Counted from the first letter of the stretch, positions 1-64,000 are shown. The stretch: DNA of 64,000 bases from Alphaproteobacteria bacterium (GCA_965243135.1 OZ251539.1:1184001-1248000); one strand, 5' to 3'. Translations and numbers: made by a program. Notes: generated by a model not told the origin, from the letters alone.

Positions 1-686
1 ACCACAAGGGCTATATCGGACGAATGCAGGCCGCGGTCGCGGCGGTCGCCGACGGCGAGGCCAGGCTCGACGTGCGGATCTGCAACCTCGTCAATCTTTT
101 CGAAAAGGGACGTCCGGTGAAGATGTCGAAGCGGAGCGGGACGTTCGTCACGCTTCGCGAAGTCGTCGACGAGGTCGGTCGGGACGTCGTGCGCTTCATG
201 ATGCTCACGCGAGGCAACGACGCGCCCCTCGACTTCGACCTCGAGCGGTCGCTCGAACAGTCCAGGGACAACCCGGTCTTCTACGTTCAGTACGCGCACG
301 CTCGCGCTTGTTCCGTCCTGCGCAACGTTCGCGACGTCTTTCCGCGCCTCGCGCTCGAAGATTCGGCGCTCGCGGCGGCCGACATGTCCGCGGTGGACGA
401 CGAGGCGGAGCTCGCCCTGATCCGGTCGCTCGCGGGATGGCCCAGGCTCGTGGAGGCGGCGGCGTCGGCTCGCGAACCGCACCGCGTCGCCTATTATCTT
501 CATCATGTGGCCGCCGCGTTTCACGGACTGTGGAACAAGGGCAACGAGACGGCGGGCCTTCGGTTCATCGTGCCGGACGACGAGGAACTCACACGCGCCC
601 GCCTGGCTCTGGTCCGGGCGACCGCCCTTGTCATCGCGTCCGGCTTGCAGATTATGGGGGTCGAGCCGGTCGAGGAGATGCGCTGA
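1..686 (+). CDS. argS: Arginine--tRNA ligase, C-terminal part (truncated by window start)
   Basis: KMSKRSG (KMSKS-like), [12 protein letters not shown] and DALR-type anticodon domain ending GVEPVEEMR. Confidence 0.95.
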
Positions 687-1432
687 TGGCCGAAGACGAA
701 AACGCAGGGCCGAACGCCGGGCGCTCCGCAAGGTTCGTCGGCAGGACCGCTCGGAGCCGTCGGCTGATGGGGACGCTCGCCGCCGTCGCGGTCGTCTGCG
801 GAGTCGGCGCGATGATGGTCTACGCCTACAACAAGGGCAGGCAGCACGGCGCGGCGGGCGAGCCGCCGATCATCAGGGCGCAGGAAGGGCCGATAAAGGT
901 TCGGCCCGAAGAGCCGGGCGGCATGACGGTGCCCGACCGGGACAAGGAGGTGTTCACCCGCCTGGAGACCGGCGAAAGGCCTGCCAACGTGGAGCGGCTT
1001 CTGCCGCCGCCGGACAGTCCGGTGGAGCGTCCGTCCGCGGCGCCGGAAACCGCCCCCGAAACGGCGGCGGCCGTCCAACCCGCGCCGACCGCGGATTCAT
1101 CGTCCGATCAGGAAGTCCGGCGAATGGAAATCCGGTCCGGGTACGAAATCGTGCTGCGGAAGAAGCCGCCGCCTCCGCCCGCCGCCAGGGCGTTCGCCGT
1201 GCAGATCGCGTCGCTGAAGTCCGAAGCGGCGGCCCGCGCGCGGTGGAGCGACCTGAATCGCCGTCATCCCGATCTTCTGCGCGGGCTTTCGCTCAGCGTC
1301 GATCGCGTGGCGTCGGAAAAAGGAGCTCGGTACCGCCTGCGCGCCGGACCCTTGCCCGACCGCGCCGCGGCCAAGCGCCTGTGCGATCGACTCACCGAGC
1401 GCGAGATCGGTTGCCTGATCGTCCGTCCATGA
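686..1432 (+). CDS. SPOR domain cell division protein
   Basis: ATG overlaps argS stop; TM helix, PPIIRA..GPIKVRPEEPGG, C-terminal VQIASL...YRLRAGP...C...C SPOR domain; argS-SPOR-nagZ synteny. Confidence 0.85.
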   Translation: MAEDENAGPNAGRSARFVGRTARSRRLMGTLAAVAVVCGVGAMMVYAYNKGRQHGAAGEPPIIRAQEGPIKVRPEEPGGMTVPDRDKEVFTRLETGERPANVERLLPPPDSPVERPSAAPETAPETAAAVQPAPTADSSSDQEVRRMEIRSGYEIVLRKKPPPPPAARAFAVQIASLKSEAAARARWSDLNRRHPDLLRGLSLSVDRVASEKGARYRLRAGPLPDRAAAKRLCDRLTEREIGCLIVRP

Positions 1433-1442
1433 GCCTCGGCGC

Positions 1443-2507
1443 GTGACGGCGGCCCTGGTCTTTGGATGCGCCGGACGGGTTCTCGGGAAGGACGAACGCT
1501 CGTTCTTCCGGGACGTCGATCCGTTGGGCTTCATTCTTTTCGCGAGGAACGTCGAATCTCCGGATCAGGTGCGCAAGCTGGTCGACGATCTGCGCGGGGC
1601 GGTTTCGCGCGCCGACGCGCCCGTCCTGATCGATCAGGAAGGGGGGAGGGTGCAGCGGCTCGGCCCGCCGCTCTGCCCGGCCCGGCCCGCCATGCGCAGG
1701 TTCGGGGAAGGCATGCCGCGCGATCCGGAGAACGCGGTTCTCTGCGCCGAGCTGAACGCCCGCCTCGTCGCCGCGGACCTCGCGGCGCTGGGAATCGACG
1801 TGAACTGCGCTCCGGTTCTCGATCTTCAGGCTCCCGGCGGCCATGAAGTGATCGGCGACCGCGCCTTTTCCGGCGATCCCGAAACGGTCGCGCGCCTGGG
1901 AGCTGCGGTCTGCCGCGGCCTGGCGGCCGGCGGGGTGGTGCCCGTGGTGAAGCATCTGCCCGGCCACGGACGCGCCGGGGCGGACAGTCATCGGGAGCTC
2001 CCCCGGGTGCAAGCGTCGCTCGACCTGCTGGCGAGGACCGACTTCGCGCCGTTCGCGGCGCTTAACGGCGCGCCCGCGGGCATGACCGCGCATGTCGCCT
2101 ACGAAGCCGTCGACCCCGGCCGCCCCGGCAGCGTCTCGGAGGCCGTGATCGGCGGCATCGTCCGGTCCCGGATCGGTTTCGACGGCCTGCTGTTTTCCGA
2201 CGACCTGTGCATGGACGCCCTTGCCGGAGGACCCGCGGAGAGAGTGGAAGCCGCGTTGCGGGCGGGTTGCGACGTGGCCCTTCACTGCAGCGGCGATCTC
2301 GAGAGCATGCGGTCGGCGGCCGCCGACCGCCGGGATCTCGCGCCGGCCGCCCGCGAAAGATTGCGGCGCGCGCGCGCCGCGGCGTCGTTCGGAGACTTCG
2401 ACCGGCAGGATGCGCAACGGCGCGTCGACGAGTTCCTGCGCGTTGGCGAGAATCGGCGGGGCGGCTATAGTCGCGGACAGGCTGGAATCACGGTTCGCGA
2501 GCGATGA
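1443..2507 (+). CDS. nagZ: Beta-N-acetylhexosaminidase (GH3)
   Basis: GFILFARN, IDQEGGRVQR, KHLPGHG...DSH, SDDL.M motifs. Confidence 0.93.
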   Translation: MTAALVFGCAGRVLGKDERSFFRDVDPLGFILFARNVESPDQVRKLVDDLRGAVSRADAPVLIDQEGGRVQRLGPPLCPARPAMRRFGEGMPRDPENAVLCAELNARLVAADLAALGIDVNCAPVLDLQAPGGHEVIGDRAFSGDPETVARLGAAVCRGLAAGGVVPVVKHLPGHGRAGADSHRELPRVQASLDLLARTDFAPFAALNGAPAGMTAHVAYEAVDPGRPGSVSEAVIGGIVRSRIGFDGLLFSDDLCMDALAGGPAERVEAALRAGCDVALHCSGDLESMRSAAADRRDLAPAARERLRRARAAASFGDFDRQDAQRRVDEFLRVGENRRGGYSRGQAGITVRER

Positions 2508-3280
2508 ATCCAGAAGCGGACAGTTTCGAGGAAGATTTCCCGCGGCAGGATCTCGTGCTCGATCTCGACGGGTTCGAGGGGCCGATCGATCTGCTCCTCA
2601 ACCTCGCCCGCCAGCAGAAGGTGGACCTCTCCCGCATCTCGATCCTCCGGCTCGCGGAGCAATACCTCGATTTCATCGCCGCCGCGCGGCGGCTGCGGCT
2701 CGAGATCGCCGCCGACTATCTGGTGATGGCCGCATGGCTCGCTTACCTCAAGTCGAGGCTGTTGCTGCCCGAGCCGGAGCCCGGAGAGGAGGCGTCCGCT
2801 CCGGAACTCGCCGACGCGCTGGCGTTGCGGCTCAGGCGGCTCGACGCCATGCGGAACGCGGGAGAGAATCTGCTCCAGAGGCCGCGCCTCGGCCGGGACG
2901 TGTTCGCCCGGGGAGCGCCGGAAGGCATCGAGGTCTTCCAGACCCACGTCTACGAGGTGTCGCTGTTCGATCTGCTGAAGGCGTACGGCGACAACCGGCG
3001 CCGGGCCGATTCCTCGCAACTGACCATCGAGACCTCGAAGCTCTATTCGCTGAGCGACGCTCTGGAGCGGTTGTCGCGGCAGATCGGCCATACCGTCGAA
3101 TGGACGTCCCTGGCGGCGTTCTTCCCGGAGGAGTTGACGGACGCTCTGGTCTTCCGGTCCGCGGTCGCGTCCACTCTTGCGGCGAGCCTGGAGCTCGTGC
3201 GGGACGGAAAGGCCGCGATCCGTCAGTCGAACGCTTTCGGTCCCATCCAGATCCGTGGCAAGGAGGCCGCGAATGGTTGA
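2504..3280 (+). CDS. scpA: Segregation/condensation protein A
   Basis: FEGPIDLLL, ADYLVMAAWLAYLKSRLLLP. Confidence 0.95.
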   Translation: MNPEADSFEEDFPRQDLVLDLDGFEGPIDLLLNLARQQKVDLSRISILRLAEQYLDFIAAARRLRLEIAADYLVMAAWLAYLKSRLLLPEPEPGEEASAPELADALALRLRRLDAMRNAGENLLQRPRLGRDVFARGAPEGIEVFQTHVYEVSLFDLLKAYGDNRRRADSSQLTIETSKLYSLSDALERLSRQIGHTVEWTSLAAFFPEELTDALVFRSAVASTLAASLELVRDGKAAIRQSNAFGPIQIRGKEAANG

Positions 3281-3887
3281 AATCACGCAGGAAACGAGGA
3301 TCGTCGAGGCGTTGCTGTTCGCGGCGACGCAACCGGTGAGCGAATCCTTTCTCGCCGAGCGCCTGCCGGAGGACGCGGATGTCGCGCAGGTGCTTGCGGA
3401 GCTGAAGGCGCTGTACGACGGCCGGGGCGTCAATCTCGTTCGCGTCGCCGGGGCGTGGTCGATGCGCACGGCGCCCGACCTGTCGCCTCATCTCCGCATC
3501 GAGCGGAAGGTGACGCGCAAGCCCTCGCGGGCGGCCGTGGAATCCCTGGCGATCATCGCCTATCACCAGCCGGTGACGCGCGGCGACGTGGAGGAGATCC
3601 GGGGCGTTTCGGTCAGCAAGGGCTCGTTCGACGTGCTTCTGGAAGCGGGCTGGATCAAGCCGGTCGGCCGTCGCCAGACCCCGGGCCGGCCGACCACCTG
3701 GGGCACCACCGCCGCGTTCCTGGAGGAGTTCGGCCTCGATTCCCTCGCCGATCTTCCCGGCGTCGACGAATTGAAGGCGTCCGGGCTTCTGGACGCGCGG
3801 CCGGCCGGCGCGATCGTCAGCGAGACCGGAACTCTCTTTTCCGGGGAGCGGCCGCTGTCCGAGACCGACGATCTCGCGACGACCTGA
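3273..3887 (+). CDS. scpB: SMC-Scp complex subunit ScpB
   Basis: [38 protein letters not shown]. Confidence 0.95.
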
Positions 3888-4985
3888 ATGCCGCGCGCGC
3901 CCGAATCTTCGCCCGCGGCGGGCGACGGACACGCTCCGGGGCTCGTGCTCGCGGAGGTGAGCCACGCCGTCGGGCAGCAGGCGATCCTGAAGCGGGTGAA
4001 CCTCGACGTCGCGCCCGGAGAGATACTCTGCCTGCTCGGTCCGTCGGGATGCGGCAAGACGACGACGCTTCGCCTCATCGCCGGCCTCGAGGCGCTGCAG
4101 GCCGGCAGCATCGAATGGAACGGCGCCGTTCTCGCGGACCGGACGGGCGGTCTTCTGCCGGAGGAAAGGGGAGTCAGCCTGCTGTTCCAGGACTATGCGC
4201 TCTTTCCTCATCTCACGGCGGCGGAAAACGTCGCCTTCGGCCTTGCCGGCCTTTCGCGGGCCGAAAAGGACGCCCGCGTCCGGGAGGTTCTCGATCAGGT
4301 CGGAATGCTGGAATTCGCCGACCGCTACCCGCGTTTTCTTTCCGGCGGCGAGCAGCAGAGAATCGCGCTCGCGCGGGCGCGGGCGCCGAAGCCCCGGATC
4401 CTTCTGCTCGACGAGCCGTTTTCGAGCCTCGACACCAGGTTGCGCACGCAGACCCGCGATCTCTGCCTGCACATCCTCAAGCGGTCCCGGTCCGCCTCGC
4501 TGATCGTCACCCACGACGCGGAGGAGGCGATGTTCATGGGCGACCGGATCGCGGTGATGCGGGAGGGAACCGTCGTCCAGGCCGGGAGTCCGGAGGAATT
4601 GTACTTTCATCCGGCGGACCGTTTCGTCGCGGGGCTGTTCGGCGAGTTGAACAAGATCCGGGGCCGGGTCCGGGAAGGGCACGTGGAGACGCCGATCGGA
4701 CGGGTCTGCTCTCCGGGCATCCGCGAGGGCGCGGCGGCGGACGTGCTGATCCGGCCCGAGGCGATCGGCATCGCGCCCCGCTCCGACGCCGGCGCTTCGG
4801 GCGTCGTCGTGGCGGCGCGCTTGCTGGGGGGATCGACCCTTCTGCATCTCGCGGTCGCCGACGCCGAGGCGGGAGAGCTTCACCTGCATTCCCGCGTGCC
4901 TGGGTTCGCGTTGCCGCCCGAGGGAATGATCGTCGGGATCAGGCTGGAAAGCCGGAGCGTGTTCGTCTTTCCCGCGGACCGCTAG
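3888..4985 (+). CDS. ABC transporter ATP-binding protein (FbpC/PotA-like, TOBE)
   Basis: [33 protein letters not shown]. Confidence 0.9.
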
Positions 4986-5050
4986 AGCCGTTGCGGCGAC
5001 CGGTTCTTTCTGCGATTATCGGCTCTGGCAGTCAATCGGGAGCGCCTCCA

Positions 5051-5284
5051 ATGGGAACCTTCAGCATATGGCACTGGCTCGTCGTGCTCGTCGTCGTGCT
5101 TGTCCTGTTCGGCGGCGGCGGCAAGTTGTCCCGCCTGATGGGCGACGCCGCTCGCGGCATCACCGCCTTCAAGAAAGGCCTGAAGGAGGATGCCGAAACG
5201 GGCAAGGTCGGCCAGGACAAGGCGCTGGACTCCTCGGAGACGATCGTCGACGGCGCGAAGAAGGACGAAACGGCGAAAGGTTGA
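5051..5284 (+). CDS. tatA: Twin-arginine translocase TatA
   Basis: [25 protein letters not shown]....GI.AFKKGLK. Confidence 0.95.
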
Positions 5285-5323
5285 CGTTGCCCGCGGACAG
5301 CGGGCCTGGAGGAACGCCCGGCC

Positions 5324-5692
5324 ATGCTTGACATCGGCGGCTGGGAATTTCTGATGATCGTCGTGCTCGGCATAATCATCATCGGACCCAAAGAGCTTCC
5401 CGGCGCGATCAGAACCATCAACGCGTTCGTGCGAAAGGCGCGGGGCATGGCTCGCGACTTCCAGTCGGGGATCGAGGAGATGGCGCAGGAAGCGGAACTC
5501 GACAAGCTCAAGGACCAACTCGTCGGCGACACCGTCGGCATCGAACGGCAGATCGAGGAAACGATCGATCCGGACGGCGAGATTCGCGCGATCGGGCGAT
5601 CCGACTGGGAGGACGACGATCGGGCTCCCGAAGACGGCTCGGAGGAGGACGAACGGAGAGAGGGCGGAGTCAGGAGCGATCCCGCCGCATGA
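5324..5692 (+). CDS. tatB: Twin-arginine translocase TatB
   Basis: MLDIGGWE...IGPKELP; between tatA and tatC. Confidence 0.95.
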   Translation: MLDIGGWEFLMIVVLGIIIIGPKELPGAIRTINAFVRKARGMARDFQSGIEEMAQEAELDKLKDQLVGDTVGIERQIEETIDPDGEIRAIGRSDWEDDDRAPEDGSEEDERREGGVRSDPAA

Positions 5693-6486
5693 ACGACCGC
5701 GATATCGAAGACAAGCGAATGCCGCTGCTCGATCATCTGGTCGAGCTGCGCACCCGCCTGATCTATTCCTTCGCCGGTTTCGTCGTGCTGTTCATCGGCA
5801 GCTTCGTTTTCGCCCAGGAGATCTACGATTTCTTCGTTCGGCCGCTCGCCCGCGCGCTGGAGGACCGCGAGGGCGCGCGCATGATCTTCACTGCGCTGTA
5901 CGAGCCGTTCCTCGCCCAGATCAAGGTCGCCTTCTACACCGGACTGTTTCTGGCCTTTCCGGTGATCTCCATCCAGATGTGGCTTTTCGTCGCGCCCGGG
6001 CTCTACCGCAACGAAAAGCGGGCGTTCCTGCCGTTTCTCGTCGCCACGCCGATATTGTTCTTTCTGGGCGGCGCGCTGGTCTATTTCTTCATCATGCCGC
6101 TGGCCTGGGAGTTCTTCCTCAACTTCCAGACGACGCCGGGGGAGACCGCGCTTCCGGTCGAAGTCGAACCCAAGGTCGACCAGTATCTGTCGCTCGTGCT
6201 GCGCCTGATTTTCGCGTTCGGAATCGCTTTCGAACTGCCGGTGCTGCTGATCCTCATGGCGCGGGTCGGCCTGGTCACCGCCGACGGGCTCGCCGCGAAG
6301 CGGCGCTACGCGATCGTGGGGGTGTTCGTGCTGGCCGCCGTTCTGACGCCGCCCGACGTCATCAGCCAGATCGGCCTCGCCGTGCCGATAATTCTCCTTT
6401 ACGAGGTGTCGATCTTCGGCGCGCGCATCATCGAGAAGAGGCGCGCCGCCGAGGAAGACGGAGAACCCGAGCGCGGAGCGGCCTGA
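5689..6486 (+). CDS. tatC: Twin-arginine translocase TatC
   Basis: MPLLDHLVELRTRL, FVAPGLY..EK, LTPPDVISQ. Confidence 0.97.
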   Translation: MNDRDIEDKRMPLLDHLVELRTRLIYSFAGFVVLFIGSFVFAQEIYDFFVRPLARALEDREGARMIFTALYEPFLAQIKVAFYTGLFLAFPVISIQMWLFVAPGLYRNEKRAFLPFLVATPILFFLGGALVYFFIMPLAWEFFLNFQTTPGETALPVEVEPKVDQYLSLVLRLIFAFGIAFELPVLLILMARVGLVTADGLAAKRRYAIVGVFVLAAVLTPPDVISQIGLAVPIILLYEVSIFGARIIEKRRAAEEDGEPERGAA

Positions 6487-6520
6487 GATTCGCGCGCAGA
6501 TGGGATAATACGGTCAGGCC

Positions 6521-7804
6521 ATGCATGACGTCAGATGGATTCGCGAGAACGCCGAAACCTTCGACGCCGGGCTCGCGCGGCGCGGGCTTTCGGCGTCGTC
6601 TCCCGGCATCCTCGCGCTCGACGGGGAGAGCCGCCGCCTGACCACCGAGTTGCAGGCGTTGCAGACCCGCCGCAACGAGGCGTCCCGCATGATCGGAGCG
6701 CTCAAGTCCAAGGGAGAGGACGCCGGGGAGCTTGTCTCCGAGGTCGCCGGGATCAAGGATCGGATGGCCGATCTCGAGGACGAACGGCAACGCGTCAAGG
6801 ACGATATCGCCGAGCAGCTGGAAGTCCTTCCCAACATTCCCGGGGACGACGTGCCGGACGGCGAGGACGAGAGCGCCAACGTCGAGCTCCGCGTCGTCGG
6901 CGAGAAGCCGTCCTTCGACTTCGCGCCTCGCGATCACGTCGATCTGGGCGAAGCTCTGGACTTGCTCGACTTCAAGGCGGCGTCCGGTCTGGCCGGATCG
7001 CGTTTCGTGGTGACGAAAGGCCTTGCCGCGCGAATGGAGCGCGCGCTCGCCTCGCTCATGCTCGACGTCCATACGGGCGAGTTCGGCTACACGGAGGTCA
7101 GTCCGCCGCTGCTCGTCAGGCGGGAGACGGTTTACGGAACCGGCCAGTTGCCGAAATTCGAGGACGATCTCTTCAGCACGGCCGACGGCCGCTGGCTGAT
7201 ACCGACGGCCGAGGTGCCCGTCACCAGCCTCGCGGCGAACGCCATACTCGCGGCGAGCGATCTGCCGCTGCGCTTCGCGGCGCATACCGCCTGCTTTCGA
7301 TCGGAGGCCGGCGCCGCCGGAAAGGACACGAGGGGCATGTTGCGCCAGCATCAGTTCTACAAGGTCGAACTGGTCAGCGTCGCCCATCCGGAGGCTTCGG
7401 AAGCGGAACTCGAACGCATGACCGGTTGCGCGGAGGAGATACTCCGGCGGCTCGGACTGCACTACCGCGTCGTCGCCCTGGCGACCGGAGACCTCGGTTT
7501 CGCGGCCCGCAAGACCTACGACCTGGAGGTATGGCTTCCCGGACAGGACCGCTATCGGGAGATCTCCAGCTGTTCCAACTGCGGCGATTTCCAGGCGCGG
7601 CGGATGGGCGCCCGGTTCCGGCCGGCCGGCGGAAAGGGAACCGCGTTCGTCCATACGCTCAACGGATCCGGCCTTGCAGTCGGGCGCACCCTGATCGCGG
7701 TTCTGGAGAACTATCAACGGAGCGACGGCTCCATCGCAATCCCCGAGGTCCTGCGGCCCTACATGGGCGGCGTCGAGGAGATTTTGGCGCCGGAGACGGC
7801 CTGA
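6521..7804 (+). CDS. serS: Serine--tRNA ligase
   Basis: [41 protein letters not shown]. Confidence 0.98.
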
Positions 7805-8571
7805 TGGAGTTTCGGCGAACGCGGATACTGGTCACCAACGACGACGGCATCAACGCGCCGGGGATCAAGATCCTCGAAAAAATCGCGAGGCGGCTCTCCA
7901 GCGACGTTTGGGTCGTCGCGCCGGAAACCGAGCAGAGCGGCGCCGGCCATTCGCTGACCCTCACGGCGCCGCTCAGGATTCGCCGCATTTCGCGGCGCAG
8001 ATTCGCCGTGAACGGCACCCCGACGGATTGCGTGCTGCTGGGCGTTCAGCACATCGTCGCCAGCCGTCGTCCCGAACTGATCCTTTCCGGCGTCAATGCC
8101 GGCGGCAATCTCGGAGAGGACATCACCTATTCCGGTACGGTCGCGGCGGCGATGGAGGGCGCGTTGCTCGGCATACGTTCGATCGCCCTGAGCCAGATGC
8201 GGATCTACGGCGAGAACGTCCGGTGGGGGCCTGCGCAAGGGCATGCGGAACGCGTCGTCCGAACGCTCGCTGCGCTGGACGTCCCGCTCAAGGTGTTGAT
8301 GAACGTGAACTTTCCCGACGTTCCGCCGGACGACGTGCGGAGCCCGGAAATCACCGTGCAAGGACGCAGAAAGATCGGCGACGCCGTCACCGTCGGCAGC
8401 GACCCGCGCGGCCACGGTTTCGTGTGGATCGGGACGGAGCGCGACGAGGATCCCTCGTTCGCTGGATCTGATCTGAAGGCCGTGAACGACGGCAGGATAT
8501 CGATCACGCCGCTCGGCATCGATTTCACGCATCGTCGCACCATTCCCGCGTTGAAGCGGGCTTTCCCGTGA
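7804..8571 (+). CDS. surE: 5'/3'-nucleotidase SurE
   Basis: RILVTNDDG, GTPTDCV, SGVN.G.N, YSGTVAAA. Confidence 0.96.
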   Translation: MEFRRTRILVTNDDGINAPGIKILEKIARRLSSDVWVVAPETEQSGAGHSLTLTAPLRIRRISRRRFAVNGTPTDCVLLGVQHIVASRRPELILSGVNAGGNLGEDITYSGTVAAAMEGALLGIRSIALSQMRIYGENVRWGPAQGHAERVVRTLAALDVPLKVLMNVNFPDVPPDDVRSPEITVQGRRKIGDAVTVGSDPRGHGFVWIGTERDEDPSFAGSDLKAVNDGRISITPLGIDFTHRRTIPALKRAFP

Positions 8572-9206
8572 TGTTCGAAGCGCACCGCATGCGCCTGCTC
8601 ATGGAGATGCGGGGGGACGGCGTTACCGATTCGCGCGTGCTGGGCGCCATCGAAAAGGTTCGCCGCGAGGTCTTCGTTCCGCCGACGTTCCGGGATCAGG
8701 CGTACGAGAACAGGCCGCTGCCCATCGGCAGCGGCCAGACCATCAGCCAGCCGTCCGTGGTGGCGTTCATGACGCAATCGCTCCAGGTCGGATCGCGCAT
8801 GAAGGTTCTGGAGATCGGCACCGGTTCGGGTTACCAGACCGCCGTGCTCGCGCAATTGTGCGGACGGGTCTATACGATCGAGCGAATCCGCGATCTGCTG
8901 ACCGAAGCGGAAGCGAGGTTCGCGGAACTGCGGATTTCCAATATCACGACCCGTCTTGGCGACGGAGCGCGGGGATGGCCGGAGCAGAACTCCTTCGACC
9001 GGATCATCGTCACCGCAGCTGCAAGCGACGAGGTGCCGAACGCGTTGTTCGAGCAGCTCGATCCCGACGGCGTCCTGATTGCGCCGGTTGGCGCCTCGCC
9101 GCACGACCAGCATCTATACAAGTTCACGTTCGATTCGGACGGCGCGATTGTCCGGGAAAGGCTGTGGCACGTCAGATTCGTGCCGCTGGTCGGAGGTGAT
9201 CCGTAA
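8568..9206 (+). CDS. pcm: Protein-L-isoaspartate O-methyltransferase
   Basis: GQTISQP, VLEIGTGSGY, VRFVPL; surE-pcm-nlpD synteny. Confidence 0.96.
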   Translation: MMFEAHRMRLLMEMRGDGVTDSRVLGAIEKVRREVFVPPTFRDQAYENRPLPIGSGQTISQPSVVAFMTQSLQVGSRMKVLEIGTGSGYQTAVLAQLCGRVYTIERIRDLLTEAEARFAELRISNITTRLGDGARGWPEQNSFDRIIVTAAASDEVPNALFEQLDPDGVLIAPVGASPHDQHLYKFTFDSDGAIVRERLWHVRFVPLVGGDP

Positions 9207-10044
9207 CCGCCCGGCCGGGTTCGCGGTCCGTCGCCCGGGGCGAAAAGATCGGGCCGGTCGCGTCGTGGCCGCGATCGCGATCGCGGCAGGCGCCTGCGCG
9301 CCGATTCCCGAAACGGGGAGCGGGACGCCGCCGCTCCCGCCGCCGTCCGGAACGGTAGAGGTTCGGGAGGGAGATTCGCTCTCCAGGATCGCCCGGCGTC
9401 ACGGCGTATCGTTGCGCGATCTGATCGAGGTCAATCGGGCATCGCCGCCCTACAGGATTTATCCCGGCCAGAAACTGCGACTGCCGGGCCGATCCGCAAC
9501 CGCCGCCGAGGATCCGTCCCGGAACGGAGGCGGGCGCACCGCGCCTCGTTCGGCTTCCGGCGTTTCGACTGTCGAAAGCGGCGCTCCGGCCGAGGAGACG
9601 CTGGCGGAACGGTCGTCGGCGAACGCGGGATCCTCGAACGGCCTGCAGCCGCCGGAGGGAGGTCTCGACTTCATGTGGCCGCTCGAGGGAAGGATTCTGG
9701 CGCGCTACGGCCGGATCGGCGACGGCCGGCGCAACGACGGCATAAACATCGCGGGCCGTCGCGGCGATCCCGTTCGCGCGGTCGCCGACGGGACCGTGAG
9801 CTATGCAGGCAACGAAATCAGAGGATTCGGCAACCTGTTGCTGGTTCGGCACGCGAACGGCTGGATTTCCGCTTACGCCCACAACGAGCGGGTGCTGGTG
9901 CGGAAGGGAGAGCGCGTAAGGAAGGGGCAGGTCGTATCGAGAGTCGGAAGCACCGGAAACGTGGGCGGTCCGCAGTTGCATTTCGAGCTGCGCCGCAACG
10001 ATCGCCTCGTCGATCCCGAGCGCCATTTGCCGAGAATGAGATAG
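9196..10044 (+). CDS. nlpD: LysM + M23 peptidase-family lipoprotein (NlpD-like)
   Basis: Lipobox-like AGAC, LysM (VREGDSLSRIARRHGV), NDGINI, AYAHN, PQLHFELR; start codon uncertain. Confidence 0.85.
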   Translation: MIRNRPAGFAVRRPGRKDRAGRVVAAIAIAAGACAPIPETGSGTPPLPPPSGTVEVREGDSLSRIARRHGVSLRDLIEVNRASPPYRIYPGQKLRLPGRSATAAEDPSRNGGGRTAPRSASGVSTVESGAPAEETLAERSSANAGSSNGLQPPEGGLDFMWPLEGRILARYGRIGDGRRNDGINIAGRRGDPVRAVADGTVSYAGNEIRGFGNLLLVRHANGWISAYAHNERVLVRKGERVRKGQVVSRVGSTGNVGGPQLHFELRRNDRLVDPERHLPRMR

Positions 10045-10211
10045 GCGGGCGAAGGATTGCGAGAAGGCCGAACCGGGCGCCGGGGGGTAACGTCCGGCCA
10101 CGGCGGGACGGCGTTCGATCGCGGCCGGCGCCCGCTTGCCAGACTGCCGCAGCCAAAACGCCGCATCGGGCCGTTGAAGCGCCCGTTCGGGGTTTCTCAC
10201 GGCGGATCCGC

Positions 10212-10240
10212 AAGTCACGAAAAGTTCACGGCATCTTCAA
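10212..10240 (+). promoter_or_regulatory. Putative PhoB (Pho box) direct-repeat array
   Basis: AAGTCAC-GAAA-AGTTCAC-GGCA-TCTTCAA: TCA core at an exact 11-bp period (10215, 10226, 10237), about 100 bp upstream of the phoX relic. Confidence 0.55.
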
Positions 10241-10334
10241 ATGCCGGCAACCTTTCTCCGTCAGTAAGCTCGCGGTCGAGGGGGATACGCTGCGCCGCCC
10301 GCCCGCGAGAGCTTTCAGCGTGACAGGAGAACCC

Positions 10335-11220
10335 ATGAAGAATGCGGAAGATCGGCTTTCGCCGTCACCAACGGACTTCGAAATTCTTGCCGAAAAGGCG
10401 CTTTCGAGACGTCGTTTCCTTCAAACCGGCGGAGCGTTCGGCGCTGCGGTGTTCGCCGCAGGCGCGATCGGGCCTGCGGCTGCCGGCCGGGCTTCGAGGC
10501 CGTAACCGCGAATACGCTTGACACGGTCACCCTTCCCGAAGGTTACAGCTGGCACGTCGTCGCGAGCCGGGGCGATCCTCTCTGGTCCGATGCGCCCCCG
10601 TTCGATCTGGCGACTCGCGGCACCGGGGCCAGCCAGGAGCGCGCGATGGGGGACAACAACGACGGCATGGAACTCTTCAACGCCGACGGGCGGCCTTGCG
10701 GTCAACAACGAATACGTGAACACCGACATCGTCCACGGCAACCGCGTTTCCAGGAAACCCGAAACCGGGAACGACATCCGGAAGAGCAAGACGGGGCACG
10801 GGGTCACCGTGGCCGAAATTTCTCGGGCGAACGGAAAATGGTCCATCGTCAAGGACTCGCCCTTCAACCGCCGCATCACGGCGGATACGAGAATGGAGAT
10901 CACCGGGCCGGCGCACGGTCACGATCTGATCAAAACCGCGGCCGACGATGCGGGCGCTACAGCTTTGGGAACCTGGAACGACTGCGGGGGCGGCCGTGGG
11001 CCCTTGGGGAACGTATCTCGCTTGCGAGAAGAACTTCAATGGATATTTCTCAAGCAGCGATCCTGATTACAAGATACCGACGTCGTCGTTGAGGCGCTAC
11101 GGCGTCAAGACCAAGGATTGGGGTTACGGCTGGGCGCGAGAAGACGAGCGTTTCGACGTTTCCCGGCATCGCAACGAGCCTGATCGCTTTGGCTACGTTG
11201 TCGAGATCGATCCCCGGCGC
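10335..11220 (+). pseudogene. phoX: PhoX-family alkaline phosphatase, frameshifted and 3'-truncated
   Basis: Tat signal SRRRFL, then MGDNNDGM, VNNEYVN, NRRITADT, PWGTYLACE.NF, NEP.RFGYVVEIDP scattered across different frames. Confidence 0.88.
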
Positions 11221-11295
11221 TCCGCTCCGGATGGTGCCGATTGCCGACCACCTGTGTTGCGCTTCAAGCTCGAAAGCCCAATCCGGGCCGCGACG

Positions 11296-11893
11296 TCAAA
11301 CGTTTATCGACGCCAGCCGATCTTGATAACCTTGATCTCTGATCTGATTCGAAATGAACGGATAGTAATCGTCAAGAAAATCCAAGGTGTAATGTTCATC
11401 GCGTAAATCACGAATAACGCCTACTCTTTCCTCAATAAATTGTTCGGAATTAAGTTGCAATACTTCTATCGTTCGTTGAATTTTATCCCTAATTGGTGTG
11501 TCGATATTGTTCCCAGGGCGAATCCAGAAATCGTCAAAATGTAGAATAAACCACTTATTTTCCATGTGGAAGGGATCCACGACGCCAATTTTATTGCCTT
11601 TGAAACTATTGACCTTCTTTCGGGCCAATCGAAAATTACACCATTCGAACGCTAGGCTTGGATATTGGTCTTTGGGCCAAAAATGATCTACAGATCTATC
11701 GTTTCCGGTCATTTGCAATGTCGTATAAGCACAGCGATTTGCATAGGCATTTCCTAAATGGCCCAATGCGAGACTCCAAAACCGATTATTCTTCCACATC
11801 CTCCCTGTAGTTACGCTCAAGAAACCTCAGACCGGGTTGCCGAACTTCTTCATCAAAAGAGGGATATTCCTGTTGCGGACAAACAAAAATCAT
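11296..11893 (-). pseudogene. HNH endonuclease (PtuB/retron-HNH-like), apparent frameshift near 5' end
   Basis: RCAY..., SVDHFWPK..YP.LAFEW.NFRLA...N..K; the natural start MIFVCPQQEYPSFDEEVRQPG (11893) is out of frame with the HNH body. Confidence 0.75.
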
Positions 11894-13758
11894 ATTTTTA
11901 CGTTCCTCTTCTCGGCAAAATACTTCCAACGAGCCCAAAAGGGATCGTCGGAACCAAGATATTTCAACAATTTCTCCGTGACGTTCAATATATCCAAGCG
12001 GATATCCTGCCCCTCTTCTCGTTGTCTTTCTTGTATCGCTCTCGCTTCTTCAATGGCTTCTTCCGCGCCCCGTGATCGAGCATGTTTCAAACCGAATACC
12101 GGAGACGTCAGCCATGAGGATATTTGACCGTATTTCTGATATTCGATCTCCTTCAATTTCACGTCTCCGTTAATTTCTTCTAGATGATAAAGACGATCCT
12201 TGTCGTCGGAAAAATCTCCCTCTAAGGAGGCCAATACCATCGGAGAATGCGTCGACGCGATAATTTGGATCTGCAATTTTTCGTCAAGCAGTTTTCCTAT
12301 CGTGAGCAAGGCAGGTAGAATGGTTCTTTGCCAGCGAGGATGCAGATGGGCCTCGGTCTCGTCAATGACGATTAACATTCTGCTTGTGGGTTGCCTTCCA
12401 GTTTTTTGAGACGCAAAGACATGATTGTCCCAAGACCATATAATCAAATAGGCAAGAAGAAGGATACGTTGTACGCCAGCAGACGCAAAACCAATCGGAA
12501 CTTCTCCATAAGGATGAATTATGGTTGGCATCCATCGCGGTTCTCCCAATACACGCTTCGGATTTCCAAAACGCAAAGTGCCAAGGTCCTCGGGGGAGAG
12601 ATGCTCTAAAGCTTTTTCCAAAAGAGGGAATAGTTCCAAGTTGGTGGACAACTGCCAGTTAAGCAAATCCCTGACGAGCCCTTCGATAATTCCCGTTTTT
12701 CCATCCCATATTTCTTTAGTGGTAAGATAGTTCAGGCTTTGAGTCGCATCTATCTGAATAGAATCCCGAAATGGGTCGAATATTGAAAACGAGCCGTCGA
12801 TGCGAACATATATTGATAGATTGGAGGTCCTCTGGTCAGAATCGGGCCAAGAGTGCGTTGTCCAGTCGAATACGCTACGGCAAGTTAAATTTTTTCCGTT
12901 CGTTGGCTTGAATCGATATTGAATGCGGGGGTCGGTTTTGGTGTTTTCATTAAGGGGATACGCCGGATTGCCGGCCCAATTTCCTGTGATGGTCCACCAA
13001 GAGACATTCAACAAAAACGACTTCCCCAATCCATTGTCGCCTGCGATCAAGGTTAGTCTCTTGCCGAAATCAAGCTCGAAAGAACGCGCTGGTCCAACGT
13101 TTTTAAGGTCGAGAGAAATCAAATGGGATCCTGCGTTCTTGGGCGCAAAGGGCGGTGAAGAAAAATAGTGCGCGATATTTTGCAGGCCTGCTGGGCGTTC
13201 TCCAAAATGAGGAAATGCGGGAAGGCTATCGGAAGTATCGCAAAAAAGGGCCGTTCGTTCCTCGTCAGTAATCTTGAATTTACGCAGAAATTTTTCCGCA
13301 ACATCCTGCAAGGTGTCCTCAGGGCTCCATTTTGCGTTTTTTCCTATCCAGATTGCAATAGGCAAGATCGGAACCTGTCGCGAGCGTCCCGAATCGATGA
13401 TTTGAACTAGTTTCTCGATATAATCGGGTTCCAATGTCCAAGACGGTTCTCCTGATTTATGTCGAACGATTGAATCAAAGGTACCGCGACCGTTTGTTGA
13501 ATGAATCCCGGGCGGCGAATATTTTAACGATACCCAGTATTTTTGTCCGAAGAAAGGTTGAAAAAATTTATCAGTGTCTGGATCTAGCCGGTGATACTCC
13601 ATAAGATGTCTCTGAGTAAGGCGATTCAAATGCTCAACGGACAATTCATCCGTCGAAATATTGTTCTTGATAGCAAGAAAGGTTATGCCGAAAAAAGGCT
13701 GAACAGTTTGACGGAGGTTCTGTATTGCCCAAACTATCAAATCATGGGATAGGTACAT
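11890..13758 (-). CDS. ABC/AAA_21-type ATPase (PtuA-like) with extra ~200-aa N-terminal domain
   Basis: LKNVGP, Walker A GDNGLGKS, signature ASAGVQR, IDETEAHLHPRWQR, STHSP; AT-rich relative to flanks. Confidence 0.88.
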   Translation of the reverse strand: MYLSHDLIVWAIQNLRQTVQPFFGITFLAIKNNISTDELSVEHLNRLTQRHLMEYHRLDPDTDKFFQPFFGQKYWVSLKYSPPGIHSTNGRGTFDSIVRHKSGEPSWTLEPDYIEKLVQIIDSGRSRQVPILPIAIWIGKNAKWSPEDTLQDVAEKFLRKFKITDEERTALFCDTSDSLPAFPHFGERPAGLQNIAHYFSSPPFAPKNAGSHLISLDLKNVGPARSFELDFGKRLTLIAGDNGLGKSFLLNVSWWTITGNWAGNPAYPLNENTKTDPRIQYRFKPTNGKNLTCRSVFDWTTHSWPDSDQRTSNLSIYVRIDGSFSIFDPFRDSIQIDATQSLNYLTTKEIWDGKTGIIEGLVRDLLNWQLSTNLELFPLLEKALEHLSPEDLGTLRFGNPKRVLGEPRWMPTIIHPYGEVPIGFASAGVQRILLLAYLIIWSWDNHVFASQKTGRQPTSRMLIVIDETEAHLHPRWQRTILPALLTIGKLLDEKLQIQIIASTHSPMVLASLEGDFSDDKDRLYHLEEINGDVKLKEIEYQKYGQISSWLTSPVFGLKHARSRGAEEAIEEARAIQERQREEGQDIRLDILNVTEKLLKYLGSDDPFWARWKYFAEKRNVKI

Positions 13759-14182
13759 TGTCGCCCTCCATAGCCTCATAGTAACGACAGATCGAATTAA
13801 AATCAATGCCAGGAGCGGAAAACATTAGATAACCCATACGGTTGCGTTGTGGCAGCCCCATCAGTTGTGAACCGCAACGCAGGCGGTCGGTAATTTCGGT
13901 CGGCAGACAGTATCGGGATGAGTAGGCCGGCGAGTCAAGGCGCCGGGGACGTCTGCTTCCTTTGACGAGAGGGTCTTCGTCCCGGTGAGCGGGCGGGAGC
14001 TGCACCGGGCGATCGCCGCCTTCGGGTTGGAGGCTACGGACCTTGCGCCGCGGCGCCTGCACCTCCAGGTACCGGGAAGGCGGTTCTCAAGGCCGTCGCG
14101 CCGGAGCGCGGGAACCTGCCGCTCCTCCGAATTGCTGCTTCGGTGCGAAGGAAACAAGCAAGGCTGCAAGCGCATCCGACAT

Positions 14183-14410
14183 GCTTGACGCGAGGCGCAG
14201 GACGCTGAGGCGGCCCGCGGCGCGAGCGCCTCGTGGGGCGTTCGGCATGACCCGCTCGTTCGGTCGCGCGAGACGGGCTTCCGCTTCTTTGAGCGAAGAA
14301 GCTTCAGGGCCGCGACAGGGGGGTCGGTCGAAGCCATGCCAGCGGATGACCGAATCGACTCGCGAAACCCGGAGAAAGTTCAGCGGAACGGAAAAATGCG
14401 GAAACGCGAA
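14183..14410. repeat. Degenerate dispersed non-coding repeat, copy A
   Basis: 14257-14410 aligns with 35602-35753 (shared GAGCGAAGAA, ACCGAATCG..TCGCGAAA, AACGGAAAAA.GCGGAAACGCGAA); 14238-14290 aligns with 28024-28072. Confidence 0.75.
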
Positions 14411-14487
14411 ATAGTGCGGGATCGTCCCGAACGGAAAGCCTTCTTCGATTGAATCGGCGGAAGATTTGCGTTATCGCTTGGTTCGTC

Positions 14488-15282
14488 ATGGATCGTCTTT
14501 CCCGACTCGAAAGCCAGAGCGTCTATATCTTGCGCGAGGCCTATAACCGCTTCGATCAGGTCGCCATGCTGTGGTCGCTCGGCAAGGACTCGAACGTCAT
14601 GGTCTGGCTCGCGAAGAAGGCGTTTCACGGCCATGTGCCGTTTCCGGTCGTTCATGTCGATACCGGCAGGAAGTTCCGCGAAATGTACGAGTTCCGCGAC
14701 GCTTACGCCCGCGAATGGGATCTGAACCTCGTGGTGGGCGATTGTCCGCCGATCGAGGAAATGGATCCGGACCTGCCGCCGGCCGCCCGCTCGGCTGCGC
14801 GAAAGACGGCGGGGTTGAAGGCGTTGAACGACGAATACGGCTGGACGGCCCTTTTCGCGGGCATTCGCAGGGACGAACAGGCGGTGCGGGCGAAAGAGCG
14901 CGTCTTCAGCCCGCGGAACGGCGACGCCGAGTGGGATTATCGCGATCAGCCGCCGGAGTTCTGGGACCAGTTCAACGCGGAATTTCCGCCGGGAACGCGG
15001 GTGCGGGTCCATCCGTTGCTGCAGTGGACGGAAATCGACGTCTGGCTTTACGTGCGCCGCGAGGGCATTCCGGTCGTTTCGCTGTACTTCTCGCGCGAAG
15101 GCAAGCGCTATCGTTCGCTCGGCGACAAGGACATCACGACGCCCGTCGAGAGCGAGGCCGCGACGATCGACGAAATCATCGCCGAACTGGAGACGACCCG
15201 TCAGCCGGAGCGGATGGGGCGGGTCATGGACCACGAGGCGGAGGACGCGTTCGAGCGTTTGCGCCGGCACGGCTACATGTGA
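14488..15282 (+). CDS. cysD: Sulfate adenylyltransferase subunit 2
   Basis: WSLGKDS, HVDTG.KF, GIRRDE...RAKERVFS, RVHPLL.WTE, YRSLG, C-terminal GYM. Confidence 0.95.
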   Translation: MDRLSRLESQSVYILREAYNRFDQVAMLWSLGKDSNVMVWLAKKAFHGHVPFPVVHVDTGRKFREMYEFRDAYAREWDLNLVVGDCPPIEEMDPDLPPAARSAARKTAGLKALNDEYGWTALFAGIRRDEQAVRAKERVFSPRNGDAEWDYRDQPPEFWDQFNAEFPPGTRVRVHPLLQWTEIDVWLYVRREGIPVVSLYFSREGKRYRSLGDKDITTPVESEAATIDEIIAELETTRQPERMGRVMDHEAEDAFERLRRHGYM

Positions 15283-15288
15283 GCGGCC

Positions 15289-17142
15289 GTGGAACGTTCG
15301 TCTATCGATCTCGTCTTCGTCGGCCATGTCGATCACGGCAAGTCCACCCTGATCGGCCGCCTGCTGCACGATACCGGCGCCGTTTCCGAAGACCGGATCG
15401 CGGCCGTGCGGCGAGCGAGCGAACGGCGCGGCCGCGGCGTCGAATGGGCGTTTTTGCTCGACGCCCTGCAGGCCGAACGGGATCAGGGGGTCACCATCGA
15501 CGTCTCGCGCATACGTTTTCGCACGGAGAGGCGCGACTGCGTAATCGTCGACGCGCCGGGCCATCGGGAGTTTCTCAGGAACATGGTCACCGGGGCGGCC
15601 GATGCGGACGCGGCGGTGCTGGTGATCGACGTCGTGGAGGGAGTGAGGGAACAAACCCGCAGGCACGCCCATTTGCTTTCGCTTATGGGGGTTTCCCAGG
15701 TCGCCGTCTTGGTTACGAAGATGGATCTCGCGGGGTTCGAAGAAAAAGCCTTCCGCCGGGTCGAACGGGACGTCCGCGACTTCCTCGAACGGCTGGGAAC
15801 GACGCCCGGCGCCGTTCTGCCGGTATCGGCCGTTTCGGGAGACAACATCGTTGCCGCGAGCACGGCGATGAGCTGGTTCGGCGGCGACTGCGTGGTCTCG
15901 TTGCTTGATCGGCTGGAACCGCGTCGCCCCCTGCGCGATTTGCCGTTGCGGCTGCCGGTGCAGGACGTGCATCGATTCGACGACCGGCGCATCGTCGTCG
16001 GGCGGATCGAGTCCGGCGTGCTGCACGCTGGCGACCGTTTGCTCTTTTCGCCGTCGGGCCACGCCGCCGGGGTCAGGTCGATCGAGGCGTGGTCGGCGCC
16101 CGCGCCGCCGATCTCCGCGGAAGCCGGCGAGTCGACCGCGATCGTTCTCGACGAGGACATCTTCGTGGAGCGGGGCGAAGTCGTCAGTCACGCCGTCGAG
16201 GCCCCGTCGCTCACCAACGTTTTCCGGGCCCGCATGTTCTGGCTCGGAAGACGCGCGTTGAAGCCAGGTTCGGAACTGATTCTGCGCATCGGAACGGCTC
16301 GGCATCGCGCGACGCTCGCGGCGATCGACCGGGTCGTCGATTCGAAGTCGCTGGAGAGCCGGGAGGCGGCCGAAATCTCGCGCGACGATTGCGCCGAAGT
16401 GGTGTTGCGCACGCAAGGGCTGGTCGCTCTGGACGAGGCCAGAAACAACCCGCGCCTCGGTCGTTTCGTATTGGTGGACGATTATCGAACCGCGGGCGGC
16501 GGCACGATCTCGATGGAAGGATATCCGGACCAGCGCGAACTCGTGACCGTGCGGTCGACGAACGTCGCGTTGACGAAGAGCCACCTCGACCGCGCCGCCC
16601 GCTGGAACCGAAACGGCCACAAGGGCGGCGTGCTCTGGCTCACGGGGTTGTCCGGCGCCGGCAAGTCGACCCTCGCGCTCGGGGTGGAGCGCCGGCTGTT
16701 CGAGGCCGGGATTCAGGTTTACGTTCTGGACGGCGACAATGTCCGGCACGGGCTCACCGCCAATCTCGGATTCTCGCCGGAGGACCGGGCGGAGAACGTG
16801 CGCCGGGTGGGCGAGGTCGCGGCGCTGTTCGCGGATGCGGGCATCGTCGTCATCGCGTCTTTCATTTCGCCATACAGATCGGATCGCGAGCGCGCCCGGT
16901 CGGCGGCGGCCAACATGTTCCACGAGGTCTATATCAGGGCGGATTTGCAAACCTGCGAGGCGCGCGACCCGAAAGGGCTGTACAAACGGGCGCGCGCCGG
17001 AAAAATCCCTGATTTCACGGGGATTTCGGCTCCGTACGAGCCGCCCGAGACGCCCGATCTCACGATCGACACGACGGCCGCCGAGGTCGATGCATGCGTC
17101 CGCGAACTGGCCGACTACGCGAGGAAGGCGTTTCGCATTTAA
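15289..17142 (+). CDS. cysNC: Bifunctional sulfate adenylyltransferase subunit 1 / APS kinase (CysN/CysC, NodQ-like)
   Basis: GHVDHGKST, ERDQGVTID, DAPGH; C-terminal WLTGLSGAGKST, LDGDNVRHGL, RDPKGLY, FTGISAPYE. Confidence 0.95.
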   Translation: MERSSIDLVFVGHVDHGKSTLIGRLLHDTGAVSEDRIAAVRRASERRGRGVEWAFLLDALQAERDQGVTIDVSRIRFRTERRDCVIVDAPGHREFLRNMVTGAADADAAVLVIDVVEGVREQTRRHAHLLSLMGVSQVAVLVTKMDLAGFEEKAFRRVERDVRDFLERLGTTPGAVLPVSAVSGDNIVAASTAMSWFGGDCVVSLLDRLEPRRPLRDLPLRLPVQDVHRFDDRRIVVGRIESGVLHAGDRLLFSPSGHAAGVRSIEAWSAPAPPISAEAGESTAIVLDEDIFVERGEVVSHAVEAPSLTNVFRARMFWLGRRALKPGSELILRIGTARHRATLAAIDRVVDSKSLESREAAEISRDDCAEVVLRTQGLVALDEARNNPRLGRFVLVDDYRTAGGGTISMEGYPDQRELVTVRSTNVALTKSHLDRAARWNRNGHKGGVLWLTGLSGAGKSTLALGVERRLFEAGIQVYVLDGDNVRHGLTANLGFSPEDRAENVRRVGEVAALFADAGIVVIASFISPYRSDRERARSAAANMFHEVYIRADLQTCEARDPKGLYKRARAGKIPDFTGISAPYEPPETPDLTIDTTAAEVDACVRELADYARKAFRI

Positions 17143-17155
17143 GGGGCGGCGCGCT

Positions 17156-18007
17156 TCATGCGCCGGGCAGCTTCTTGCCCGTTTTTCCGGCGAGGTTCTG
17201 TATGAACTGCCAGGCGACCCTGCCTGATCGCGCGCCTCTGGTCATGGACCATTCGATCGCTTCGGCGCGAAGAACGGCCTGATCGATTTCTATTCCGAAA
17301 CGATCGACGTACCGGTCGAGGATCTCGAAGAAGGTGTTCTGGTCGCAGGCGTGGAAGCCGAGCCACAGGCCGAACCTGTCGGAAAGCGAGACCTTCTCCT
17401 GCACCGCCTCTCCCGGATTGATTCCGGTCGAACGCTCGTTCTCGATCATGTCGCGCGGCATGAGGTGGCGCCTGTTCGAGGTCGCGTAGAAGACGACGTT
17501 TTCCGGCCGTCCCTCGATGCCGCCCTCGAGCATGGCCTTCAGCGACTTGTAAGTGGCGTCGTTCGCGTCGAACGACAAATCGTCGCAGAACAGGATGAAG
17601 CGCCGGGCGTTTCCCCGCAGGAGGCCAAGCAGCCGAGGAAGAGAGGAGAGATCTTCGCGATGAATCTCCACCAAGGCCAGCGCGCCGTTCGTTTCGGCTG
17701 CCACCGCCCCGTGAACGGACTTCACGAGCGAACTCTTCCCCATGCCTCGCGCGCCCCAGAGGAGAGCGTTGTTCGCCGGGAGGCCGCGCGCGAACCAGCG
17801 CGTGTTCTCAAGCAGCGTGTCCCGCGCCCTGTCGATGCCGACGAGCAGTTCGAGATCGAGGCGGCATACCGCGGCGACCGGAATCAGGGCGCCGGCGTCC
17901 GCTTGCCAGATGAACGCTTCGGCCTCGTCGCCGACGATTCCGTTGGGCTGCGGCGGCGCAAGCCGGTCCAGGGCGTCGGCGATGCGCCTCAACAGGTCTT
18001 CGTTCAT
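17156..18007 (-). CDS. DUF815-family ATP-binding protein
   Basis: NNALLWGARGMGKSS, FCDDLSF, YATSNRRHL, SLSDRFGL, RSGRVA. Confidence 0.92.
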   Translation of the reverse strand: MNEDLLRRIADALDRLAPPQPNGIVGDEAEAFIWQADAGALIPVAAVCRLDLELLVGIDRARDTLLENTRWFARGLPANNALLWGARGMGKSSLVKSVHGAVAAETNGALALVEIHREDLSSLPRLLGLLRGNARRFILFCDDLSFDANDATYKSLKAMLEGGIEGRPENVVFYATSNRRHLMPRDMIENERSTGINPGEAVQEKVSLSDRFGLWLGFHACDQNTFFEILDRYVDRFGIEIDQAVLRAEAIEWSMTRGARSGRVAWQFIQNLAGKTGKKLPGA

Positions 18008-18466
18008 CGAAAAATTCGCAGGTTGGAAGGGTCGCGAAACCTAACACACGCTCTTCGACGGTCAACGCCGGCGCGGCTCGCGCGCCGTCAACGGACGACC
18101 GGTCCATCCGCCCCGTTCGGCTTGGAACGCTCCCGGACCGGGGAGGCGCTCGGCCGGCGCGAACGCTCCCGGGTCGCCGGCGCCGCCGGAACGCTGGGAT
18201 GCGCCGTGCGGCCGTCGGCTTCCGCGCGGCGCGGCTGCCGTTCGCTTAGCCGAACCTTTCGCCGTTCTCCTGCGAGGATCGTACGGGCCGGAAGGACGGC
18301 GGCTTCTCGCGCCGACGAGGCCGGCAGGCGCGCGGTTCGGCCGGAGATGTCCGCGAGGTCGACGGCCGTCGTCCAAAGGCCGGAAACGACGCGGTTTGAG
18401 TCCTCGCTTGCAAGCCGTCGGCATACGGCTATATTCCGCCAACCTTAAGCGAGCGCGGAGAACGTC

Positions 18467-18907
18467 ATGCTCATTTCACCGGCCTGGGCGCAGGGATCCG
18501 GCGGGTTCGGTCTGGAAGGACTCGGGGGATTTCTCCCGATCATCCTGATTTTCGTCGTCTTTTATTTCCTGCTGATTCGTCCGCAGCAGAAAAAGGCTAA
18601 GGACCATCGGCAAATGATCTCCGATCTCCGCCGCGGCGACCGGGTGGTCACCAATGGCGGGTTGATCGGCACGATCGTTCGCGTTCCCAACGAAAGCGAG
18701 CTCATTCTCGAGATCGCTGAAGACGTCAAGGTGCGGGTCATGCGCGGAATGATTGCGGAGAGCCGGTCCAAGGGAAGGCCGGCGTTGTCGAAGAAGGCGG
18801 CCCGCGAAGCCGAACCCGAGGATTACGACGAGGACTTCGACGACGAGGAGGAATACGAAGAAGAAGAGGAGGAGAAGGCTTCCTCCGGAAAATCCGGCAG
18901 AAAGTAG
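18467..18907 (+). CDS. yajC: Preprotein translocase subunit YajC (acidic C-tail)
   Basis: FYFLLIRPQQKK, GDRVVTNGGLIG. Confidence 0.95.
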   Translation: MLISPAWAQGSGGFGLEGLGGFLPIILIFVVFYFLLIRPQQKKAKDHRQMISDLRRGDRVVTNGGLIGTIVRVPNESELILEIAEDVKVRVMRGMIAESRSKGRPALSKKAAREAEPEDYDEDFDDEEEYEEEEEEKASSGKSGRK

Positions 18908-18941
18908 CGTTCGCGCAAGCCGCTCGGGTAGTTCGGTTTCC

Positions 18942-20534
18942 ATGGTTTACTTCGCCAGATGGAAAATGATTCTCGTCGCAGTGGTCTGCGCGCTGGGTCT
19001 GGCCTTCGCCGCGCCCAACCTGCTGCCTCTGTTCGGAAAGGATTCCGAGTCGGTGCCGTCGTGGCTTCCGAATCAGCAAATCAATCTCGGGCTTGATCTC
19101 CAGGGCGGCTCCCATCTGTTGCTGGAGGTGGACGTGGGATCGGTCATCCGGGAGCGCCTGGAAGGCATGGTCGACGGCGTCCGGGACGCGCTGCGCCGCG
19201 CGTCTCCCCGCATCGGCTACACGCGAATCGGCGTCAGGGGGAATTGCGCCGGCTTCGACCTGCGCGATCAGGAAGACGCCGGGCGCGCCCGGCGCGCGCT
19301 CGCCGATCTCGCGGCGAATTCGGAGATCGTCGTGGACGGCGCCGCCGTCACGATCTGCATGACCGAGCAGGGACGCAACGACGTGCAGACGTCGGCGGTT
19401 CAGCAGTCGATCGAGATCGTGCGCCGGCGCATCGACGAAACCGGCACGAGGGAGCCGACGATCCAGCGGCAGGGCGCCGACCGGATTCTCGTGCAGTTGC
19501 CCGGCGTCAAGGATCCCGAACGGATCAAGCGCCTTCTGGGCAAGACGGCGAAACTCACCTTCCATCTCCTGGACCGCAACGATACCGCGGCGGCAAGCTG
19601 CGGACCGGGACGGCGGGCGCCGCCCGGGAGCATGTGCCTGCCTTCCGACGACGAGCGCGATGTCAACGGCGATCCCATACAGTATCTCGCCAAGCGGCGG
19701 GTGATGGTGAGCGGCGACACGCTGGTGGACGCCCAAGGGACCTTCCAGGACGCGCAACCGGTGGTTTCCTTCCGTTTCGACGCGGTGGGCGCCCGCCGTT
19801 TCGGCGACGTGACGCGCAAGAACGTAGGCCAGCCCTTCGCGATCGTCCTCGACCGCAAGGTGATAAGCGCGCCGGTCATCCGCGAGCCCATTCTCGGCGG
19901 CAGCGGCGTCATTTCGGGCAATTTCACCGTCCAGTCGGCTCAGGATCTCGCCCTGTTGCTGCGGGCGGGCGCGTTGCCGGCTCCGCTGACGGTGCTCGAG
20001 GAGCGCACGGTCGGCGCGGAGCTCGGCGCCGATTCCATCGCCGCGGGAAGGGTCGCGAGCATTTTGTCCATCGTTCTCGTGATCGGCTTCATGGCCGCGG
20101 CCTACGGCATGTTCGGCGCGATGGCCAATGTCGCGCTGGCGCTCAACATGATCCTGATCGCCGCCGTTCTGTCCACGTTGCAGGCGACGCTGACGTTGCC
20201 GGGCATCGCGGGCATCGTGCTGACGATCGGCATGGCGGTGGACGCCAACGTCCTGATTTTCGAGCGGATTCGCGAAGAGGCGCGCAACGGGCGAACGCCT
20301 ATCTCGGCGGTGGATTCCGGCTACCGGCGGGCGCTGACCACGATCATCGACGCCAACATCACCACGTTGATCGCGGCGATTCTGCTGTATCTTTTCGGCT
20401 CCGGCCCGGTGAAAGGGTTCGCCGTCACGCTCGCGATCGGACTGGTGACGTCGATGTTCACCGCGATCATGGTGACGCGGATGATGGTCGTCACCTGGCT
20501 GCATCGCCGCAAGCCCCGAACGCTGCCGCTTTAG
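18942..20534 (+). CDS. secD: Protein translocase subunit SecD
   Basis: NLGLDLQGG, RRRID..G..EP, LRAGALPAPL, GMAVDANVLIFERIREE. Confidence 0.97.
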   Translation: MVYFARWKMILVAVVCALGLAFAAPNLLPLFGKDSESVPSWLPNQQINLGLDLQGGSHLLLEVDVGSVIRERLEGMVDGVRDALRRASPRIGYTRIGVRGNCAGFDLRDQEDAGRARRALADLAANSEIVVDGAAVTICMTEQGRNDVQTSAVQQSIEIVRRRIDETGTREPTIQRQGADRILVQLPGVKDPERIKRLLGKTAKLTFHLLDRNDTAAASCGPGRRAPPGSMCLPSDDERDVNGDPIQYLAKRRVMVSGDTLVDAQGTFQDAQPVVSFRFDAVGARRFGDVTRKNVGQPFAIVLDRKVISAPVIREPILGGSGVISGNFTVQSAQDLALLLRAGALPAPLTVLEERTVGAELGADSIAAGRVASILSIVLVIGFMAAAYGMFGAMANVALALNMILIAAVLSTLQATLTLPGIAGIVLTIGMAVDANVLIFERIREEARNGRTPISAVDSGYRRALTTIIDANITTLIAAILLYLFGSGPVKGFAVTLAIGLVTSMFTAIMVTRMMVVTWLHRRKPRTLPL

Positions 20535-20546
20535 GAGGAGGGACGC

Positions 20547-21488
20547 ATGCGACTGGTCAGCCTCGTTCCCGTCGGCACCAGGATCGACTTCCTGAGGTTC
20601 CGGAAGCTGGCGGGAGCCTTGTCGCTTCTGCTTTGCGTTCTTTCCGCGGGCCTTTTTCTGGGCAAGGGGCTCAACTACGGAATAGATTTCAGGGGCGGAA
20701 TCCTGCTCGAGATCCGGACGCAGGGACCGGCCGACATGGCGCAACTGAGGCTCACGCTGGGCGCTCTCGGGCTTGGGGAGGTGCAACTTCAGGAGTTCGG
20801 GCGCGACACCGACGTCCTGATTCGCATCGAGAAGCAGGAGGGCGGCGAAAAGGCGCAGTTGCGCGCCGTCGAAGTCGCGAAGCAGGCTTTGGGCGACGAC
20901 GTGAGTTACCGGCGCACGGAATTCGTGGGTCCGAAAGTCGGCGGCGAGCTCATCGAAGCGGGCGTGACCGCCGTGCTGCTGGCGCTGGTCGCCATGCTGA
21001 TCTACATCTGGTTCCGCTTCGAATGGCAGTTCGGCGTCGGCGCGGTGGCCGCTTTGCTGCACGACGTCGTGATGACCATCGGGATCTTTTCGCTTCTCGG
21101 GCTGGAGTTCAACCTTTCGACGGTGGCGGCGATTCTGACCATTGCGGGCTACTCCATCAACGACACCGTCGTCGTCTACGACCGGGTGCGGGAGAACCTG
21201 CGCAAGTACAAGCAGATGCCGCTGGAAGAATTGCTGAACTTCTCGGTCAACGGAACCCTGTCGCGGACGCTGCTGACCAGCGTGACGACGCTGATCGCGC
21301 TCTGCGCGCTGTTCTTCGTGGGCGGAGAGGTCATCAAGGGGTTCAGCTTCGCGATGATCTGGGGCGTTCTGGTCGGAACCTACTCCTCGGTTTTCATCGC
21401 GGTGCCGCTGCTGGTCTATATGAACTTGCGCCGGTCCGGCCTGATCGTCGGCGATTCGGAAGACGCGGCGGAAACGTCGGCGAGCTGA
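20547..21488 (+). CDS. secF: Protein translocase subunit SecF
   Basis: GLNYGIDFRGG, VGPKVG.EL, GYSINDTVVVYDRVRE, GTYSS.FIA. Confidence 0.97.
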   Translation: MRLVSLVPVGTRIDFLRFRKLAGALSLLLCVLSAGLFLGKGLNYGIDFRGGILLEIRTQGPADMAQLRLTLGALGLGEVQLQEFGRDTDVLIRIEKQEGGEKAQLRAVEVAKQALGDDVSYRRTEFVGPKVGGELIEAGVTAVLLALVAMLIYIWFRFEWQFGVGAVAALLHDVVMTIGIFSLLGLEFNLSTVAAILTIAGYSINDTVVVYDRVRENLRKYKQMPLEELLNFSVNGTLSRTLLTSVTTLIALCALFFVGGEVIKGFSFAMIWGVLVGTYSSVFIAVPLLVYMNLRRSGLIVGDSEDAAETSAS

Positions 21489-21548
21489 GCGGTCGCCGCG
21501 AGGATTCGGGCGCCGCGGACATTCGCGGACGCGCCCGCCTCGGGGAGC

Positions 21549-22781
21549 TCATCCGAAATCGGGGTGCGCGAACGCGCCTCGTATCGCGTCGCAATCCCGT
21601 TCCGCGACGCCCTCCGAGCGGGCGATCCGGTGCCAGCCGTTCCGCACGGTCGTCTCCATTTCCGTCGCGATCGCCTCCGCCTGACGGCGGTCGAGCAGGA
21701 ACCGCTCGCATTGCGAAAGGATATTGCCGCGATCGGCGCGGCAGCCTTTGTCGCCGCAAATCAGCGCGAACTCTCTCCGCTCGGGCCGGGCGGAAGGCGC
21801 GAGACCGTAGGCCGGAGACAGTTCCCAATCGCGGTTCATGGCCAAGATCGCGTTCTTTCGCGGATGATCGCCGAAGTTGGAGATGAGCGCGTTGAAGCAC
21901 ATCCGCCGGAACAGCTCTTCCGCTTGCCTTTTCGGATTCCCGCAGACGCGGCGGATCTCCTCCGCAAGAAGCATGTAGGACCAATGTTCGCGCGGGGCGC
22001 CCGCTCGAAGCAGGGTCGATCCGCTCGCCATGCGGGCGCGGAGATAACCGCTCTCCGACGGTTCCCGATCGAAACGCTTGACAAGGAGCGCGTCGCGCCC
22101 GGCAACCGAAACCGCCTTGCTCTCCGCCGTCGTCAGGCCGCATTCGCGGCCGAGCAGGAGCATCGCCCGTTCGACCCTTGCGCGGTTCCACAGGTCGTCG
22201 GGTCGATTGAACTTGGCGATCCAGAGGCCGTCGTCGTCTTCCACCACGGCCTTCGGCCGCGCGCCGCCCATCGACGTTCCGAGAAGCGGCGACTCTTCGG
22301 CCTGCGCGGCCGCCTCGTCGAACGGAAGATTTTCTTCGTTGACGACGGCGTCGGCCAACGCCTGAAGTTTCTCCAGGTCCTGCGTCCGGGCGAAGGGTCG
22401 GCGGGGCGCGGGCGGCTTCGGCTCGAGACCGAAACCGAGGGCGCCCGCCCGGTCGTCCGGCGAGTTCAGAAGATAGTCGATTTCGTTCGGTCGCCCTCCT
22501 TGGCGTTCGATCAGTCGCCGGCCCCAGCGGCCCGGTCCGGCGTCGCGCAGCGCCCCGAAGACGCCCATGGTCGCAAAGGTGCCGGGCGCCAGCTTGAGTT
22601 CCGACGGATCGAGCTCGACGGCGTCGCGCCGTTCGCGGTAGCTCCTCCCGTAAACGAACCGGCCGGCGTAAGTTCCGCGCTGGCCCTCCGTCAGATCAAA
22701 CCGCCCGGCCGTAACGGCCGTCGTCCGGCCGGGCAGGGTGACGTAAACGTAGCAGGCGGTCGGCCCGGCCTCAGAAGTCAT
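21549..22781 (-). CDS. hipA: HipA-family kinase toxin, catalytic motifs degenerate
   Basis: GTSMGGARPK, WIAKF, LVKRFDR, ELFRRMCFN.LISN; GDHPRK and PAYG replace the usual DDHPRN and PAYD. Confidence 0.88.
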   Translation of the reverse strand: MTSEAGPTACYVYVTLPGRTTAVTAGRFDLTEGQRGTYAGRFVYGRSYRERRDAVELDPSELKLAPGTFATMGVFGALRDAGPGRWGRRLIERQGGRPNEIDYLLNSPDDRAGALGFGLEPKPPAPRRPFARTQDLEKLQALADAVVNEENLPFDEAAAQAEESPLLGTSMGGARPKAVVEDDDGLWIAKFNRPDDLWNRARVERAMLLLGRECGLTTAESKAVSVAGRDALLVKRFDREPSESGYLRARMASGSTLLRAGAPREHWSYMLLAEEIRRVCGNPKRQAEELFRRMCFNALISNFGDHPRKNAILAMNRDWELSPAYGLAPSARPERREFALICGDKGCRADRGNILSQCERFLLDRRQAEAIATEMETTVRNGWHRIARSEGVAERDCDAIRGAFAHPDFG

Positions 22782-23112
22782 CGTCCAACTCTTTCGGCGT
22801 GCCGACCCGCGCGGTCTCCCGCGAATGCGCGAGCGCTCTCGCTTTCTCGTTCTGCAACGGGTCGGCAATGTCGGGGAACTGGTCCACGAGGTCCAGCGCC
22901 CAGAGCAACGCGACGTAGATCGCGATGCTGCCGGAAGGCTTGCCTTTTTCGGCGTCCGAAACCGCGCGCCTTCCCACGCCTATTTTTTCGGCGATCTCGA
23001 TGAGGGTGAGGTTGCGTCGGAGCCGGGCCATTCGAAGGCTGGTGCCGAGCTTCTTTATGGCGCGTTCAACGGGGTAGGGCGGCGCGGCGGACAGGCAATT
23101 GAGGGATCTCAT
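22771..23112 (-). CDS. XRE-family HTH antitoxin (HipB-like)
   Basis: LRMARLRRNLT..EIAEKIGVGRRAVSDAEKG; ends LDDDF overlapping hipA start. Confidence 0.85.
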   Translation of the reverse strand: MRSLNCLSAAPPYPVERAIKKLGTSLRMARLRRNLTLIEIAEKIGVGRRAVSDAEKGKPSGSIAIYVALLWALDLVDQFPDIADPLQNEKARALAHSRETARVGTPKELDDDF

Positions 23113-23242
23113 GGCGCGTTCCTTCGGGACGGACATTGGCATCTTCGGACAGCATCCGCAATTTCTCGGGACGCTTCAAGCGCGGCGCAGGAGCCGAAGC
23201 GGCGGCCCCGGCGCGCAAGCCCCCGAGACCGCAGGTCTTCCC

Positions 23243-23274
23243 AAAGAAAAACGCCCCGCAATAGCGGGGCGTTT
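23243..23274 (-). terminator. Rho-independent terminator of puuD
   Basis: Minus strand AAACGCCCCGC-TATT-GCGGGGCGTTTTTCTTT, about 40 bp after the stop. Confidence 0.85.
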
Positions 23275-23313
23275 CGCCAACGCAACCGTCTCGCCGTCGG
23301 GCGAGGAGCCGGA

Positions 23314-23919
23314 TCAGAACAAGTTCTGCGCCGACACCATCGCGTAGAGCATCGGAATGGACAGCATCGTGTTGGTCCGGGAGAAAAGCATTGCGGTGCG
23401 CCCCGCCTTCGCTTTTTCGTCCGCGTCCACCTGAACGATGCCGAGCGCTTTCTTCTGGTTCGGCCAGATGACGAACCAGACGTTGAACCACATGATCGCG
23501 CCCAGCCACATGCCGATGCCGATCGCCGTGTGTTTCGCAACGCCGTCCGCAAGGCCGATGGCGATGGCTTCGCCGAGATAGCCGTTCAGCCAGGCGAGGA
23601 TGAGGCCCGTGACGATCGTGGCCATGGCTCCCCAGCGGAACCAGAATAGAGCCGCGGGAGCGATCACGCCGGTGACCGCCGGTTTCTGCTCGTCCGGGAT
23701 TTTCCCCATGTTGGGGATCTGGACGAAATTGAAGTACCAGAGCAGGCCGATCCACATCACGCCGCTCAGTACGTGCAGCCAACGGAACAGGAAGGACCAC
23801 CAGCCCCGATCGAGCGCGAGCCCGGCATCGTGCCAGCCTACGAGAACGATGACGAGGACGATGGCGAGCACCACGCCCGCAATGATCGTGTTGGTCAGGT
23901 CGGAGAGAATTTTTGCCAT
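23314..23919 (-). CDS. puuD: Urate hydroxylase PuuD-family membrane protein
   Basis: RWLHVLSGVMWIGLLWYFNF, ALFWFRW.A, NVWFVIWPNQKK, SRTNTMLSIPM. Confidence 0.85.
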   Translation of the reverse strand: MAKILSDLTNTIIAGVVLAIVLVIVLVGWHDAGLALDRGWWSFLFRWLHVLSGVMWIGLLWYFNFVQIPNMGKIPDEQKPAVTGVIAPAALFWFRWGAMATIVTGLILAWLNGYLGEAIAIGLADGVAKHTAIGIGMWLGAIMWFNVWFVIWPNQKKALGIVQVDADEKAKAGRTAMLFSRTNTMLSIPMLYAMVSAQNLF

Positions 23920-24036
23920 CGACAGACCCCTCTTCTCATAATTCAGGTGGCGGAATGTTAACTGCAATCAATGCTTCGTTCAACGCCGAGAAAAATCCCG
24001 AAAAATCAGACACTTGGGAGTTAGGATCGCAGAAAA

Positions 24037-24050
24037 TTGATACAAATCAA
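24037..24050. promoter_or_regulatory. FNR/FixK/FnrL-type binding site
   Basis: Perfect TTGAT-ACAA-ATCAA in the AT-rich region 118 bp upstream of the puuD ATG. Confidence 0.75.
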
Positions 24051-24225
24051 CGAGTTAATTCGATGCGGCCGCTTCGGCGCCGTTCATTTGGGCAAAGGCG
24101 ATTCGCAAGACTCGGTCGCGTCCGGCGCCGGTCCGCGCGCTCCGCCGCCGATTCCGGCCGCGCAGCGTTCGCGCGGCGCCCGGTCGCCGCCGCATGGCCA
24201 TGAGGCAAATATCCGGCGGCCGCCG

Positions 24226-24897
24226 TCACCCGCCGCGCCTTCTCGCGGCCCGCAGCCGTTCAAGCCTTTCGCCGAGGAACGCTTCGGTCGCGACCGCAAA
24301 GCGGTCGAAAGGGCCGAGCGCGGCCGACGCCGGACCGGATTTCCGGATTTTCGCCATTTGGCGACGGGTGGTTCTCCGCTGCCGGTCGATGAATTTCCTC
24401 AACCCTGGATGCGCATCGCCGGTCGCGGCATCCATCTCCGAAGCTTCCGAGACGCGGCCGAGCACGTCGTCGTATACGGGCTGCGCCGCCGGTTCGCCGG
24501 CGTCGCCGCGATCGACAGCGTGCCGATCCAGCAGGTCCTGGGGCATCAGGTGCGGAAGGGAAGGCATGCGGAGAACGGACGCGACGAGGAAGGCCGCGGC
24601 GAACCGCGCTTCCGCCGCGGGTCTGAGCGTCGGCGCTTCGCATGCCTCGGCCGCGATCGTTCCGAGGGTCACTCCGCCGAACTGGGACAAGGTCATCAGT
24701 TCGCTCAGACGCTGCACGTTGGCCCCGGATTCGATTTTCTCGGCCGCCTGGCGCACGCGAGCCACCATGCTTCCGTAAGGTTCGGGGGGCGCGACCTCGG
24801 AATCCCGGATCGCCGCCGCGACGGCCGCCAACGCCGCGTCCGCCCTGTCGTCGGACAGCGCTCCCGGCGCGGGAAGAAGATCTGCGATGAACGTCAT
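24226..24897 (-). CDS. Hypothetical protein (possible degenerate isoprenoid-synthase fold)
   Basis: 223-aa ORF with plausible codon usage; LMPQDLLDRHAV resembles the SQS/PSY YLPxDLLxRHGV motif. Confidence 0.55.
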   Translation of the reverse strand: MTFIADLLPAPGALSDDRADAALAAVAAAIRDSEVAPPEPYGSMVARVRQAAEKIESGANVQRLSELMTLSQFGGVTLGTIAAEACEAPTLRPAAEARFAAAFLVASVLRMPSLPHLMPQDLLDRHAVDRGDAGEPAAQPVYDDVLGRVSEASEMDAATGDAHPGLRKFIDRQRRTTRRQMAKIRKSGPASAALGPFDRFAVATEAFLGERLERLRAARRRGG

Positions 24898-24956
24898 CCC
24901 GAAATGTCTATCGCAAGACTATGCGGCATGGAATGCCGCGCGTAGACTGCGGCCGC

Positions 24957-25793
24957 ATGGCTTCGGAGCGAAGATACTGCGCGGACAGGGCGCGCGCGTA
25001 CGATTACGACAGGTATTTCGCTTCCGTTCTGGCGCCGCCTGAAGTCCGAGCCGGGTTGAACGCCCTCTACGCCTTCAATCTTGAAATCGCATCGACTCGG
25101 GAACGGGTCAGCGAGGCGGCGATCGGCGAGATGCGCCTTCAGTGGTGGCGGGACGCCATCGGGGAGATCTACGCCGCCCGCCCGCCCGCGCATGCGGTCG
25201 CCACCGAACTTGCGCGCGCGATAGAGCTTCGCGAGTTGCCGCGCGACGCCTTCGAGCGGATGATCGACGCGCGTTCGCTCGACCTCGGCGACGCGCCGCC
25301 GGAAGACCTGTCGGCGGTCGAGGGTTACGCCGCCGCCACGGCCGGCGAGTTGGCGGCGCTGGCTTTCCGCGTCTGCGATAGCGCGCCGCCGCCTTCCGCC
25401 GTCGCGCAAGCGGGAACCGCGTGGGGGCTGGCGGGTCTGCTGCGCGCAACTCCCCATCATGCCGCCGAAGCGCGGGTCATGATTCCCCGCGACGCGCTGA
25501 ACGAGACCGGAGTCCCGCCCGAGGACCTCGCTTCCGTCGGCTCGCTCAGGTCGGCAGGACCGGCGGCCGCCCCGATGGCGCGACGGGCGCGCGAACTGTT
25601 GCAGGCGAGCCGCGGCGAACTGCGGAGGATCGGCCGCGCGGCCCGGCCGGCTTTCTGCTATCTCGGGGCGGCCGCTTTGTATCTCGAAAGGCTTCGCAAG
25701 TCGGGCGACGATCCGTTCGCCGCCGGTCTCGAACCGTCGCGTCTGGTTCGGCAATTGGCCGTGGTTCGCGCCGGATTTACCGGCAGGGTCTGA
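24957..25793 (+). CDS. Squalene/phytoene synthase-family protein (NDUFAF6-like)
   Basis: DYDRYFA, ALYAFNLEI, SE..IGEMRLQWWRD; lacks DDxxD; usual neighbour of trmFO. Confidence 0.85.
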   Translation: MASERRYCADRARAYDYDRYFASVLAPPEVRAGLNALYAFNLEIASTRERVSEAAIGEMRLQWWRDAIGEIYAARPPAHAVATELARAIELRELPRDAFERMIDARSLDLGDAPPEDLSAVEGYAAATAGELAALAFRVCDSAPPPSAVAQAGTAWGLAGLLRATPHHAAEARVMIPRDALNETGVPPEDLASVGSLRSAGPAAAPMARRARELLQASRGELRRIGRAARPAFCYLGAAALYLERLRKSGDDPFAAGLEPSRLVRQLAVVRAGFTGRV

Positions 25794-25800
25794 CGCGCCG

Positions 25801-27147
25801 TCAGGCGGCGGCATTTTCCGCCGCCATTCGCCAGCGATCGAGATCGGCGAGCGCGCGCTCGGAATAGGCTTTTTTTCTCTCGCGGCCCCGGCGGCGCTTT
25901 TCCAGCGGCGGAAACAGTCCGAAATTGACGTTCATGGGCTGGAAAGTCCCGCTTTCCGCGCTTCGGGTGATGTGCTCGAGCAGGGCGCCGAGGGCGGTGG
26001 TGCGCGGCGGCGGAGGCAGGCGTTCGCGCGCCGCGAAGCGGCCCGCAAGAAGGCCTGTCGCCGCGCTTTCGACGTAGCCCTCCACGCCGGTGATCTGGCC
26101 CGCGAAGCGAAGCCTGGGCATCGCCTTGAGACGCAACTTGCCGTCCAGCAGGCTGGGCGAGTTCAGGAAAGTGTTGCGGTGGATGCCGCCCAGCCGTGCG
26201 AAGGACGCGAGTTCCAACCCCGGAATGGCGGAGAAGATGCGCTTCTGCTCTCCATGCCTGAGCTTGGTCTGAAAGCCGACCATATTGTAGAGGGTGCCCG
26301 GCTTGTTGTCCCGGCGCAGTTGCGCGACGGCGTACGCCCTCTGGCCTGTATGCGGGTTCGTGAGGCCGACGGGCTTCATCGGGCCGTAGCGCAACGCGTC
26401 TTCGCCGCGCTCCGCCAGCACCTCGATCGGCAGGCATCCCTCGAAATAAGGCGTGTCCTTCTCCCATTCCCGGAATACGGTTTTTTCGGCTCCCTTCAGG
26501 GCCGCGACGAAGGCGAGATACCGCTCCTTGTCCAGAGGACAGTTGATGTAGTCGGCGCCCGTGCCGCCGGGTCCGGCCTTGTCGTAGCGCGACTGGAACC
26601 ACGCCTTGCCGAGATCTATCGAATCCCGGTGCACGATCGGCGCGATGGCGTCGAAGAAGGCGAGGGCGTTCTCGCCCGTGAGTTCGCGGATCGCCTCGGC
26701 GAGGGCCGGCGAAGTCAGCGGGCCTGTGGCGACGATCACGCTCGTCCAATCCTCGGGCGGCAGCCCGGCCACCTCGCCGCGGTCGACGTCGACCAGCGGT
26801 TCGCGCTCGAGCGTCCGGGTCACCTCCTGCGAAAAAGCGTCGCGGTCGACCGCGAGCGCGCCGCCGGCCGGGACCTGGTGCGCATCGGCGGCGCGCAGTA
26901 TCAGCGACCCGCATCTCCGCAATTCCTCGTGCAGCAGTCCGACCGCGTTATGCTCCGCATCGTCGGAGCGGAAGGAATTGGAGCAAACCAGTTCCGCCAG
27001 CCCGTCCGTGCGATGCACTTCGGTGGCGCGCAGGGGGCGCATTTCGTGGAGAACCGAGGGAACGCCCGCGCGGGCGAGTTGCCACGCCGCCTCCGCTCCG
27101 GCAAGCCCGCCGCCGACCACGTGAACGGGAGTCGCGCACCGTTTCAT
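25801..27147 (-). CDS. trmFO: tRNA (uracil-54)-methyltransferase TrmFO
   Basis: [55 protein letters not shown]. Confidence 0.97.
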
Positions 27148-28111
27148 CCGTTGGACCTCCGCGAAAGTTTTCATCTTAGCTTCGCGACCGCTTCATGAGG
27201 AGCGTTCCGTCCCCGGCGCGCCGGGCGGTTCGGTCCCCGCGGCATGCCTTGGAACTTCCTCGCGGCGTCGACGGCTTCCGGCACCGGTACGGCGAGGCCG
27301 GAGCGCCTGCGCAAATGGCGTCGGCGCGTTCAGTTCCGCGACGGGAAAGGAGAGTCGAAGGCGCAGGCGGCGATTCCCGCCGCGCCCGGACGGGACTCGC
27401 GTTCGGCAACGCCACGCGCGAGCGTCGAGGTTTGCCGCGGCGGGCGTCCTCTCGGCGCGGCCGAACGCGTCGGGCGGCTTCTCCCGTTCCCGACCAGCGC
27501 GTGTCGCTTCGCGAGCGTCCGGTTCACGTTCAACGCTGCCAGCGGCGGTCCCCTCATGCGTTGCCCGGACTCGGTCGATGGCGGCCTCGCGGTCAAGGCC
27601 GGCTATCCGGAAGATTGCGTCAGCGGCGATACGCCGCGTTCGGTCGATAACCTTCCAGCGACGATTTTCGCAAACTCTCTTGCAGAACGCGAATTTCGTC
27701 CGGCTACCGTCAAAACGCGCGAATCGTCGGCGGGACGGCGTTTCGCTTTTCCGGGCCGCCGGCCGCCAGCGCCGGTCCGCGACTCGGAGAATTTTTCGCG
27801 GCGCGCCCTCTTCGGAAGTTCGGAATCAGGAGGCGGAAGGCCGCCGGGTTCCGCCTTCGAGCCGCAACGCTTGCGTCGCGCCGGGTTTGCGGCGCGGGAG
27901 CTACGCGCGGGGCGCTTGAAGGCGCCAGCTCCGCCACCCTGCGGAGCTGCCAGCGACCCCGCCATCGCAGAACCGCGGCTGATGAAGCGACTGAACTCCA
28001 GGCGGCGGTTCCGCTGAACGAGAGCGTTCCGCTTCATCCGCTCGTCCGGCCGAGCGAGGCGGACTCCGCCTCCTCCTTGACGGCTCCGGCGTGGCGGCCT
28101 ACCCTTTTGGG

Positions 28112-29654
28112 ATGACGAAACGCATGCTTCCGACCGGCATGACCTCCCTCCGGGAAATCCGGAAAATGGACTGCTACTACGTCGACAAGACGGAGCACGC
28201 GCGCCGCCTCGTCGAGAGGGGCAAGTACAATTTCCTGTCGCGTCCGCGCCGGTTCGGCAAGAGCCTGCTGGTGGACACGCTGCAGGAGTTGTTCGAGGGA
28301 AGCGAGGAGTTGTTCCGGGGCCTCGCCGTGCACGACGGGTGGGACTGGTCGGCGCGTCATCCGGTCGTGCGGCTGGATTTCAGCGGCGTGGGCCGTTTCG
28401 ACGGCCCGGACGGTGTCCGGGGAACCGTGGAAAGGCAACTGGCGGCGACGGAGAGGCGCGCCGGCCTCGAACCGGGCCCCGCCGGGGCGGCGGTCCGTTT
28501 CCACGAATTGATCGAGGCCCTGCACGAGCGCACCGGGCAGCAGACGGTCGTTCTGGTGGACGAACAAGCCGATCCTGGACGCGCTCGGCGACCGGGAACT
28601 GGCGCTGGCCAACCGCGATTTTCTGCGCAGCCTGTACGGGGTGATCAAGGCCTGCGACAGGCAGCTCCGTTTCGTTTTCCTGACGGGAGTGAGCAGGTTC
28701 TCGCGGGCGGGCGTGTTCTCGGGCCTGAACAACCTGCGCGACGTCACCCTCGACCCGCGTTTCGGCACTATCTGCGGCTATACCGACGACGAGCTGGACG
28801 CGGTCTTCGCCCCGGAACTGGAGGGTCTGGACCGGGACAAGGTACGGAGCTGGTACAACGGCTACAACTGGCGCGGGCCGGAGAGGGTCTACAACCCGTT
28901 CGACATTCTCCTTCTCTTCGAAACGCGCGAGTTCGAGGAGCACTGGTTCCAGACCGGCACTCCGACCTTCCTCGCCGACCTTCTGTCGCGGCGCCGGGTC
29001 GCGGCGCCGGACCTGGAGGGCGCGATCGCGAACGCCACGCTGCTGTCGGCCCTCGACGTCGACCGCGTTCCCGTCGAGACGTTTTTGTTCCAGGCCGGTT
29101 ATCTCACCATCGCCGACGAGAAGCGGGACGGGGACGCGCTCCTCTACCGGCTGGACTACCCGAACCAGGAGGTGAAGCGCAGCCTGAACGAGCTCCTGCT
29201 GCAGACGATGGCGCCGGACGTCGCGGTCGCGGCGGAGAGCCAGGAGTTGCGCCGCCTGATGCGCGTGAACGACTTCGCGGGCCTCGAGCGGCAGTTCCGG
29301 GCGTTGCTGGCGAGCATCCCCAACGAGTGGTACGCGAACACGGACCTGGCGGGCTACGAGGCGCACTACGCGAGCGTGTTCTACTCGCACTTCGTGGCGG
29401 CGGGGATGGACGTCCGCGCGGAGGAGAGCACGGCTCGCGGCCGCTCGGACCTGACGGTCCTGTACGGCGGCCGCGTCTATCTGTTCGAGTTCAAGGTCGC
29501 GGACGGGAAGCCGGAAGGGCGGGCGCTGGCGCAGATTCGGGAGCGCGGCTACGCGGACAAGTACCGGCGTCCGGGCGTTCCGGTTCACCTGATCGGGATC
29601 GAGTTCGGCCGGGAGGAGCGCAACATCGTCGGGTTCGAGTTCGAGACCGTCTGA
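28112..29654 (+). pseudogene. AAA-ATPase-like + PD-(D/E)XK nuclease protein, copy 1, frameshifted
   Basis: YYVDKT, RPRRFGKS; 5-nt deletion (GTACG) at 28563/28564 in the DEYDKP Walker B relative to copies 2 and 3; C-terminal GRSD..FEFK..ALAQI...Y. Confidence 0.9.
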
Positions 29655-29907
29655 AGCCGGGCACCGGACGGGTTGGACGTCCCGTCTGGACATTTCGGCA
29701 GGCGGCGGCGCCTCCGCGACAGGCACCGGTAGATCGCGTCGCAGGTCGCCATGCTCCTCGTCGAGGACGGCCGTTGTTTCCGCCGGGTCGCCGCCTTGCG
29801 CGTCGGCAGCTTGACGGGACGCGCTGCCGAGGGAAAGCGCGGCCCGGCGTTCGGCTGGACTCCGTCTCCTCCTTGACGGCTTCGGCATGGCGGCTTACCC
29901 TTTTCGG

Positions 29908-31455
29908 ATGACGAGACGCATGCTTCCGACCGGCATGTCCTCCCTCCGGACGATCCGGGAGCTGGACTGCTACTACGTCGACAAGACCGCCCATGTGCGC
30001 CGCCTCGTCGAGAGGGGCAGGTACTATTTCCTGTCGCGTCCGCGCCGGTTCGGCAAGACCCTTTTGGTGGACACGCTGCAGGAGTTGTTCGAGGGAAGCG
30101 AGGAGTTGTTCCGGGGCCTCGCCGTGCACGACGGGTGGGACTGGTCGGCGCGCCATCCGGTCGTGCGGCTGGATTTCAGCGGCGTGGGCCGCTTCGACGG
30201 CCCGGACGGGGTTCGGGAGACCGTGGAAGCGCAGCTGGAAGAGACGGAGATGCAGGCCGGCCTCGAACCGGGCCCCGCCGGGGCGGCGATCCGTTTCCGG
30301 CGCCTGATAAGGACGCTGCACGAGCGCACCGGGCAGCGGGCGGTCGTTCTGGTGGACGAGTACGACAAGCCGATCCTGGACGCGCTCGGCGACCGGGAAC
30401 TGGCGCTGGCCAACCGCGACTTCCTGCACAGCCTGTACGGGGTGATCAAGGCCTGCGACAGGCAGCTCCGTTTCGTTTTCCTGACGGGAGTGAGCAAGTT
30501 CTCGCAGGCGGGCGTGTTCTCGGGCCTGAACAACCTGCGCGACATCACCCTCGACCCGCGTTTCGGCGCCATGTGCGGTTACACGGACGCGGAGCTGGAC
30601 GCGGTCTTCGCCCCGGAACTCGAAGGCCTGAACCGGGACAAGGTCCGCCGCTGGTACAACGGCTACAACTGGCGCGGGCCGGAGAGGGTCTACAACCCGT
30701 TCGACATTCTCCTTCTCTTCGAAACGCGCGAGTTCGAGGAGCACTGGTTCCAGACAGGCACGCCGACCTTCCTCGCCGACCTTCTGTCGCGTCGCCGGGT
30801 CTCGGCGCCGGACCTGGAGGGCGCGATCGCGAACGCCACCCTGCTGTCGGCCCTCGACGTCGACCGCATTCCCGTCGAGACGCTGCTGTTCCAGACCGGT
30901 TATCTGACCATCGTCGACGAGAAACGGGACGGGGACGCGCTCCTCTACCGGCTGGACTACCCGAACCGGGAGGTGAAGCGCAGCCTGAACGAGCTCCTGC
31001 TGCAGACGATGGTGCCGGACGTCGCGGTCGCCGCGGAGAGCAGGGAGTTGCGCCACCTGATGCGGACGAACGACTTCGCGGGCCTCGAGCGGCAGTTCCG
31101 GGCATTGCTGGCGAGCATCCCGAACGAGTGGTACGCGAACACGGGCCTGGCGGGCTACGAGGCGCACTATGCGAGCGTGTTCTACTCGCACTTCGTTGCG
31201 GCGGGGATGGACGTCCGCGCCGAGGAGAGCACGGCGCGCGGCCGCTCGGACCTGACGGTCCTGTACGACGGCGGCGTCTACCTGTTCGAGTTCAAGGTCG
31301 CGGACGGGAAGCCGGAAGGGCGAGCGCTGGCGCAGATTCGGGAGCGCGGCTATGCGGACAAGTACCGGCGTCCGGGCGTGCCGGTCCACCTGATCGGCAT
31401 CGAGTTCGGCCGGGAGGAGCGCAACATCGTCGGGTTCGAGTTCGAGACCGTCTGA
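29908..31455 (+). CDS. AAA-ATPase-like + PD-(D/E)XK nuclease protein, copy 2, intact
   Basis: RPRRFGKT, VDEYDKP, FSGLNN, YNPF, YPNREV, GRSD...FEFK...ALAQIRERGY. Confidence 0.92.
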   Translation: MTRRMLPTGMSSLRTIRELDCYYVDKTAHVRRLVERGRYYFLSRPRRFGKTLLVDTLQELFEGSEELFRGLAVHDGWDWSARHPVVRLDFSGVGRFDGPDGVRETVEAQLEETEMQAGLEPGPAGAAIRFRRLIRTLHERTGQRAVVLVDEYDKPILDALGDRELALANRDFLHSLYGVIKACDRQLRFVFLTGVSKFSQAGVFSGLNNLRDITLDPRFGAMCGYTDAELDAVFAPELEGLNRDKVRRWYNGYNWRGPERVYNPFDILLLFETREFEEHWFQTGTPTFLADLLSRRRVSAPDLEGAIANATLLSALDVDRIPVETLLFQTGYLTIVDEKRDGDALLYRLDYPNREVKRSLNELLLQTMVPDVAVAAESRELRHLMRTNDFAGLERQFRALLASIPNEWYANTGLAGYEAHYASVFYSHFVAAGMDVRAEESTARGRSDLTVLYDGGVYLFEFKVADGKPEGRALAQIRERGYADKYRRPGVPVHLIGIEFGREERNIVGFEFETV

Positions 31456-33026
31456 AGCCGGGAGCCGTCGACGTCCCGTTCGGACATTTCGGCAGGTGCC
31501 GCCTCCGTGCGCGCCGACGGCTTGACGGGACGCGCTGCCGAGGGAAAGCGCGGCCCGGCGTTCGGCCGGACTCCGTCTCCTCCTTGACGGCTCCGGCATG
31601 GCGGCCTACCCTCTTCGGATGACGAGACGCATGCTTCCGACCGGCTTGACCTCCCTCCGGAAAATCCGGACGAGGGACTGCTACTACGTCGACAAGACGG
31701 ACCATGTGCGTCGTCTCGCCGAAGGGGGCGATTACTATTTCCTGTCGCGTCCGCGCCGGTTCGGCAAGACCCTGCTGGTGGACACGCTGCAGAAGCTGTT
31801 CGAGGGAAGCGAGGAGCCGTTCCGGGGCCTCGCCATACACGACGGGTGGGACTGGTCGGCGCGCCATCCGGTCGTGCGGCTGGATTTCAGCGGCGTGGGC
31901 CGTTTCGACGGCCCGGACGGGGTTCGGGGAACCGTGGAAGCGCAGTTGGAAGAGACGGAGATGCAGGCTGGCCTCGAACCGGGCCCCGCCGGGGCGGCGA
32001 TCCGTTTCCGGCACCTGATAAGGACGCTGCACGAGCGCACCGGGCAGCGGGCGGTCGTTCTGGTGGACGAGTACGACAAGCCGATCCTGGACGCGCTCGG
32101 CGACCGGGAACTGGCGCTGGCCAACCGCGACTTCCTGCGCAGCCTGTACGGCGTGATCAAGGCTTGCGACGAGCAGCTCCGTTTCGTTTTCCTGACGGGG
32201 GTGAGCAAGTTATCGGGCCTGTTCTCGGGCCTGAACAACCTGAACGACATCACGCTGGACGAGCGCTACGGCGCCATATGCGGCTACACCGACGACGAGC
32301 TGGACGCGGTGTTCGCCCCGGAACTCGACGGCCTGGACCGGGACGAGGTCCGCCGCTGGTACAACGGCTACAACTGGCTCGGACCGGAGAGGGTCTACAA
32401 CCCGCACGACATCCTGCTGCTGTTCGACAAGCGCAGATTCCGCCCGTACTGGTTCCAGAGCGGCACGCCGACCTTCCTCGCCGATCTTCTGGCGCGGCGC
32501 CGGGTCTCGGCGCCGGCTCTGGAGGGCATATTCGCGAACGACGACCTGCTGTCGGCCATCGACATCGACCGCATCCCCGTCGAAACGCTGTTGTTCCAGA
32601 CCGGTTATCTGACCATCGCCGACGAGAATCTGGACGAGGACGCGCCCCTCTACCGGCTGGACTACCCGAACCAGGAGGTGAAGCGCAGCCTGAACGCGCT
32701 CCTGCTGGAGACGATGGCACCGGACATCGCGGTCGCGGCGGAGAGCCGGAAGCTGCGTTGCCTGATGCGCGCGAACGACTTCGCAGGCGTCGAACGGCTG
32801 TTCCGGGCGTTCCTGGCGAGCATTCCGAACGAGTGGTACGCGAACACGGGCCTGGCGGGGGCGCACTACGCGAGCGTGTTCTACTCTCATTTCGTGGCGG
32901 CGGGGATGGACGTCCGCGCCGAGGAGAGCACGGCGCGCGGCCGTTCGGACCTGGCGGTCCTGTACGACGGCGGCGTCTACCTGTTCGAGTTCAAGGTCGT
33001 GGACGGGAAGCCGGAAGGCCGGGCGC

Positions 33027-35267
33027 CTTTCATCCCCCCATTGTCGAGTCCTTGAGCATGTCGTTGTTCCGTAGCGCCTTGTATATTTGAACGTAGGCCT
33101 TGAGGTAGCCGTAGCCCTGCCAGATGGTCCCGGGCAAGGGCTGGCGTTTGGAGGGGATGAAGCCCGCGAGCCGTCCCACGTCGACCACGAAGGTCTGGAC
33201 GTCGAGGTTTTCGGGCGGCGACCTGCTCTTGACCATGCCTCGTTCGGCAAGGTAAAGCACCGCAATTTCATCTTCGTCCGCGACTTCGGCGGCGGGGGCG
33301 TCCGGCCTGTCCCGCGCCATGCGCTGGAAGTCGAAGACCCGGCATGCGGTAATGGCGTCGAAAGCAAGGCACTTTCGGAGGTCGTCGGCATCGTCGAACT
33401 GCCGGTCTTCGATGCCCATGCCGGACTTGAGGGCCTTGAAGTATTCTTCGATCGTCCAGCGCCGTTCGTACCACTTTACGACGCGCACCGCGTCGTCTTT
33501 CTCGGGTTTGCCCTCCGTCGTGAGCAACAGCCAGTCGAGGCCTTGCGGTCCTGCGACCGACACGGCGAGCATGGAGAGAGGCGCGTCGCCGGTCCTGTCG
33601 CCGGGCGGCACGAGCCGGACGCGGGCGGCGCGGATGTCAAGCGTCACCTCGCGTTTCTTGCGCGCCCGCTTGCCGCCGCAGGCGGCGAGGTTCAGCGACC
33701 TCCGGGTCAGCACCGGCTGTTCCGCCATGTGGTTCCAAAGCCCTTTTTTGCTGCCATCTTCGCACAGCACGCGCCGCCGCTTCGAGCGGCAGGCGCGCAC
33801 CACCAGGCCGGCACCCGCCGCGACCGCCCTCGACAGCAGTTCCATCCCCTTCCCGGTCGCACACGGTGATGACCTGCGTGTCGGGGCAGGCGCGCGCGAT
33901 TTCCTGCGCCTTGTCGAAGTGGCCAGCGGACGCTCTCGCTTTCGTCCTTGTCGTCGCGCATGGTGGCGTCGATCTCGAAGACCCCGAGCGGGCGTCTTGA
34001 GGTCGCAAGTCCGAAGTGGGCGGCGATGCCTTTGGTTCCCGACCCGCCGCCGCCGAGCGGCACCAGGTGGCTTGCAGGCCGTTGTAATTCAGCATCGTCG
34101 TGTCCTGGACCGCTAGAACCACGCGCTCCTTGCGGCAGCGCTCGACCATGCATTCCTTGTGCGACTCGAGAACGTGCTCCATGCTCACCCTCGGATTCGA
34201 CAGCAGCCGGTAGGCTGCTTTCTGATCTTCCTTGTCCGGGAAGATCACCGGTACCGGTTCGCCGGGCCGTGCCTCCCATGCGCGCCCCATTCGTACCACC
34301 GCGAATGCGTCCGTCCGGGTGCGTTCCGCGTCCCATTCCGCCCAATCGTCGGACGGAGGTGCCTCCGGGGCGAGGCCGAGCATCCGTTCCGGTTCCCGGC
34401 GCAGCCGCTCTTTCCAGTCGGCGGCCAGCGGCTTCGACCGACCGTGCGACGCCCCTCTCCATGGCGCCTGGCGGCAACCCCGACGTCGGCCTGCCGCAAC
34501 GCTCCCATCCTGCCGCGCGATAGCAAGCGCCGGAATGGTCGGGAGAGACGTAAGTGTAGGCCGGACGCACGCCGTAGGCGGCTTCCCAATCGCCGGGCAG
34601 TCGCGTCGCCGCGAGGTCGAGAACGTGCGACGCAAGCCCGCGCACGCGCACCCCCGGCAACAGCAGAAACCGGTTATTGTTGACCATCCGTTGCAGGTTG
34701 GCGACCCGTGCGTCCGCCGACCAGCCGACGAACTCATCGCGCGCTTTCTGGTGCCAACTGGCGGCGCAGAAAGCGATGCCGCCCAGTCGGCCATGACGGG
34801 ACGACACGATCCAGTAACACCTTTGCGCGCCCGGCGGACGCATCCATCGCTGCGGATGATGGGTTGCCATCATCGAGCGCCACCGCTCCTTGTCGGCGCT
34901 CCCAGAAACCGGTTCCAGCGCGACTTCTCCGACCTCCGCCAGACTGCAGCGAAGCGACAGGTTCGGAAAATTCCGGGCCGGCGCCTTCTGCGGCAGGCGC
35001 TCCTGCGGCGGCGGCAAGGCGATCCCGAGTTTCTCGGCGAGCTTCGGCAGGATCCGTCGCGCCGAGGCGAGGCAAAGTTCGCCCTTCTCATTGCGCCAGT
35101 TCTCGCGCTCGCACAGCCCGTGGGCCAACTGACGCCGGGTGCGACCACCCTCGGCGACTGCCGCTCGGAACCACTCGATACTGTCCGCATGGAAACGGTG
35201 AAGTCCAACTTGCATACGCCGAAAGTAGCGTCACCGATTCATGGAATCAACTATTATTTGACGAAAG
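33027..35267 (-). mobile_element. IS4-family (IS50/Tn5-like) element, 2241 bp, with decayed DUF4338-transposase fusion
   Basis: 9-bp target duplication GCCGGGCGC at 33018-33026 and 35268-35276; imperfect TIRs CTTTCATC.. / CTTTCGTC..; DDE motifs QDTT, DREGD, WYERRWTIEEYFKALK. Confidence 0.92.
33030..35215 (-). pseudogene. DUF4338 (DruA-like) domain fused to IS4 transposase, several frameshifts
   Basis: N-part: AASW....RD.FVGW, VNNNRFLLLP.VRV.GLASHVL, GACYRAAGW; C-part: AAYRLLSNPRV, WLLLTT, LAGF..SKRQPLPG. Confidence 0.85.
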
Positions 35268-35554
35268 GCCGGGCGCTGGCGCAGATTCGGGAGCGCGGCT
35301 ATGCGGACAAGTACCGGCGTCCGGGCGTTCCGGTCCACCTGATCGGGATCGAGTTCGGCCGGGAGAAGCGCAACATCGTCGGGTTCGAGTTCGAAACCGT
35401 CTGAAGCCGGGAGCCGTCGACGTCCCGTTCGGACATTTCGGCAGGTGCCGCCTCCGCGAAAGGTGCCGGTAGGTCGCGTCGCAGGCCGCCATGCTCCTCG
35501 TTGAGGACGGCCGTTGTTTCCGCCGGGTCGCCGCCTTGCCTTGTGCGCCGGCGG

Positions 35555-35753
35555 CTTGACGGGACGCGCTGCCGAGGCGTGGCGCGGGAACCTCGGTCCA
35601 GCGTTCGGCCGAGCGAGGCGGCCCCGCTTCCTCGAGCGAAGAATCCTCCAAGTCCGCCGCAGAGGTTCGTTCGCGGCCGCCGCCTGCGGCAACCGAATCG
35701 GTTCGCGAAAGTCCGAGGAAATGCAGCGCAACGGAAAAACGCGGAAACGCGAA
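35555..35753. repeat. Degenerate dispersed non-coding repeat, copy B (right end of AAA array)
   Basis: Aligns with 14183-14410; contains GGCCGAGCGAGGCGG, also found at 28048-28062. Confidence 0.75.
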
Positions 35754-35920
35754 GGTAGCGTCTGCGTGGGAGCGCTTTGGAATCGTCAGGCTCGCGGTTG
35801 GATCCGTTGCGCGAACTTCTGTATCCGTGACGTCCCCTCGGCCCGGTCAAACTGCAACCTCGGCGGCCACGCACGGCAAGAGAAGGGCGTGCTCCGATGA
35901 TCGGGAAGCGCGAGTTGGCC

Positions 35921-37114
35921 ATGCGTCACAGACATCCTGCCGTGCTGGTTTTCGGAGGCTTTCTGGCGCTTGCCGTCGCTATCGGCATCGGGCGCTTCGC
36001 CTATACGCCCATCCTGCCCTACATGGTGGAAGGTTTGGGGATCAGCAAATCCGAGGCCGGCCTTCTCGCATCGGCGAATTTCCTCGGATATCTCTTGGGT
36101 GCCCTGGGCGCGGCGAAAGCGGCGGTGCCGGGCAGTCGACGATTCTGGTTGCTGAGCGCGCTGGCGACGAGCGCGGTCACGACCATGGCCATGGCGCTGA
36201 CGGAGGCGATCCACCTGTTCCTGGTATTTCGCTTCGCCGCAGGCGTTGCGAGCGCGTTGGTCATGGTATTCGGTTCCGCGTTGATCCTGGATCGGTTGCC
36301 GGCCCGGCCCGAGCGGGCGGCCGGGCTTTATGCAGGCGTCGGCTTCGGCATCGCCATCTCGGCCCTGACGGTTTCCGGGGTCGCCTCGAACGACGGCGAC
36401 TGGCAGCCTCCATGGGTGGTGAACGGCATCGTCTCGGCATGCGCCGTCGCCGCGATTTTCTGTCTGATACCTCGGCAGGAGGAAATGCCTCCGCCGTTGC
36501 CGGAAAAGCCGACCGCGGAAGGAGACGGCGCGATCCGGCAACTCGTCATTGCCTATGGCCTGTTCGGTTTTGGCTACGTCGTCACCGCGACGTTCGTGTC
36601 CGACATGATGCGCGAAAATTCGCTCCTGCGGCCGGCGGAACACATGGTGTGGCTTTGCGTCGGGTTGGCGGCCGTGCCCTCGGTGGCGTTGTGGATGCGG
36701 GCCGGCCGGCGATGGGGCAGCGGCCGGTCTTTCGCCGTCGCTTGCCTGTTGGAGGCGGTAGGCGTCGCCCTCAGCGCATTCGGCGACGACCCCTGGCTTC
36801 TCTTGGCGGCGGCAGGCCTTCTTGGCGGCACCTTCATGGGGATTACCGCGCTTGGCCTCGTCCAGGCGCGCCTGTTGTCCGCGGGCGATTCGCGCCGGGT
36901 TCTCGCATTGATGACCGCTTCGTTCGGGATTGGCCAGATGGTCGGTCCGCTTTTCGGAGGGGTGGCTTACGACCTGCTGGGCAGCTATGCGCCGCCGTCG
37001 CTGGTCGCCGCCGCGGCCCTTGTCGCGGCCGCCATTCTCGCTATCCGCTTACCGTTGCCTGGCAGTCGGCGGATCGCCGGGATTCGGCGGACATCTTCCG
37101 GATCTCGACAATAA
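35921..37114 (+). CDS. YbfB/YjiJ-family MFS transporter
   Basis: GIGRFAYTPILP.M, ASANFLGYL, GGTFMGIT, MTASFGIGQMVGP. Confidence 0.9.
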   Translation: MRHRHPAVLVFGGFLALAVAIGIGRFAYTPILPYMVEGLGISKSEAGLLASANFLGYLLGALGAAKAAVPGSRRFWLLSALATSAVTTMAMALTEAIHLFLVFRFAAGVASALVMVFGSALILDRLPARPERAAGLYAGVGFGIAISALTVSGVASNDGDWQPPWVVNGIVSACAVAAIFCLIPRQEEMPPPLPEKPTAEGDGAIRQLVIAYGLFGFGYVVTATFVSDMMRENSLLRPAEHMVWLCVGLAAVPSVALWMRAGRRWGSGRSFAVACLLEAVGVALSAFGDDPWLLLAAAGLLGGTFMGITALGLVQARLLSAGDSRRVLALMTASFGIGQMVGPLFGGVAYDLLGSYAPPSLVAAAALVAAAILAIRLPLPGSRRIAGIRRTSSGSRQ

Positions 37115-37820
37115 CCGCCGCTCGAACTGTCCTCGGAATCGGGTCGCGCCGCGGTCGCCGGACAAACGGGCCGACGGAGGCGATGCCAAAGCCCGCCCGC
37201 GCGTTCGACGCAAAAGGAGACCCGGGTCGTTCCATGCGAAACGGTCGGGCAGAGACTCGAGGCTGAAGCCCTGACGGCTCCATCGAACTTTGTAGCGCGA
37301 CGCGGCGGATTCTCAGGCGGGCGTCCAGTCGCGACGAAACGTCGATAAGCGGTCAGGCGGCGCGGATAAACAAAACGGAGATTGTCCACTGCCCCCATGC
37401 CCGAAAGCAATCGCCGCCTGACCGACCAAAACCATTACCCGATCCGTACCATGGAGTAAAACGGCGAAGCGACCGCCGGGATCCGGAAACGGCTTGGGCT
37501 CGGCGGAGAGGGGGCGAACGAGCGCTGCCGTGCGCCAGGGGACTTCCTCGGAAGGCGGGACGAAGCGAAATGCGGCGCAGGACCGGGAGGTCGGCGGCGG
37601 GCTGTTGCGCCCGGCGGCGCTGCATGGAGCGCAACTCGCGCGTCCGGAGCGGCCGCGCCCGAGCGGGTGTCCTGCATCGATTCCAAAGCCTTCCGGGCGG
37701 CGGTTGCGCCCGACGATTTCAGGCCGCGCGGCCGCGAACTCGCGACGCGGTCCGAACTGCCTTCGCGCCGACGTTCTGCGGTGCGCAAGCGCGGCAACGG
37801 TTCCTTGTCGGAACGGCAAT

Positions 37821-38200
37821 TCAGGCAAACGGAAGAGTTCTGCCGATTCCACGGATCTTGGCTTTGTCCAGCATCGCCGCTCCGAGCGCGATGTCGCTGA
37901 GGCTGAGCCCGCGATGCCAGAACAGGTTCGTCTCGTCGCCGCTTTCGCGCCCCGGCTTCATGTCGGCGACGATTTCCCCCATTTCGGCGTCGCTGCGGAT
38001 TTGTCGCGAAGCCGACTCGGTGCGCGTATCCCTTTGCATGTTCGTCCGCTATGCCGCACGGCACTGCGAGGCGCGGCGGAAACTCTTCTCTGCGGATTGC
38101 AAGACCGGCGACGTCGGAGGAAGCGGTCGCCATCGCGCTCGGCGACGAAACGGTCGTCCACGGTTTTGTCGATGAAGGAACTTGCGACCGTCGTTCGCGA
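37821..38200 (-). pseudogene. Ornithine cyclodeaminase/mu-crystallin family C-terminal relic
   Basis: EMGEIVA..KPGRES.DET.LFWHRGLSLSDIALG.AML.KA...GIG; upstream part decayed, boundary approximate. Confidence 0.75.
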
Positions 38201-38421
38201 AAGGTGCCGGACGCGGCACGGTCTCGGGTTTGAAGCTGCGCTTGCAACGCGGCCAGCGCGACGGATCGGCATTCCCGCGCCATATCGGGCGCGGCCGGAA
38301 ACCAAACACGCAACTCCACTACAAAAAGCGCCGAAATGCGCAATATAACCGGTACTTCATCGGCAGTCGGTTTTCGAAGATTACGATCCGCCCGGAATAT
38401 TCCATTCTTCTTCTTCGTTCG

Positions 38422-39067
38422 TCAACAGCGTTCGTATCCATTCTTTCTGAACCTTTTCAGCGCGTCGATCCGTTTTGCGGCGTCCCTGCTAACCCTCTTG
38501 TAGTGTTGAATCGCAGGGTCGGTGAACATATCGTAGAACTCCTTGGAATCCCGAGTCCAGTCGATTTCGTCCCATACCTGGTTCAAGGTGTAATTGAGAC
38601 GAATCTGGCCAGTTCCAAGATTTTCTATTCGATACGCATCATAGGGAAGCATGATAAAAGGCGCGACATATTCCAAATCTCGTTTGCCGCCCCGTTCGAA
38701 CGATTTGTTATGTCCAAACTCGGCAATCAGAAAAATCCCATTGTCGTTCGCCAGAAATTTGAGCAGGTTTCCTACTGCGCAAAATCCACCGTCGGAAAAT
38801 TTTCTGGAATCCAAATCTTTGGTTTTGACGTCTATGCCGACGAGCATGTCGTCTTTTTGAAAACCGAAGTCGAAAATTGTCCTTCTTCCGGGTCGAGAGA
38901 GGGGCTCATATTCAAGTTCCATGCAAATTCGCTTCCAATTGTCGGCAATCCTTTCCTCGATCATTGCGCCAAACGCTCGAGAATCTTCGCGTTCCGATAC
39001 GCTCGAACGCAGTTCGTCGAAAACGGAATGGAATTGCCGTTTGACGGGATACTTTCTTCATGTCCAT
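38422..39067 (-). pseudogene. Orphan restriction-endonuclease-like PD-(D/E)XK protein, probable 5' frameshift
   Basis: AT-rich; AFGAMIEE...IFDF..(x)..GIDVKTK fits an E...D...D-x-K nuclease core; ATGs at 39067/39061 are out of frame with the body. Confidence 0.55.
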
Positions 39068-39072
39068 TGCCG

Positions 39073-42009
<2,937 letters not shown>

Positions 42010-42348
42010 CGGTGCCGCTGAGCGTTCTTCGGAGCGATGGATTCCAGCGATTTTTTAACGTTGCGTCTCGTTGCCCATGAACCACAACATGTTGACCAAA
42101 CCGCTCGGCAGGATTATGAACCCAGCGGACGGTGCTGCGCAAGCGGGATCGGCGGGAAAATGCAGCCGTTTTTCGGAACCGGCCGACCGGGCGGATTCCG
42201 GCCGGAAGGACGTCGTCCCCGGCTGTCCTTCGCCTTGACTCGCCGGCCGGCCTGCAATGCCCTCGCGACGGAGATATAAGCTGGCTCCTGCAACCTTGAA
42301 GCGCAACAATCGCCCGTGCGTTTGGAGAACTCGCCAGGAGAAGCGGTC

Positions 42349-43323
42349 ATGAAGAAACTCGCCATTCTCGACGATTATCAGGGCGTCGCCATGGAGATGG
42401 CCGACTGGTCGCCGTTGCGGAACGACGTGGAAATCGCGGTTTTCCGCGATCATCTGTCGGACGAGGACGCAGTGGCCGAACGCCTGCGGGATTTCGAGAT
42501 CGTCATGGCGATGCGGGAGCGAACGCCGTTTCCCCGTTCCCTTTTCGAGAAGTTGCCCCGACTCGAGCTTCTCGTCAGCAGCGGGATGAGGAATCTGTCG
42601 ATCGATCTCGAAGCCGCCGCCGACAACGGGGTGGTCTGCGCCGGCACGCCGTCGTTGGGCTATCCGACCGCCGAGTTGACGTGGGGACTGATTCACGCGC
42701 TGGCGCGGCACGTGGCGCTGGAGGATCGCGAAACCAGGGCCGGCGCATGGCAGAAGACGGTCGGAATCGGTCTGCGGGACAAGGTGCTCGGCGTGATGGG
42801 ACTCGGGCGCATCGGCATGGACGTCGCCCGCGTCGGCGCCGCCTTCGGCATGCGGGTGATCGCCTGGTCGCAGAATTTGACGCAGGAACGCTGCGACGAG
42901 GCCGGGGCGCGGTTGGCGAGCCGGGAGGAAATTCTCCGGACCTCGGATTTCCTGACGATCCATCTTCTGCTGAGCGACCGCACCCGGGGCCTGCTGCAGC
43001 GCGAAGATCTCGCTCTGATGAAATCGACCGCGTATCTCGTCAACACCTCCCGCGGTCCGATCGTGAACGAAGCGGCTCTGATCGAAGCGCTGCGGGACGA
43101 TCGCATCGCCGGCGCGGGGCTGGACGTCTTCGATACGGAACCGTTGCCGTCCGATCATCCGTTCCGGAATTTGCCGAATACCGTGATCACCCCGCATCTG
43201 GGCTACGTGACCGAGGAGAACTATCGGAACTGGTACGGCGGAACGGTCGAGAACGTCCGGTCATGGCTCGAGGGCGAGACGGTCAACGAAATGGCCAGCC
43301 GGAACCCTGCGAAACCCGGTTGA
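42349..43323 (+). CDS. D-2-hydroxyacid dehydrogenase family protein
   Basis: AILDDYQ, MRERT, GLGRIG, VNTSRG, LDVFDTEP, TPHLGY. Confidence 0.93.
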   Translation: MKKLAILDDYQGVAMEMADWSPLRNDVEIAVFRDHLSDEDAVAERLRDFEIVMAMRERTPFPRSLFEKLPRLELLVSSGMRNLSIDLEAAADNGVVCAGTPSLGYPTAELTWGLIHALARHVALEDRETRAGAWQKTVGIGLRDKVLGVMGLGRIGMDVARVGAAFGMRVIAWSQNLTQERCDEAGARLASREEILRTSDFLTIHLLLSDRTRGLLQREDLALMKSTAYLVNTSRGPIVNEAALIEALRDDRIAGAGLDVFDTEPLPSDHPFRNLPNTVITPHLGYVTEENYRNWYGGTVENVRSWLEGETVNEMASRNPAKPG

Positions 43324-43434
43324 CGCGGTCCTCCGGAGTTATCCACGCCGATTCGCTTTCCGATTCGCGATCCGCATGGTGACGCCGTCAGGTTCCGGTA
43401 TTATGGCCGAACCGAGTCGGCGGGAGAGCGAGTC

Positions 43435-43950
43435 ATGGCGGGCAGCGTGAACAAGGTGATTTTGATCGGAAACCTGGGGCGCGACCCCGAGGTGCGGCAT
43501 ATGAGAGACGGCAATCCCATGGTCAATCTGTCGGTCGCCACGTCCGAATCGTGGCGCGACAAGGCGACGGGCGAACGCCGCGACAAGACGGAATGGCATC
43601 GCGTCGTCATTTTCAACGATCGGCTTGCCGAAGTCGCGCAGAAGTATCTCCAGAAGGGGTCCAAAATCTATCTGGAAGGCCAGCTCCAGACCAGAAAATG
43701 GACGGACGACCAGAACATGGAGAGATATTCGACCGAAGTCGTGCTCAACCGCTTTCGCGGCGAACTGACGATGCTCGATTCCCGAAACGGAGGCGCCGGC
43801 GGCCGGCCGGGCGGCGACGGGGGCGGATCCTACGATAACGGCGGCGGTCCGCCCGCAGGCGATTCGTACGACGGCAGCGGCGGCGGATCCGGCGATTCGT
43901 TCGGCGGCGGAGGAGCCTCCGGCGACCTGGACGACGAGATTCCGTTCTGA
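43435..43950 (+). CDS. ssb: Single-stranded DNA-binding protein
   Basis: [32 protein letters not shown] tail. Confidence 0.98.
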
Positions 43951-43984
43951 CCGGCGTTTCCGCTCGAGCACGGAGGCCGAACGG

Positions 43985-44224
43985 ATGACGCTGCTTCGAA
44001 GGGCGATATTCATGGCTGCGCGCCGGATGGTGTCCGACCCGGTCGTTCAGGCGAAGGCGCGGGAACTAGCGCGCGACGAGATCGCGCCGCGCGTCGGCAA
44101 GGCGAAAGCGAAGGCCGGACATACGATGCGCGAACTCCGGGACGTTGCCGCCGAGACGTCGCCGGTCGAGAAACCCGGAGCGTTTTTCAAGGCCGCGCGC
44201 GACCGTCTCCGGAACGACGGGTAA
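43985..44224 (+). CDS. Small hypothetical protein
   Basis: 79-aa helical ORF with GGAGG RBS upstream. Confidence 0.6.
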   Translation: MTLLRRAIFMAARRMVSDPVVQAKARELARDEIAPRVGKAKAKAGHTMRELRDVAAETSPVEKPGAFFKAARDRLRNDG

Positions 44225-44395
44225 CCCGCCGCCGGCTCGTTCGAAGCGGGAAGCTCCCGCGTCGGCGGCCGGGCGCGGATCCGCCTCGGCGGACTGCGGT
44301 TTCGAGCTTGCCCGAAGCGTCCGATTCCGCTAAGTTCGCCGCGCTTCCGCGAACTGGCCCCGAGGGTCGTTAACCCCCATCCATGAAAGCTCTTT

Positions 44396-47107
44396 TTGTT
44401 GGCTGACAGCCCCGAGTTTCCGCCGCTTCCCGATATCGAACAGGTTTCCATCGAAGACGAGATGCGCAAGTCGTATCTCGACTACGCGATGAGCGTGATC
44501 GTGAGCCGGGCCCTCCCCGACGTCCGCGACGGACTCAAACCCGTGCATCGCCGCATCCTCCACGTCATGAACGAAGAGGGCTACGACTGGAACCGGGCGT
44601 ATCGCAAGTCGGCGCGCGTCGTCGGCGACGTGATGGGCAAGTACCATCCGCACGGCGACCAGGCGATATACGACGCCATGGTCCGCATGGCGCAGGATTT
44701 CTCCATGCGCCTGCCGTTGATCGACGGACAGGGAAACTTCGGGTCGATGGACGGCGATCCGCCCGCAGCCATGCGATACACCGAGGTTCGACTCCAGCGG
44801 GCGGCTCGCGAACTGTTGGACGACATCGACAAGGAAACGGTCGACTTCCAGCCGAACTACGACGAGACCTCGAAGGAGCCGGTGGTTCTTCCGGCGAAGT
44901 TTCCCAATCTCCTGGTGAACGGCGCCGGCGGCATCGCGGTCGGAATGGCGACCAACATCCCGCCGCACAATCTCGGCGAAGTGATCGACGCCTGCTGCGC
45001 GTTGATCGACAACCCCGACATCTCGTTGAACGAGCTGATCGGCATCGTTCCCGGTCCCGACTTTCCGACCGGCGGGAGCGTCATGGGCCGCCGGGGCATC
45101 ACGTCCGCCTACCATCACGGCCGCGGGTCGGTGGTGATGCGGGGACGCACCGGCGTCGAGGAAATACGCAACAACCGCGAAGCCATAATCGTTACCGAAA
45201 TTCCCTACCAGGTGAACAAGGCGCGCATGATCGAGCGCATCGCGGAACTGGTTCGCGAGAAGAAGATCGAAGGGATTTCGGATCTGCGCGACGAATCGGA
45301 CAGGGACGGCGTGCGGGTCGTGATCGAGCTGAAGCGCGGCGCGATCGCCGACATCGTGCTCAACCAGCTCTACCGGTACTCCTCGCTGCAGACGAGCTTC
45401 GGCATAAACATGCTCGCTCTCGACGAGGGCCGTCCCGGACTTCTCGATCTCAAGCGGATCCTCGAGGCCTTCATCGGCTTCCGCGAGGAGGTCATTCGCC
45501 GCCGCACCGAGTACGACCTCGGGAAGGCGCGCACTCGAGCCCACGTCCTCGTCGGCCTTGCGATCGCCGTCGCGAACATCGACGAAGTCATCGCCCTGAT
45601 CCGCCGCGCGAAGGATCCCAACGAGGCGCGCGCGGAACTCATGGAACGGGACTGGCCCGCGGCGGACGTCGCGCCGCTGATCGAGCTGATCGACGATCCG
45701 GGGCATCGCGTCGTCGACGGGCGTTACAAGCTGTCGGAGGCGCAAGCGCGCGCCATTCTGGAATTGCGGCTGCAACGGCTGACTGGCCTCGAACGGGAAA
45801 AGATCGCCGAAGAGCTGAACGATCTGGCGAAGGAGATAGAGCTTTATCTTTCGATTCTGCGCTCGCGAGAGAAGGTGCTCGCCATCGCGAGGGAGGAACT
45901 GCAGGCCGTGAAGGAGAAGTTCGCGACGCCGCGCCGCACGCTGATCGAGGATGCCGAGTTCGAGACCGATATCGAGGATCTGATTCAGCGCGAAGAAATG
46001 GTGGTTACGGTGAGCCACACCGGATACATCAAGCGCGTGCGCCTTTCCACGTACCGGGCGCAGCGGCGCGGCGGAAAAGGCCGGGCCGGCATGTCGACGC
46101 GCGACGAAGACTTCGTCACCAAGGTGTTCGTCTGCAGCACCCATACGCCGGTCCTGTTCTTTTCGTCGCGCGGAATGGTCTACCGGTTGAAGGTGTTTCG
46201 GCTGCCCGAGGGCGAGCCGCAATGGCGCGGCAAGGCGCTGGTGAACCTTCTGCCGCTCGACGCGGGCGAGGTCATAACGACCGTTTTGCCCCTGCCCGAA
46301 GACGAGGAAACCGGAGAAGACCAGTTCATCATGTTCGCGACGGAGAGCGGCAACGTGCGCCGGAACCGGATGTCCGATTTCACGAGCATCAGGGCGAGCG
46401 GCAAGATCGCGATGAAGCTGGATTCGGGCGACAAGCTGATCGGGGTCGACACCTGCGGCGCGGACGACGACATTCTGCTGGCGGCCAACAACGGCAAGTG
46501 CATTCGTTTTCCTGTCGCCGACACGCGGATATTCAGCAGCCGCAATTCCACCGGCGTGCGCGGGATCAGGCTCGGCGAAGACGACCGGGTGGTGTCGTTG
46601 ACGGTTCTGGACCATACCCGGCTGGACGTCGAAACCCGGGACGCGTATCTGCGCGCGGCCAGGGCGCGCCAGCGAAACGGCGCGGAGGAGCCGGAGGAAA
46701 CGGACGCCGCCGGCGAAGACATCGCGCAGGAGGAATTCCAGCGTCTCGCCGAGGCCGAGCAGTTCATTCTGACCGTGACGGAGAACGGCTTCGGCAAGCG
46801 GACTTCGGCCTACGAGTACCGAACGACCCACAGGGGCGGGCGGGGTCTCGTCAATATCGCTACGGAAGGACGCAACGGGGAGGTCGTCGCGTCCTTCCCG
46901 GTCGCTCCGATGGACCAGATCATGCTGGTGACGAACGGCGGCAAGATCATCCGAAGTCCAGTGGGCGATATCCGCATCGCCGGGCGGGCGACCCAGGGCG
47001 TGAACCTTTTCCGGACGGCGGACGGGGAAAAGGTCGTTTCGGCGGCGCACGTGGAGGAAGGCAACGGGGAAGATGGCAACGGGGAGCGGACGGAGGAGGC
47101 TTCCTGA
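44396..47107 (+). CDS. gyrA: DNA gyrase subunit A
   Basis: [23 protein letters not shown], GyrA-box QRRGGKG. Confidence 0.98.
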
Positions 47108-47801
47108 AGCGCGCCTTCGGACAGCGTTCCCGAGAATGTCCGGGAGGATTCGAACATCGTTTCCCCTCAACGGATCCGAGCGCCGAAAATACCGTAAAGC
47201 GGCACGGCGTTTCTTTCCATCGCATGGACAGCAACCGCTACGGATGACGAAAACGGGCGAGGCGACGCAGAAGGCGCTGGTCACCGACGGGTGCAGGTCC
47301 GATATCGCCAAACCGGAAAATCTAGAAAGTTTACCCGCCTGCGCCGCCCTGGAGGCTGACGTTACCGTGCATCGCCCGAGGTTGCCGGCCTTTTCGGCGC
47401 GCTGGTATAGTGCTGCCGGATCATGAGGAAGGATGGCGCGATGAGGTCGGAGGATCCGAGAGTGCTCGACATCGGCGTTGGGGCGATGCTCGCCCAGGGC
47501 CGGAGGAGTCGCGCCGGATGCTCGCGCCCGTCACGAAATTCTCGGTCGGCTTCGGGACGGCCCGAAAGAAAAACGCGAGGTTGGCGCGCCACGGCAGTTG
47601 TTCGCCGCCGCGCTCGCCCGGCGAAACATGCGGAAGGGCCGCCCCCTCCAGAGACGTCCGGCGCCGCCTCGCGGTTGCGTCTTCGGAAGACCGCAGCGAA
47701 GCAGGCAGCCGACCGGACGCCGCCAGCGCAGCGGCCGGTCGACGCTGCGGCGTAAGGCGCCTCTTTCCTCGCGAACGACACGGTTTGCCCGCCGCAAAAG
47801 C

Positions 47802-50036
47802 ATGAACAAAGCGCAATTCTCCGTCGACGCCGCACTCGTCCGCGAACTGGGCGAACGCTTGGTAGGCCGGGACCATATCGCGCTGGCCGAACTGGCGAAG
47901 AACGCTTACGACGCCGATGCTGCCAATTGCAGCATCCGCATATTCGACGACTATATCGAGATTGCCGACGACGGCCATGGCATGTCGGAGGCGGTATTCT
48001 TGGATCATTGGATGCGTATCGGCACGACCCACAAGGCCGACCGGCAGTTTTCCGAAAAGTTTAGGCGACCCCTTGCGGGGTCCAAGGGAATCGGACGCTT
48101 GTCCGTCCAGTTTCTCGCAGAAGAGATGGAACTCTACAGCACGTCGCCGGAGCGTCCGAACTCGGCGCTCTATGCGATCGTCGACTGGCGCGGCATCGAA
48201 CAAGGGAAAGACCTCGCTACGTTCAATGTCGATTGGGACTTCATTTCCGACGTGCCGGACTATGCGGCCGGCAGCCTGACGGGAACCCTGATCCGTCTCA
48301 AGAACCTGAAGACGGAATGGACCGCAGAAACGCTTCGAAGCCTCGGCGGGGAAATCTGGACTCTCCGGTCGCCGTTCGGGCGTCGATCCCGCGCCGGCAG
48401 CGCAGAAGAATTCGTCATCGATCTGGACGCGCCGAAAATCGCCGGCGCACGGGAAGCGTTCGACGCAGCGCAGACAGCTCTTTTCGACAACTGGCGCGCC
48501 CGCATCAAGGGCAACCTTACGCGGGGCCGACGAGGCGAACCGGCGCTCGTCTCCCTCGAATTCAGGCCGGGCTATCCCGACGGTTCGAGCGATGCCGAGG
48601 ATTTTTCGGAGACCGTGCCGCTGCCCGTTCGCACCGGCCCCGATGCCCCGGAACCGTTCGTCGACGAAGCTTCCTTCGAGATTCTTGTCTTCAGGACCGA
48701 GGGTCGGCAAGCTGGCGGCCTCTCCGTCCGGAACGTAAGAGACTATCTTGCAAAGTTCGGCAATGTCTCCTTATACGATGCCGGCTTTCGACTTCCCTAC
48801 TACGGCGGCAGCAATGAAACGGGCGGGCAGGACTGGCTGGGCGTGGCGGTCGACCAGGCGCGGCGGCTGAACGTTTCGAAACTGTTGCCTGACCGCCTGC
48901 AAGCTTCCAGCCGCTACATGCAGGATCTGCCGGCGCCCGGGCGGATCTTCGGCGCTGTCCATGTGAACACTGGCCACGAAGCGGCAGCGGCGCGCGCCGA
49001 GGGCGCCCTCCGACTGCAGATTCAACCGGGCCGGGATCGGCTTCACAACAATGCCGCCTTCGTTCAGTTGCGCGACCTCGTCCGTTTCTCGCTCGACCTC
49101 TACGCATTCCGATACCGGCAACTCTCGCTCCGCGCGGCCGAAAGAGAGATGCCGAAGGAACCGCCGTCGCGCACGATCGACCGTTCGCTCGCCACTATCG
49201 AACGCAACAGGGACGACATCCCCACGACCGTCTACCGTGAAGTCCGCGAAGACGTCCTCGGCGCGAAGAAAGCGGCCGCTGCCGCGGAACGGACGTTCGA
49301 AGAACGTATCGCGGCACTGGCGCCATTGGCCACCGCAGGCATGACGGCGCTGGCGCTTAACCACGAACTTGCCCGCGAAACCCGCTTCATGCAGGCTGCC
49401 TCCGACCGTCTCCGCCAGATGGCGGAGGCCCGTTCGCTGCCTGAACTGAAAGATATGGCCGACCAGTTCGACGAGCTGCGCGGTCGACTCGCGTCGATCC
49501 AGGCTCTTTTCGCTCCGCTGCTTTCCGAAGCGGATTCAGCGCCGACCGAGCGTCTGCGGGCGCTTCCGGTGATCCAACAAATCGTCGGCTCCATGCGTCC
49601 CCTTCTGCCGGGTGTCGAAGTCGATTTCACAGGCGTGCTTGGCACACTGCGGTTTCCGGTCGGATCGTTCGCCGAATGGAGCGCGATCATTCAGAATGCT
49701 CTCGCAAACGCTTGGAATGCAACGTTGGACTCCTCGCGCCGAATTATTTCATTCGACAGCGGCCGTGATCGCAGCGGACGGGACCGGCTTTTGATCAGCG
49801 ACACGGGGGGCGGCTTGGCGATGCCGCTGTCGGCATCGGACGTTTTGTTCGAGCCGTTCGAGCGCCGCTTCGAGATTAGCGACGACAACCGTTCGATCGC
49901 TATCGGCGGGCAGGGACTCGGCTTGACGCTCATTCGCATGCTGTCCGCTCGCATCGGCGCGCGAGCCCGTTTCGTGAAACCGTTGGAAAATTTCTCGACA
50001 TCGTTGGAGATCTCGTGGATGGGGGTTAAGGAATGA
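47802..50036 (+). CDS. GHKL (MORC-like) ATPase fused to C-terminal histidine-kinase module
   Basis: N: ELAKNAYDADA, DDGHGM, GSKGIGRLS, GTLIRL; C: NHEL H-box, NALANA N-box, DTGGG, LFEPF, GQGLGL. Confidence 0.88.
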   Translation: MNKAQFSVDAALVRELGERLVGRDHIALAELAKNAYDADAANCSIRIFDDYIEIADDGHGMSEAVFLDHWMRIGTTHKADRQFSEKFRRPLAGSKGIGRLSVQFLAEEMELYSTSPERPNSALYAIVDWRGIEQGKDLATFNVDWDFISDVPDYAAGSLTGTLIRLKNLKTEWTAETLRSLGGEIWTLRSPFGRRSRAGSAEEFVIDLDAPKIAGAREAFDAAQTALFDNWRARIKGNLTRGRRGEPALVSLEFRPGYPDGSSDAEDFSETVPLPVRTGPDAPEPFVDEASFEILVFRTEGRQAGGLSVRNVRDYLAKFGNVSLYDAGFRLPYYGGSNETGGQDWLGVAVDQARRLNVSKLLPDRLQASSRYMQDLPAPGRIFGAVHVNTGHEAAAARAEGALRLQIQPGRDRLHNNAAFVQLRDLVRFSLDLYAFRYRQLSLRAAEREMPKEPPSRTIDRSLATIERNRDDIPTTVYREVREDVLGAKKAAAAAERTFEERIAALAPLATAGMTALALNHELARETRFMQAASDRLRQMAEARSLPELKDMADQFDELRGRLASIQALFAPLLSEADSAPTERLRALPVIQQIVGSMRPLLPGVEVDFTGVLGTLRFPVGSFAEWSAIIQNALANAWNATLDSSRRIISFDSGRDRSGRDRLLISDTGGGLAMPLSASDVLFEPFERRFEISDDNRSIAIGGQGLGLTLIRMLSARIGARARFVKPLENFSTSLEISWMGVKE

Positions 50037-51319
50037 AAGTTCTTGTTTGCGACGACTTGTCGGAAGACAAGGATGATTTCGGTGAAGCGATTCGGGAAGC
50101 CGATCCCAATATAGAAGTAGAGCGCTTGCACGGCACCACGTTGCCGGAAGAGCTGGACCGTTTGTTTAAGAACGTTTCAAGCATTCTGAAAGCGCCTGAT
50201 CGGCCGTCGCCGCATCCGACGAAATTCGATGAAAGTTACGACCTTGTATTTCTCGACAACAATCTGGCTTATTTGAATATTGTCGGTGCGAGGCTGACGG
50301 GCGAGGCTGTCGCCGGGTACATCAGGGCGTTTTCGTCCTCCTGTTACGTCGTGTCGCTAAACAAAAATCCCGATGTGGACTTCGACTTGCGCTACTTGAT
50401 GGGCGATTACGAGACCCGGGCGGATTTGGCGTTGAACACCGATCATCTTTCCAATCGGGCGCTGTGGACGCACAGAAAGCAAGAAGCGACAGACGGTTTT
50501 CTGCCGTCGTATTGGCCCTGCCTGAACGAAATCGGGCGGAAACGCCGCCTCCAGATAGGTTTTGTTTTGGAAAACCTGAACCGGCCTGTTCTGGAGGTAT
50601 TCCAATTCGATGAAAATGCGGTAGAAATGCTGTCCAGACATGCGAAAGGGACGCTTTTCCAATCTCCGAGCGCGAACGCTTCCGCTGTCGAAGATTCCAA
50701 TTTTGACAAAGCGACGTTTATGGATTTATTTTCCGCCTCAAGGCGTTTCCTTCCTGTTCCGAAAGAAAGGGAATGCATAAGGGCGGCGGCCGAGAAGAAT
50801 TCTCAAAATGCGAAACGGATCGTCGCCCGCGTGGTTGCGGCGACAATCGATCACTGGTTCCGCCGCGATGTCCTCGGCCCACAGGAAGTTCTCGTGGACA
50901 TGGCTCATTTGCTGCCGCGCATGCCGTTTCTCTTGGGCACGGGAGCAAGCGACGTCGACCGCTGGAACGCCGCGCTCGAAGCCGATGATCCACTGTCCGC
51001 TCTGGATCGCGCCTTGGTCGAAAAGCACCTATGGGGGAGCCTTTTTCCTCATGATATTTGGATCCCATCTCCTTGTTTCTGGTGGAACAGGCTTCAAGAC
51101 AACGAAGAGCTGAACGAGTTTTTCTTTCAGGAAGACACGAACTGGGCTTCCGTTGTTTTTTGCGAGGATAAATCCGAATTCGTTCCACGACCCGACGACG
51201 ATCAATCGCCGCCGTTCGAATTTGCCGCCGAATACGAAAGCGGCGCATGGAACCGGCGTTTCGTAAATTCCATCGAAGGATTTAGATATGGTCCGAAAAG
51301 TCGCTTTGCTGCTCCGTGA
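50033..51319 (+). CDS. Receiver-domain protein with unknown C-terminal region
   Basis: MKVLVCDD acidic pair and LVFLDNNL phosphoacceptor-like Asp; ATGA overlap with the kinase gene. Confidence 0.75.
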   Translation: MKVLVCDDLSEDKDDFGEAIREADPNIEVERLHGTTLPEELDRLFKNVSSILKAPDRPSPHPTKFDESYDLVFLDNNLAYLNIVGARLTGEAVAGYIRAFSSSCYVVSLNKNPDVDFDLRYLMGDYETRADLALNTDHLSNRALWTHRKQEATDGFLPSYWPCLNEIGRKRRLQIGFVLENLNRPVLEVFQFDENAVEMLSRHAKGTLFQSPSANASAVEDSNFDKATFMDLFSASRRFLPVPKERECIRAAAEKNSQNAKRIVARVVAATIDHWFRRDVLGPQEVLVDMAHLLPRMPFLLGTGASDVDRWNAALEADDPLSALDRALVEKHLWGSLFPHDIWIPSPCFWWNRLQDNEELNEFFFQEDTNWASVVFCEDKSEFVPRPDDDQSPPFEFAAEYESGAWNRRFVNSIEGFRYGPKSRFAAP

Positions 51320-51356
51320 TTTTTGTATTCGACGAAGCAATATTGGCCGCATTAAA

Positions 51357-51974
51357 ATGGATTACATGGAACTTATGCGCGGCTATGCGATCACCGGGGT
51401 GCGCGATTGGAAATCAAAAGCGCCCGAATCCATAAGGAAAAACGCTTTGGAGTGCTTAGCGCACAGGTATCTGGCGGAGGAGGAACAATATATTGACAAC
51501 ATCTTGCGGCAAGAGAAATCTAGCCCCTCGCCGAGATTCATTCCGATGCCGCGACCGGGTTTCAGAAGATCGACAAAAAAGCGTTTTCAATGGACGTTCT
51601 TTGCGCCCGTCGGATTGGATGATATAATGAGTTTTGAGTTGTTGATTTTGTACGAAAAAAGGCAATGTCTTGCGTTTCGTTTGGAACCAGGACATCCTGA
51701 AAGCAGATCGCATAATTATACGCATATTCAATTCAACCAAGATTTGTACAAAAAGAGAATTCAAGTCGCAGGAATCCCGCCTTTCATTTCTGACAGCTTT
51801 CCAGCCTTTCCGTTGCCGGGTTCGGATGCCATCTCGTTGTTTTTTGCTATGATTGTTGCCGTTCACGGATACCAAGGAACCCTCAACATAATACAGCGTG
51901 TGTTTCAGGCGGGCAGTGGTTCAGAGAAAGTTAGTAAGTATTTGATACATTTAAGAAATCTGTTAAGAGTCTAA
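51357..51974 (+). CDS. Hypothetical AT-rich protein, candidate effector
   Basis: 205 aa; FRLE...HNYTHIQ and SFPAFPLP motifs; co-oriented with the kinase and receiver genes. Confidence 0.7.
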   Translation: MDYMELMRGYAITGVRDWKSKAPESIRKNALECLAHRYLAEEEQYIDNILRQEKSSPSPRFIPMPRPGFRRSTKKRFQWTFFAPVGLDDIMSFELLILYEKRQCLAFRLEPGHPESRSHNYTHIQFNQDLYKKRIQVAGIPPFISDSFPAFPLPGSDAISLFFAMIVAVHGYQGTLNIIQRVFQAGSGSEKVSKYLIHLRNLLRV

Positions 51975-53402
51975 TGGAACGGTAGCTAAAAATCGTCGGT
52001 AGCAGCGTATGTATCCGCCCTTGATCTTTGGCGCTATGCCTACCAACGCCCGTTCCAGCCCTCCGTCCTTCAACCTCCCGTACAACTCGTCGACGTCATC
52101 GTCCGGTGCGAAGATTGCATAGACGCCGTGCGAAGGGATCGCCCCCGACCTGTCCACCGCAAGCCGGGGAACCTTGGCGAGTTCCGGAAGAACGAGCTTC
52201 GGCCGTGCCCAGTCGACAGCGAGCGTTCGGTCGATCGTCCGGTACCAGGCCGCTCCGTTTCTGACGATCGAGCGATTTTCGAGTTTGGTTTTGAAGCGCT
52301 CCAGGCGAGCGGCCAGCAATGGAAAACGGTCGAGGTCTATCAGCCTTCCGTCGTCGTCGTGCATGGCGACGACGCGGCGTCCGCGCCACGTCACACGCCC
52401 CTCCGAGATTTCCGAGCCGTCGATCCACGGGCGAAGAAGTTCCTGTTCGACGTCGTTCTCCTCGGGTCGGAGGACGAACGCGGGCGTATGGCCCAGCGCC
52501 GGTCCGACCCGAATCAGGCAGTTCGCGTCCGCCAGCGTCCGGCGCCTCGCGCCCGCAGAGGCCTTTCGCTTTTCCGCTCTCTTGGATGCGACCAGAATCG
52601 ACGGATAGGCGTCCACGCCGGTTGCAAAGGCTTCCGCCGCGTCGATCGATCTCTCGGAGATTATCTTCAAACGCGGCGTCCATTTGTCGCGGAAGGCTTG
52701 ACCAAAGGCCATGAAACGCCAGCGGTCGGAACACAGAAATCCGCACCGCCCGCCGACCTCCAGAAAATCCAGCGCCATGTCGAGAAAGGGCAGGAAGAGA
52801 TCGCCGCCCGTCACTTTGCCGGGCAGACGCGCGGCATAGCGGGATTTGAGCGGTTCCGGGATCTTTGACCAACGAATGTAGGGCGGATTCCCGACTGCAT
52901 GCGTAAAATTCCAGTTCCCGGGTTCAGCCATGAGAAAATCTTCGTCGGCAATCCAGGCGTTGACGCAGGCGGTCGCCGTCCGGTGGTGCAAACCGGACTT
53001 CAGGAGCGTTTTCCAGACGCGCATTCGCGCTTCGCCCGCGGCGGCGGGGTGGATCTCGAAAGCGCTGATCCTATCGACGAGCTGCGCCGCCTTCGGATCG
53101 ATGTCTCGCCTCCTGAACGAAGCGATCAGGCGCTCTGCCGCAGCGACGAGGAACGCGCCGTTCCCCGCGGCCGGCTCCAAAAGGCGAGTTTCGGCGAGAT
53201 CGGCGCCGCTCGTCCACCCCACGGCGTCGAGAATCTCGTTCACGATTTCCGGTTTCGTGTAAACCCCGCATCGCGCATGGAGTTCCTGCACGGCGCGGTC
53301 GACGACCGGTTCCCTGCTTCTCTCCTTTCGCGGGCTCGTATCGTCCCCGGAGGCCGGAACGGCCGCCGTTCCCGGTGCCGCCAGGCTCCCGCCGTCGCCC
53401 AT
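51963..53402 (-). CDS. N6-adenine DNA methyltransferase (gamma class, TaqI/PaeR7I/Eco57I-like)
   Basis: VYTKP, LLEPAAGNGAF (motif I) preceding GNPPY (motif IV); start uncertain. Confidence 0.9.
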   Translation of the reverse strand: MGDGGSLAAPGTAAVPASGDDTSPRKERSREPVVDRAVQELHARCGVYTKPEIVNEILDAVGWTSGADLAETRLLEPAAGNGAFLVAAAERLIASFRRRDIDPKAAQLVDRISAFEIHPAAAGEARMRVWKTLLKSGLHHRTATACVNAWIADEDFLMAEPGNWNFTHAVGNPPYIRWSKIPEPLKSRYAARLPGKVTGGDLFLPFLDMALDFLEVGGRCGFLCSDRWRFMAFGQAFRDKWTPRLKIISERSIDAAEAFATGVDAYPSILVASKRAEKRKASAGARRRTLADANCLIRVGPALGHTPAFVLRPEENDVEQELLRPWIDGSEISEGRVTWRGRRVVAMHDDDGRLIDLDRFPLLAARLERFKTKLENRSIVRNGAAWYRTIDRTLAVDWARPKLVLPELAKVPRLAVDRSGAIPSHGVYAIFAPDDDVDELYGRLKDGGLERALVGIAPKIKGGYIRCYRRFLATVPLDS

Positions 53403-53439
53403 GCGCCGGGGCGCGGTTTGCGATATGATGCCGTTCGTA

Positions 53440-54588
53440 ATGATTGTCGCAGGCCTCTTTGCCGGAATAGGAGGTTTCGAACACGCCTTCGCCCAAGCGG
53501 GGTTCGAAACCCGTTTGCTCGCCGAGATCGATCACGCGGCGCGGGCGATCCTAGAGGAACGCTTTCCGGGGATCCAGATCGGAAAGGACGTGGCACGCTT
53601 GACGGAGCTCCCGCACGGCACGGAGATCGTAACCGCCGGATTTCCTTGCCAGAACCTGAGCATGGCGGGCGACAAGTCCGGCATCGACGGCGACAAGTCT
53701 TCCGCCGTGAAAGCGATTTTTCCGCTGATAGAGCGGGCGAACGTCGGCACCGTCGTTATAGAGAACGTTTACTTCATGCTGCAGCTCAAATCCGGCGATG
53801 CCATGCGCTGGCTGGTCGAGCAGTTCGAGAAGCTGGAGTTCAAGTGGGCGTACCGCGTCCTGGATACCATGGGCTTCGGACTACCGCAGCGCCGCCGTCG
53901 CGTGTACATGGTGGCCAGTCGGGAGATCGACCCCCGGAGCGTGCTATTTGCGGATGACGCTCACGCCTCCGTGGCCGAGAATTACGATCTGAGAAAGCCC
54001 TTGGGATTCTATTGGACCGAAGGGCGATCCGGCGTCGGCTTCGTGTCGGACGCCATCCCGCCGATCAAGGCCGGCTCGTCGTTGGGAATTCCGTCGCCGC
54101 CCGCCGCGCTTTTTCCTGACGGCGAGGTCCTGATGCCCGACATCGCCGCTTGCGAACGCCTCCAGGGATTTCCGGAAGGATGGACCTTTCCCGCCGAAGA
54201 CAGGGGTACGAGAGGCGTCCGTTGGCGCTTGATCGGCAACGCTGTTTCCGTACCGGTCGCGCAATGGATCGCCGGGCGCCTCAGAGAACCCGGAACGCCT
54301 CGGGAGTTCGACGTCTTCGAACTCGGCGACGGCGACCGCTGGCCGGCTTCCGGCTGGAACGTCGGAGACGGTCGGATCGGCGCAATCGCCTCGGACAAGC
54401 CGTTCGACGCCCGCCCGCCGTCGATCGCGACATTCCGGGATGCGTCCTGGTCGAGGTTGTCCGACCGTGCATTGAACGGCTTTATCGGACGCGCCGTCGA
54501 GGGAGGCCTGAGAATGCCGCCGGGTTTTCTCGAAGCTCTTCGCTCGGCGGATCGCAGACCCCCAAGCCGCCAAAGGACGCGCAGGTAA
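53440..54588 (+). CDS. dcm: C5-cytosine DNA methyltransferase
   Basis: LFAGIGG, AGFPCQ, IENV, PQRRRR, ERLQGFP, GNAV. Confidence 0.93.
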   Translation: MIVAGLFAGIGGFEHAFAQAGFETRLLAEIDHAARAILEERFPGIQIGKDVARLTELPHGTEIVTAGFPCQNLSMAGDKSGIDGDKSSAVKAIFPLIERANVGTVVIENVYFMLQLKSGDAMRWLVEQFEKLEFKWAYRVLDTMGFGLPQRRRRVYMVASREIDPRSVLFADDAHASVAENYDLRKPLGFYWTEGRSGVGFVSDAIPPIKAGSSLGIPSPPAALFPDGEVLMPDIAACERLQGFPEGWTFPAEDRGTRGVRWRLIGNAVSVPVAQWIAGRLREPGTPREFDVFELGDGDRWPASGWNVGDGRIGAIASDKPFDARPPSIATFRDASWSRLSDRALNGFIGRAVEGGLRMPPGFLEALRSADRRPPSRQRTRR

Positions 54589-54709
54589 CCGGCATCGCGA
54601 GCCCGAACCGCTGCCGCGCAATCATGTCGAAGGTTTGGCGGAAGGATACGAAGCTGACATGCGACGCCCTTCGACGAGCTACCGCTGCTGTCTGCAAAAG
54701 CTCCCCGGC
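54585..54709 (+). pseudogene. vsr: Very-short-patch repair endonuclease Vsr, 5' relic
   Basis: Overlaps dcm stop; (V)TGIASPNRCRAIMSKVWRKDTK and YR..LQKLPG resemble Vsr D..S...RS..MS.V..KDTKPE...YR....LPG. Confidence 0.7.
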
Positions 54710-55056
54710 GCGCGATACTTCGTCCGGGTCGCCGACGGCGAACCCCTCGCCGTCCTCGACTTCGGCGCCGCAACCTGGAAGATCGCGCATCAGGACAAGA
54801 TCGTCGGAACCGCCGCCTTGCCGCCGACGGTCACCGAGGCCTGCCTTGGGTTCGGAACCTCGCGTCCCTCGCTCTGGTGACGACCGCCCGATGACGGGAA
54901 GCGCCGCTACGCATCGGTTCTTCTCAAGACGTTCTGCAAGACTCCGCGCTTCGAAGGAACCCACGCCGCCAGCAAGGCAGGGCCGCGAAGCGCCCGGGAC
55001 GCACCGTTCAACTGGCTGAAGCCCCTGCGCCGGGATCGGAGGCGGATCCTCAACAA
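54701..55056 (+). pseudogene. DUF4338-domain relic
   Basis: LPGARYFVR..DGEPLAVLDFGAATWK...D, RY..VLLKTFC.TPRF.GT, KPLRRD.RRILN across frames. Confidence 0.7.
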
Positions 55057-55428
55057 CGTCACCCCACAACCGAACGCTTACTGAAGCACAGGCCGCGCTT
55101 GTACCTGCGAAAAACTTGAGCTTGCGTTCGAAATCCTTCAACGCCGATCTTGTCGTCGGCGCGGGGACGACGAGATTATCGTTGACGCTGCCACGCAGGA
55201 CGGCGTCGTTGGCGGGACGCGCCATCGTTGCCTGCAATCTTGGAGAGAGGTTTGCACGCCTGCAAAAGAGGCTTGAAATCCGGGTCGCACCGGATTACTG
55301 TACGCCGCGATGGCCTGTCCTTGGCGGGTTTTGTAATAATTTGATTTAATTGCAAAATTCTGCGATTCAACCAAGCGAGATGCGCGGGTTGGGCTCTCCC
55401 GGACGGCGACACTGGCATGGAAGGCACG

Positions 55429-55956
55429 ATGGCTGGCAAACGGGTGGGAATTTATCCAGGCACTTTCGATCCGGTCACTTACGGGCATATCGACATAATC
55501 GGCCGGGCCGCGAAGCTGCTGGACAGAGTTGTGGTCGCCGTGGCCATCAATACGGGCAAGGCCCCGATATTCGGAATCGAGGAACGGATGGAGGTCGCTC
55601 GCGAAGAGATCTCCCATCTGCCGGACGACGTCGCGCAGCGGATCGAAGTGATGCAGGTGGAAGGTTTGCTCATCGAGTTCGCGCACAAGGTGGGAGCCAA
55701 CATAATCATTCGCGGCTTGCGGGCCGTTTCGGACTTCGACTACGAGTTCCAGATGGCGAGCATGAACGCGAAGATGGCGCCCGACGTGGAAACGGTCTGC
55801 CTCATGGCTTCGGACAAATTCCAGTTCATAGCGTCGAGCCTGGTCAAGGAGATCGCCAAGCTGAACGGCGACGTGAGCCCGTTCGTGTCGCCGCGAATCG
55901 CCGACCGGCTGGCGAAACGTTTCCATGACCAGCAGAACGCCGCGCAGCGCGGTTGA
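55429..55956 (+). CDS. coaD: Phosphopantetheine adenylyltransferase
   Basis: IYPGTFDPVTYGH, IRGLRAVSDFDYE, SSLVKEIA. Confidence 0.97.
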   Translation: MAGKRVGIYPGTFDPVTYGHIDIIGRAAKLLDRVVVAVAINTGKAPIFGIEERMEVAREEISHLPDDVAQRIEVMQVEGLLIEFAHKVGANIIIRGLRAVSDFDYEFQMASMNAKMAPDVETVCLMASDKFQFIASSLVKEIAKLNGDVSPFVSPRIADRLAKRFHDQQNAAQRG

Positions 55957-55991
55957 CCGTCGCGCGTCACCTTCCTATTTTCCGCCCGGTG

Positions 55992-56067
55992 GCGCCCATA
56001 GCTCAGGTGGTAGAGCAACTGACTTTTAATCAGTGGGTCCCAGGTTCGAGTCCTGGTGGGCGCACCA
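55992..56067 (+). tRNA. tRNA-Lys(UUU)
   Basis: GCGCCCA/TGGGCGC acceptor stem, ACTGA-CTTTTAA-TCAGT anticodon arm, GGTTCGAGTCC, encoded CCA. Confidence 0.97.
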
Positions 56068-56150
56068 GTCCGCGATCGGCGCTGCCCCGAACGCCGAAGC
56101 CTCGGCGCCTCGCCGGGCGGACCGAGCGGCCTGGATGAGGATCGCGAGGC

Positions 56151-56723
56151 ATGCAGCGCAAAGGCAATCTCCGTTACGTCTTTGGTTTCGCCGCCGCCGC
56201 CGTTTTTTCCCCTTCCGCGAACGCCGAACAGGTATTCGTCAAAGCCGCGGCGCCGCTGGACGAACCGAGAGGTCTCTGTCTCGACATTCCCGGACATCGC
56301 AGTCGCGTAAACGTCGACGCTCCCCTTGTCGTCCATACATGCAAGTGGGGGCTTTGGAATTTCGACGAACGGTTCGACGGCGACGCGCTGGCGAAAGGCG
56401 AACTGCGCATGCCCGAATACGGGTTGTGCGCCGGCGTCCGCGCGCCTGTCGAGGGAACGGAGATCCAGCTGGCCGACTGCGACGGAACGGCGCTCCGGCG
56501 CTGGACGTTCGCGGACAAGCGGCTGCGCCTTGCCGCCGCGCCGGACATGTGCCTCACGGTCGGGCCCGAGCCGTCGCAACTGACGCCGGGCGGGCGGCGG
56601 CTGCCTTCCCGGCACGTCGCCAGATCGCTCGCGCTCGAAGCGTGCAGTGATTCGGCGAAAACGCGGCAAACCTGGGAAACCGTCGCGCCGGACAGGGAAG
56701 GCGGGACGAGAAGGAGCGAGTGA
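56151..56723 (+). CDS. Secreted ricin-type beta-trefoil lectin-domain protein
   Basis: Signal peptide (SANA), repeated CLD/LC..CD...W pattern, QTW. Confidence 0.75.
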   Translation: MQRKGNLRYVFGFAAAAVFSPSANAEQVFVKAAAPLDEPRGLCLDIPGHRSRVNVDAPLVVHTCKWGLWNFDERFDGDALAKGELRMPEYGLCAGVRAPVEGTEIQLADCDGTALRRWTFADKRLRLAAAPDMCLTVGPEPSQLTPGGRRLPSRHVARSLALEACSDSAKTRQTWETVAPDREGGTRRSE

Positions 56724-56822
56724 CGCGCGGCCGCGCGCCGCTTCGCTTTCCTCGGGCGCGCCCGCGCCGCCGGTTCGGCGGCCGGCAGGCGACGGCGCCC
56801 GGAACGAGGGGTGCGCCGCCCG

Positions 56823-57770
56823 TCAGGCGGTCTTTCCCACGGGCCAGGGCTTGTCGTCGACGACGGAGCGCCGCGCCGTCACTTCGTCGCCCACGTTGAC
56901 GACCATCAGGTCATGGCCGATTTCCGCCGGGCCGTCGTAGTTCTCCCTGATCTGCGCGAGAGCCGGTTCGATCAACTCGTCGTTGTTGTACATGTGGTAG
57001 ATCACGCCCAGCTTGGGCCGGGTCGCGGCGAAGACTTCTCCGACCTCGCGCGGGGAGGTGTGATAGACCTCGGCGATCTTCTTCGCGATTTCCAGCGGCC
57101 GTCCCGATCTCGCGGCGTAAAGCTCGGCCGGCGGAAACGCTTCGTGGATGATCAGGTCGGCGTTGCGTCCGTGCTCGATCAGCGAGTCGCATTTCTTCGT
57201 GTCGGCGGAGAAGACCACGACCCTGTCGCGGTATTCGATCTTCATCGCAAAGGTATTCTGCGGCTCGGTATGCACGACCTTGAAGGCGGTGATGCGCGCG
57301 CCGCCCTCGTCCAGCGTGTCGTAGATCGGCCCGTCCCGGTCGTATTCGGCGCACTCGATTTCGTGCCCGCCCGGCGGCAGGGCGTCGAGGCGGGTTTCGA
57401 CGTCCCACCGGTAGATGCCGCGAAGCCGGTCGACGATGCCGTCGGTGCCCGGCGGTCCCCAGACCTTCAGGGGCGTTCGCCGGCCGTAGGTCCAGCCGCC
57501 GATCCAGAAGTGATCGAGGCCGCCGATGTGATCGACGTGGTGATGGGTCAGGAAAACCTTGTCGACCCGATCGTAGGGGACTTCGAGGGAGGAGAAGTTC
57601 TGCGGCGCGCCGGGGCCGCAGTCGAGCAGGAACTTTTCCCGTCCCGCTTCGACGAACATGCAGGCGCCGGCCTGTCCGCGTCTCGGAAACGGCGTGCCCG
57701 TGCCGAGCAGCGTCACCCGGATTTCGTCGTCGGCCAGGGGTTCGCCCGGGCGGAAGGTCGATTCCGTCAT
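56823..57770 (-). CDS. MBL-fold metallo-hydrolase (RNase Z/arylsulfatase-like)
   Basis: TLLGTGTP, DCGPG, THHHVDH, FSADT, IHE, YHTSP. Confidence 0.9.
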   Translation of the reverse strand: MTESTFRPGEPLADDEIRVTLLGTGTPFPRRGQAGACMFVEAGREKFLLDCGPGAPQNFSSLEVPYDRVDKVFLTHHHVDHIGGLDHFWIGGWTYGRRTPLKVWGPPGTDGIVDRLRGIYRWDVETRLDALPPGGHEIECAEYDRDGPIYDTLDEGGARITAFKVVHTEPQNTFAMKIEYRDRVVVFSADTKKCDSLIEHGRNADLIIHEAFPPAELYAARSGRPLEIAKKIAEVYHTSPREVGEVFAATRPKLGVIYHMYNNDELIEPALAQIRENYDGPAEIGHDLMVVNVGDEVTARRSVVDDKPWPVGKTA

Positions 57771-58309
57771 GACCGTTCCTTTGGGCGCAGCGCCTTCACG
57801 CCGTTGCGTTCGGGGTCGTAGCGGTAGCGCAGAGTCTTGTCGAGATCGCAGCCGGTCACGCGCACCAGCCGGGTCTCGAGCGGCCGGTCGAGCGAATGTA
57901 TGACGCCTTCGTTGTACACCCGAGCCCTGCCTTCTTCGAGCCGGTACTCGCTGTGCGCGACGAGTTCCGCATGGCCTTCGCGGGAACCGTCGTCGACGCG
58001 CTTCCATTCGGTCATGTCGACGAAATTCATCGCCATGCCGTAGACCACCCAGGACGGGCCGTGACAGTGCGGCGTATTCGACGAAGGGCCGCGGTTGGTA
58101 TGGGCGAGAACTCTGAACCCGAAATCCGGATCCTCGTAGAGGCATTCCGACCCGGATTTCTTGTCGGGCCCGAGATGGGCAGCGACGAACTCCTTGTCCG
58201 CGAGCAGCGTTTCGAGACGGCGCGCGACCGCTTCGCGTCCGCGGGGGCCTGAATCTTCGGCCAGCGCCGTCCGGGCTTCGTCCCGGAATCTTTCGAGAGC
58301 CGGATTCAT
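57767..58309 (-). CDS. Cupin, cysteine-dioxygenase-like
   Basis: PHCHGPSWVVYG and GVIHS metal-binding His; 4-bp overlap with the hydrolase. Confidence 0.75.
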   Translation of the reverse strand: MNPALERFRDEARTALAEDSGPRGREAVARRLETLLADKEFVAAHLGPDKKSGSECLYEDPDFGFRVLAHTNRGPSSNTPHCHGPSWVVYGMAMNFVDMTEWKRVDDGSREGHAELVAHSEYRLEEGRARVYNEGVIHSLDRPLETRLVRVTGCDLDKTLRYRYDPERNGVKALRPKERS

Positions 58310-58797
58310 TGCGCGTCTCCTCCCAGTGCGCCGACATTGCAACATCGGCGGCAGCGTCGCAACCTCGGGCTTCCTCCGCGCCCGGATCTCGGGCGCGGTC
58401 CAGTCCCCGTACAATGCGGTTTCGACGCCCGGAAGAACGACGAGGACGACCGCCCGCATGCGGCGGACGCGGCGCGATTCGCCGTCGTTCGGCGGCCCAC
58501 GGCGTTGCCGCCCGGCGGCGAAGCGGCCGCCGTCGCGGAAATCGTCAGAAGCCGGGAAGAAGCGCGCCGAATCCGCCGAGCGGCGCGCCGCCGCGAATCG
58601 CCAACAGGAGGCCCGGCGAACGCCCGGAGCCGGTCGCCGGCGGGGAAACCCCGAGGCGGACCGTCAAAGGCGGCGCGGTCGGCGACGCGACGGCGACTCG
58701 CCGAACATGCCCGCTTTCGGCAGATGCCGGCGCGTCGGCGGGGTACGAAATCCGCCTTCGGAACGATAGACTGCGGGCGGCCAAATGGAGAGGCATC

Positions 58798-59238
58798 ATG
58801 GACATCGACCGTCAAGCGATCGCGGATTGGTTTTCCAGCTGGGACAAGCTGGTGGACGGAGTGGATTTCGTTCCGGCGCGGGAGTTGTTCGATCCGGAAG
58901 TGGTCGGTTTCGGGACGCGCATGGACATCGTGAGCGGAATCGACAATCTCGAGACGGCCCAGTGGCGCCGCGTCTGGCCGACGATCGAAGGATTCCGCTT
59001 CGATCTCTCGACGCTCCATTGCATGGTTTCGCCCGACCGGTTGCAGGCCGTCGGCATCGCGTTGTGGCGGTCGAAGGGCTTCCACGAGGACGGAAGCGCC
59101 TTCGAACGTCCCGGGCGGGCGACCGTCGCGTTCCGTCGCGAATCGGCGGACGATCCCTGGCGCGCGGTTCACACGCATATTTCCCTCAACCCAGGAACCC
59201 CGCAGAGATCCTGGAGGGACCGGCGGCCGGCGAGCTGA
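58798..59238 (+). CDS. SnoaL/NTF2-like protein
   Basis: FGT...QWRRVWP, RPGRATV, WRAVHTHIS; GGAG RBS. Confidence 0.8.
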   Translation: MDIDRQAIADWFSSWDKLVDGVDFVPARELFDPEVVGFGTRMDIVSGIDNLETAQWRRVWPTIEGFRFDLSTLHCMVSPDRLQAVGIALWRSKGFHEDGSAFERPGRATVAFRRESADDPWRAVHTHISLNPGTPQRSWRDRRPAS

Positions 59239-59289
59239 CCGGCCGGGTTTCGGGACGGCGGCGGCCGTCGAAAAGGGAGGCGACGCCGA

Positions 59290-60156
59290 TCAGAGCTTGC
59301 CCTTCCAAGGAATCAGGCGCGCTTCGAGCTTTCGCATGACCATTTCGATCGCATAGCCGATGATGCCGATGATGACGATGCCGATCACCACCGTGTCGGT
59401 CTGAAGGAAGTTTTTCGCGATCATGATCATGGAGCCGACGCCGCGGTCCGCGGCGACCAGCTCCGCCGCGACGACCGTGCCCCAGCATACGCCCATGGAG
59501 GTTCGGAGGCCGGTGAAAATTTCCGGCAGCGCGTTCGGCAGGATGACGTGCCGCAGCACCTGGATTTTCGTCGCGCCGAGCGAGTAGGCCGCGTGCACCT
59601 TCGAGACGTTGACCCCCGAAACCCCGGCGCGGGCGGCGATGGTCATGATGAAGAGCGCCGCGAGAAACAGAAGGAAGATTTTCGCGAACTCGTCGATGCC
59701 GAACCAGAGGATGATGAGCGGAATGAGCGCGAGCGGCGGGATCGGGCGCAGGAATTCGACCACCGGGTCGAACAGGCCGCGCGCGGTCGACGAGAGGCCC
59801 ATCGCGAAGCCCAACGGAATGCCGAGGACCGCGCCGTAGAAGACGCCCGACAGGACGCGGTAGATGCTGATCGCGACGTGATCCCAGAGCTCTATGTTCC
59901 GGAAGCCTTCCGTCCAGAGCAGATTCGCCCGCGAAAACACGGCGTCGAAGGACGGCCAGTAGATCGGTTTGATCCATCCGAAGCTCGTCGCCGCCCACCA
60001 CATGACGAGCAGCGCGACCGCCATGAGGATTCCCCAGGCGCGGCCGGAGTTGACGGCGGACGAGTCGCCGAATTTCACGGTCTTCTGGCGCGTGAAGCTG
60101 TTGTCGGCCAGTCCGAGCCAGATGGCGAGCTTCGACGGGTTCTTTTCGTTCGACAC
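59290..60156 (-). CDS. tauC: Taurine-type ABC transporter permease
   Basis: RPIPPLALIPL, AAYSLGA, VVAAELVAA. Confidence 0.85.
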   Translation of the reverse strand: MSNEKNPSKLAIWLGLADNSFTRQKTVKFGDSSAVNSGRAWGILMAVALLVMWWAATSFGWIKPIYWPSFDAVFSRANLLWTEGFRNIELWDHVAISIYRVLSGVFYGAVLGIPLGFAMGLSSTARGLFDPVVEFLRPIPPLALIPLIILWFGIDEFAKIFLLFLAALFIMTIAARAGVSGVNVSKVHAAYSLGATKIQVLRHVILPNALPEIFTGLRTSMGVCWGTVVAAELVAADRGVGSMIMIAKNFLQTDTVVIGIVIIGIIGYAIEMVMRKLEARLIPWKGKL

Positions 60157-60170
60157 GGCCTGTTCCTCCC

Positions 60171-61037
60171 TTACTCGCTCGCGCGTCCCATGATTTCTTC
60201 CTCCATGCCCCAGATCATGGAGAGTATTTCTTCCCGATACTTCGTGAAGTCCGGGGACGCCTTGATGTTGCGGGGATCCTCCTCGAGGCCGAGGTCCGCG
60301 AACGGCAGCCGGTACTCCTTTTCGATGCGCCCCGGGCGCGGCGCCATGACCACCAGCCGTTCTCCCAGAAAGAGGGCTTCCTCGACGGAATGGGTGATGA
60401 GGACGATGGTTTTCCGGGTTTCCTTCCAGAGCTTGAGGATGAGTCCCTGCATCTTTTCGCGGGTCAGCGCGTCGAGGGCGCCGAGGGGTTCGTCCATGAG
60501 GATGACGTCGGGGTCGTTCGCCAGGCACCGCGCCAACGCCACGCGCTGCTGCATGCCGCCGGAGAGCTGGTAGACCGGCTTGTTCGCGAAGTCCTGCAGC
60601 CCGACCGACTCCAGAAGGCGGGCGACGGCCTTCGCGGTTTCGCTCCGGGGCTTCTTCGCCATGTCCGGTCCGAACGAGATGTTCTTCTCGACGGTCATCC
60701 ATTCGAACAGCGCGCCTTTCTGAAAGACCATGCCGCGGTCGGCCCCGGGCCCCGTGACCCGGGCCTCGGCCGCCGTTCGGGGCTGGACCGAGGTGACCGT
60801 GCCCACCTGGCCGGGGCCGGTGATCGGCTGGTCTTCGAGCCGGACCTCGCCCGAGGTCGGGGCCAGAAAGCCGGCGACGATGTTGAGCAGCGTCGTCTTG
60901 CCGCATCCCGACGGGCCCAGAATCGTCATGATCTCGCCGGGTTCCAGTTCGAGCGAGACGTTCTGCAGCGCATGGATGGGGGCGCTGTCCGGAACGGTGA
61001 AGACCATCGAGACGTCGTCGACCACAAGTCTTTTCAT
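60171..61037 (-). CDS. tauB: Taurine-type ABC transporter ATP-binding protein
   Basis: [36 protein letters not shown]. Confidence 0.88.
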   Translation of the reverse strand: MKRLVVDDVSMVFTVPDSAPIHALQNVSLELEPGEIMTILGPSGCGKTTLLNIVAGFLAPTSGEVRLEDQPITGPGQVGTVTSVQPRTAAEARVTGPGADRGMVFQKGALFEWMTVEKNISFGPDMAKKPRSETAKAVARLLESVGLQDFANKPVYQLSGGMQQRVALARCLANDPDVILMDEPLGALDALTREKMQGLILKLWKETRKTIVLITHSVEEALFLGERLVVMAPRPGRIEKEYRLPFADLGLEEDPRNIKASPDFTKYREEILSMIWGMEEEIMGRASE

Positions 61038-61067
61038 CGGCGGATCCTCCGGCCGGTTCGCGGAAGA

Positions 61068-61096
61068 CGGCGGAAAGGCCGGAGGCCTTTCCGCCG
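61068..61096 (-). terminator. Intergenic stem-loop after tauA (terminator or mRNA stabiliser)
   Basis: CGGCGGAAAGGCC-GGA-GGCCTTTCCGCCG, 13-bp perfect stem. Confidence 0.7.
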
Positions 61097-61101
61097 GACT
61101 C

Positions 61102-62088
61102 CTACTTCACGAATTTGTCGGTAATCGCCGCGTCGTAGCTGTCGAGCGCCTTGTCCATCTGCTTCTGGGCGACGAAGAAGTCGGCGACGCTCTTCGAGAA
61201 CTTCTGGACGGTTCCGCCCAGCCAGGCCGGCGACGCCTGATCGGCCTTCGACGGGAACGAGAACATCGAAAGCAGCTTCTCGGCTCCCGCGTTGTCCATG
61301 CCGGCGGCCTTGGCGATCTTCGGCAGGGCGGCCTTCATGTCGGCGGCGTAGGCGGCGTTCGCCTTGTCCGTCACGTCGATGAATTTCTGGACCAGGTCGG
61401 GCCGCTCGGCCGCGAACTTTCCGGTCACCGAAATCACGTCGAAGACGCGGATGCCGATCGCTTCCTGTTCCTTGGCCGTCATCAGCAGCGAACCCGACTC
61501 CAGCATGCGGAGCACCGGGCCGCCGAAGGCGCATCCCATGACGATGTCGCCGCGGGCGAAGGCGACGGCGGCGTCGGCGCCGTTCATCTGCACCATGTCG
61601 ACCTTCGCGGCGTCGACGCCCAGATGATCGAGCATCCGCAGCAGCTTGTAGTGGGTGACGTTGCCGATGGGGGTTCCGATCTTCTTGCCTTCCAGTTCCT
61701 TGGCGTTGGCCTTGGTGATGCCGGAGGCCTTGCTGACGACGCAGTTGTCGGCTTCGGCGTAAGACACGGCGACGCCGACCATCTTCAGGTCGAGGCCGCT
61801 GGACACCGCGACGATGTAGGGAACCAGTCCCTGGCTGTAGGCGATATGCACGTTGCCCGACGCCATCGCCTGCGACATTTCGTTGCCGTTGCCGAAAGCG
61901 CGCCAGTTGACCTTGACGCCCATTTCCTTGTCGTAGGTTTTTTCGAGCTGCGCCACCTGGTTGGCGGTCGGCCATTCCAGGAAGTACGCGACGGTGATTT
62001 CGTCCTGCGCGCGGGCCGCGCCCGCGGCGAGACAAGCCGACAGCGCGGCGAAGGCCGCGCCCTTTGCGATCCGGTTGACGATGTGCAT
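61102..62088 (-). CDS. tauA: Taurine-type ABC substrate-binding protein, copy 1
   Basis: ITVAYFLEWPT, YSQG..P, GNVTHYKLL, IRVFDVI. Confidence 0.85.
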   Translation of the reverse strand: MHIVNRIAKGAAFAALSACLAAGAARAQDEITVAYFLEWPTANQVAQLEKTYDKEMGVKVNWRAFGNGNEMSQAMASGNVHIAYSQGLVPYIVAVSSGLDLKMVGVAVSYAEADNCVVSKASGITKANAKELEGKKIGTPIGNVTHYKLLRMLDHLGVDAAKVDMVQMNGADAAVAFARGDIVMGCAFGGPVLRMLESGSLLMTAKEQEAIGIRVFDVISVTGKFAAERPDLVQKFIDVTDKANAAYAADMKAALPKIAKAAGMDNAGAEKLLSMFSFPSKADQASPAWLGGTVQKFSKSVADFFVAQKQMDKALDSYDAAITDKFVK

Positions 62089-62341
62089 TTCGATGTTCTC
62101 CCCTGAATCTTGCGGAAACGTCGTTTATCCGCCGAGTGCCCCGTTCATCCGCCGGCGCCGCGCGGGAACGCCGCCCGAAAGCTTCGACCGCGTCCGCCGT
62201 CGACCCCGGCGGCTTTCATAATATCGGTCCCGCCGCCATACGCAAGAAATTCCGATTTCGCCTGCGGCGTTCGCCGGGCGGCGCTCCGGAGGTCCGCGAA
62301 CCGAAGAAAACGGAAGTGCATTCGCGCTTTCCTCCAGATCC

Positions 62342-63322
62342 CTACTTCACGAATTCGGCGGTAATCGCCGCGTCGTAGCTGTCGAGCGCCTTGTCCAGTT
62401 GTTTCCGGTCGACGAAGAAGTCGGCGACGTCCTTGGAGAACGTCTGCACGGTTCCGCCCAGCCAGGCCGGCGACGCCTGCTCCGCTTTCGACGGGAACCT
62501 GGACGTCGAAATCAGCTCTTCGGCTCCCGTCTCGTCCATTCCCGCGGCCCGGGCGATCTTCGGAAGCAGGCCCTTCTTGTCGGCGGCGTAGGCGGCGTTC
62601 GCCTTCTCCGTCACGTCGACGAATTTCCGGACCAGGTCCGGACGTTCGGCGGCGAACCGCCCGGTCACCGAAATCACGTCGAAGACGCGGATGCCGATCG
62701 CTTCCTGTTCGGCGGCCGTCATCAGGGGCGAGCCCAACTCCAGCATGCGCAGCAACGGGCCGGCGAAAGCGCATCCCATGACGATGTCCCCGCGGGCGAA
62801 AGCGACCGCCGCTTCGGCGGGGTTCATCTGCACCAGGTCGACCCTGGCGGCGTCGACGCCCAGGTGGTCCAGCATCCGCAAGAGCTTGTAATGGGTGACG
62901 TTGCCGATGGGAGTCCCGACCTTCTTGCCTTCCAGTTCCCTGGCGTTGGCCTTGGCGATGCCGGAAGCCTTGCTGACGACGCAGTTGTCGGATTCCGCGT
63001 AGGAGGCGGCGACGCCGACCGCCTTCAGGTCAAGGCCATTGGACACGGCGACGATGAAGGGAACGATGCCCTGGCTGTAGGCGATCTGCACGTCGCCGGA
63101 CGCCATCGCCTGCGACATTTCGTTGCCGTTGCCGAACGCGCGCCAGTTGACCTTGACGCCCATTTCCCGGTCGTAGGTTTTGTCGGCCTGGGCCGCCAGG
63201 TTGGGGGTGGGCCATTCCAGGAAGTACGCGACGGTGATTTCGTCCTGCGCGCGCGCCAGGCCCGCGGCGAGGCAAACGGCGGCAAAGACCGCGCAGAGGC
63301 GGCCGAGAACGGAAACTTGCAT
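62342..63322 (-). CDS. tauA: Taurine-type ABC substrate-binding protein, copy 2
   Basis: Close paralogue of 61102-62088 with a different signal peptide. Confidence 0.82.
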   Translation of the reverse strand: MQVSVLGRLCAVFAAVCLAAGLARAQDEITVAYFLEWPTPNLAAQADKTYDREMGVKVNWRAFGNGNEMSQAMASGDVQIAYSQGIVPFIVAVSNGLDLKAVGVAASYAESDNCVVSKASGIAKANARELEGKKVGTPIGNVTHYKLLRMLDHLGVDAARVDLVQMNPAEAAVAFARGDIVMGCAFAGPLLRMLELGSPLMTAAEQEAIGIRVFDVISVTGRFAAERPDLVRKFVDVTEKANAAYAADKKGLLPKIARAAGMDETGAEELISTSRFPSKAEQASPAWLGGTVQTFSKDVADFFVDRKQLDKALDSYDAAITAEFVK

Positions 63323-63431
63323 GGCGTTTTCCGCGCGTCGAAAGACAGCATTATGCGCCGCCCGGCCTCCGGTCCGCAAGGTCGACGCCATGCGGCGTTC
63401 GCCGCGAAGAGAGGCCGGCGGCGCGCCGCCG

Positions 63432-64000
63432 TCAGAACAGGTGTCCGCTCTTCTCCGCCTTCACTGCGAGATAGCGTTCGTTGTGCCGGTTCGAAGGAAA
63501 GGCGTGGCCGACGCGCTCCACGACCTCGACGCCGCACTCCTCGAGCTGGGCGATCTTGCGGGGGTTGTTGGTCAGGAGCCTGACTTTCGAGAACCCGAGC
63601 TGGCGAAGCATTTCCGCGGCGGCGGCGAAGACGCGCTCGTCGTCCTCGAAACCGAGGCGGCGGTTGGCCTCCACGGTGTCGAAGCCCTGGTCCTGCAGCG
63701 CGTAGGCGCGGAGCTTGTTGATCAGCCCGATGCCGCGGCCCTCCTGCGCAAGGTAGAGCAGGACGCCGGCGCCTTCGGCGGAAATTCGTTCGATCGCGCC
63801 GCGCAACTGCTCGCCGCAGTCGCATTTGAGGGAACCCAGCAGATCCCCGGTGAAGCACTCCGAATGGAGGCGCACCAGCGCCGGAGGGAGCGGATCGCCG
63901 ATGACGACGGCCAGATGCTCGACTCCGCCGTCGGCCGGGCGGAAGGCCATGACCCGCGCGTTCTCGGCGTCGGCGAGCGGGATCCGCGCGCCGGCGACGC
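63432..64000 (-). CDS. ribA: GTP cyclohydrolase II (5' part outside window)
   Basis: VRLHSECFTGD.LGSLKCDCG, QEGRGIGL.NK, LLTNNP.K. Confidence 0.95.
   Translation of the reverse strand, partial: VAGARIPLADAENARVMAFRPADGGVEHLAVVIGDPLPPALVRLHSECFTGDLLGSLKCDCGEQLRGAIERISAEGAGVLLYLAQEGRGIGLINKLRAYALQDQGFDTVEANRRLGFEDDERVFAAAAEMLRQLGFSKVRLLTNNPRKIAQLEECGVEVVERVGHAFPSNRHNERYLAVKAEKSGHLF

Follow-up and report, generated by a model that had tools for sequence, protein, structure and literature searches.

We identified a five-gene cassette that constitutes one conserved, horizontally mobile unit, with vsr as an optional sixth gene, in a window of 64,000 nucleotides from an Alphaproteobacteria bacterium (GCA_965243135.1 OZ251539.1:1184001-1248000). 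The cassette is a divergent, shorter subtype of a published class of kinase-receiver pairs; it has an ORF3 of its own, and its m6A and m5C methylases are an obligatory pair. The concept of a GHKL kinase and a receiver linked to restriction-modification (R-M) has been published before, as a computational prediction; what is new is the five-gene subtype, which was missed by the Pfam models of that class. With somewhat less than even confidence, we read the cassette as an R-M-like defence that operates through a kinase-receiver relay.

Layout, conservation, and mobility of the cassette

In the window, the cassette is flanked by gyrA (44396-47107) and coaD (55417-55956), neither of which was found in any of 30 related loci (30/30). 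ORF1 (47802-50036, + strand, 744 aa) overlaps ORF2 (50033-51319, + strand, 428 aa) by 4 bp. ORF3 follows on the + strand and starts either at the ATG at 51357 (51357-51974, 205 aa) or at 51288 (228 aa). ORF4 (51963-53402, - strand, 479 aa) converges on ORF3 with a 12-bp overlap and lies head to head with ORF5 (53401-54588, + strand, 395 aa). The coordinates and strands agree with the arrangement claimed in an initial annotation of this DNA, which had also described the five ORFs as intact; all five aligned over their full length to homologues. The AT-richness noted there was found as well, with a GC fraction of 0.44-0.55 over ORF2-ORF3, against ~0.62-0.66 in most neighboring 500-base windows. 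A few truncated-looking genes lie near the cassette in the window.

Co-conservation of the five genes had been set beforehand as a test. Related loci (30) were retrieved from genome contigs by two ORF2 peptide patterns, a mode of retrieval that does not sample the family at random. All five genes occurred together in 29/30 loci, the contig of the 30th stopping after ORF2. ORF1 and ORF2 were adjacent and co-directional throughout (30/30), ORF3 lay downstream of ORF2 in 29/30, the C5 methylase was present in 29/30, and the m6A and m5C methylases were both present in 29/29 informative loci. Gene order and orientation were common to 28 loci, one locus had the methylase pair inverted en bloc, and the ends of ORF3 and ORF4 abutted or overlapped in most loci. 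By their record titles, the loci range over Alphaproteobacteria, Gammaproteobacteria/Pseudomonadales, Acidobacteriota, Longimicrobium, and Nitrospinota. The same five families were found on a Mycolicibacterium plasmid at 25% ORF2 identity and in a rearranged order, the methylase block lying upstream of ORF1-3 instead of downstream. Across 24 taxa, the pairwise distances of the five genes were correlated (Spearman 0.33-0.76), with 0/999 permutations reaching the observed values; the C5 methylase showed the lowest correlations with the others (0.33-0.56). The divergences co-vary, and the cassette therefore moves as one unit. Both the co-occurrence and the correlated distances bear out the expected co-conservation.

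It is most improbable that the cassette consists of 2 modules without a functional link, namely a triad of kinase, receiver, and ORF3 and a pair of orphan methylases to which vsr may be added. The methylase block inverted in one locus and relocated on the Mycolicibacterium plasmid would suit such a division, as would the low correlations of the C5 methylase. Against it, however, stand the co-occurrence in all informative loci across phyla and on a plasmid with so distant an ORF2, the correlation of every distance matrix, and the tail-to-tail overlap of ORF3 and ORF4 in the window, with abutting or overlapping ends elsewhere.

Searches for ORF2 relatives returned 0 among 50,697 phage records and 1 among 72,556 plasmid records. 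As these records are nearly empty of relatives, the case for mobility rests on phyletic scatter. Other R-M or defence domains were encoded among the up to 4 nearest flanking ORFs in 14/30 loci, including EcoRII, GmrSD, Eco57I-type giants, parts of type I and type III systems, and DarT-Macro. In 16/30 loci, no recognizable defence neighbors were found among the nearest flanking ORFs scanned.

The kinase protein ORF1 and the receiver protein ORF2

ORF1 had been described as a MORC-like GHKL ATPase fused to a full His-kinase module without a transmembrane sensor, and the Pfam domains at both ends, the kinase boxes, and the hydropathy agree with this. HATPase_c_3 matched the N-terminus (aa 26-120, 1.3e-14) and HATPase_c the carboxyl terminus (aa 629-724, 6.9e-13), while no transmembrane segment was found (Kyte-Doolittle 19-residue maximum of 1.27). 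The same 2 domains were combined in one soluble protein in 26/26 ORF1 orthologues. Over 27 sequences (the window and the 26 orthologues), 135 residues were invariant, among them the N-terminal GHKL motifs (E30, N34, D37, D56xGxG60, and G93SKGxGRL) and the kinase boxes (H521-E522, N632, N636, D667xGxG671, F683, F686, and G702GxGxGL). H521-E522 forms the H-box, and the N, G1, F, and G2 boxes are all kept. As predicted from its sequence, ORF1 is a soluble paraMORC-like GHKL ATPase joined to a complete His-kinase transmitter. Its middle region of ~380 aa is conserved, and aa 120-500 had no match in Pfam or among PDB sequence profiles. One protein in which ORF1 and ORF2 are fused was found (1162 aa).

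ORF2 comprises a receiver (~aa 1-150) followed by a conserved carboxyl-terminal domain of ~280 aa (ORF2-C). D8, D75, and T89 were invariant in 31 sequences, and D7 and K111 were conserved at 90% or more; these 5 residues constitute the predicted receiver signature, the mapping onto CheY positions being our own reading. In the AF2 model (pLDDT 84.3, pTM 0.89), D75 lies at the end of strand 71-75. The best Foldseek matches were response regulators, but these were weak and confined to the N-terminus (E 3e-3 to 1e-1, and 5e-2). Nothing was found in PDB or BFVD at E<=0.001, and ORF2-C had no structural match. No match to ORF2 was found in Pfam, NCBIfam, or PADLOC, and 0 of 477 ORF2 homologues carried a Pfam domain, all of them being named 'hypothetical'. 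The earlier description of a receiver with an unrecognizable carboxyl-terminal output is in line with these results, as the signature residues are present and no family match lies beyond them. The His of NHEL and the Asp of DNNL, named earlier as partners in phosphotransfer, correspond to H521 and D75, both invariant across orthologues. The alignments show 2 intact predicted GHKL nucleotide-binding sites and an intact predicted H-box in ORF1, and an intact predicted receiver in ORF2.

Pseudo-receivers and pseudo-kinases are common elsewhere, and phosphotransfer could be vestigial here, with the kinase and receiver parts serving as a docking pair or ATP-driven clamp in a multi-subunit restriction complex that has no His-to-Asp relay. 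In line with this, the DHp is divergent and never reaches the gathering score of PF19191 (HEF_HK; best 23.5 bits vs 24.1 bits), and the alpha3 region of the receiver is shortened, with 14 residues from D75 to T89. We nonetheless consider this quite improbable: the kinase and receiver signatures are kept in 27 and 31 sequences, respectively, at 44-55% mean identity, and since such conservation is hard to explain otherwise, catalysis is favored.

ORF2-C contains many invariant charged and aromatic residues, but its alignment shows no evident conserved Lys such as a PD-(D/E)xK motif would have. ORF2 was interrupted by IS elements in 3/30 loci, each time by a different one (DDE_Tnp_1, DDE_Tnp_1_4, and HTH+rve), with 0 insertions in the other 4 cassette genes across the 30 loci. 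Because ORF2 makes up 19% of the cassette, the chance of all 3 falling within it is ~0.007 by our own arithmetic. The insertions point to ORF2 as the candidate effector, and not to ORF3, the third protein that the initial annotation had expected the relay to unleash.

Response regulators are mostly transcription factors, and aa 164-336 of ORF2 are largely helical in the AF2 model. Both features would suit an epigenetic two-component system, in which ORF1 would sense methylation or the state of a nucleotide, while ORF2, a regulator with a DNA-binding output of a novel type, would control the divergent promoter of the methylases or genes elsewhere; restriction would play no part, and the methylases would be orphan-like. 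The short divergent intergenic region common to ORF4 and ORF5 and the lack of a recognized nuclease are also consistent with such a role. In addition, a regulatory role of the pair was proposed by Bellieny-Rabelo, Pretorius and Moleleki 2021 (PMC8011034), whose speculation that the HK/RR-like pair controls R-M systems comes close to this reading. Nevertheless, the epigenetic role appears improbable, as the invariant charged and aromatic residues of ORF2-C are of the kind seen in enzymes, ORF2 has no match to an HTH or other DNA-binding family, the IS insertions fall in ORF2 alone, and 14/30 loci lie in defence or R-M neighborhoods. It would also leave ORF3 without an explanation.

ORF3, the methylases, and the search for a nuclease

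ORF3 had no match in Pfam, NCBIfam, or PADLOC, and no Pfam family was found below E 0.035 for 32 ORF3 members. These proteins share a conserved motif, R-x-E ... H-x-Y-x-H-x-Q, followed by SYPAFP, and G14, R108, E110, H119, H123, Q125, P149, A150, F162, and G171 are invariant (alignment A2). The AF2 model is confident (pLDDT 90.6), while the best Foldseek E-value against solved folds in PDB was only 0.5; no receiver was detected in ORF3 by model, Foldseek, or Pfam. With a mean pairwise identity of 0.33, it is the fastest-evolving of the 5 proteins.

The anticipated pair of N6-adenine and C5 methylases was recovered, both with catalytic motifs and with matches in Pfam and PADLOC. ORF4 (Pfam Eco57I, 5.2e-09; PADLOC MTase_II PDLC03313, 5.1e-87) carries NPPY at aa 172 and the SAM motif EPAAGNG at aa 76, and is predicted to be a gamma-class (Eco57I/TaqI-like) N6-adenine DNA methylase without a nuclease domain. 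Its true start is possibly internal; homologue alignments begin at ~aa 30-38. ORF5, the predicted C5-cytosine DNA methylase (Pfam DNA_methylase, 9.5e-42; PADLOC PDLC03324, 1.2e-111), has kept FAGIGG (FxGxGG), PCQ, ENV, QRR, and GNAV, which we take to be motifs I, IV, VI, VIII, and X. Since its homologues align from aa 13-14, an internal Met is possibly its true start.

The vsr relic that had been placed behind ORF5 (54573-54680, + strand, ~35 aa) is not statistically supported. With 16 Vsr proteins of related loci as queries, tblastn found nothing in 54.4-55.5 kb at E<=10, and a local Vsr HMM scored 0.8 bits over ~35 aa at 54573-54680 (i-Evalue 0.1); the feature may at most be an N-terminal-motif remnant of 35 aa. 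An intact vsr adjoins the cassette in 16/30 other loci, and Pfam Vsr was confirmed in all 10 that were scanned of these 16.

In keeping with the initial annotation, which had listed no restriction endonuclease, Pfam, NCBIfam, and PADLOC assigned none of the five ORFs to a nuclease family. When PDB sequence profiles were included, no nuclease or known enzymatic domain was found in ORF2-C, ORF3, or the middle of ORF1, and Foldseek against PDB and BFVD gave no nuclease for ORF2-C or ORF3. On a Bacteroides plasmid, the gene for a distant ORF1 relative precedes those for a receiver-like protein of 209 aa, an HNH endonuclease, and a methylase of the Eco57I type. In Klebsiella loci, HNH_2 adjoins the RR-like gene (Table S2, PMC8011034).

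The lack of a nuclease signature in ORF2-C and ORF3 would fit abortive infection, in which the same relay activates ORF2-C (with ORF3) as a non-nuclease toxic enzyme that arrests the cell, the methylases serving only against self-triggering. A precedent is Detocs, a validated phage defence in which a cytoplasmic His-kinase signals to a non-nuclease receiver-effector (bioRxiv 10.1101/2023.01.24.525353). The IS knock-outs of ORF2 would suit any toxic effector. However, the obligatory methylase pair and frequent vsr suggest that DNA is the molecule that is discriminated, and relatives combine the kinase-receiver module with HNH nucleases; we therefore regard abortive infection as unlikely, if less so than the epigenetic role. 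Detocs reportedly lacks methylases and consists of a TPR sensor, a receiver protein that acts as a buffer, and an effector that is an ATP nucleosidase of the PNP type. In the cassette, by contrast, ORF2 has no PNP or other family and ORF3 no receiver. PADLOC-DB 2.0.0, a release from which the Detocs models are possibly missing, gave no Detocs match for the cassette.

Proposed mechanism and relation to known systems

In the R-M-like defence that we propose, the N6-adenine and C5-cytosine methylases would mark host DNA, most simply by each taking one strand of a single asymmetric site, an arrangement known from type IIS systems. A dimer of ORF1 would probe DNA with its paraMORC-like N-terminal ATPase clamp. 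Unmodified DNA would switch on the carboxyl-terminal kinase, leading to autophosphorylation of H521, from which the phosphoryl group would pass to D75 of ORF2. Phosphorylation of the receiver may then free the ~280-aa carboxyl-terminal domain, which, alone or with ORF3, would attack unmarked DNA or otherwise arrest the cell. ORF3 could be an accessory subunit that provides specificity, catalysis, or restraint.

The cassette matches a described architecture only distantly, as a remote member of the class of GHKL+HK-like/RR-like pairs with a C5 methylase and Vsr (PMC8011034), and the Pfam models of that class miss it. These HEF_HK/Response_reg_2 pairs were linked to R-M by computation only, and paraMORC descent of the HK-like protein was proposed (PMC8011034). 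The HK-like proteins are likewise soluble, with HATPase_c_3 at the N-terminus, HATPase_c at the carboxyl terminus, and a DHp that carries His-Glu, and have a co-directional receiver-like neighbor with an uncharacterized carboxyl terminus and linkage to a C5 methylase and Vsr. The published HK-like proteins are, however, ~990 aa long with HEF_HK at ~aa 775-840 (Table S3, PMC8011034), whereas the H-box of ORF1 lies at aa 521 of 744; most of the published rows inspected have the order C5 methylase, HK, RR; and ORF3 and the N6 methylase are obligatory extras of the cassette. PF19191 had no match in ORF1 of the window at E<=10. It scored below threshold in 8/26 orthologues (12.5-23.5 bits, all on the H-box region) and in a 24%-identical plasmid relative (17.1 bits), which reads as remote homology, not membership of the model. 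PF19192 (Response_reg_2) had no ORF2 match at E<=10 and 0/40 among distant relatives; it matched no protein searched, and there was thus no positive control.

Prokaryotic MORC/paraMORC GHKL ATPases in R-M operons were described by Iyer, Abhiman and Aravind 2008 (PMC2292703). The role proposed for paraMORC is to handle DNA at the expense of ATP and so to link recognition with cleavage (PMC2292703, PMC12137116). VcSduA, a GHKL-nuclease fusion of the paraMORC3-type Shedu, is a validated phage defence (PMC12137116). ORF1 shares with the MORC/paraMORC proteins an N-terminal GHKL domain with intact Bergerat motifs, encoded together with methylases, Vsr, and nucleases. In contrast to ORF1, those of R-M operons and VcSduA carry or neighbor recognizable nucleases or helicases and are described without a kinase transmitter, the word 'receiver' occurring 0 times in PMC2292703.

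The first ~180 aa of ORF1 also resemble the GHKL N-terminus of the BbrUII/HgiDII endonuclease family (NF050001, 1.8e-24), and are hit by 2 REase_II models of PADLOC. The NF050001 match covers only profile positions 2-179 of 659 (86.3 bits vs a cut-off of 550), the remainder being replaced in ORF1 by the middle region and the kinase transmitter. BREX, DISARM, MADS, and Druantia likewise combine a methylase with ATPases and uncharacterized proteins, but only the methylase domains of ORF4 and ORF5 match their models (PglX, DrmMI/II, mad2, and DruM, weakly to moderately), and ORF1-3 match no other component.

An unlike pair of C5-cytosine and N6-adenine methylases within one system is shared with type IIS systems, where, in contrast to the cassette, an ordinary type IIS endonuclease is present and ATPase, kinase, and receiver are absent. 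Eco31I, Esp3I, and Alw26I each have one m5C and one m6A methylase per asymmetric site, one per strand, M2.Eco31I being the enzyme for one strand of GGTCTC (PMC3526304 and its reference 28, Bitinaite 1992). For the dual m6A/m5C self-marking suggested initially, type IIS two-strand methylation offers a plainer precedent (PMC3526304).

A conserved mobile five-gene cassette

The cassette spans 6.8 kb (47802-54588) between gyrA (44396-47107) and coaD (55417-55956). ORF1 (47802-50036, + strand, 744 aa), encoding the paraMORC-like ATPase-kinase, overlaps by 4 bp with the receiver gene ORF2 (50033-51319, + strand, 428 aa). For ORF3, which encodes a small protein and ends at 51974 on the + strand, the ATG at 51357, where the homologue alignments begin, is a more likely start than 51288. 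ORF3 converges with a 12-bp overlap on the N6-adenine methylase gene ORF4 (51963-53402, - strand), from which the C5 methylase gene ORF5 (53401-54588, + strand) diverges. This ORF map agrees with the description in the initial annotation. GC content drops over ORF2-ORF3, to 0.44-0.55 versus approximately 0.62-0.66 in most neighboring 500-base windows. A vsr relic proposed to follow ORF5 found no support in tests of the window sequence.

Two non-coding-looking spacers of approximately 0.7-0.8 kb (47108-47801 and 54589-55416) part the cassette from gyrA and coaD. ORFs inside both matched nothing in Pfam or PADLOC, and the spacers may be what is left of the element that brought the cassette. Searches for insertion scars, in the form of direct or inverted repeats flanking the cassette, gave short, chance-like matches only. 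A tRNA-Lys gene (anticodon TTT; 55992-56067, + strand) lies directly after coaD, approximately 1.4 kb from the cassette end, and neither an integrase nor a flanking repeat was seen between the two.

A scan of a genome collection with the ORF2 alignment and two peptide patterns matched 55 stretches, 31 of which were confirmed, giving 30 loci. By their record titles, these belong to Alphaproteobacteria, Gammaproteobacteria/Pseudomonadales, several Acidobacteriota, Longimicrobium, and Nitrospinota, and they include the complete genome of a cultured strain, Pelagibacterium halotolerans ABH-592. When all window proteins were searched with tblastn, the five cassette genes were found together in 29 of the 30 loci; the exception was a locus (L005) on a contig that stops just past ORF2. 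Order and orientation were as in the window in 28 loci, while in L025 the methylase pair was inverted as a block. Neither gyrA nor coaD was present at any of the 30 loci, and the cassette is therefore not bound to this site. The cassette is real, intact, and strikingly co-conserved, and constitutes a conserved mobile unit.

A more distant arrangement was found on a plasmid of Mycolicibacterium arabiense, where a relative of ORF2 (25% identity) is accompanied by a 775-aa ATP-binding protein, a 236-aa hypothetical protein, an Eco57I-type methylase, and dcm, with both methylases upstream. Among 24 taxa (7 loci were excluded because genes in them were truncated or interrupted), the matrices of pairwise distance correlated with each other for all five proteins, with Spearman coefficients of 0.33-0.76 and observed values that were reached in 0 of 999 permutations. 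That two modules merely hitch-hike together appears extremely improbable, and we regard the cassette as one functional unit with much greater confidence than we attach to any mechanism as a whole.

All-against-all clustering of the flanking ORFs identified vsr as the sole further recurrent neighbor, beside 16 of the 30 cassettes. It usually sits immediately upstream of ORF1, on one strand or the other, and beyond the C5 methylase in three loci; the Pfam Vsr domain was confirmed in all 10 vsr loci that entered the flank domain scan, which covered 109 of the 112 nearest flanking ORFs and left out three. Other restriction-modification or defense domains adjoin the cassette in 14 of the 30 loci and are absent in 16; they include EcoRII, GmrSD, giant Eco57I-type proteins, parts of type I and type III systems, and DarT-Macro. 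Large proteins of 1091-1697 aa are encoded directly upstream of the cassette in four loci (L006, 98-5191; L014, 68-5191; L010, 1884-5159; L020, 2117-5701), with a vsr between the large gene and ORF1 in L006 and L014. An Eco57I methylase domain was matched in those of L006, L010, and L020, while that of L014 was grouped with L006 by BLAST clustering only. These proteins may be type IIG-like enzymes, and their conservation does not extend to all loci.

Predicted activities of the cassette proteins

ORF1 contains a HATPase_c_3 domain at residues 26-120 and a HATPase_c domain at residues 629-724, and no segment resembling a transmembrane helix was detected in it. Its first approximately 180 residues match the N-terminus of the BbrUII/HgiDII restriction enzyme family, with 86 bits against a cut-off of 550 and 179 of 659 profile positions covered; ORF1 has this ATPase head in common with the family but is not the enzyme itself. 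When the window protein was aligned with 26 orthologues, 135 residues proved invariant. Among them are the N-terminal Bergerat motifs (E30, N34, D37, D56xGxG60, and G93SKGxGRL), the H-box H521-E522, and, in the C-terminal kinase domain, the N, G1, F, and G2 boxes. A fusion of ORF1 and ORF2 exists as one database protein of 1162 aa.

ORF2 gave no matches to Pfam, NCBIfam, or PADLOC. For this protein, 477 full-length homologues with approximately 45-75% identity were found, named only as "hypothetical" in their sources, and a profile search yielded 638 clusters at 50% identity. No relatives were found in phage records. In the N-terminal part, D8, D75 (of the DNNL motif), and T89 are invariant, and D7 and K111 are nearly so. 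D75, the predicted phospho-acceptor, is placed at a strand end in the AF2 model (pLDDT 84.3). In Foldseek searches of PDB and BFVD the best matches to this model were response regulators; these were weak, covered the N-terminus only, and none was found at E≤0.001. The ATP-binding sites, kinase, receiver, and methylase signatures of the cassette are intact. A phosphotransfer that has become vestigial strikes us as very unlikely.

The C-terminal domain of ORF2 (ORF2-C), of approximately 280 residues, is strongly conserved at W275, R277, R278, D289, H292, E378, D379, E396, E402, R408, and R409. No structural or sequence relatives of this domain were found by Foldseek, PDB sequence profile, or protein-atlas searches, the last of which returned no usable match with residues 150-428. 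The sequence "FCED" (E378-D379) was considered as a PD-(D/E)xK motif, and this reading was dropped since the next position is variable and a conserved lysine is missing. PDB sequence searches with ORF1 and with the alignment profiles of ORF2 and ORF3 gave nothing below E 2.5.

ORF3 evolves fastest among the cassette members (mean pairwise identity 0.33) and retains an invariant R-x-E ... H-x-Y-x-H-x-Q motif. It is modeled with a pLDDT of 90.6, belongs to no Pfam family, and found no fold match in the PDB (Foldseek, best E 0.5). The protein-atlas search gave a weak lead to DUF2290 (0.84) and otherwise unnamed clusters; the former was set aside, with no Pfam backing in any of 32 members. Weak, repeated Foldseek hits to an E2/UBC-like fold (probability ≤0.10, TM approximately 0.15-0.2) were considered noise. 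Predictions of an ORF2-ORF3 complex scored 0.00 and 0.26, where the mark is 0.32, and speak neither for nor against such a complex. An abortive effector that is not a nuclease would be one reading of ORF2-C and ORF3, which we consider unlikely.

ORF4 is an Eco57I/TaqI-like N6-adenine methylase that lacks a nuclease domain, and ORF5 is a C5-cytosine methylase; both retain their catalytic motifs. Type IIS systems that recognize asymmetric sites are known to combine an m5C and an m6A methylase (PMC3526304 and its reference 28). No nuclease was detected in the cassette by any search. A purely regulatory, epigenetic two-component system is a reading that we judge to be quite improbable.

Relation to described systems

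The prediction that methylase-associated GHKL/MORC ATPases link epigenetic marks to DNA cleavage goes back to 2008, and that of the version with a kinase and a receiver to 2021. The former were described by Iyer et al. (PMC2292703) as MORC and paraMORC ATPases in restriction-modification operons, in a text that does not mention receivers. The latter architecture was published by Bellieny-Rabelo et al. (PMC8011034) in a wholly computational study, which reports HK-like proteins with HATPase_c_3, a new DHp domain (HEF_HK, PF19191), and HATPase_c, next to RR-like proteins with Response_reg_2 (PF19192). The pairs showed 91.6% linkage in 644 regions, C5 methylases, Vsr, and HNH_2 were enriched around them, and descent from paraMORCs was proposed. 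Their kinases measure approximately 990 aa rather than the 744 aa of ORF1, and the order in most of the rows examined is C5 methylase, kinase, receiver. PF19191 did not match ORF1 of the window, and 8 of 26 orthologues scored 12.5-23.5 bits over the H-box, never reaching the cut-off of 24.1. PF19192 matched neither ORF2 nor 40 relatives, in a comparison that had no positive control for the model. The present family is related to the HEF_HK/Response_reg_2 class, yet distinct from it. The cassette is a divergent five-gene subtype of a predicted class that was never characterized experimentally; our literature search turned up no experiment testing either of these kinase-receiver forms.

Distant relatives of ORF1 on plasmids vary the theme with other partners. 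In Bacteroides finegoldii (L034, 6001-11103), four genes encode a GHKL+HK kinase, a 209-aa receiver-like protein, an HNH endonuclease, and an Eco57I-type N6 methylase, a system that is simpler than the cassette and has a recognizable nuclease. A Paraburkholderia plasmid has an Eco57I-type methylase before an ORF1-like kinase and two unknown proteins after it, and an Agrobacterium plasmid has an ORF1-like kinase and an unknown 433-aa protein near vsr and a C5 methylase. Alignment of the ORF2 and ORF3 profiles to the partner proteins of these distant systems with hhalign gave nothing significant (best E 0.11), so these partners are either of different families or too far away for a single-sequence template.

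Among validated defenses, VcSduA is a paraMORC3-type GHKL-nuclease (PMC12137116), and Detocs employs a phosphorelay (bioRxiv 10.1101/2023.01.24.525353). PADLOC-DB 2.0.0 contained no model matching ORF2, ORF3, or two of their orthologues. A predicted, unvalidated HATPase + REC system appears in a figure legend of PMC13092281, and may or may not be the cassette family. Membership of MADS, BREX, DISARM, or Druantia was rejected, as matches were confined to the methylase domains.

Insertions in ORF2 and a proposed mechanism

Insertions of 1.4-1.7 kb interrupt ORF2 in 3 of the 30 loci, each at a different position and each with terminal inverted repeats and its own type of transposase: DDE_Tnp_1, DDE_Tnp_1_4, and HTH + rve. 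These insertion sequences lie at 8774-10488 in L018, 8801-10439 in L025, and 6556-8001 in L026, and the other four cassette genes are intact in each. None was found in ORF1, ORF3, ORF4, or ORF5 across the 30 loci. As ORF2 makes up 19% of the cassette, simple arithmetic puts the chance of all three falling there at approximately 0.007. This pattern is as expected if ORF2 were the costly or toxic part, with the methylases retained. Frameshifts occur in ORF1 of L007 and in ORF3 of L028, and are possibly sequencing errors, as both are MAGs.

We propose that self DNA would be marked by ORF4 and ORF5, which in the simplest case would each methylate one strand of an asymmetric site. A dimer of ORF1 would probe DNA via its paraMORC-like clamp, and an "unmodified" state would lead to autophosphorylation of H521, from which the phosphoryl group would be passed to D75 of ORF2. 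Phosphorylation of D75 would then free ORF2-C, assisted by the accessory ORF3, either to attack DNA or to bring about cell arrest. Taken as a whole, from dual marking and probing by ORF1 through the H521-D75 relay to the release of ORF2-C, this mechanism is tentative, its chances being a little short of even; that the effector is a nuclease commands less confidence. Rather doubtful is the fuller version, in which a His-to-Asp phosphorelay would couple a DNA-probing paraMORC-like ATPase to an executing enzyme, ORF2-C and ORF3 would be nucleases or other DNA-acting enzymes with folds absent from solved structures, and m6A and m5C would serve as self-marks, one for each strand of an asymmetric site.

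If true, this would be the first restriction-type immunity with a His-to-Asp phosphorelay as its coupling step. The cassette is compact, widespread, present in a cultured strain, and open to obvious point mutants (in H521, D75, and the ATPase motifs). How a MORC-like clamp reads the modification of DNA and converts it into a signal can therefore be addressed directly, a question that concerns eukaryotic MORCs as well. The cassette also holds two confidently modeled domains without a solved structural relative.

Elsewhere in the window, a complete Septu-type pair lies at 11296-13803 (- strand), approximately 34 kb from the cassette, with a full-length PtuA (628 bits, PDLC00270) and PtuB (142 bits). 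Its low GC3 (0.41-0.46) makes it look like a separate acquired defense island. Three tandem paralogues at 28091-33052 (+ strand) contain AAA-ATPase_like (PF09820), matched in the first over the front part of the ATPase domain only, and two also contain PDDEXK_9; PADLOC did not match them. A HipA_C kinase-toxin-like gene was found at 21549-22865 (- strand). Partial matches were obtained to a DruA-like protein (33707-35212, - strand; profile positions 54-173 of 297), PhoX (10518-11063, + strand; positions 67-172 of 515), and the N-terminus of urate oxidase (23314-23964, - strand), and these may be the gene "decay" of the initial annotation.
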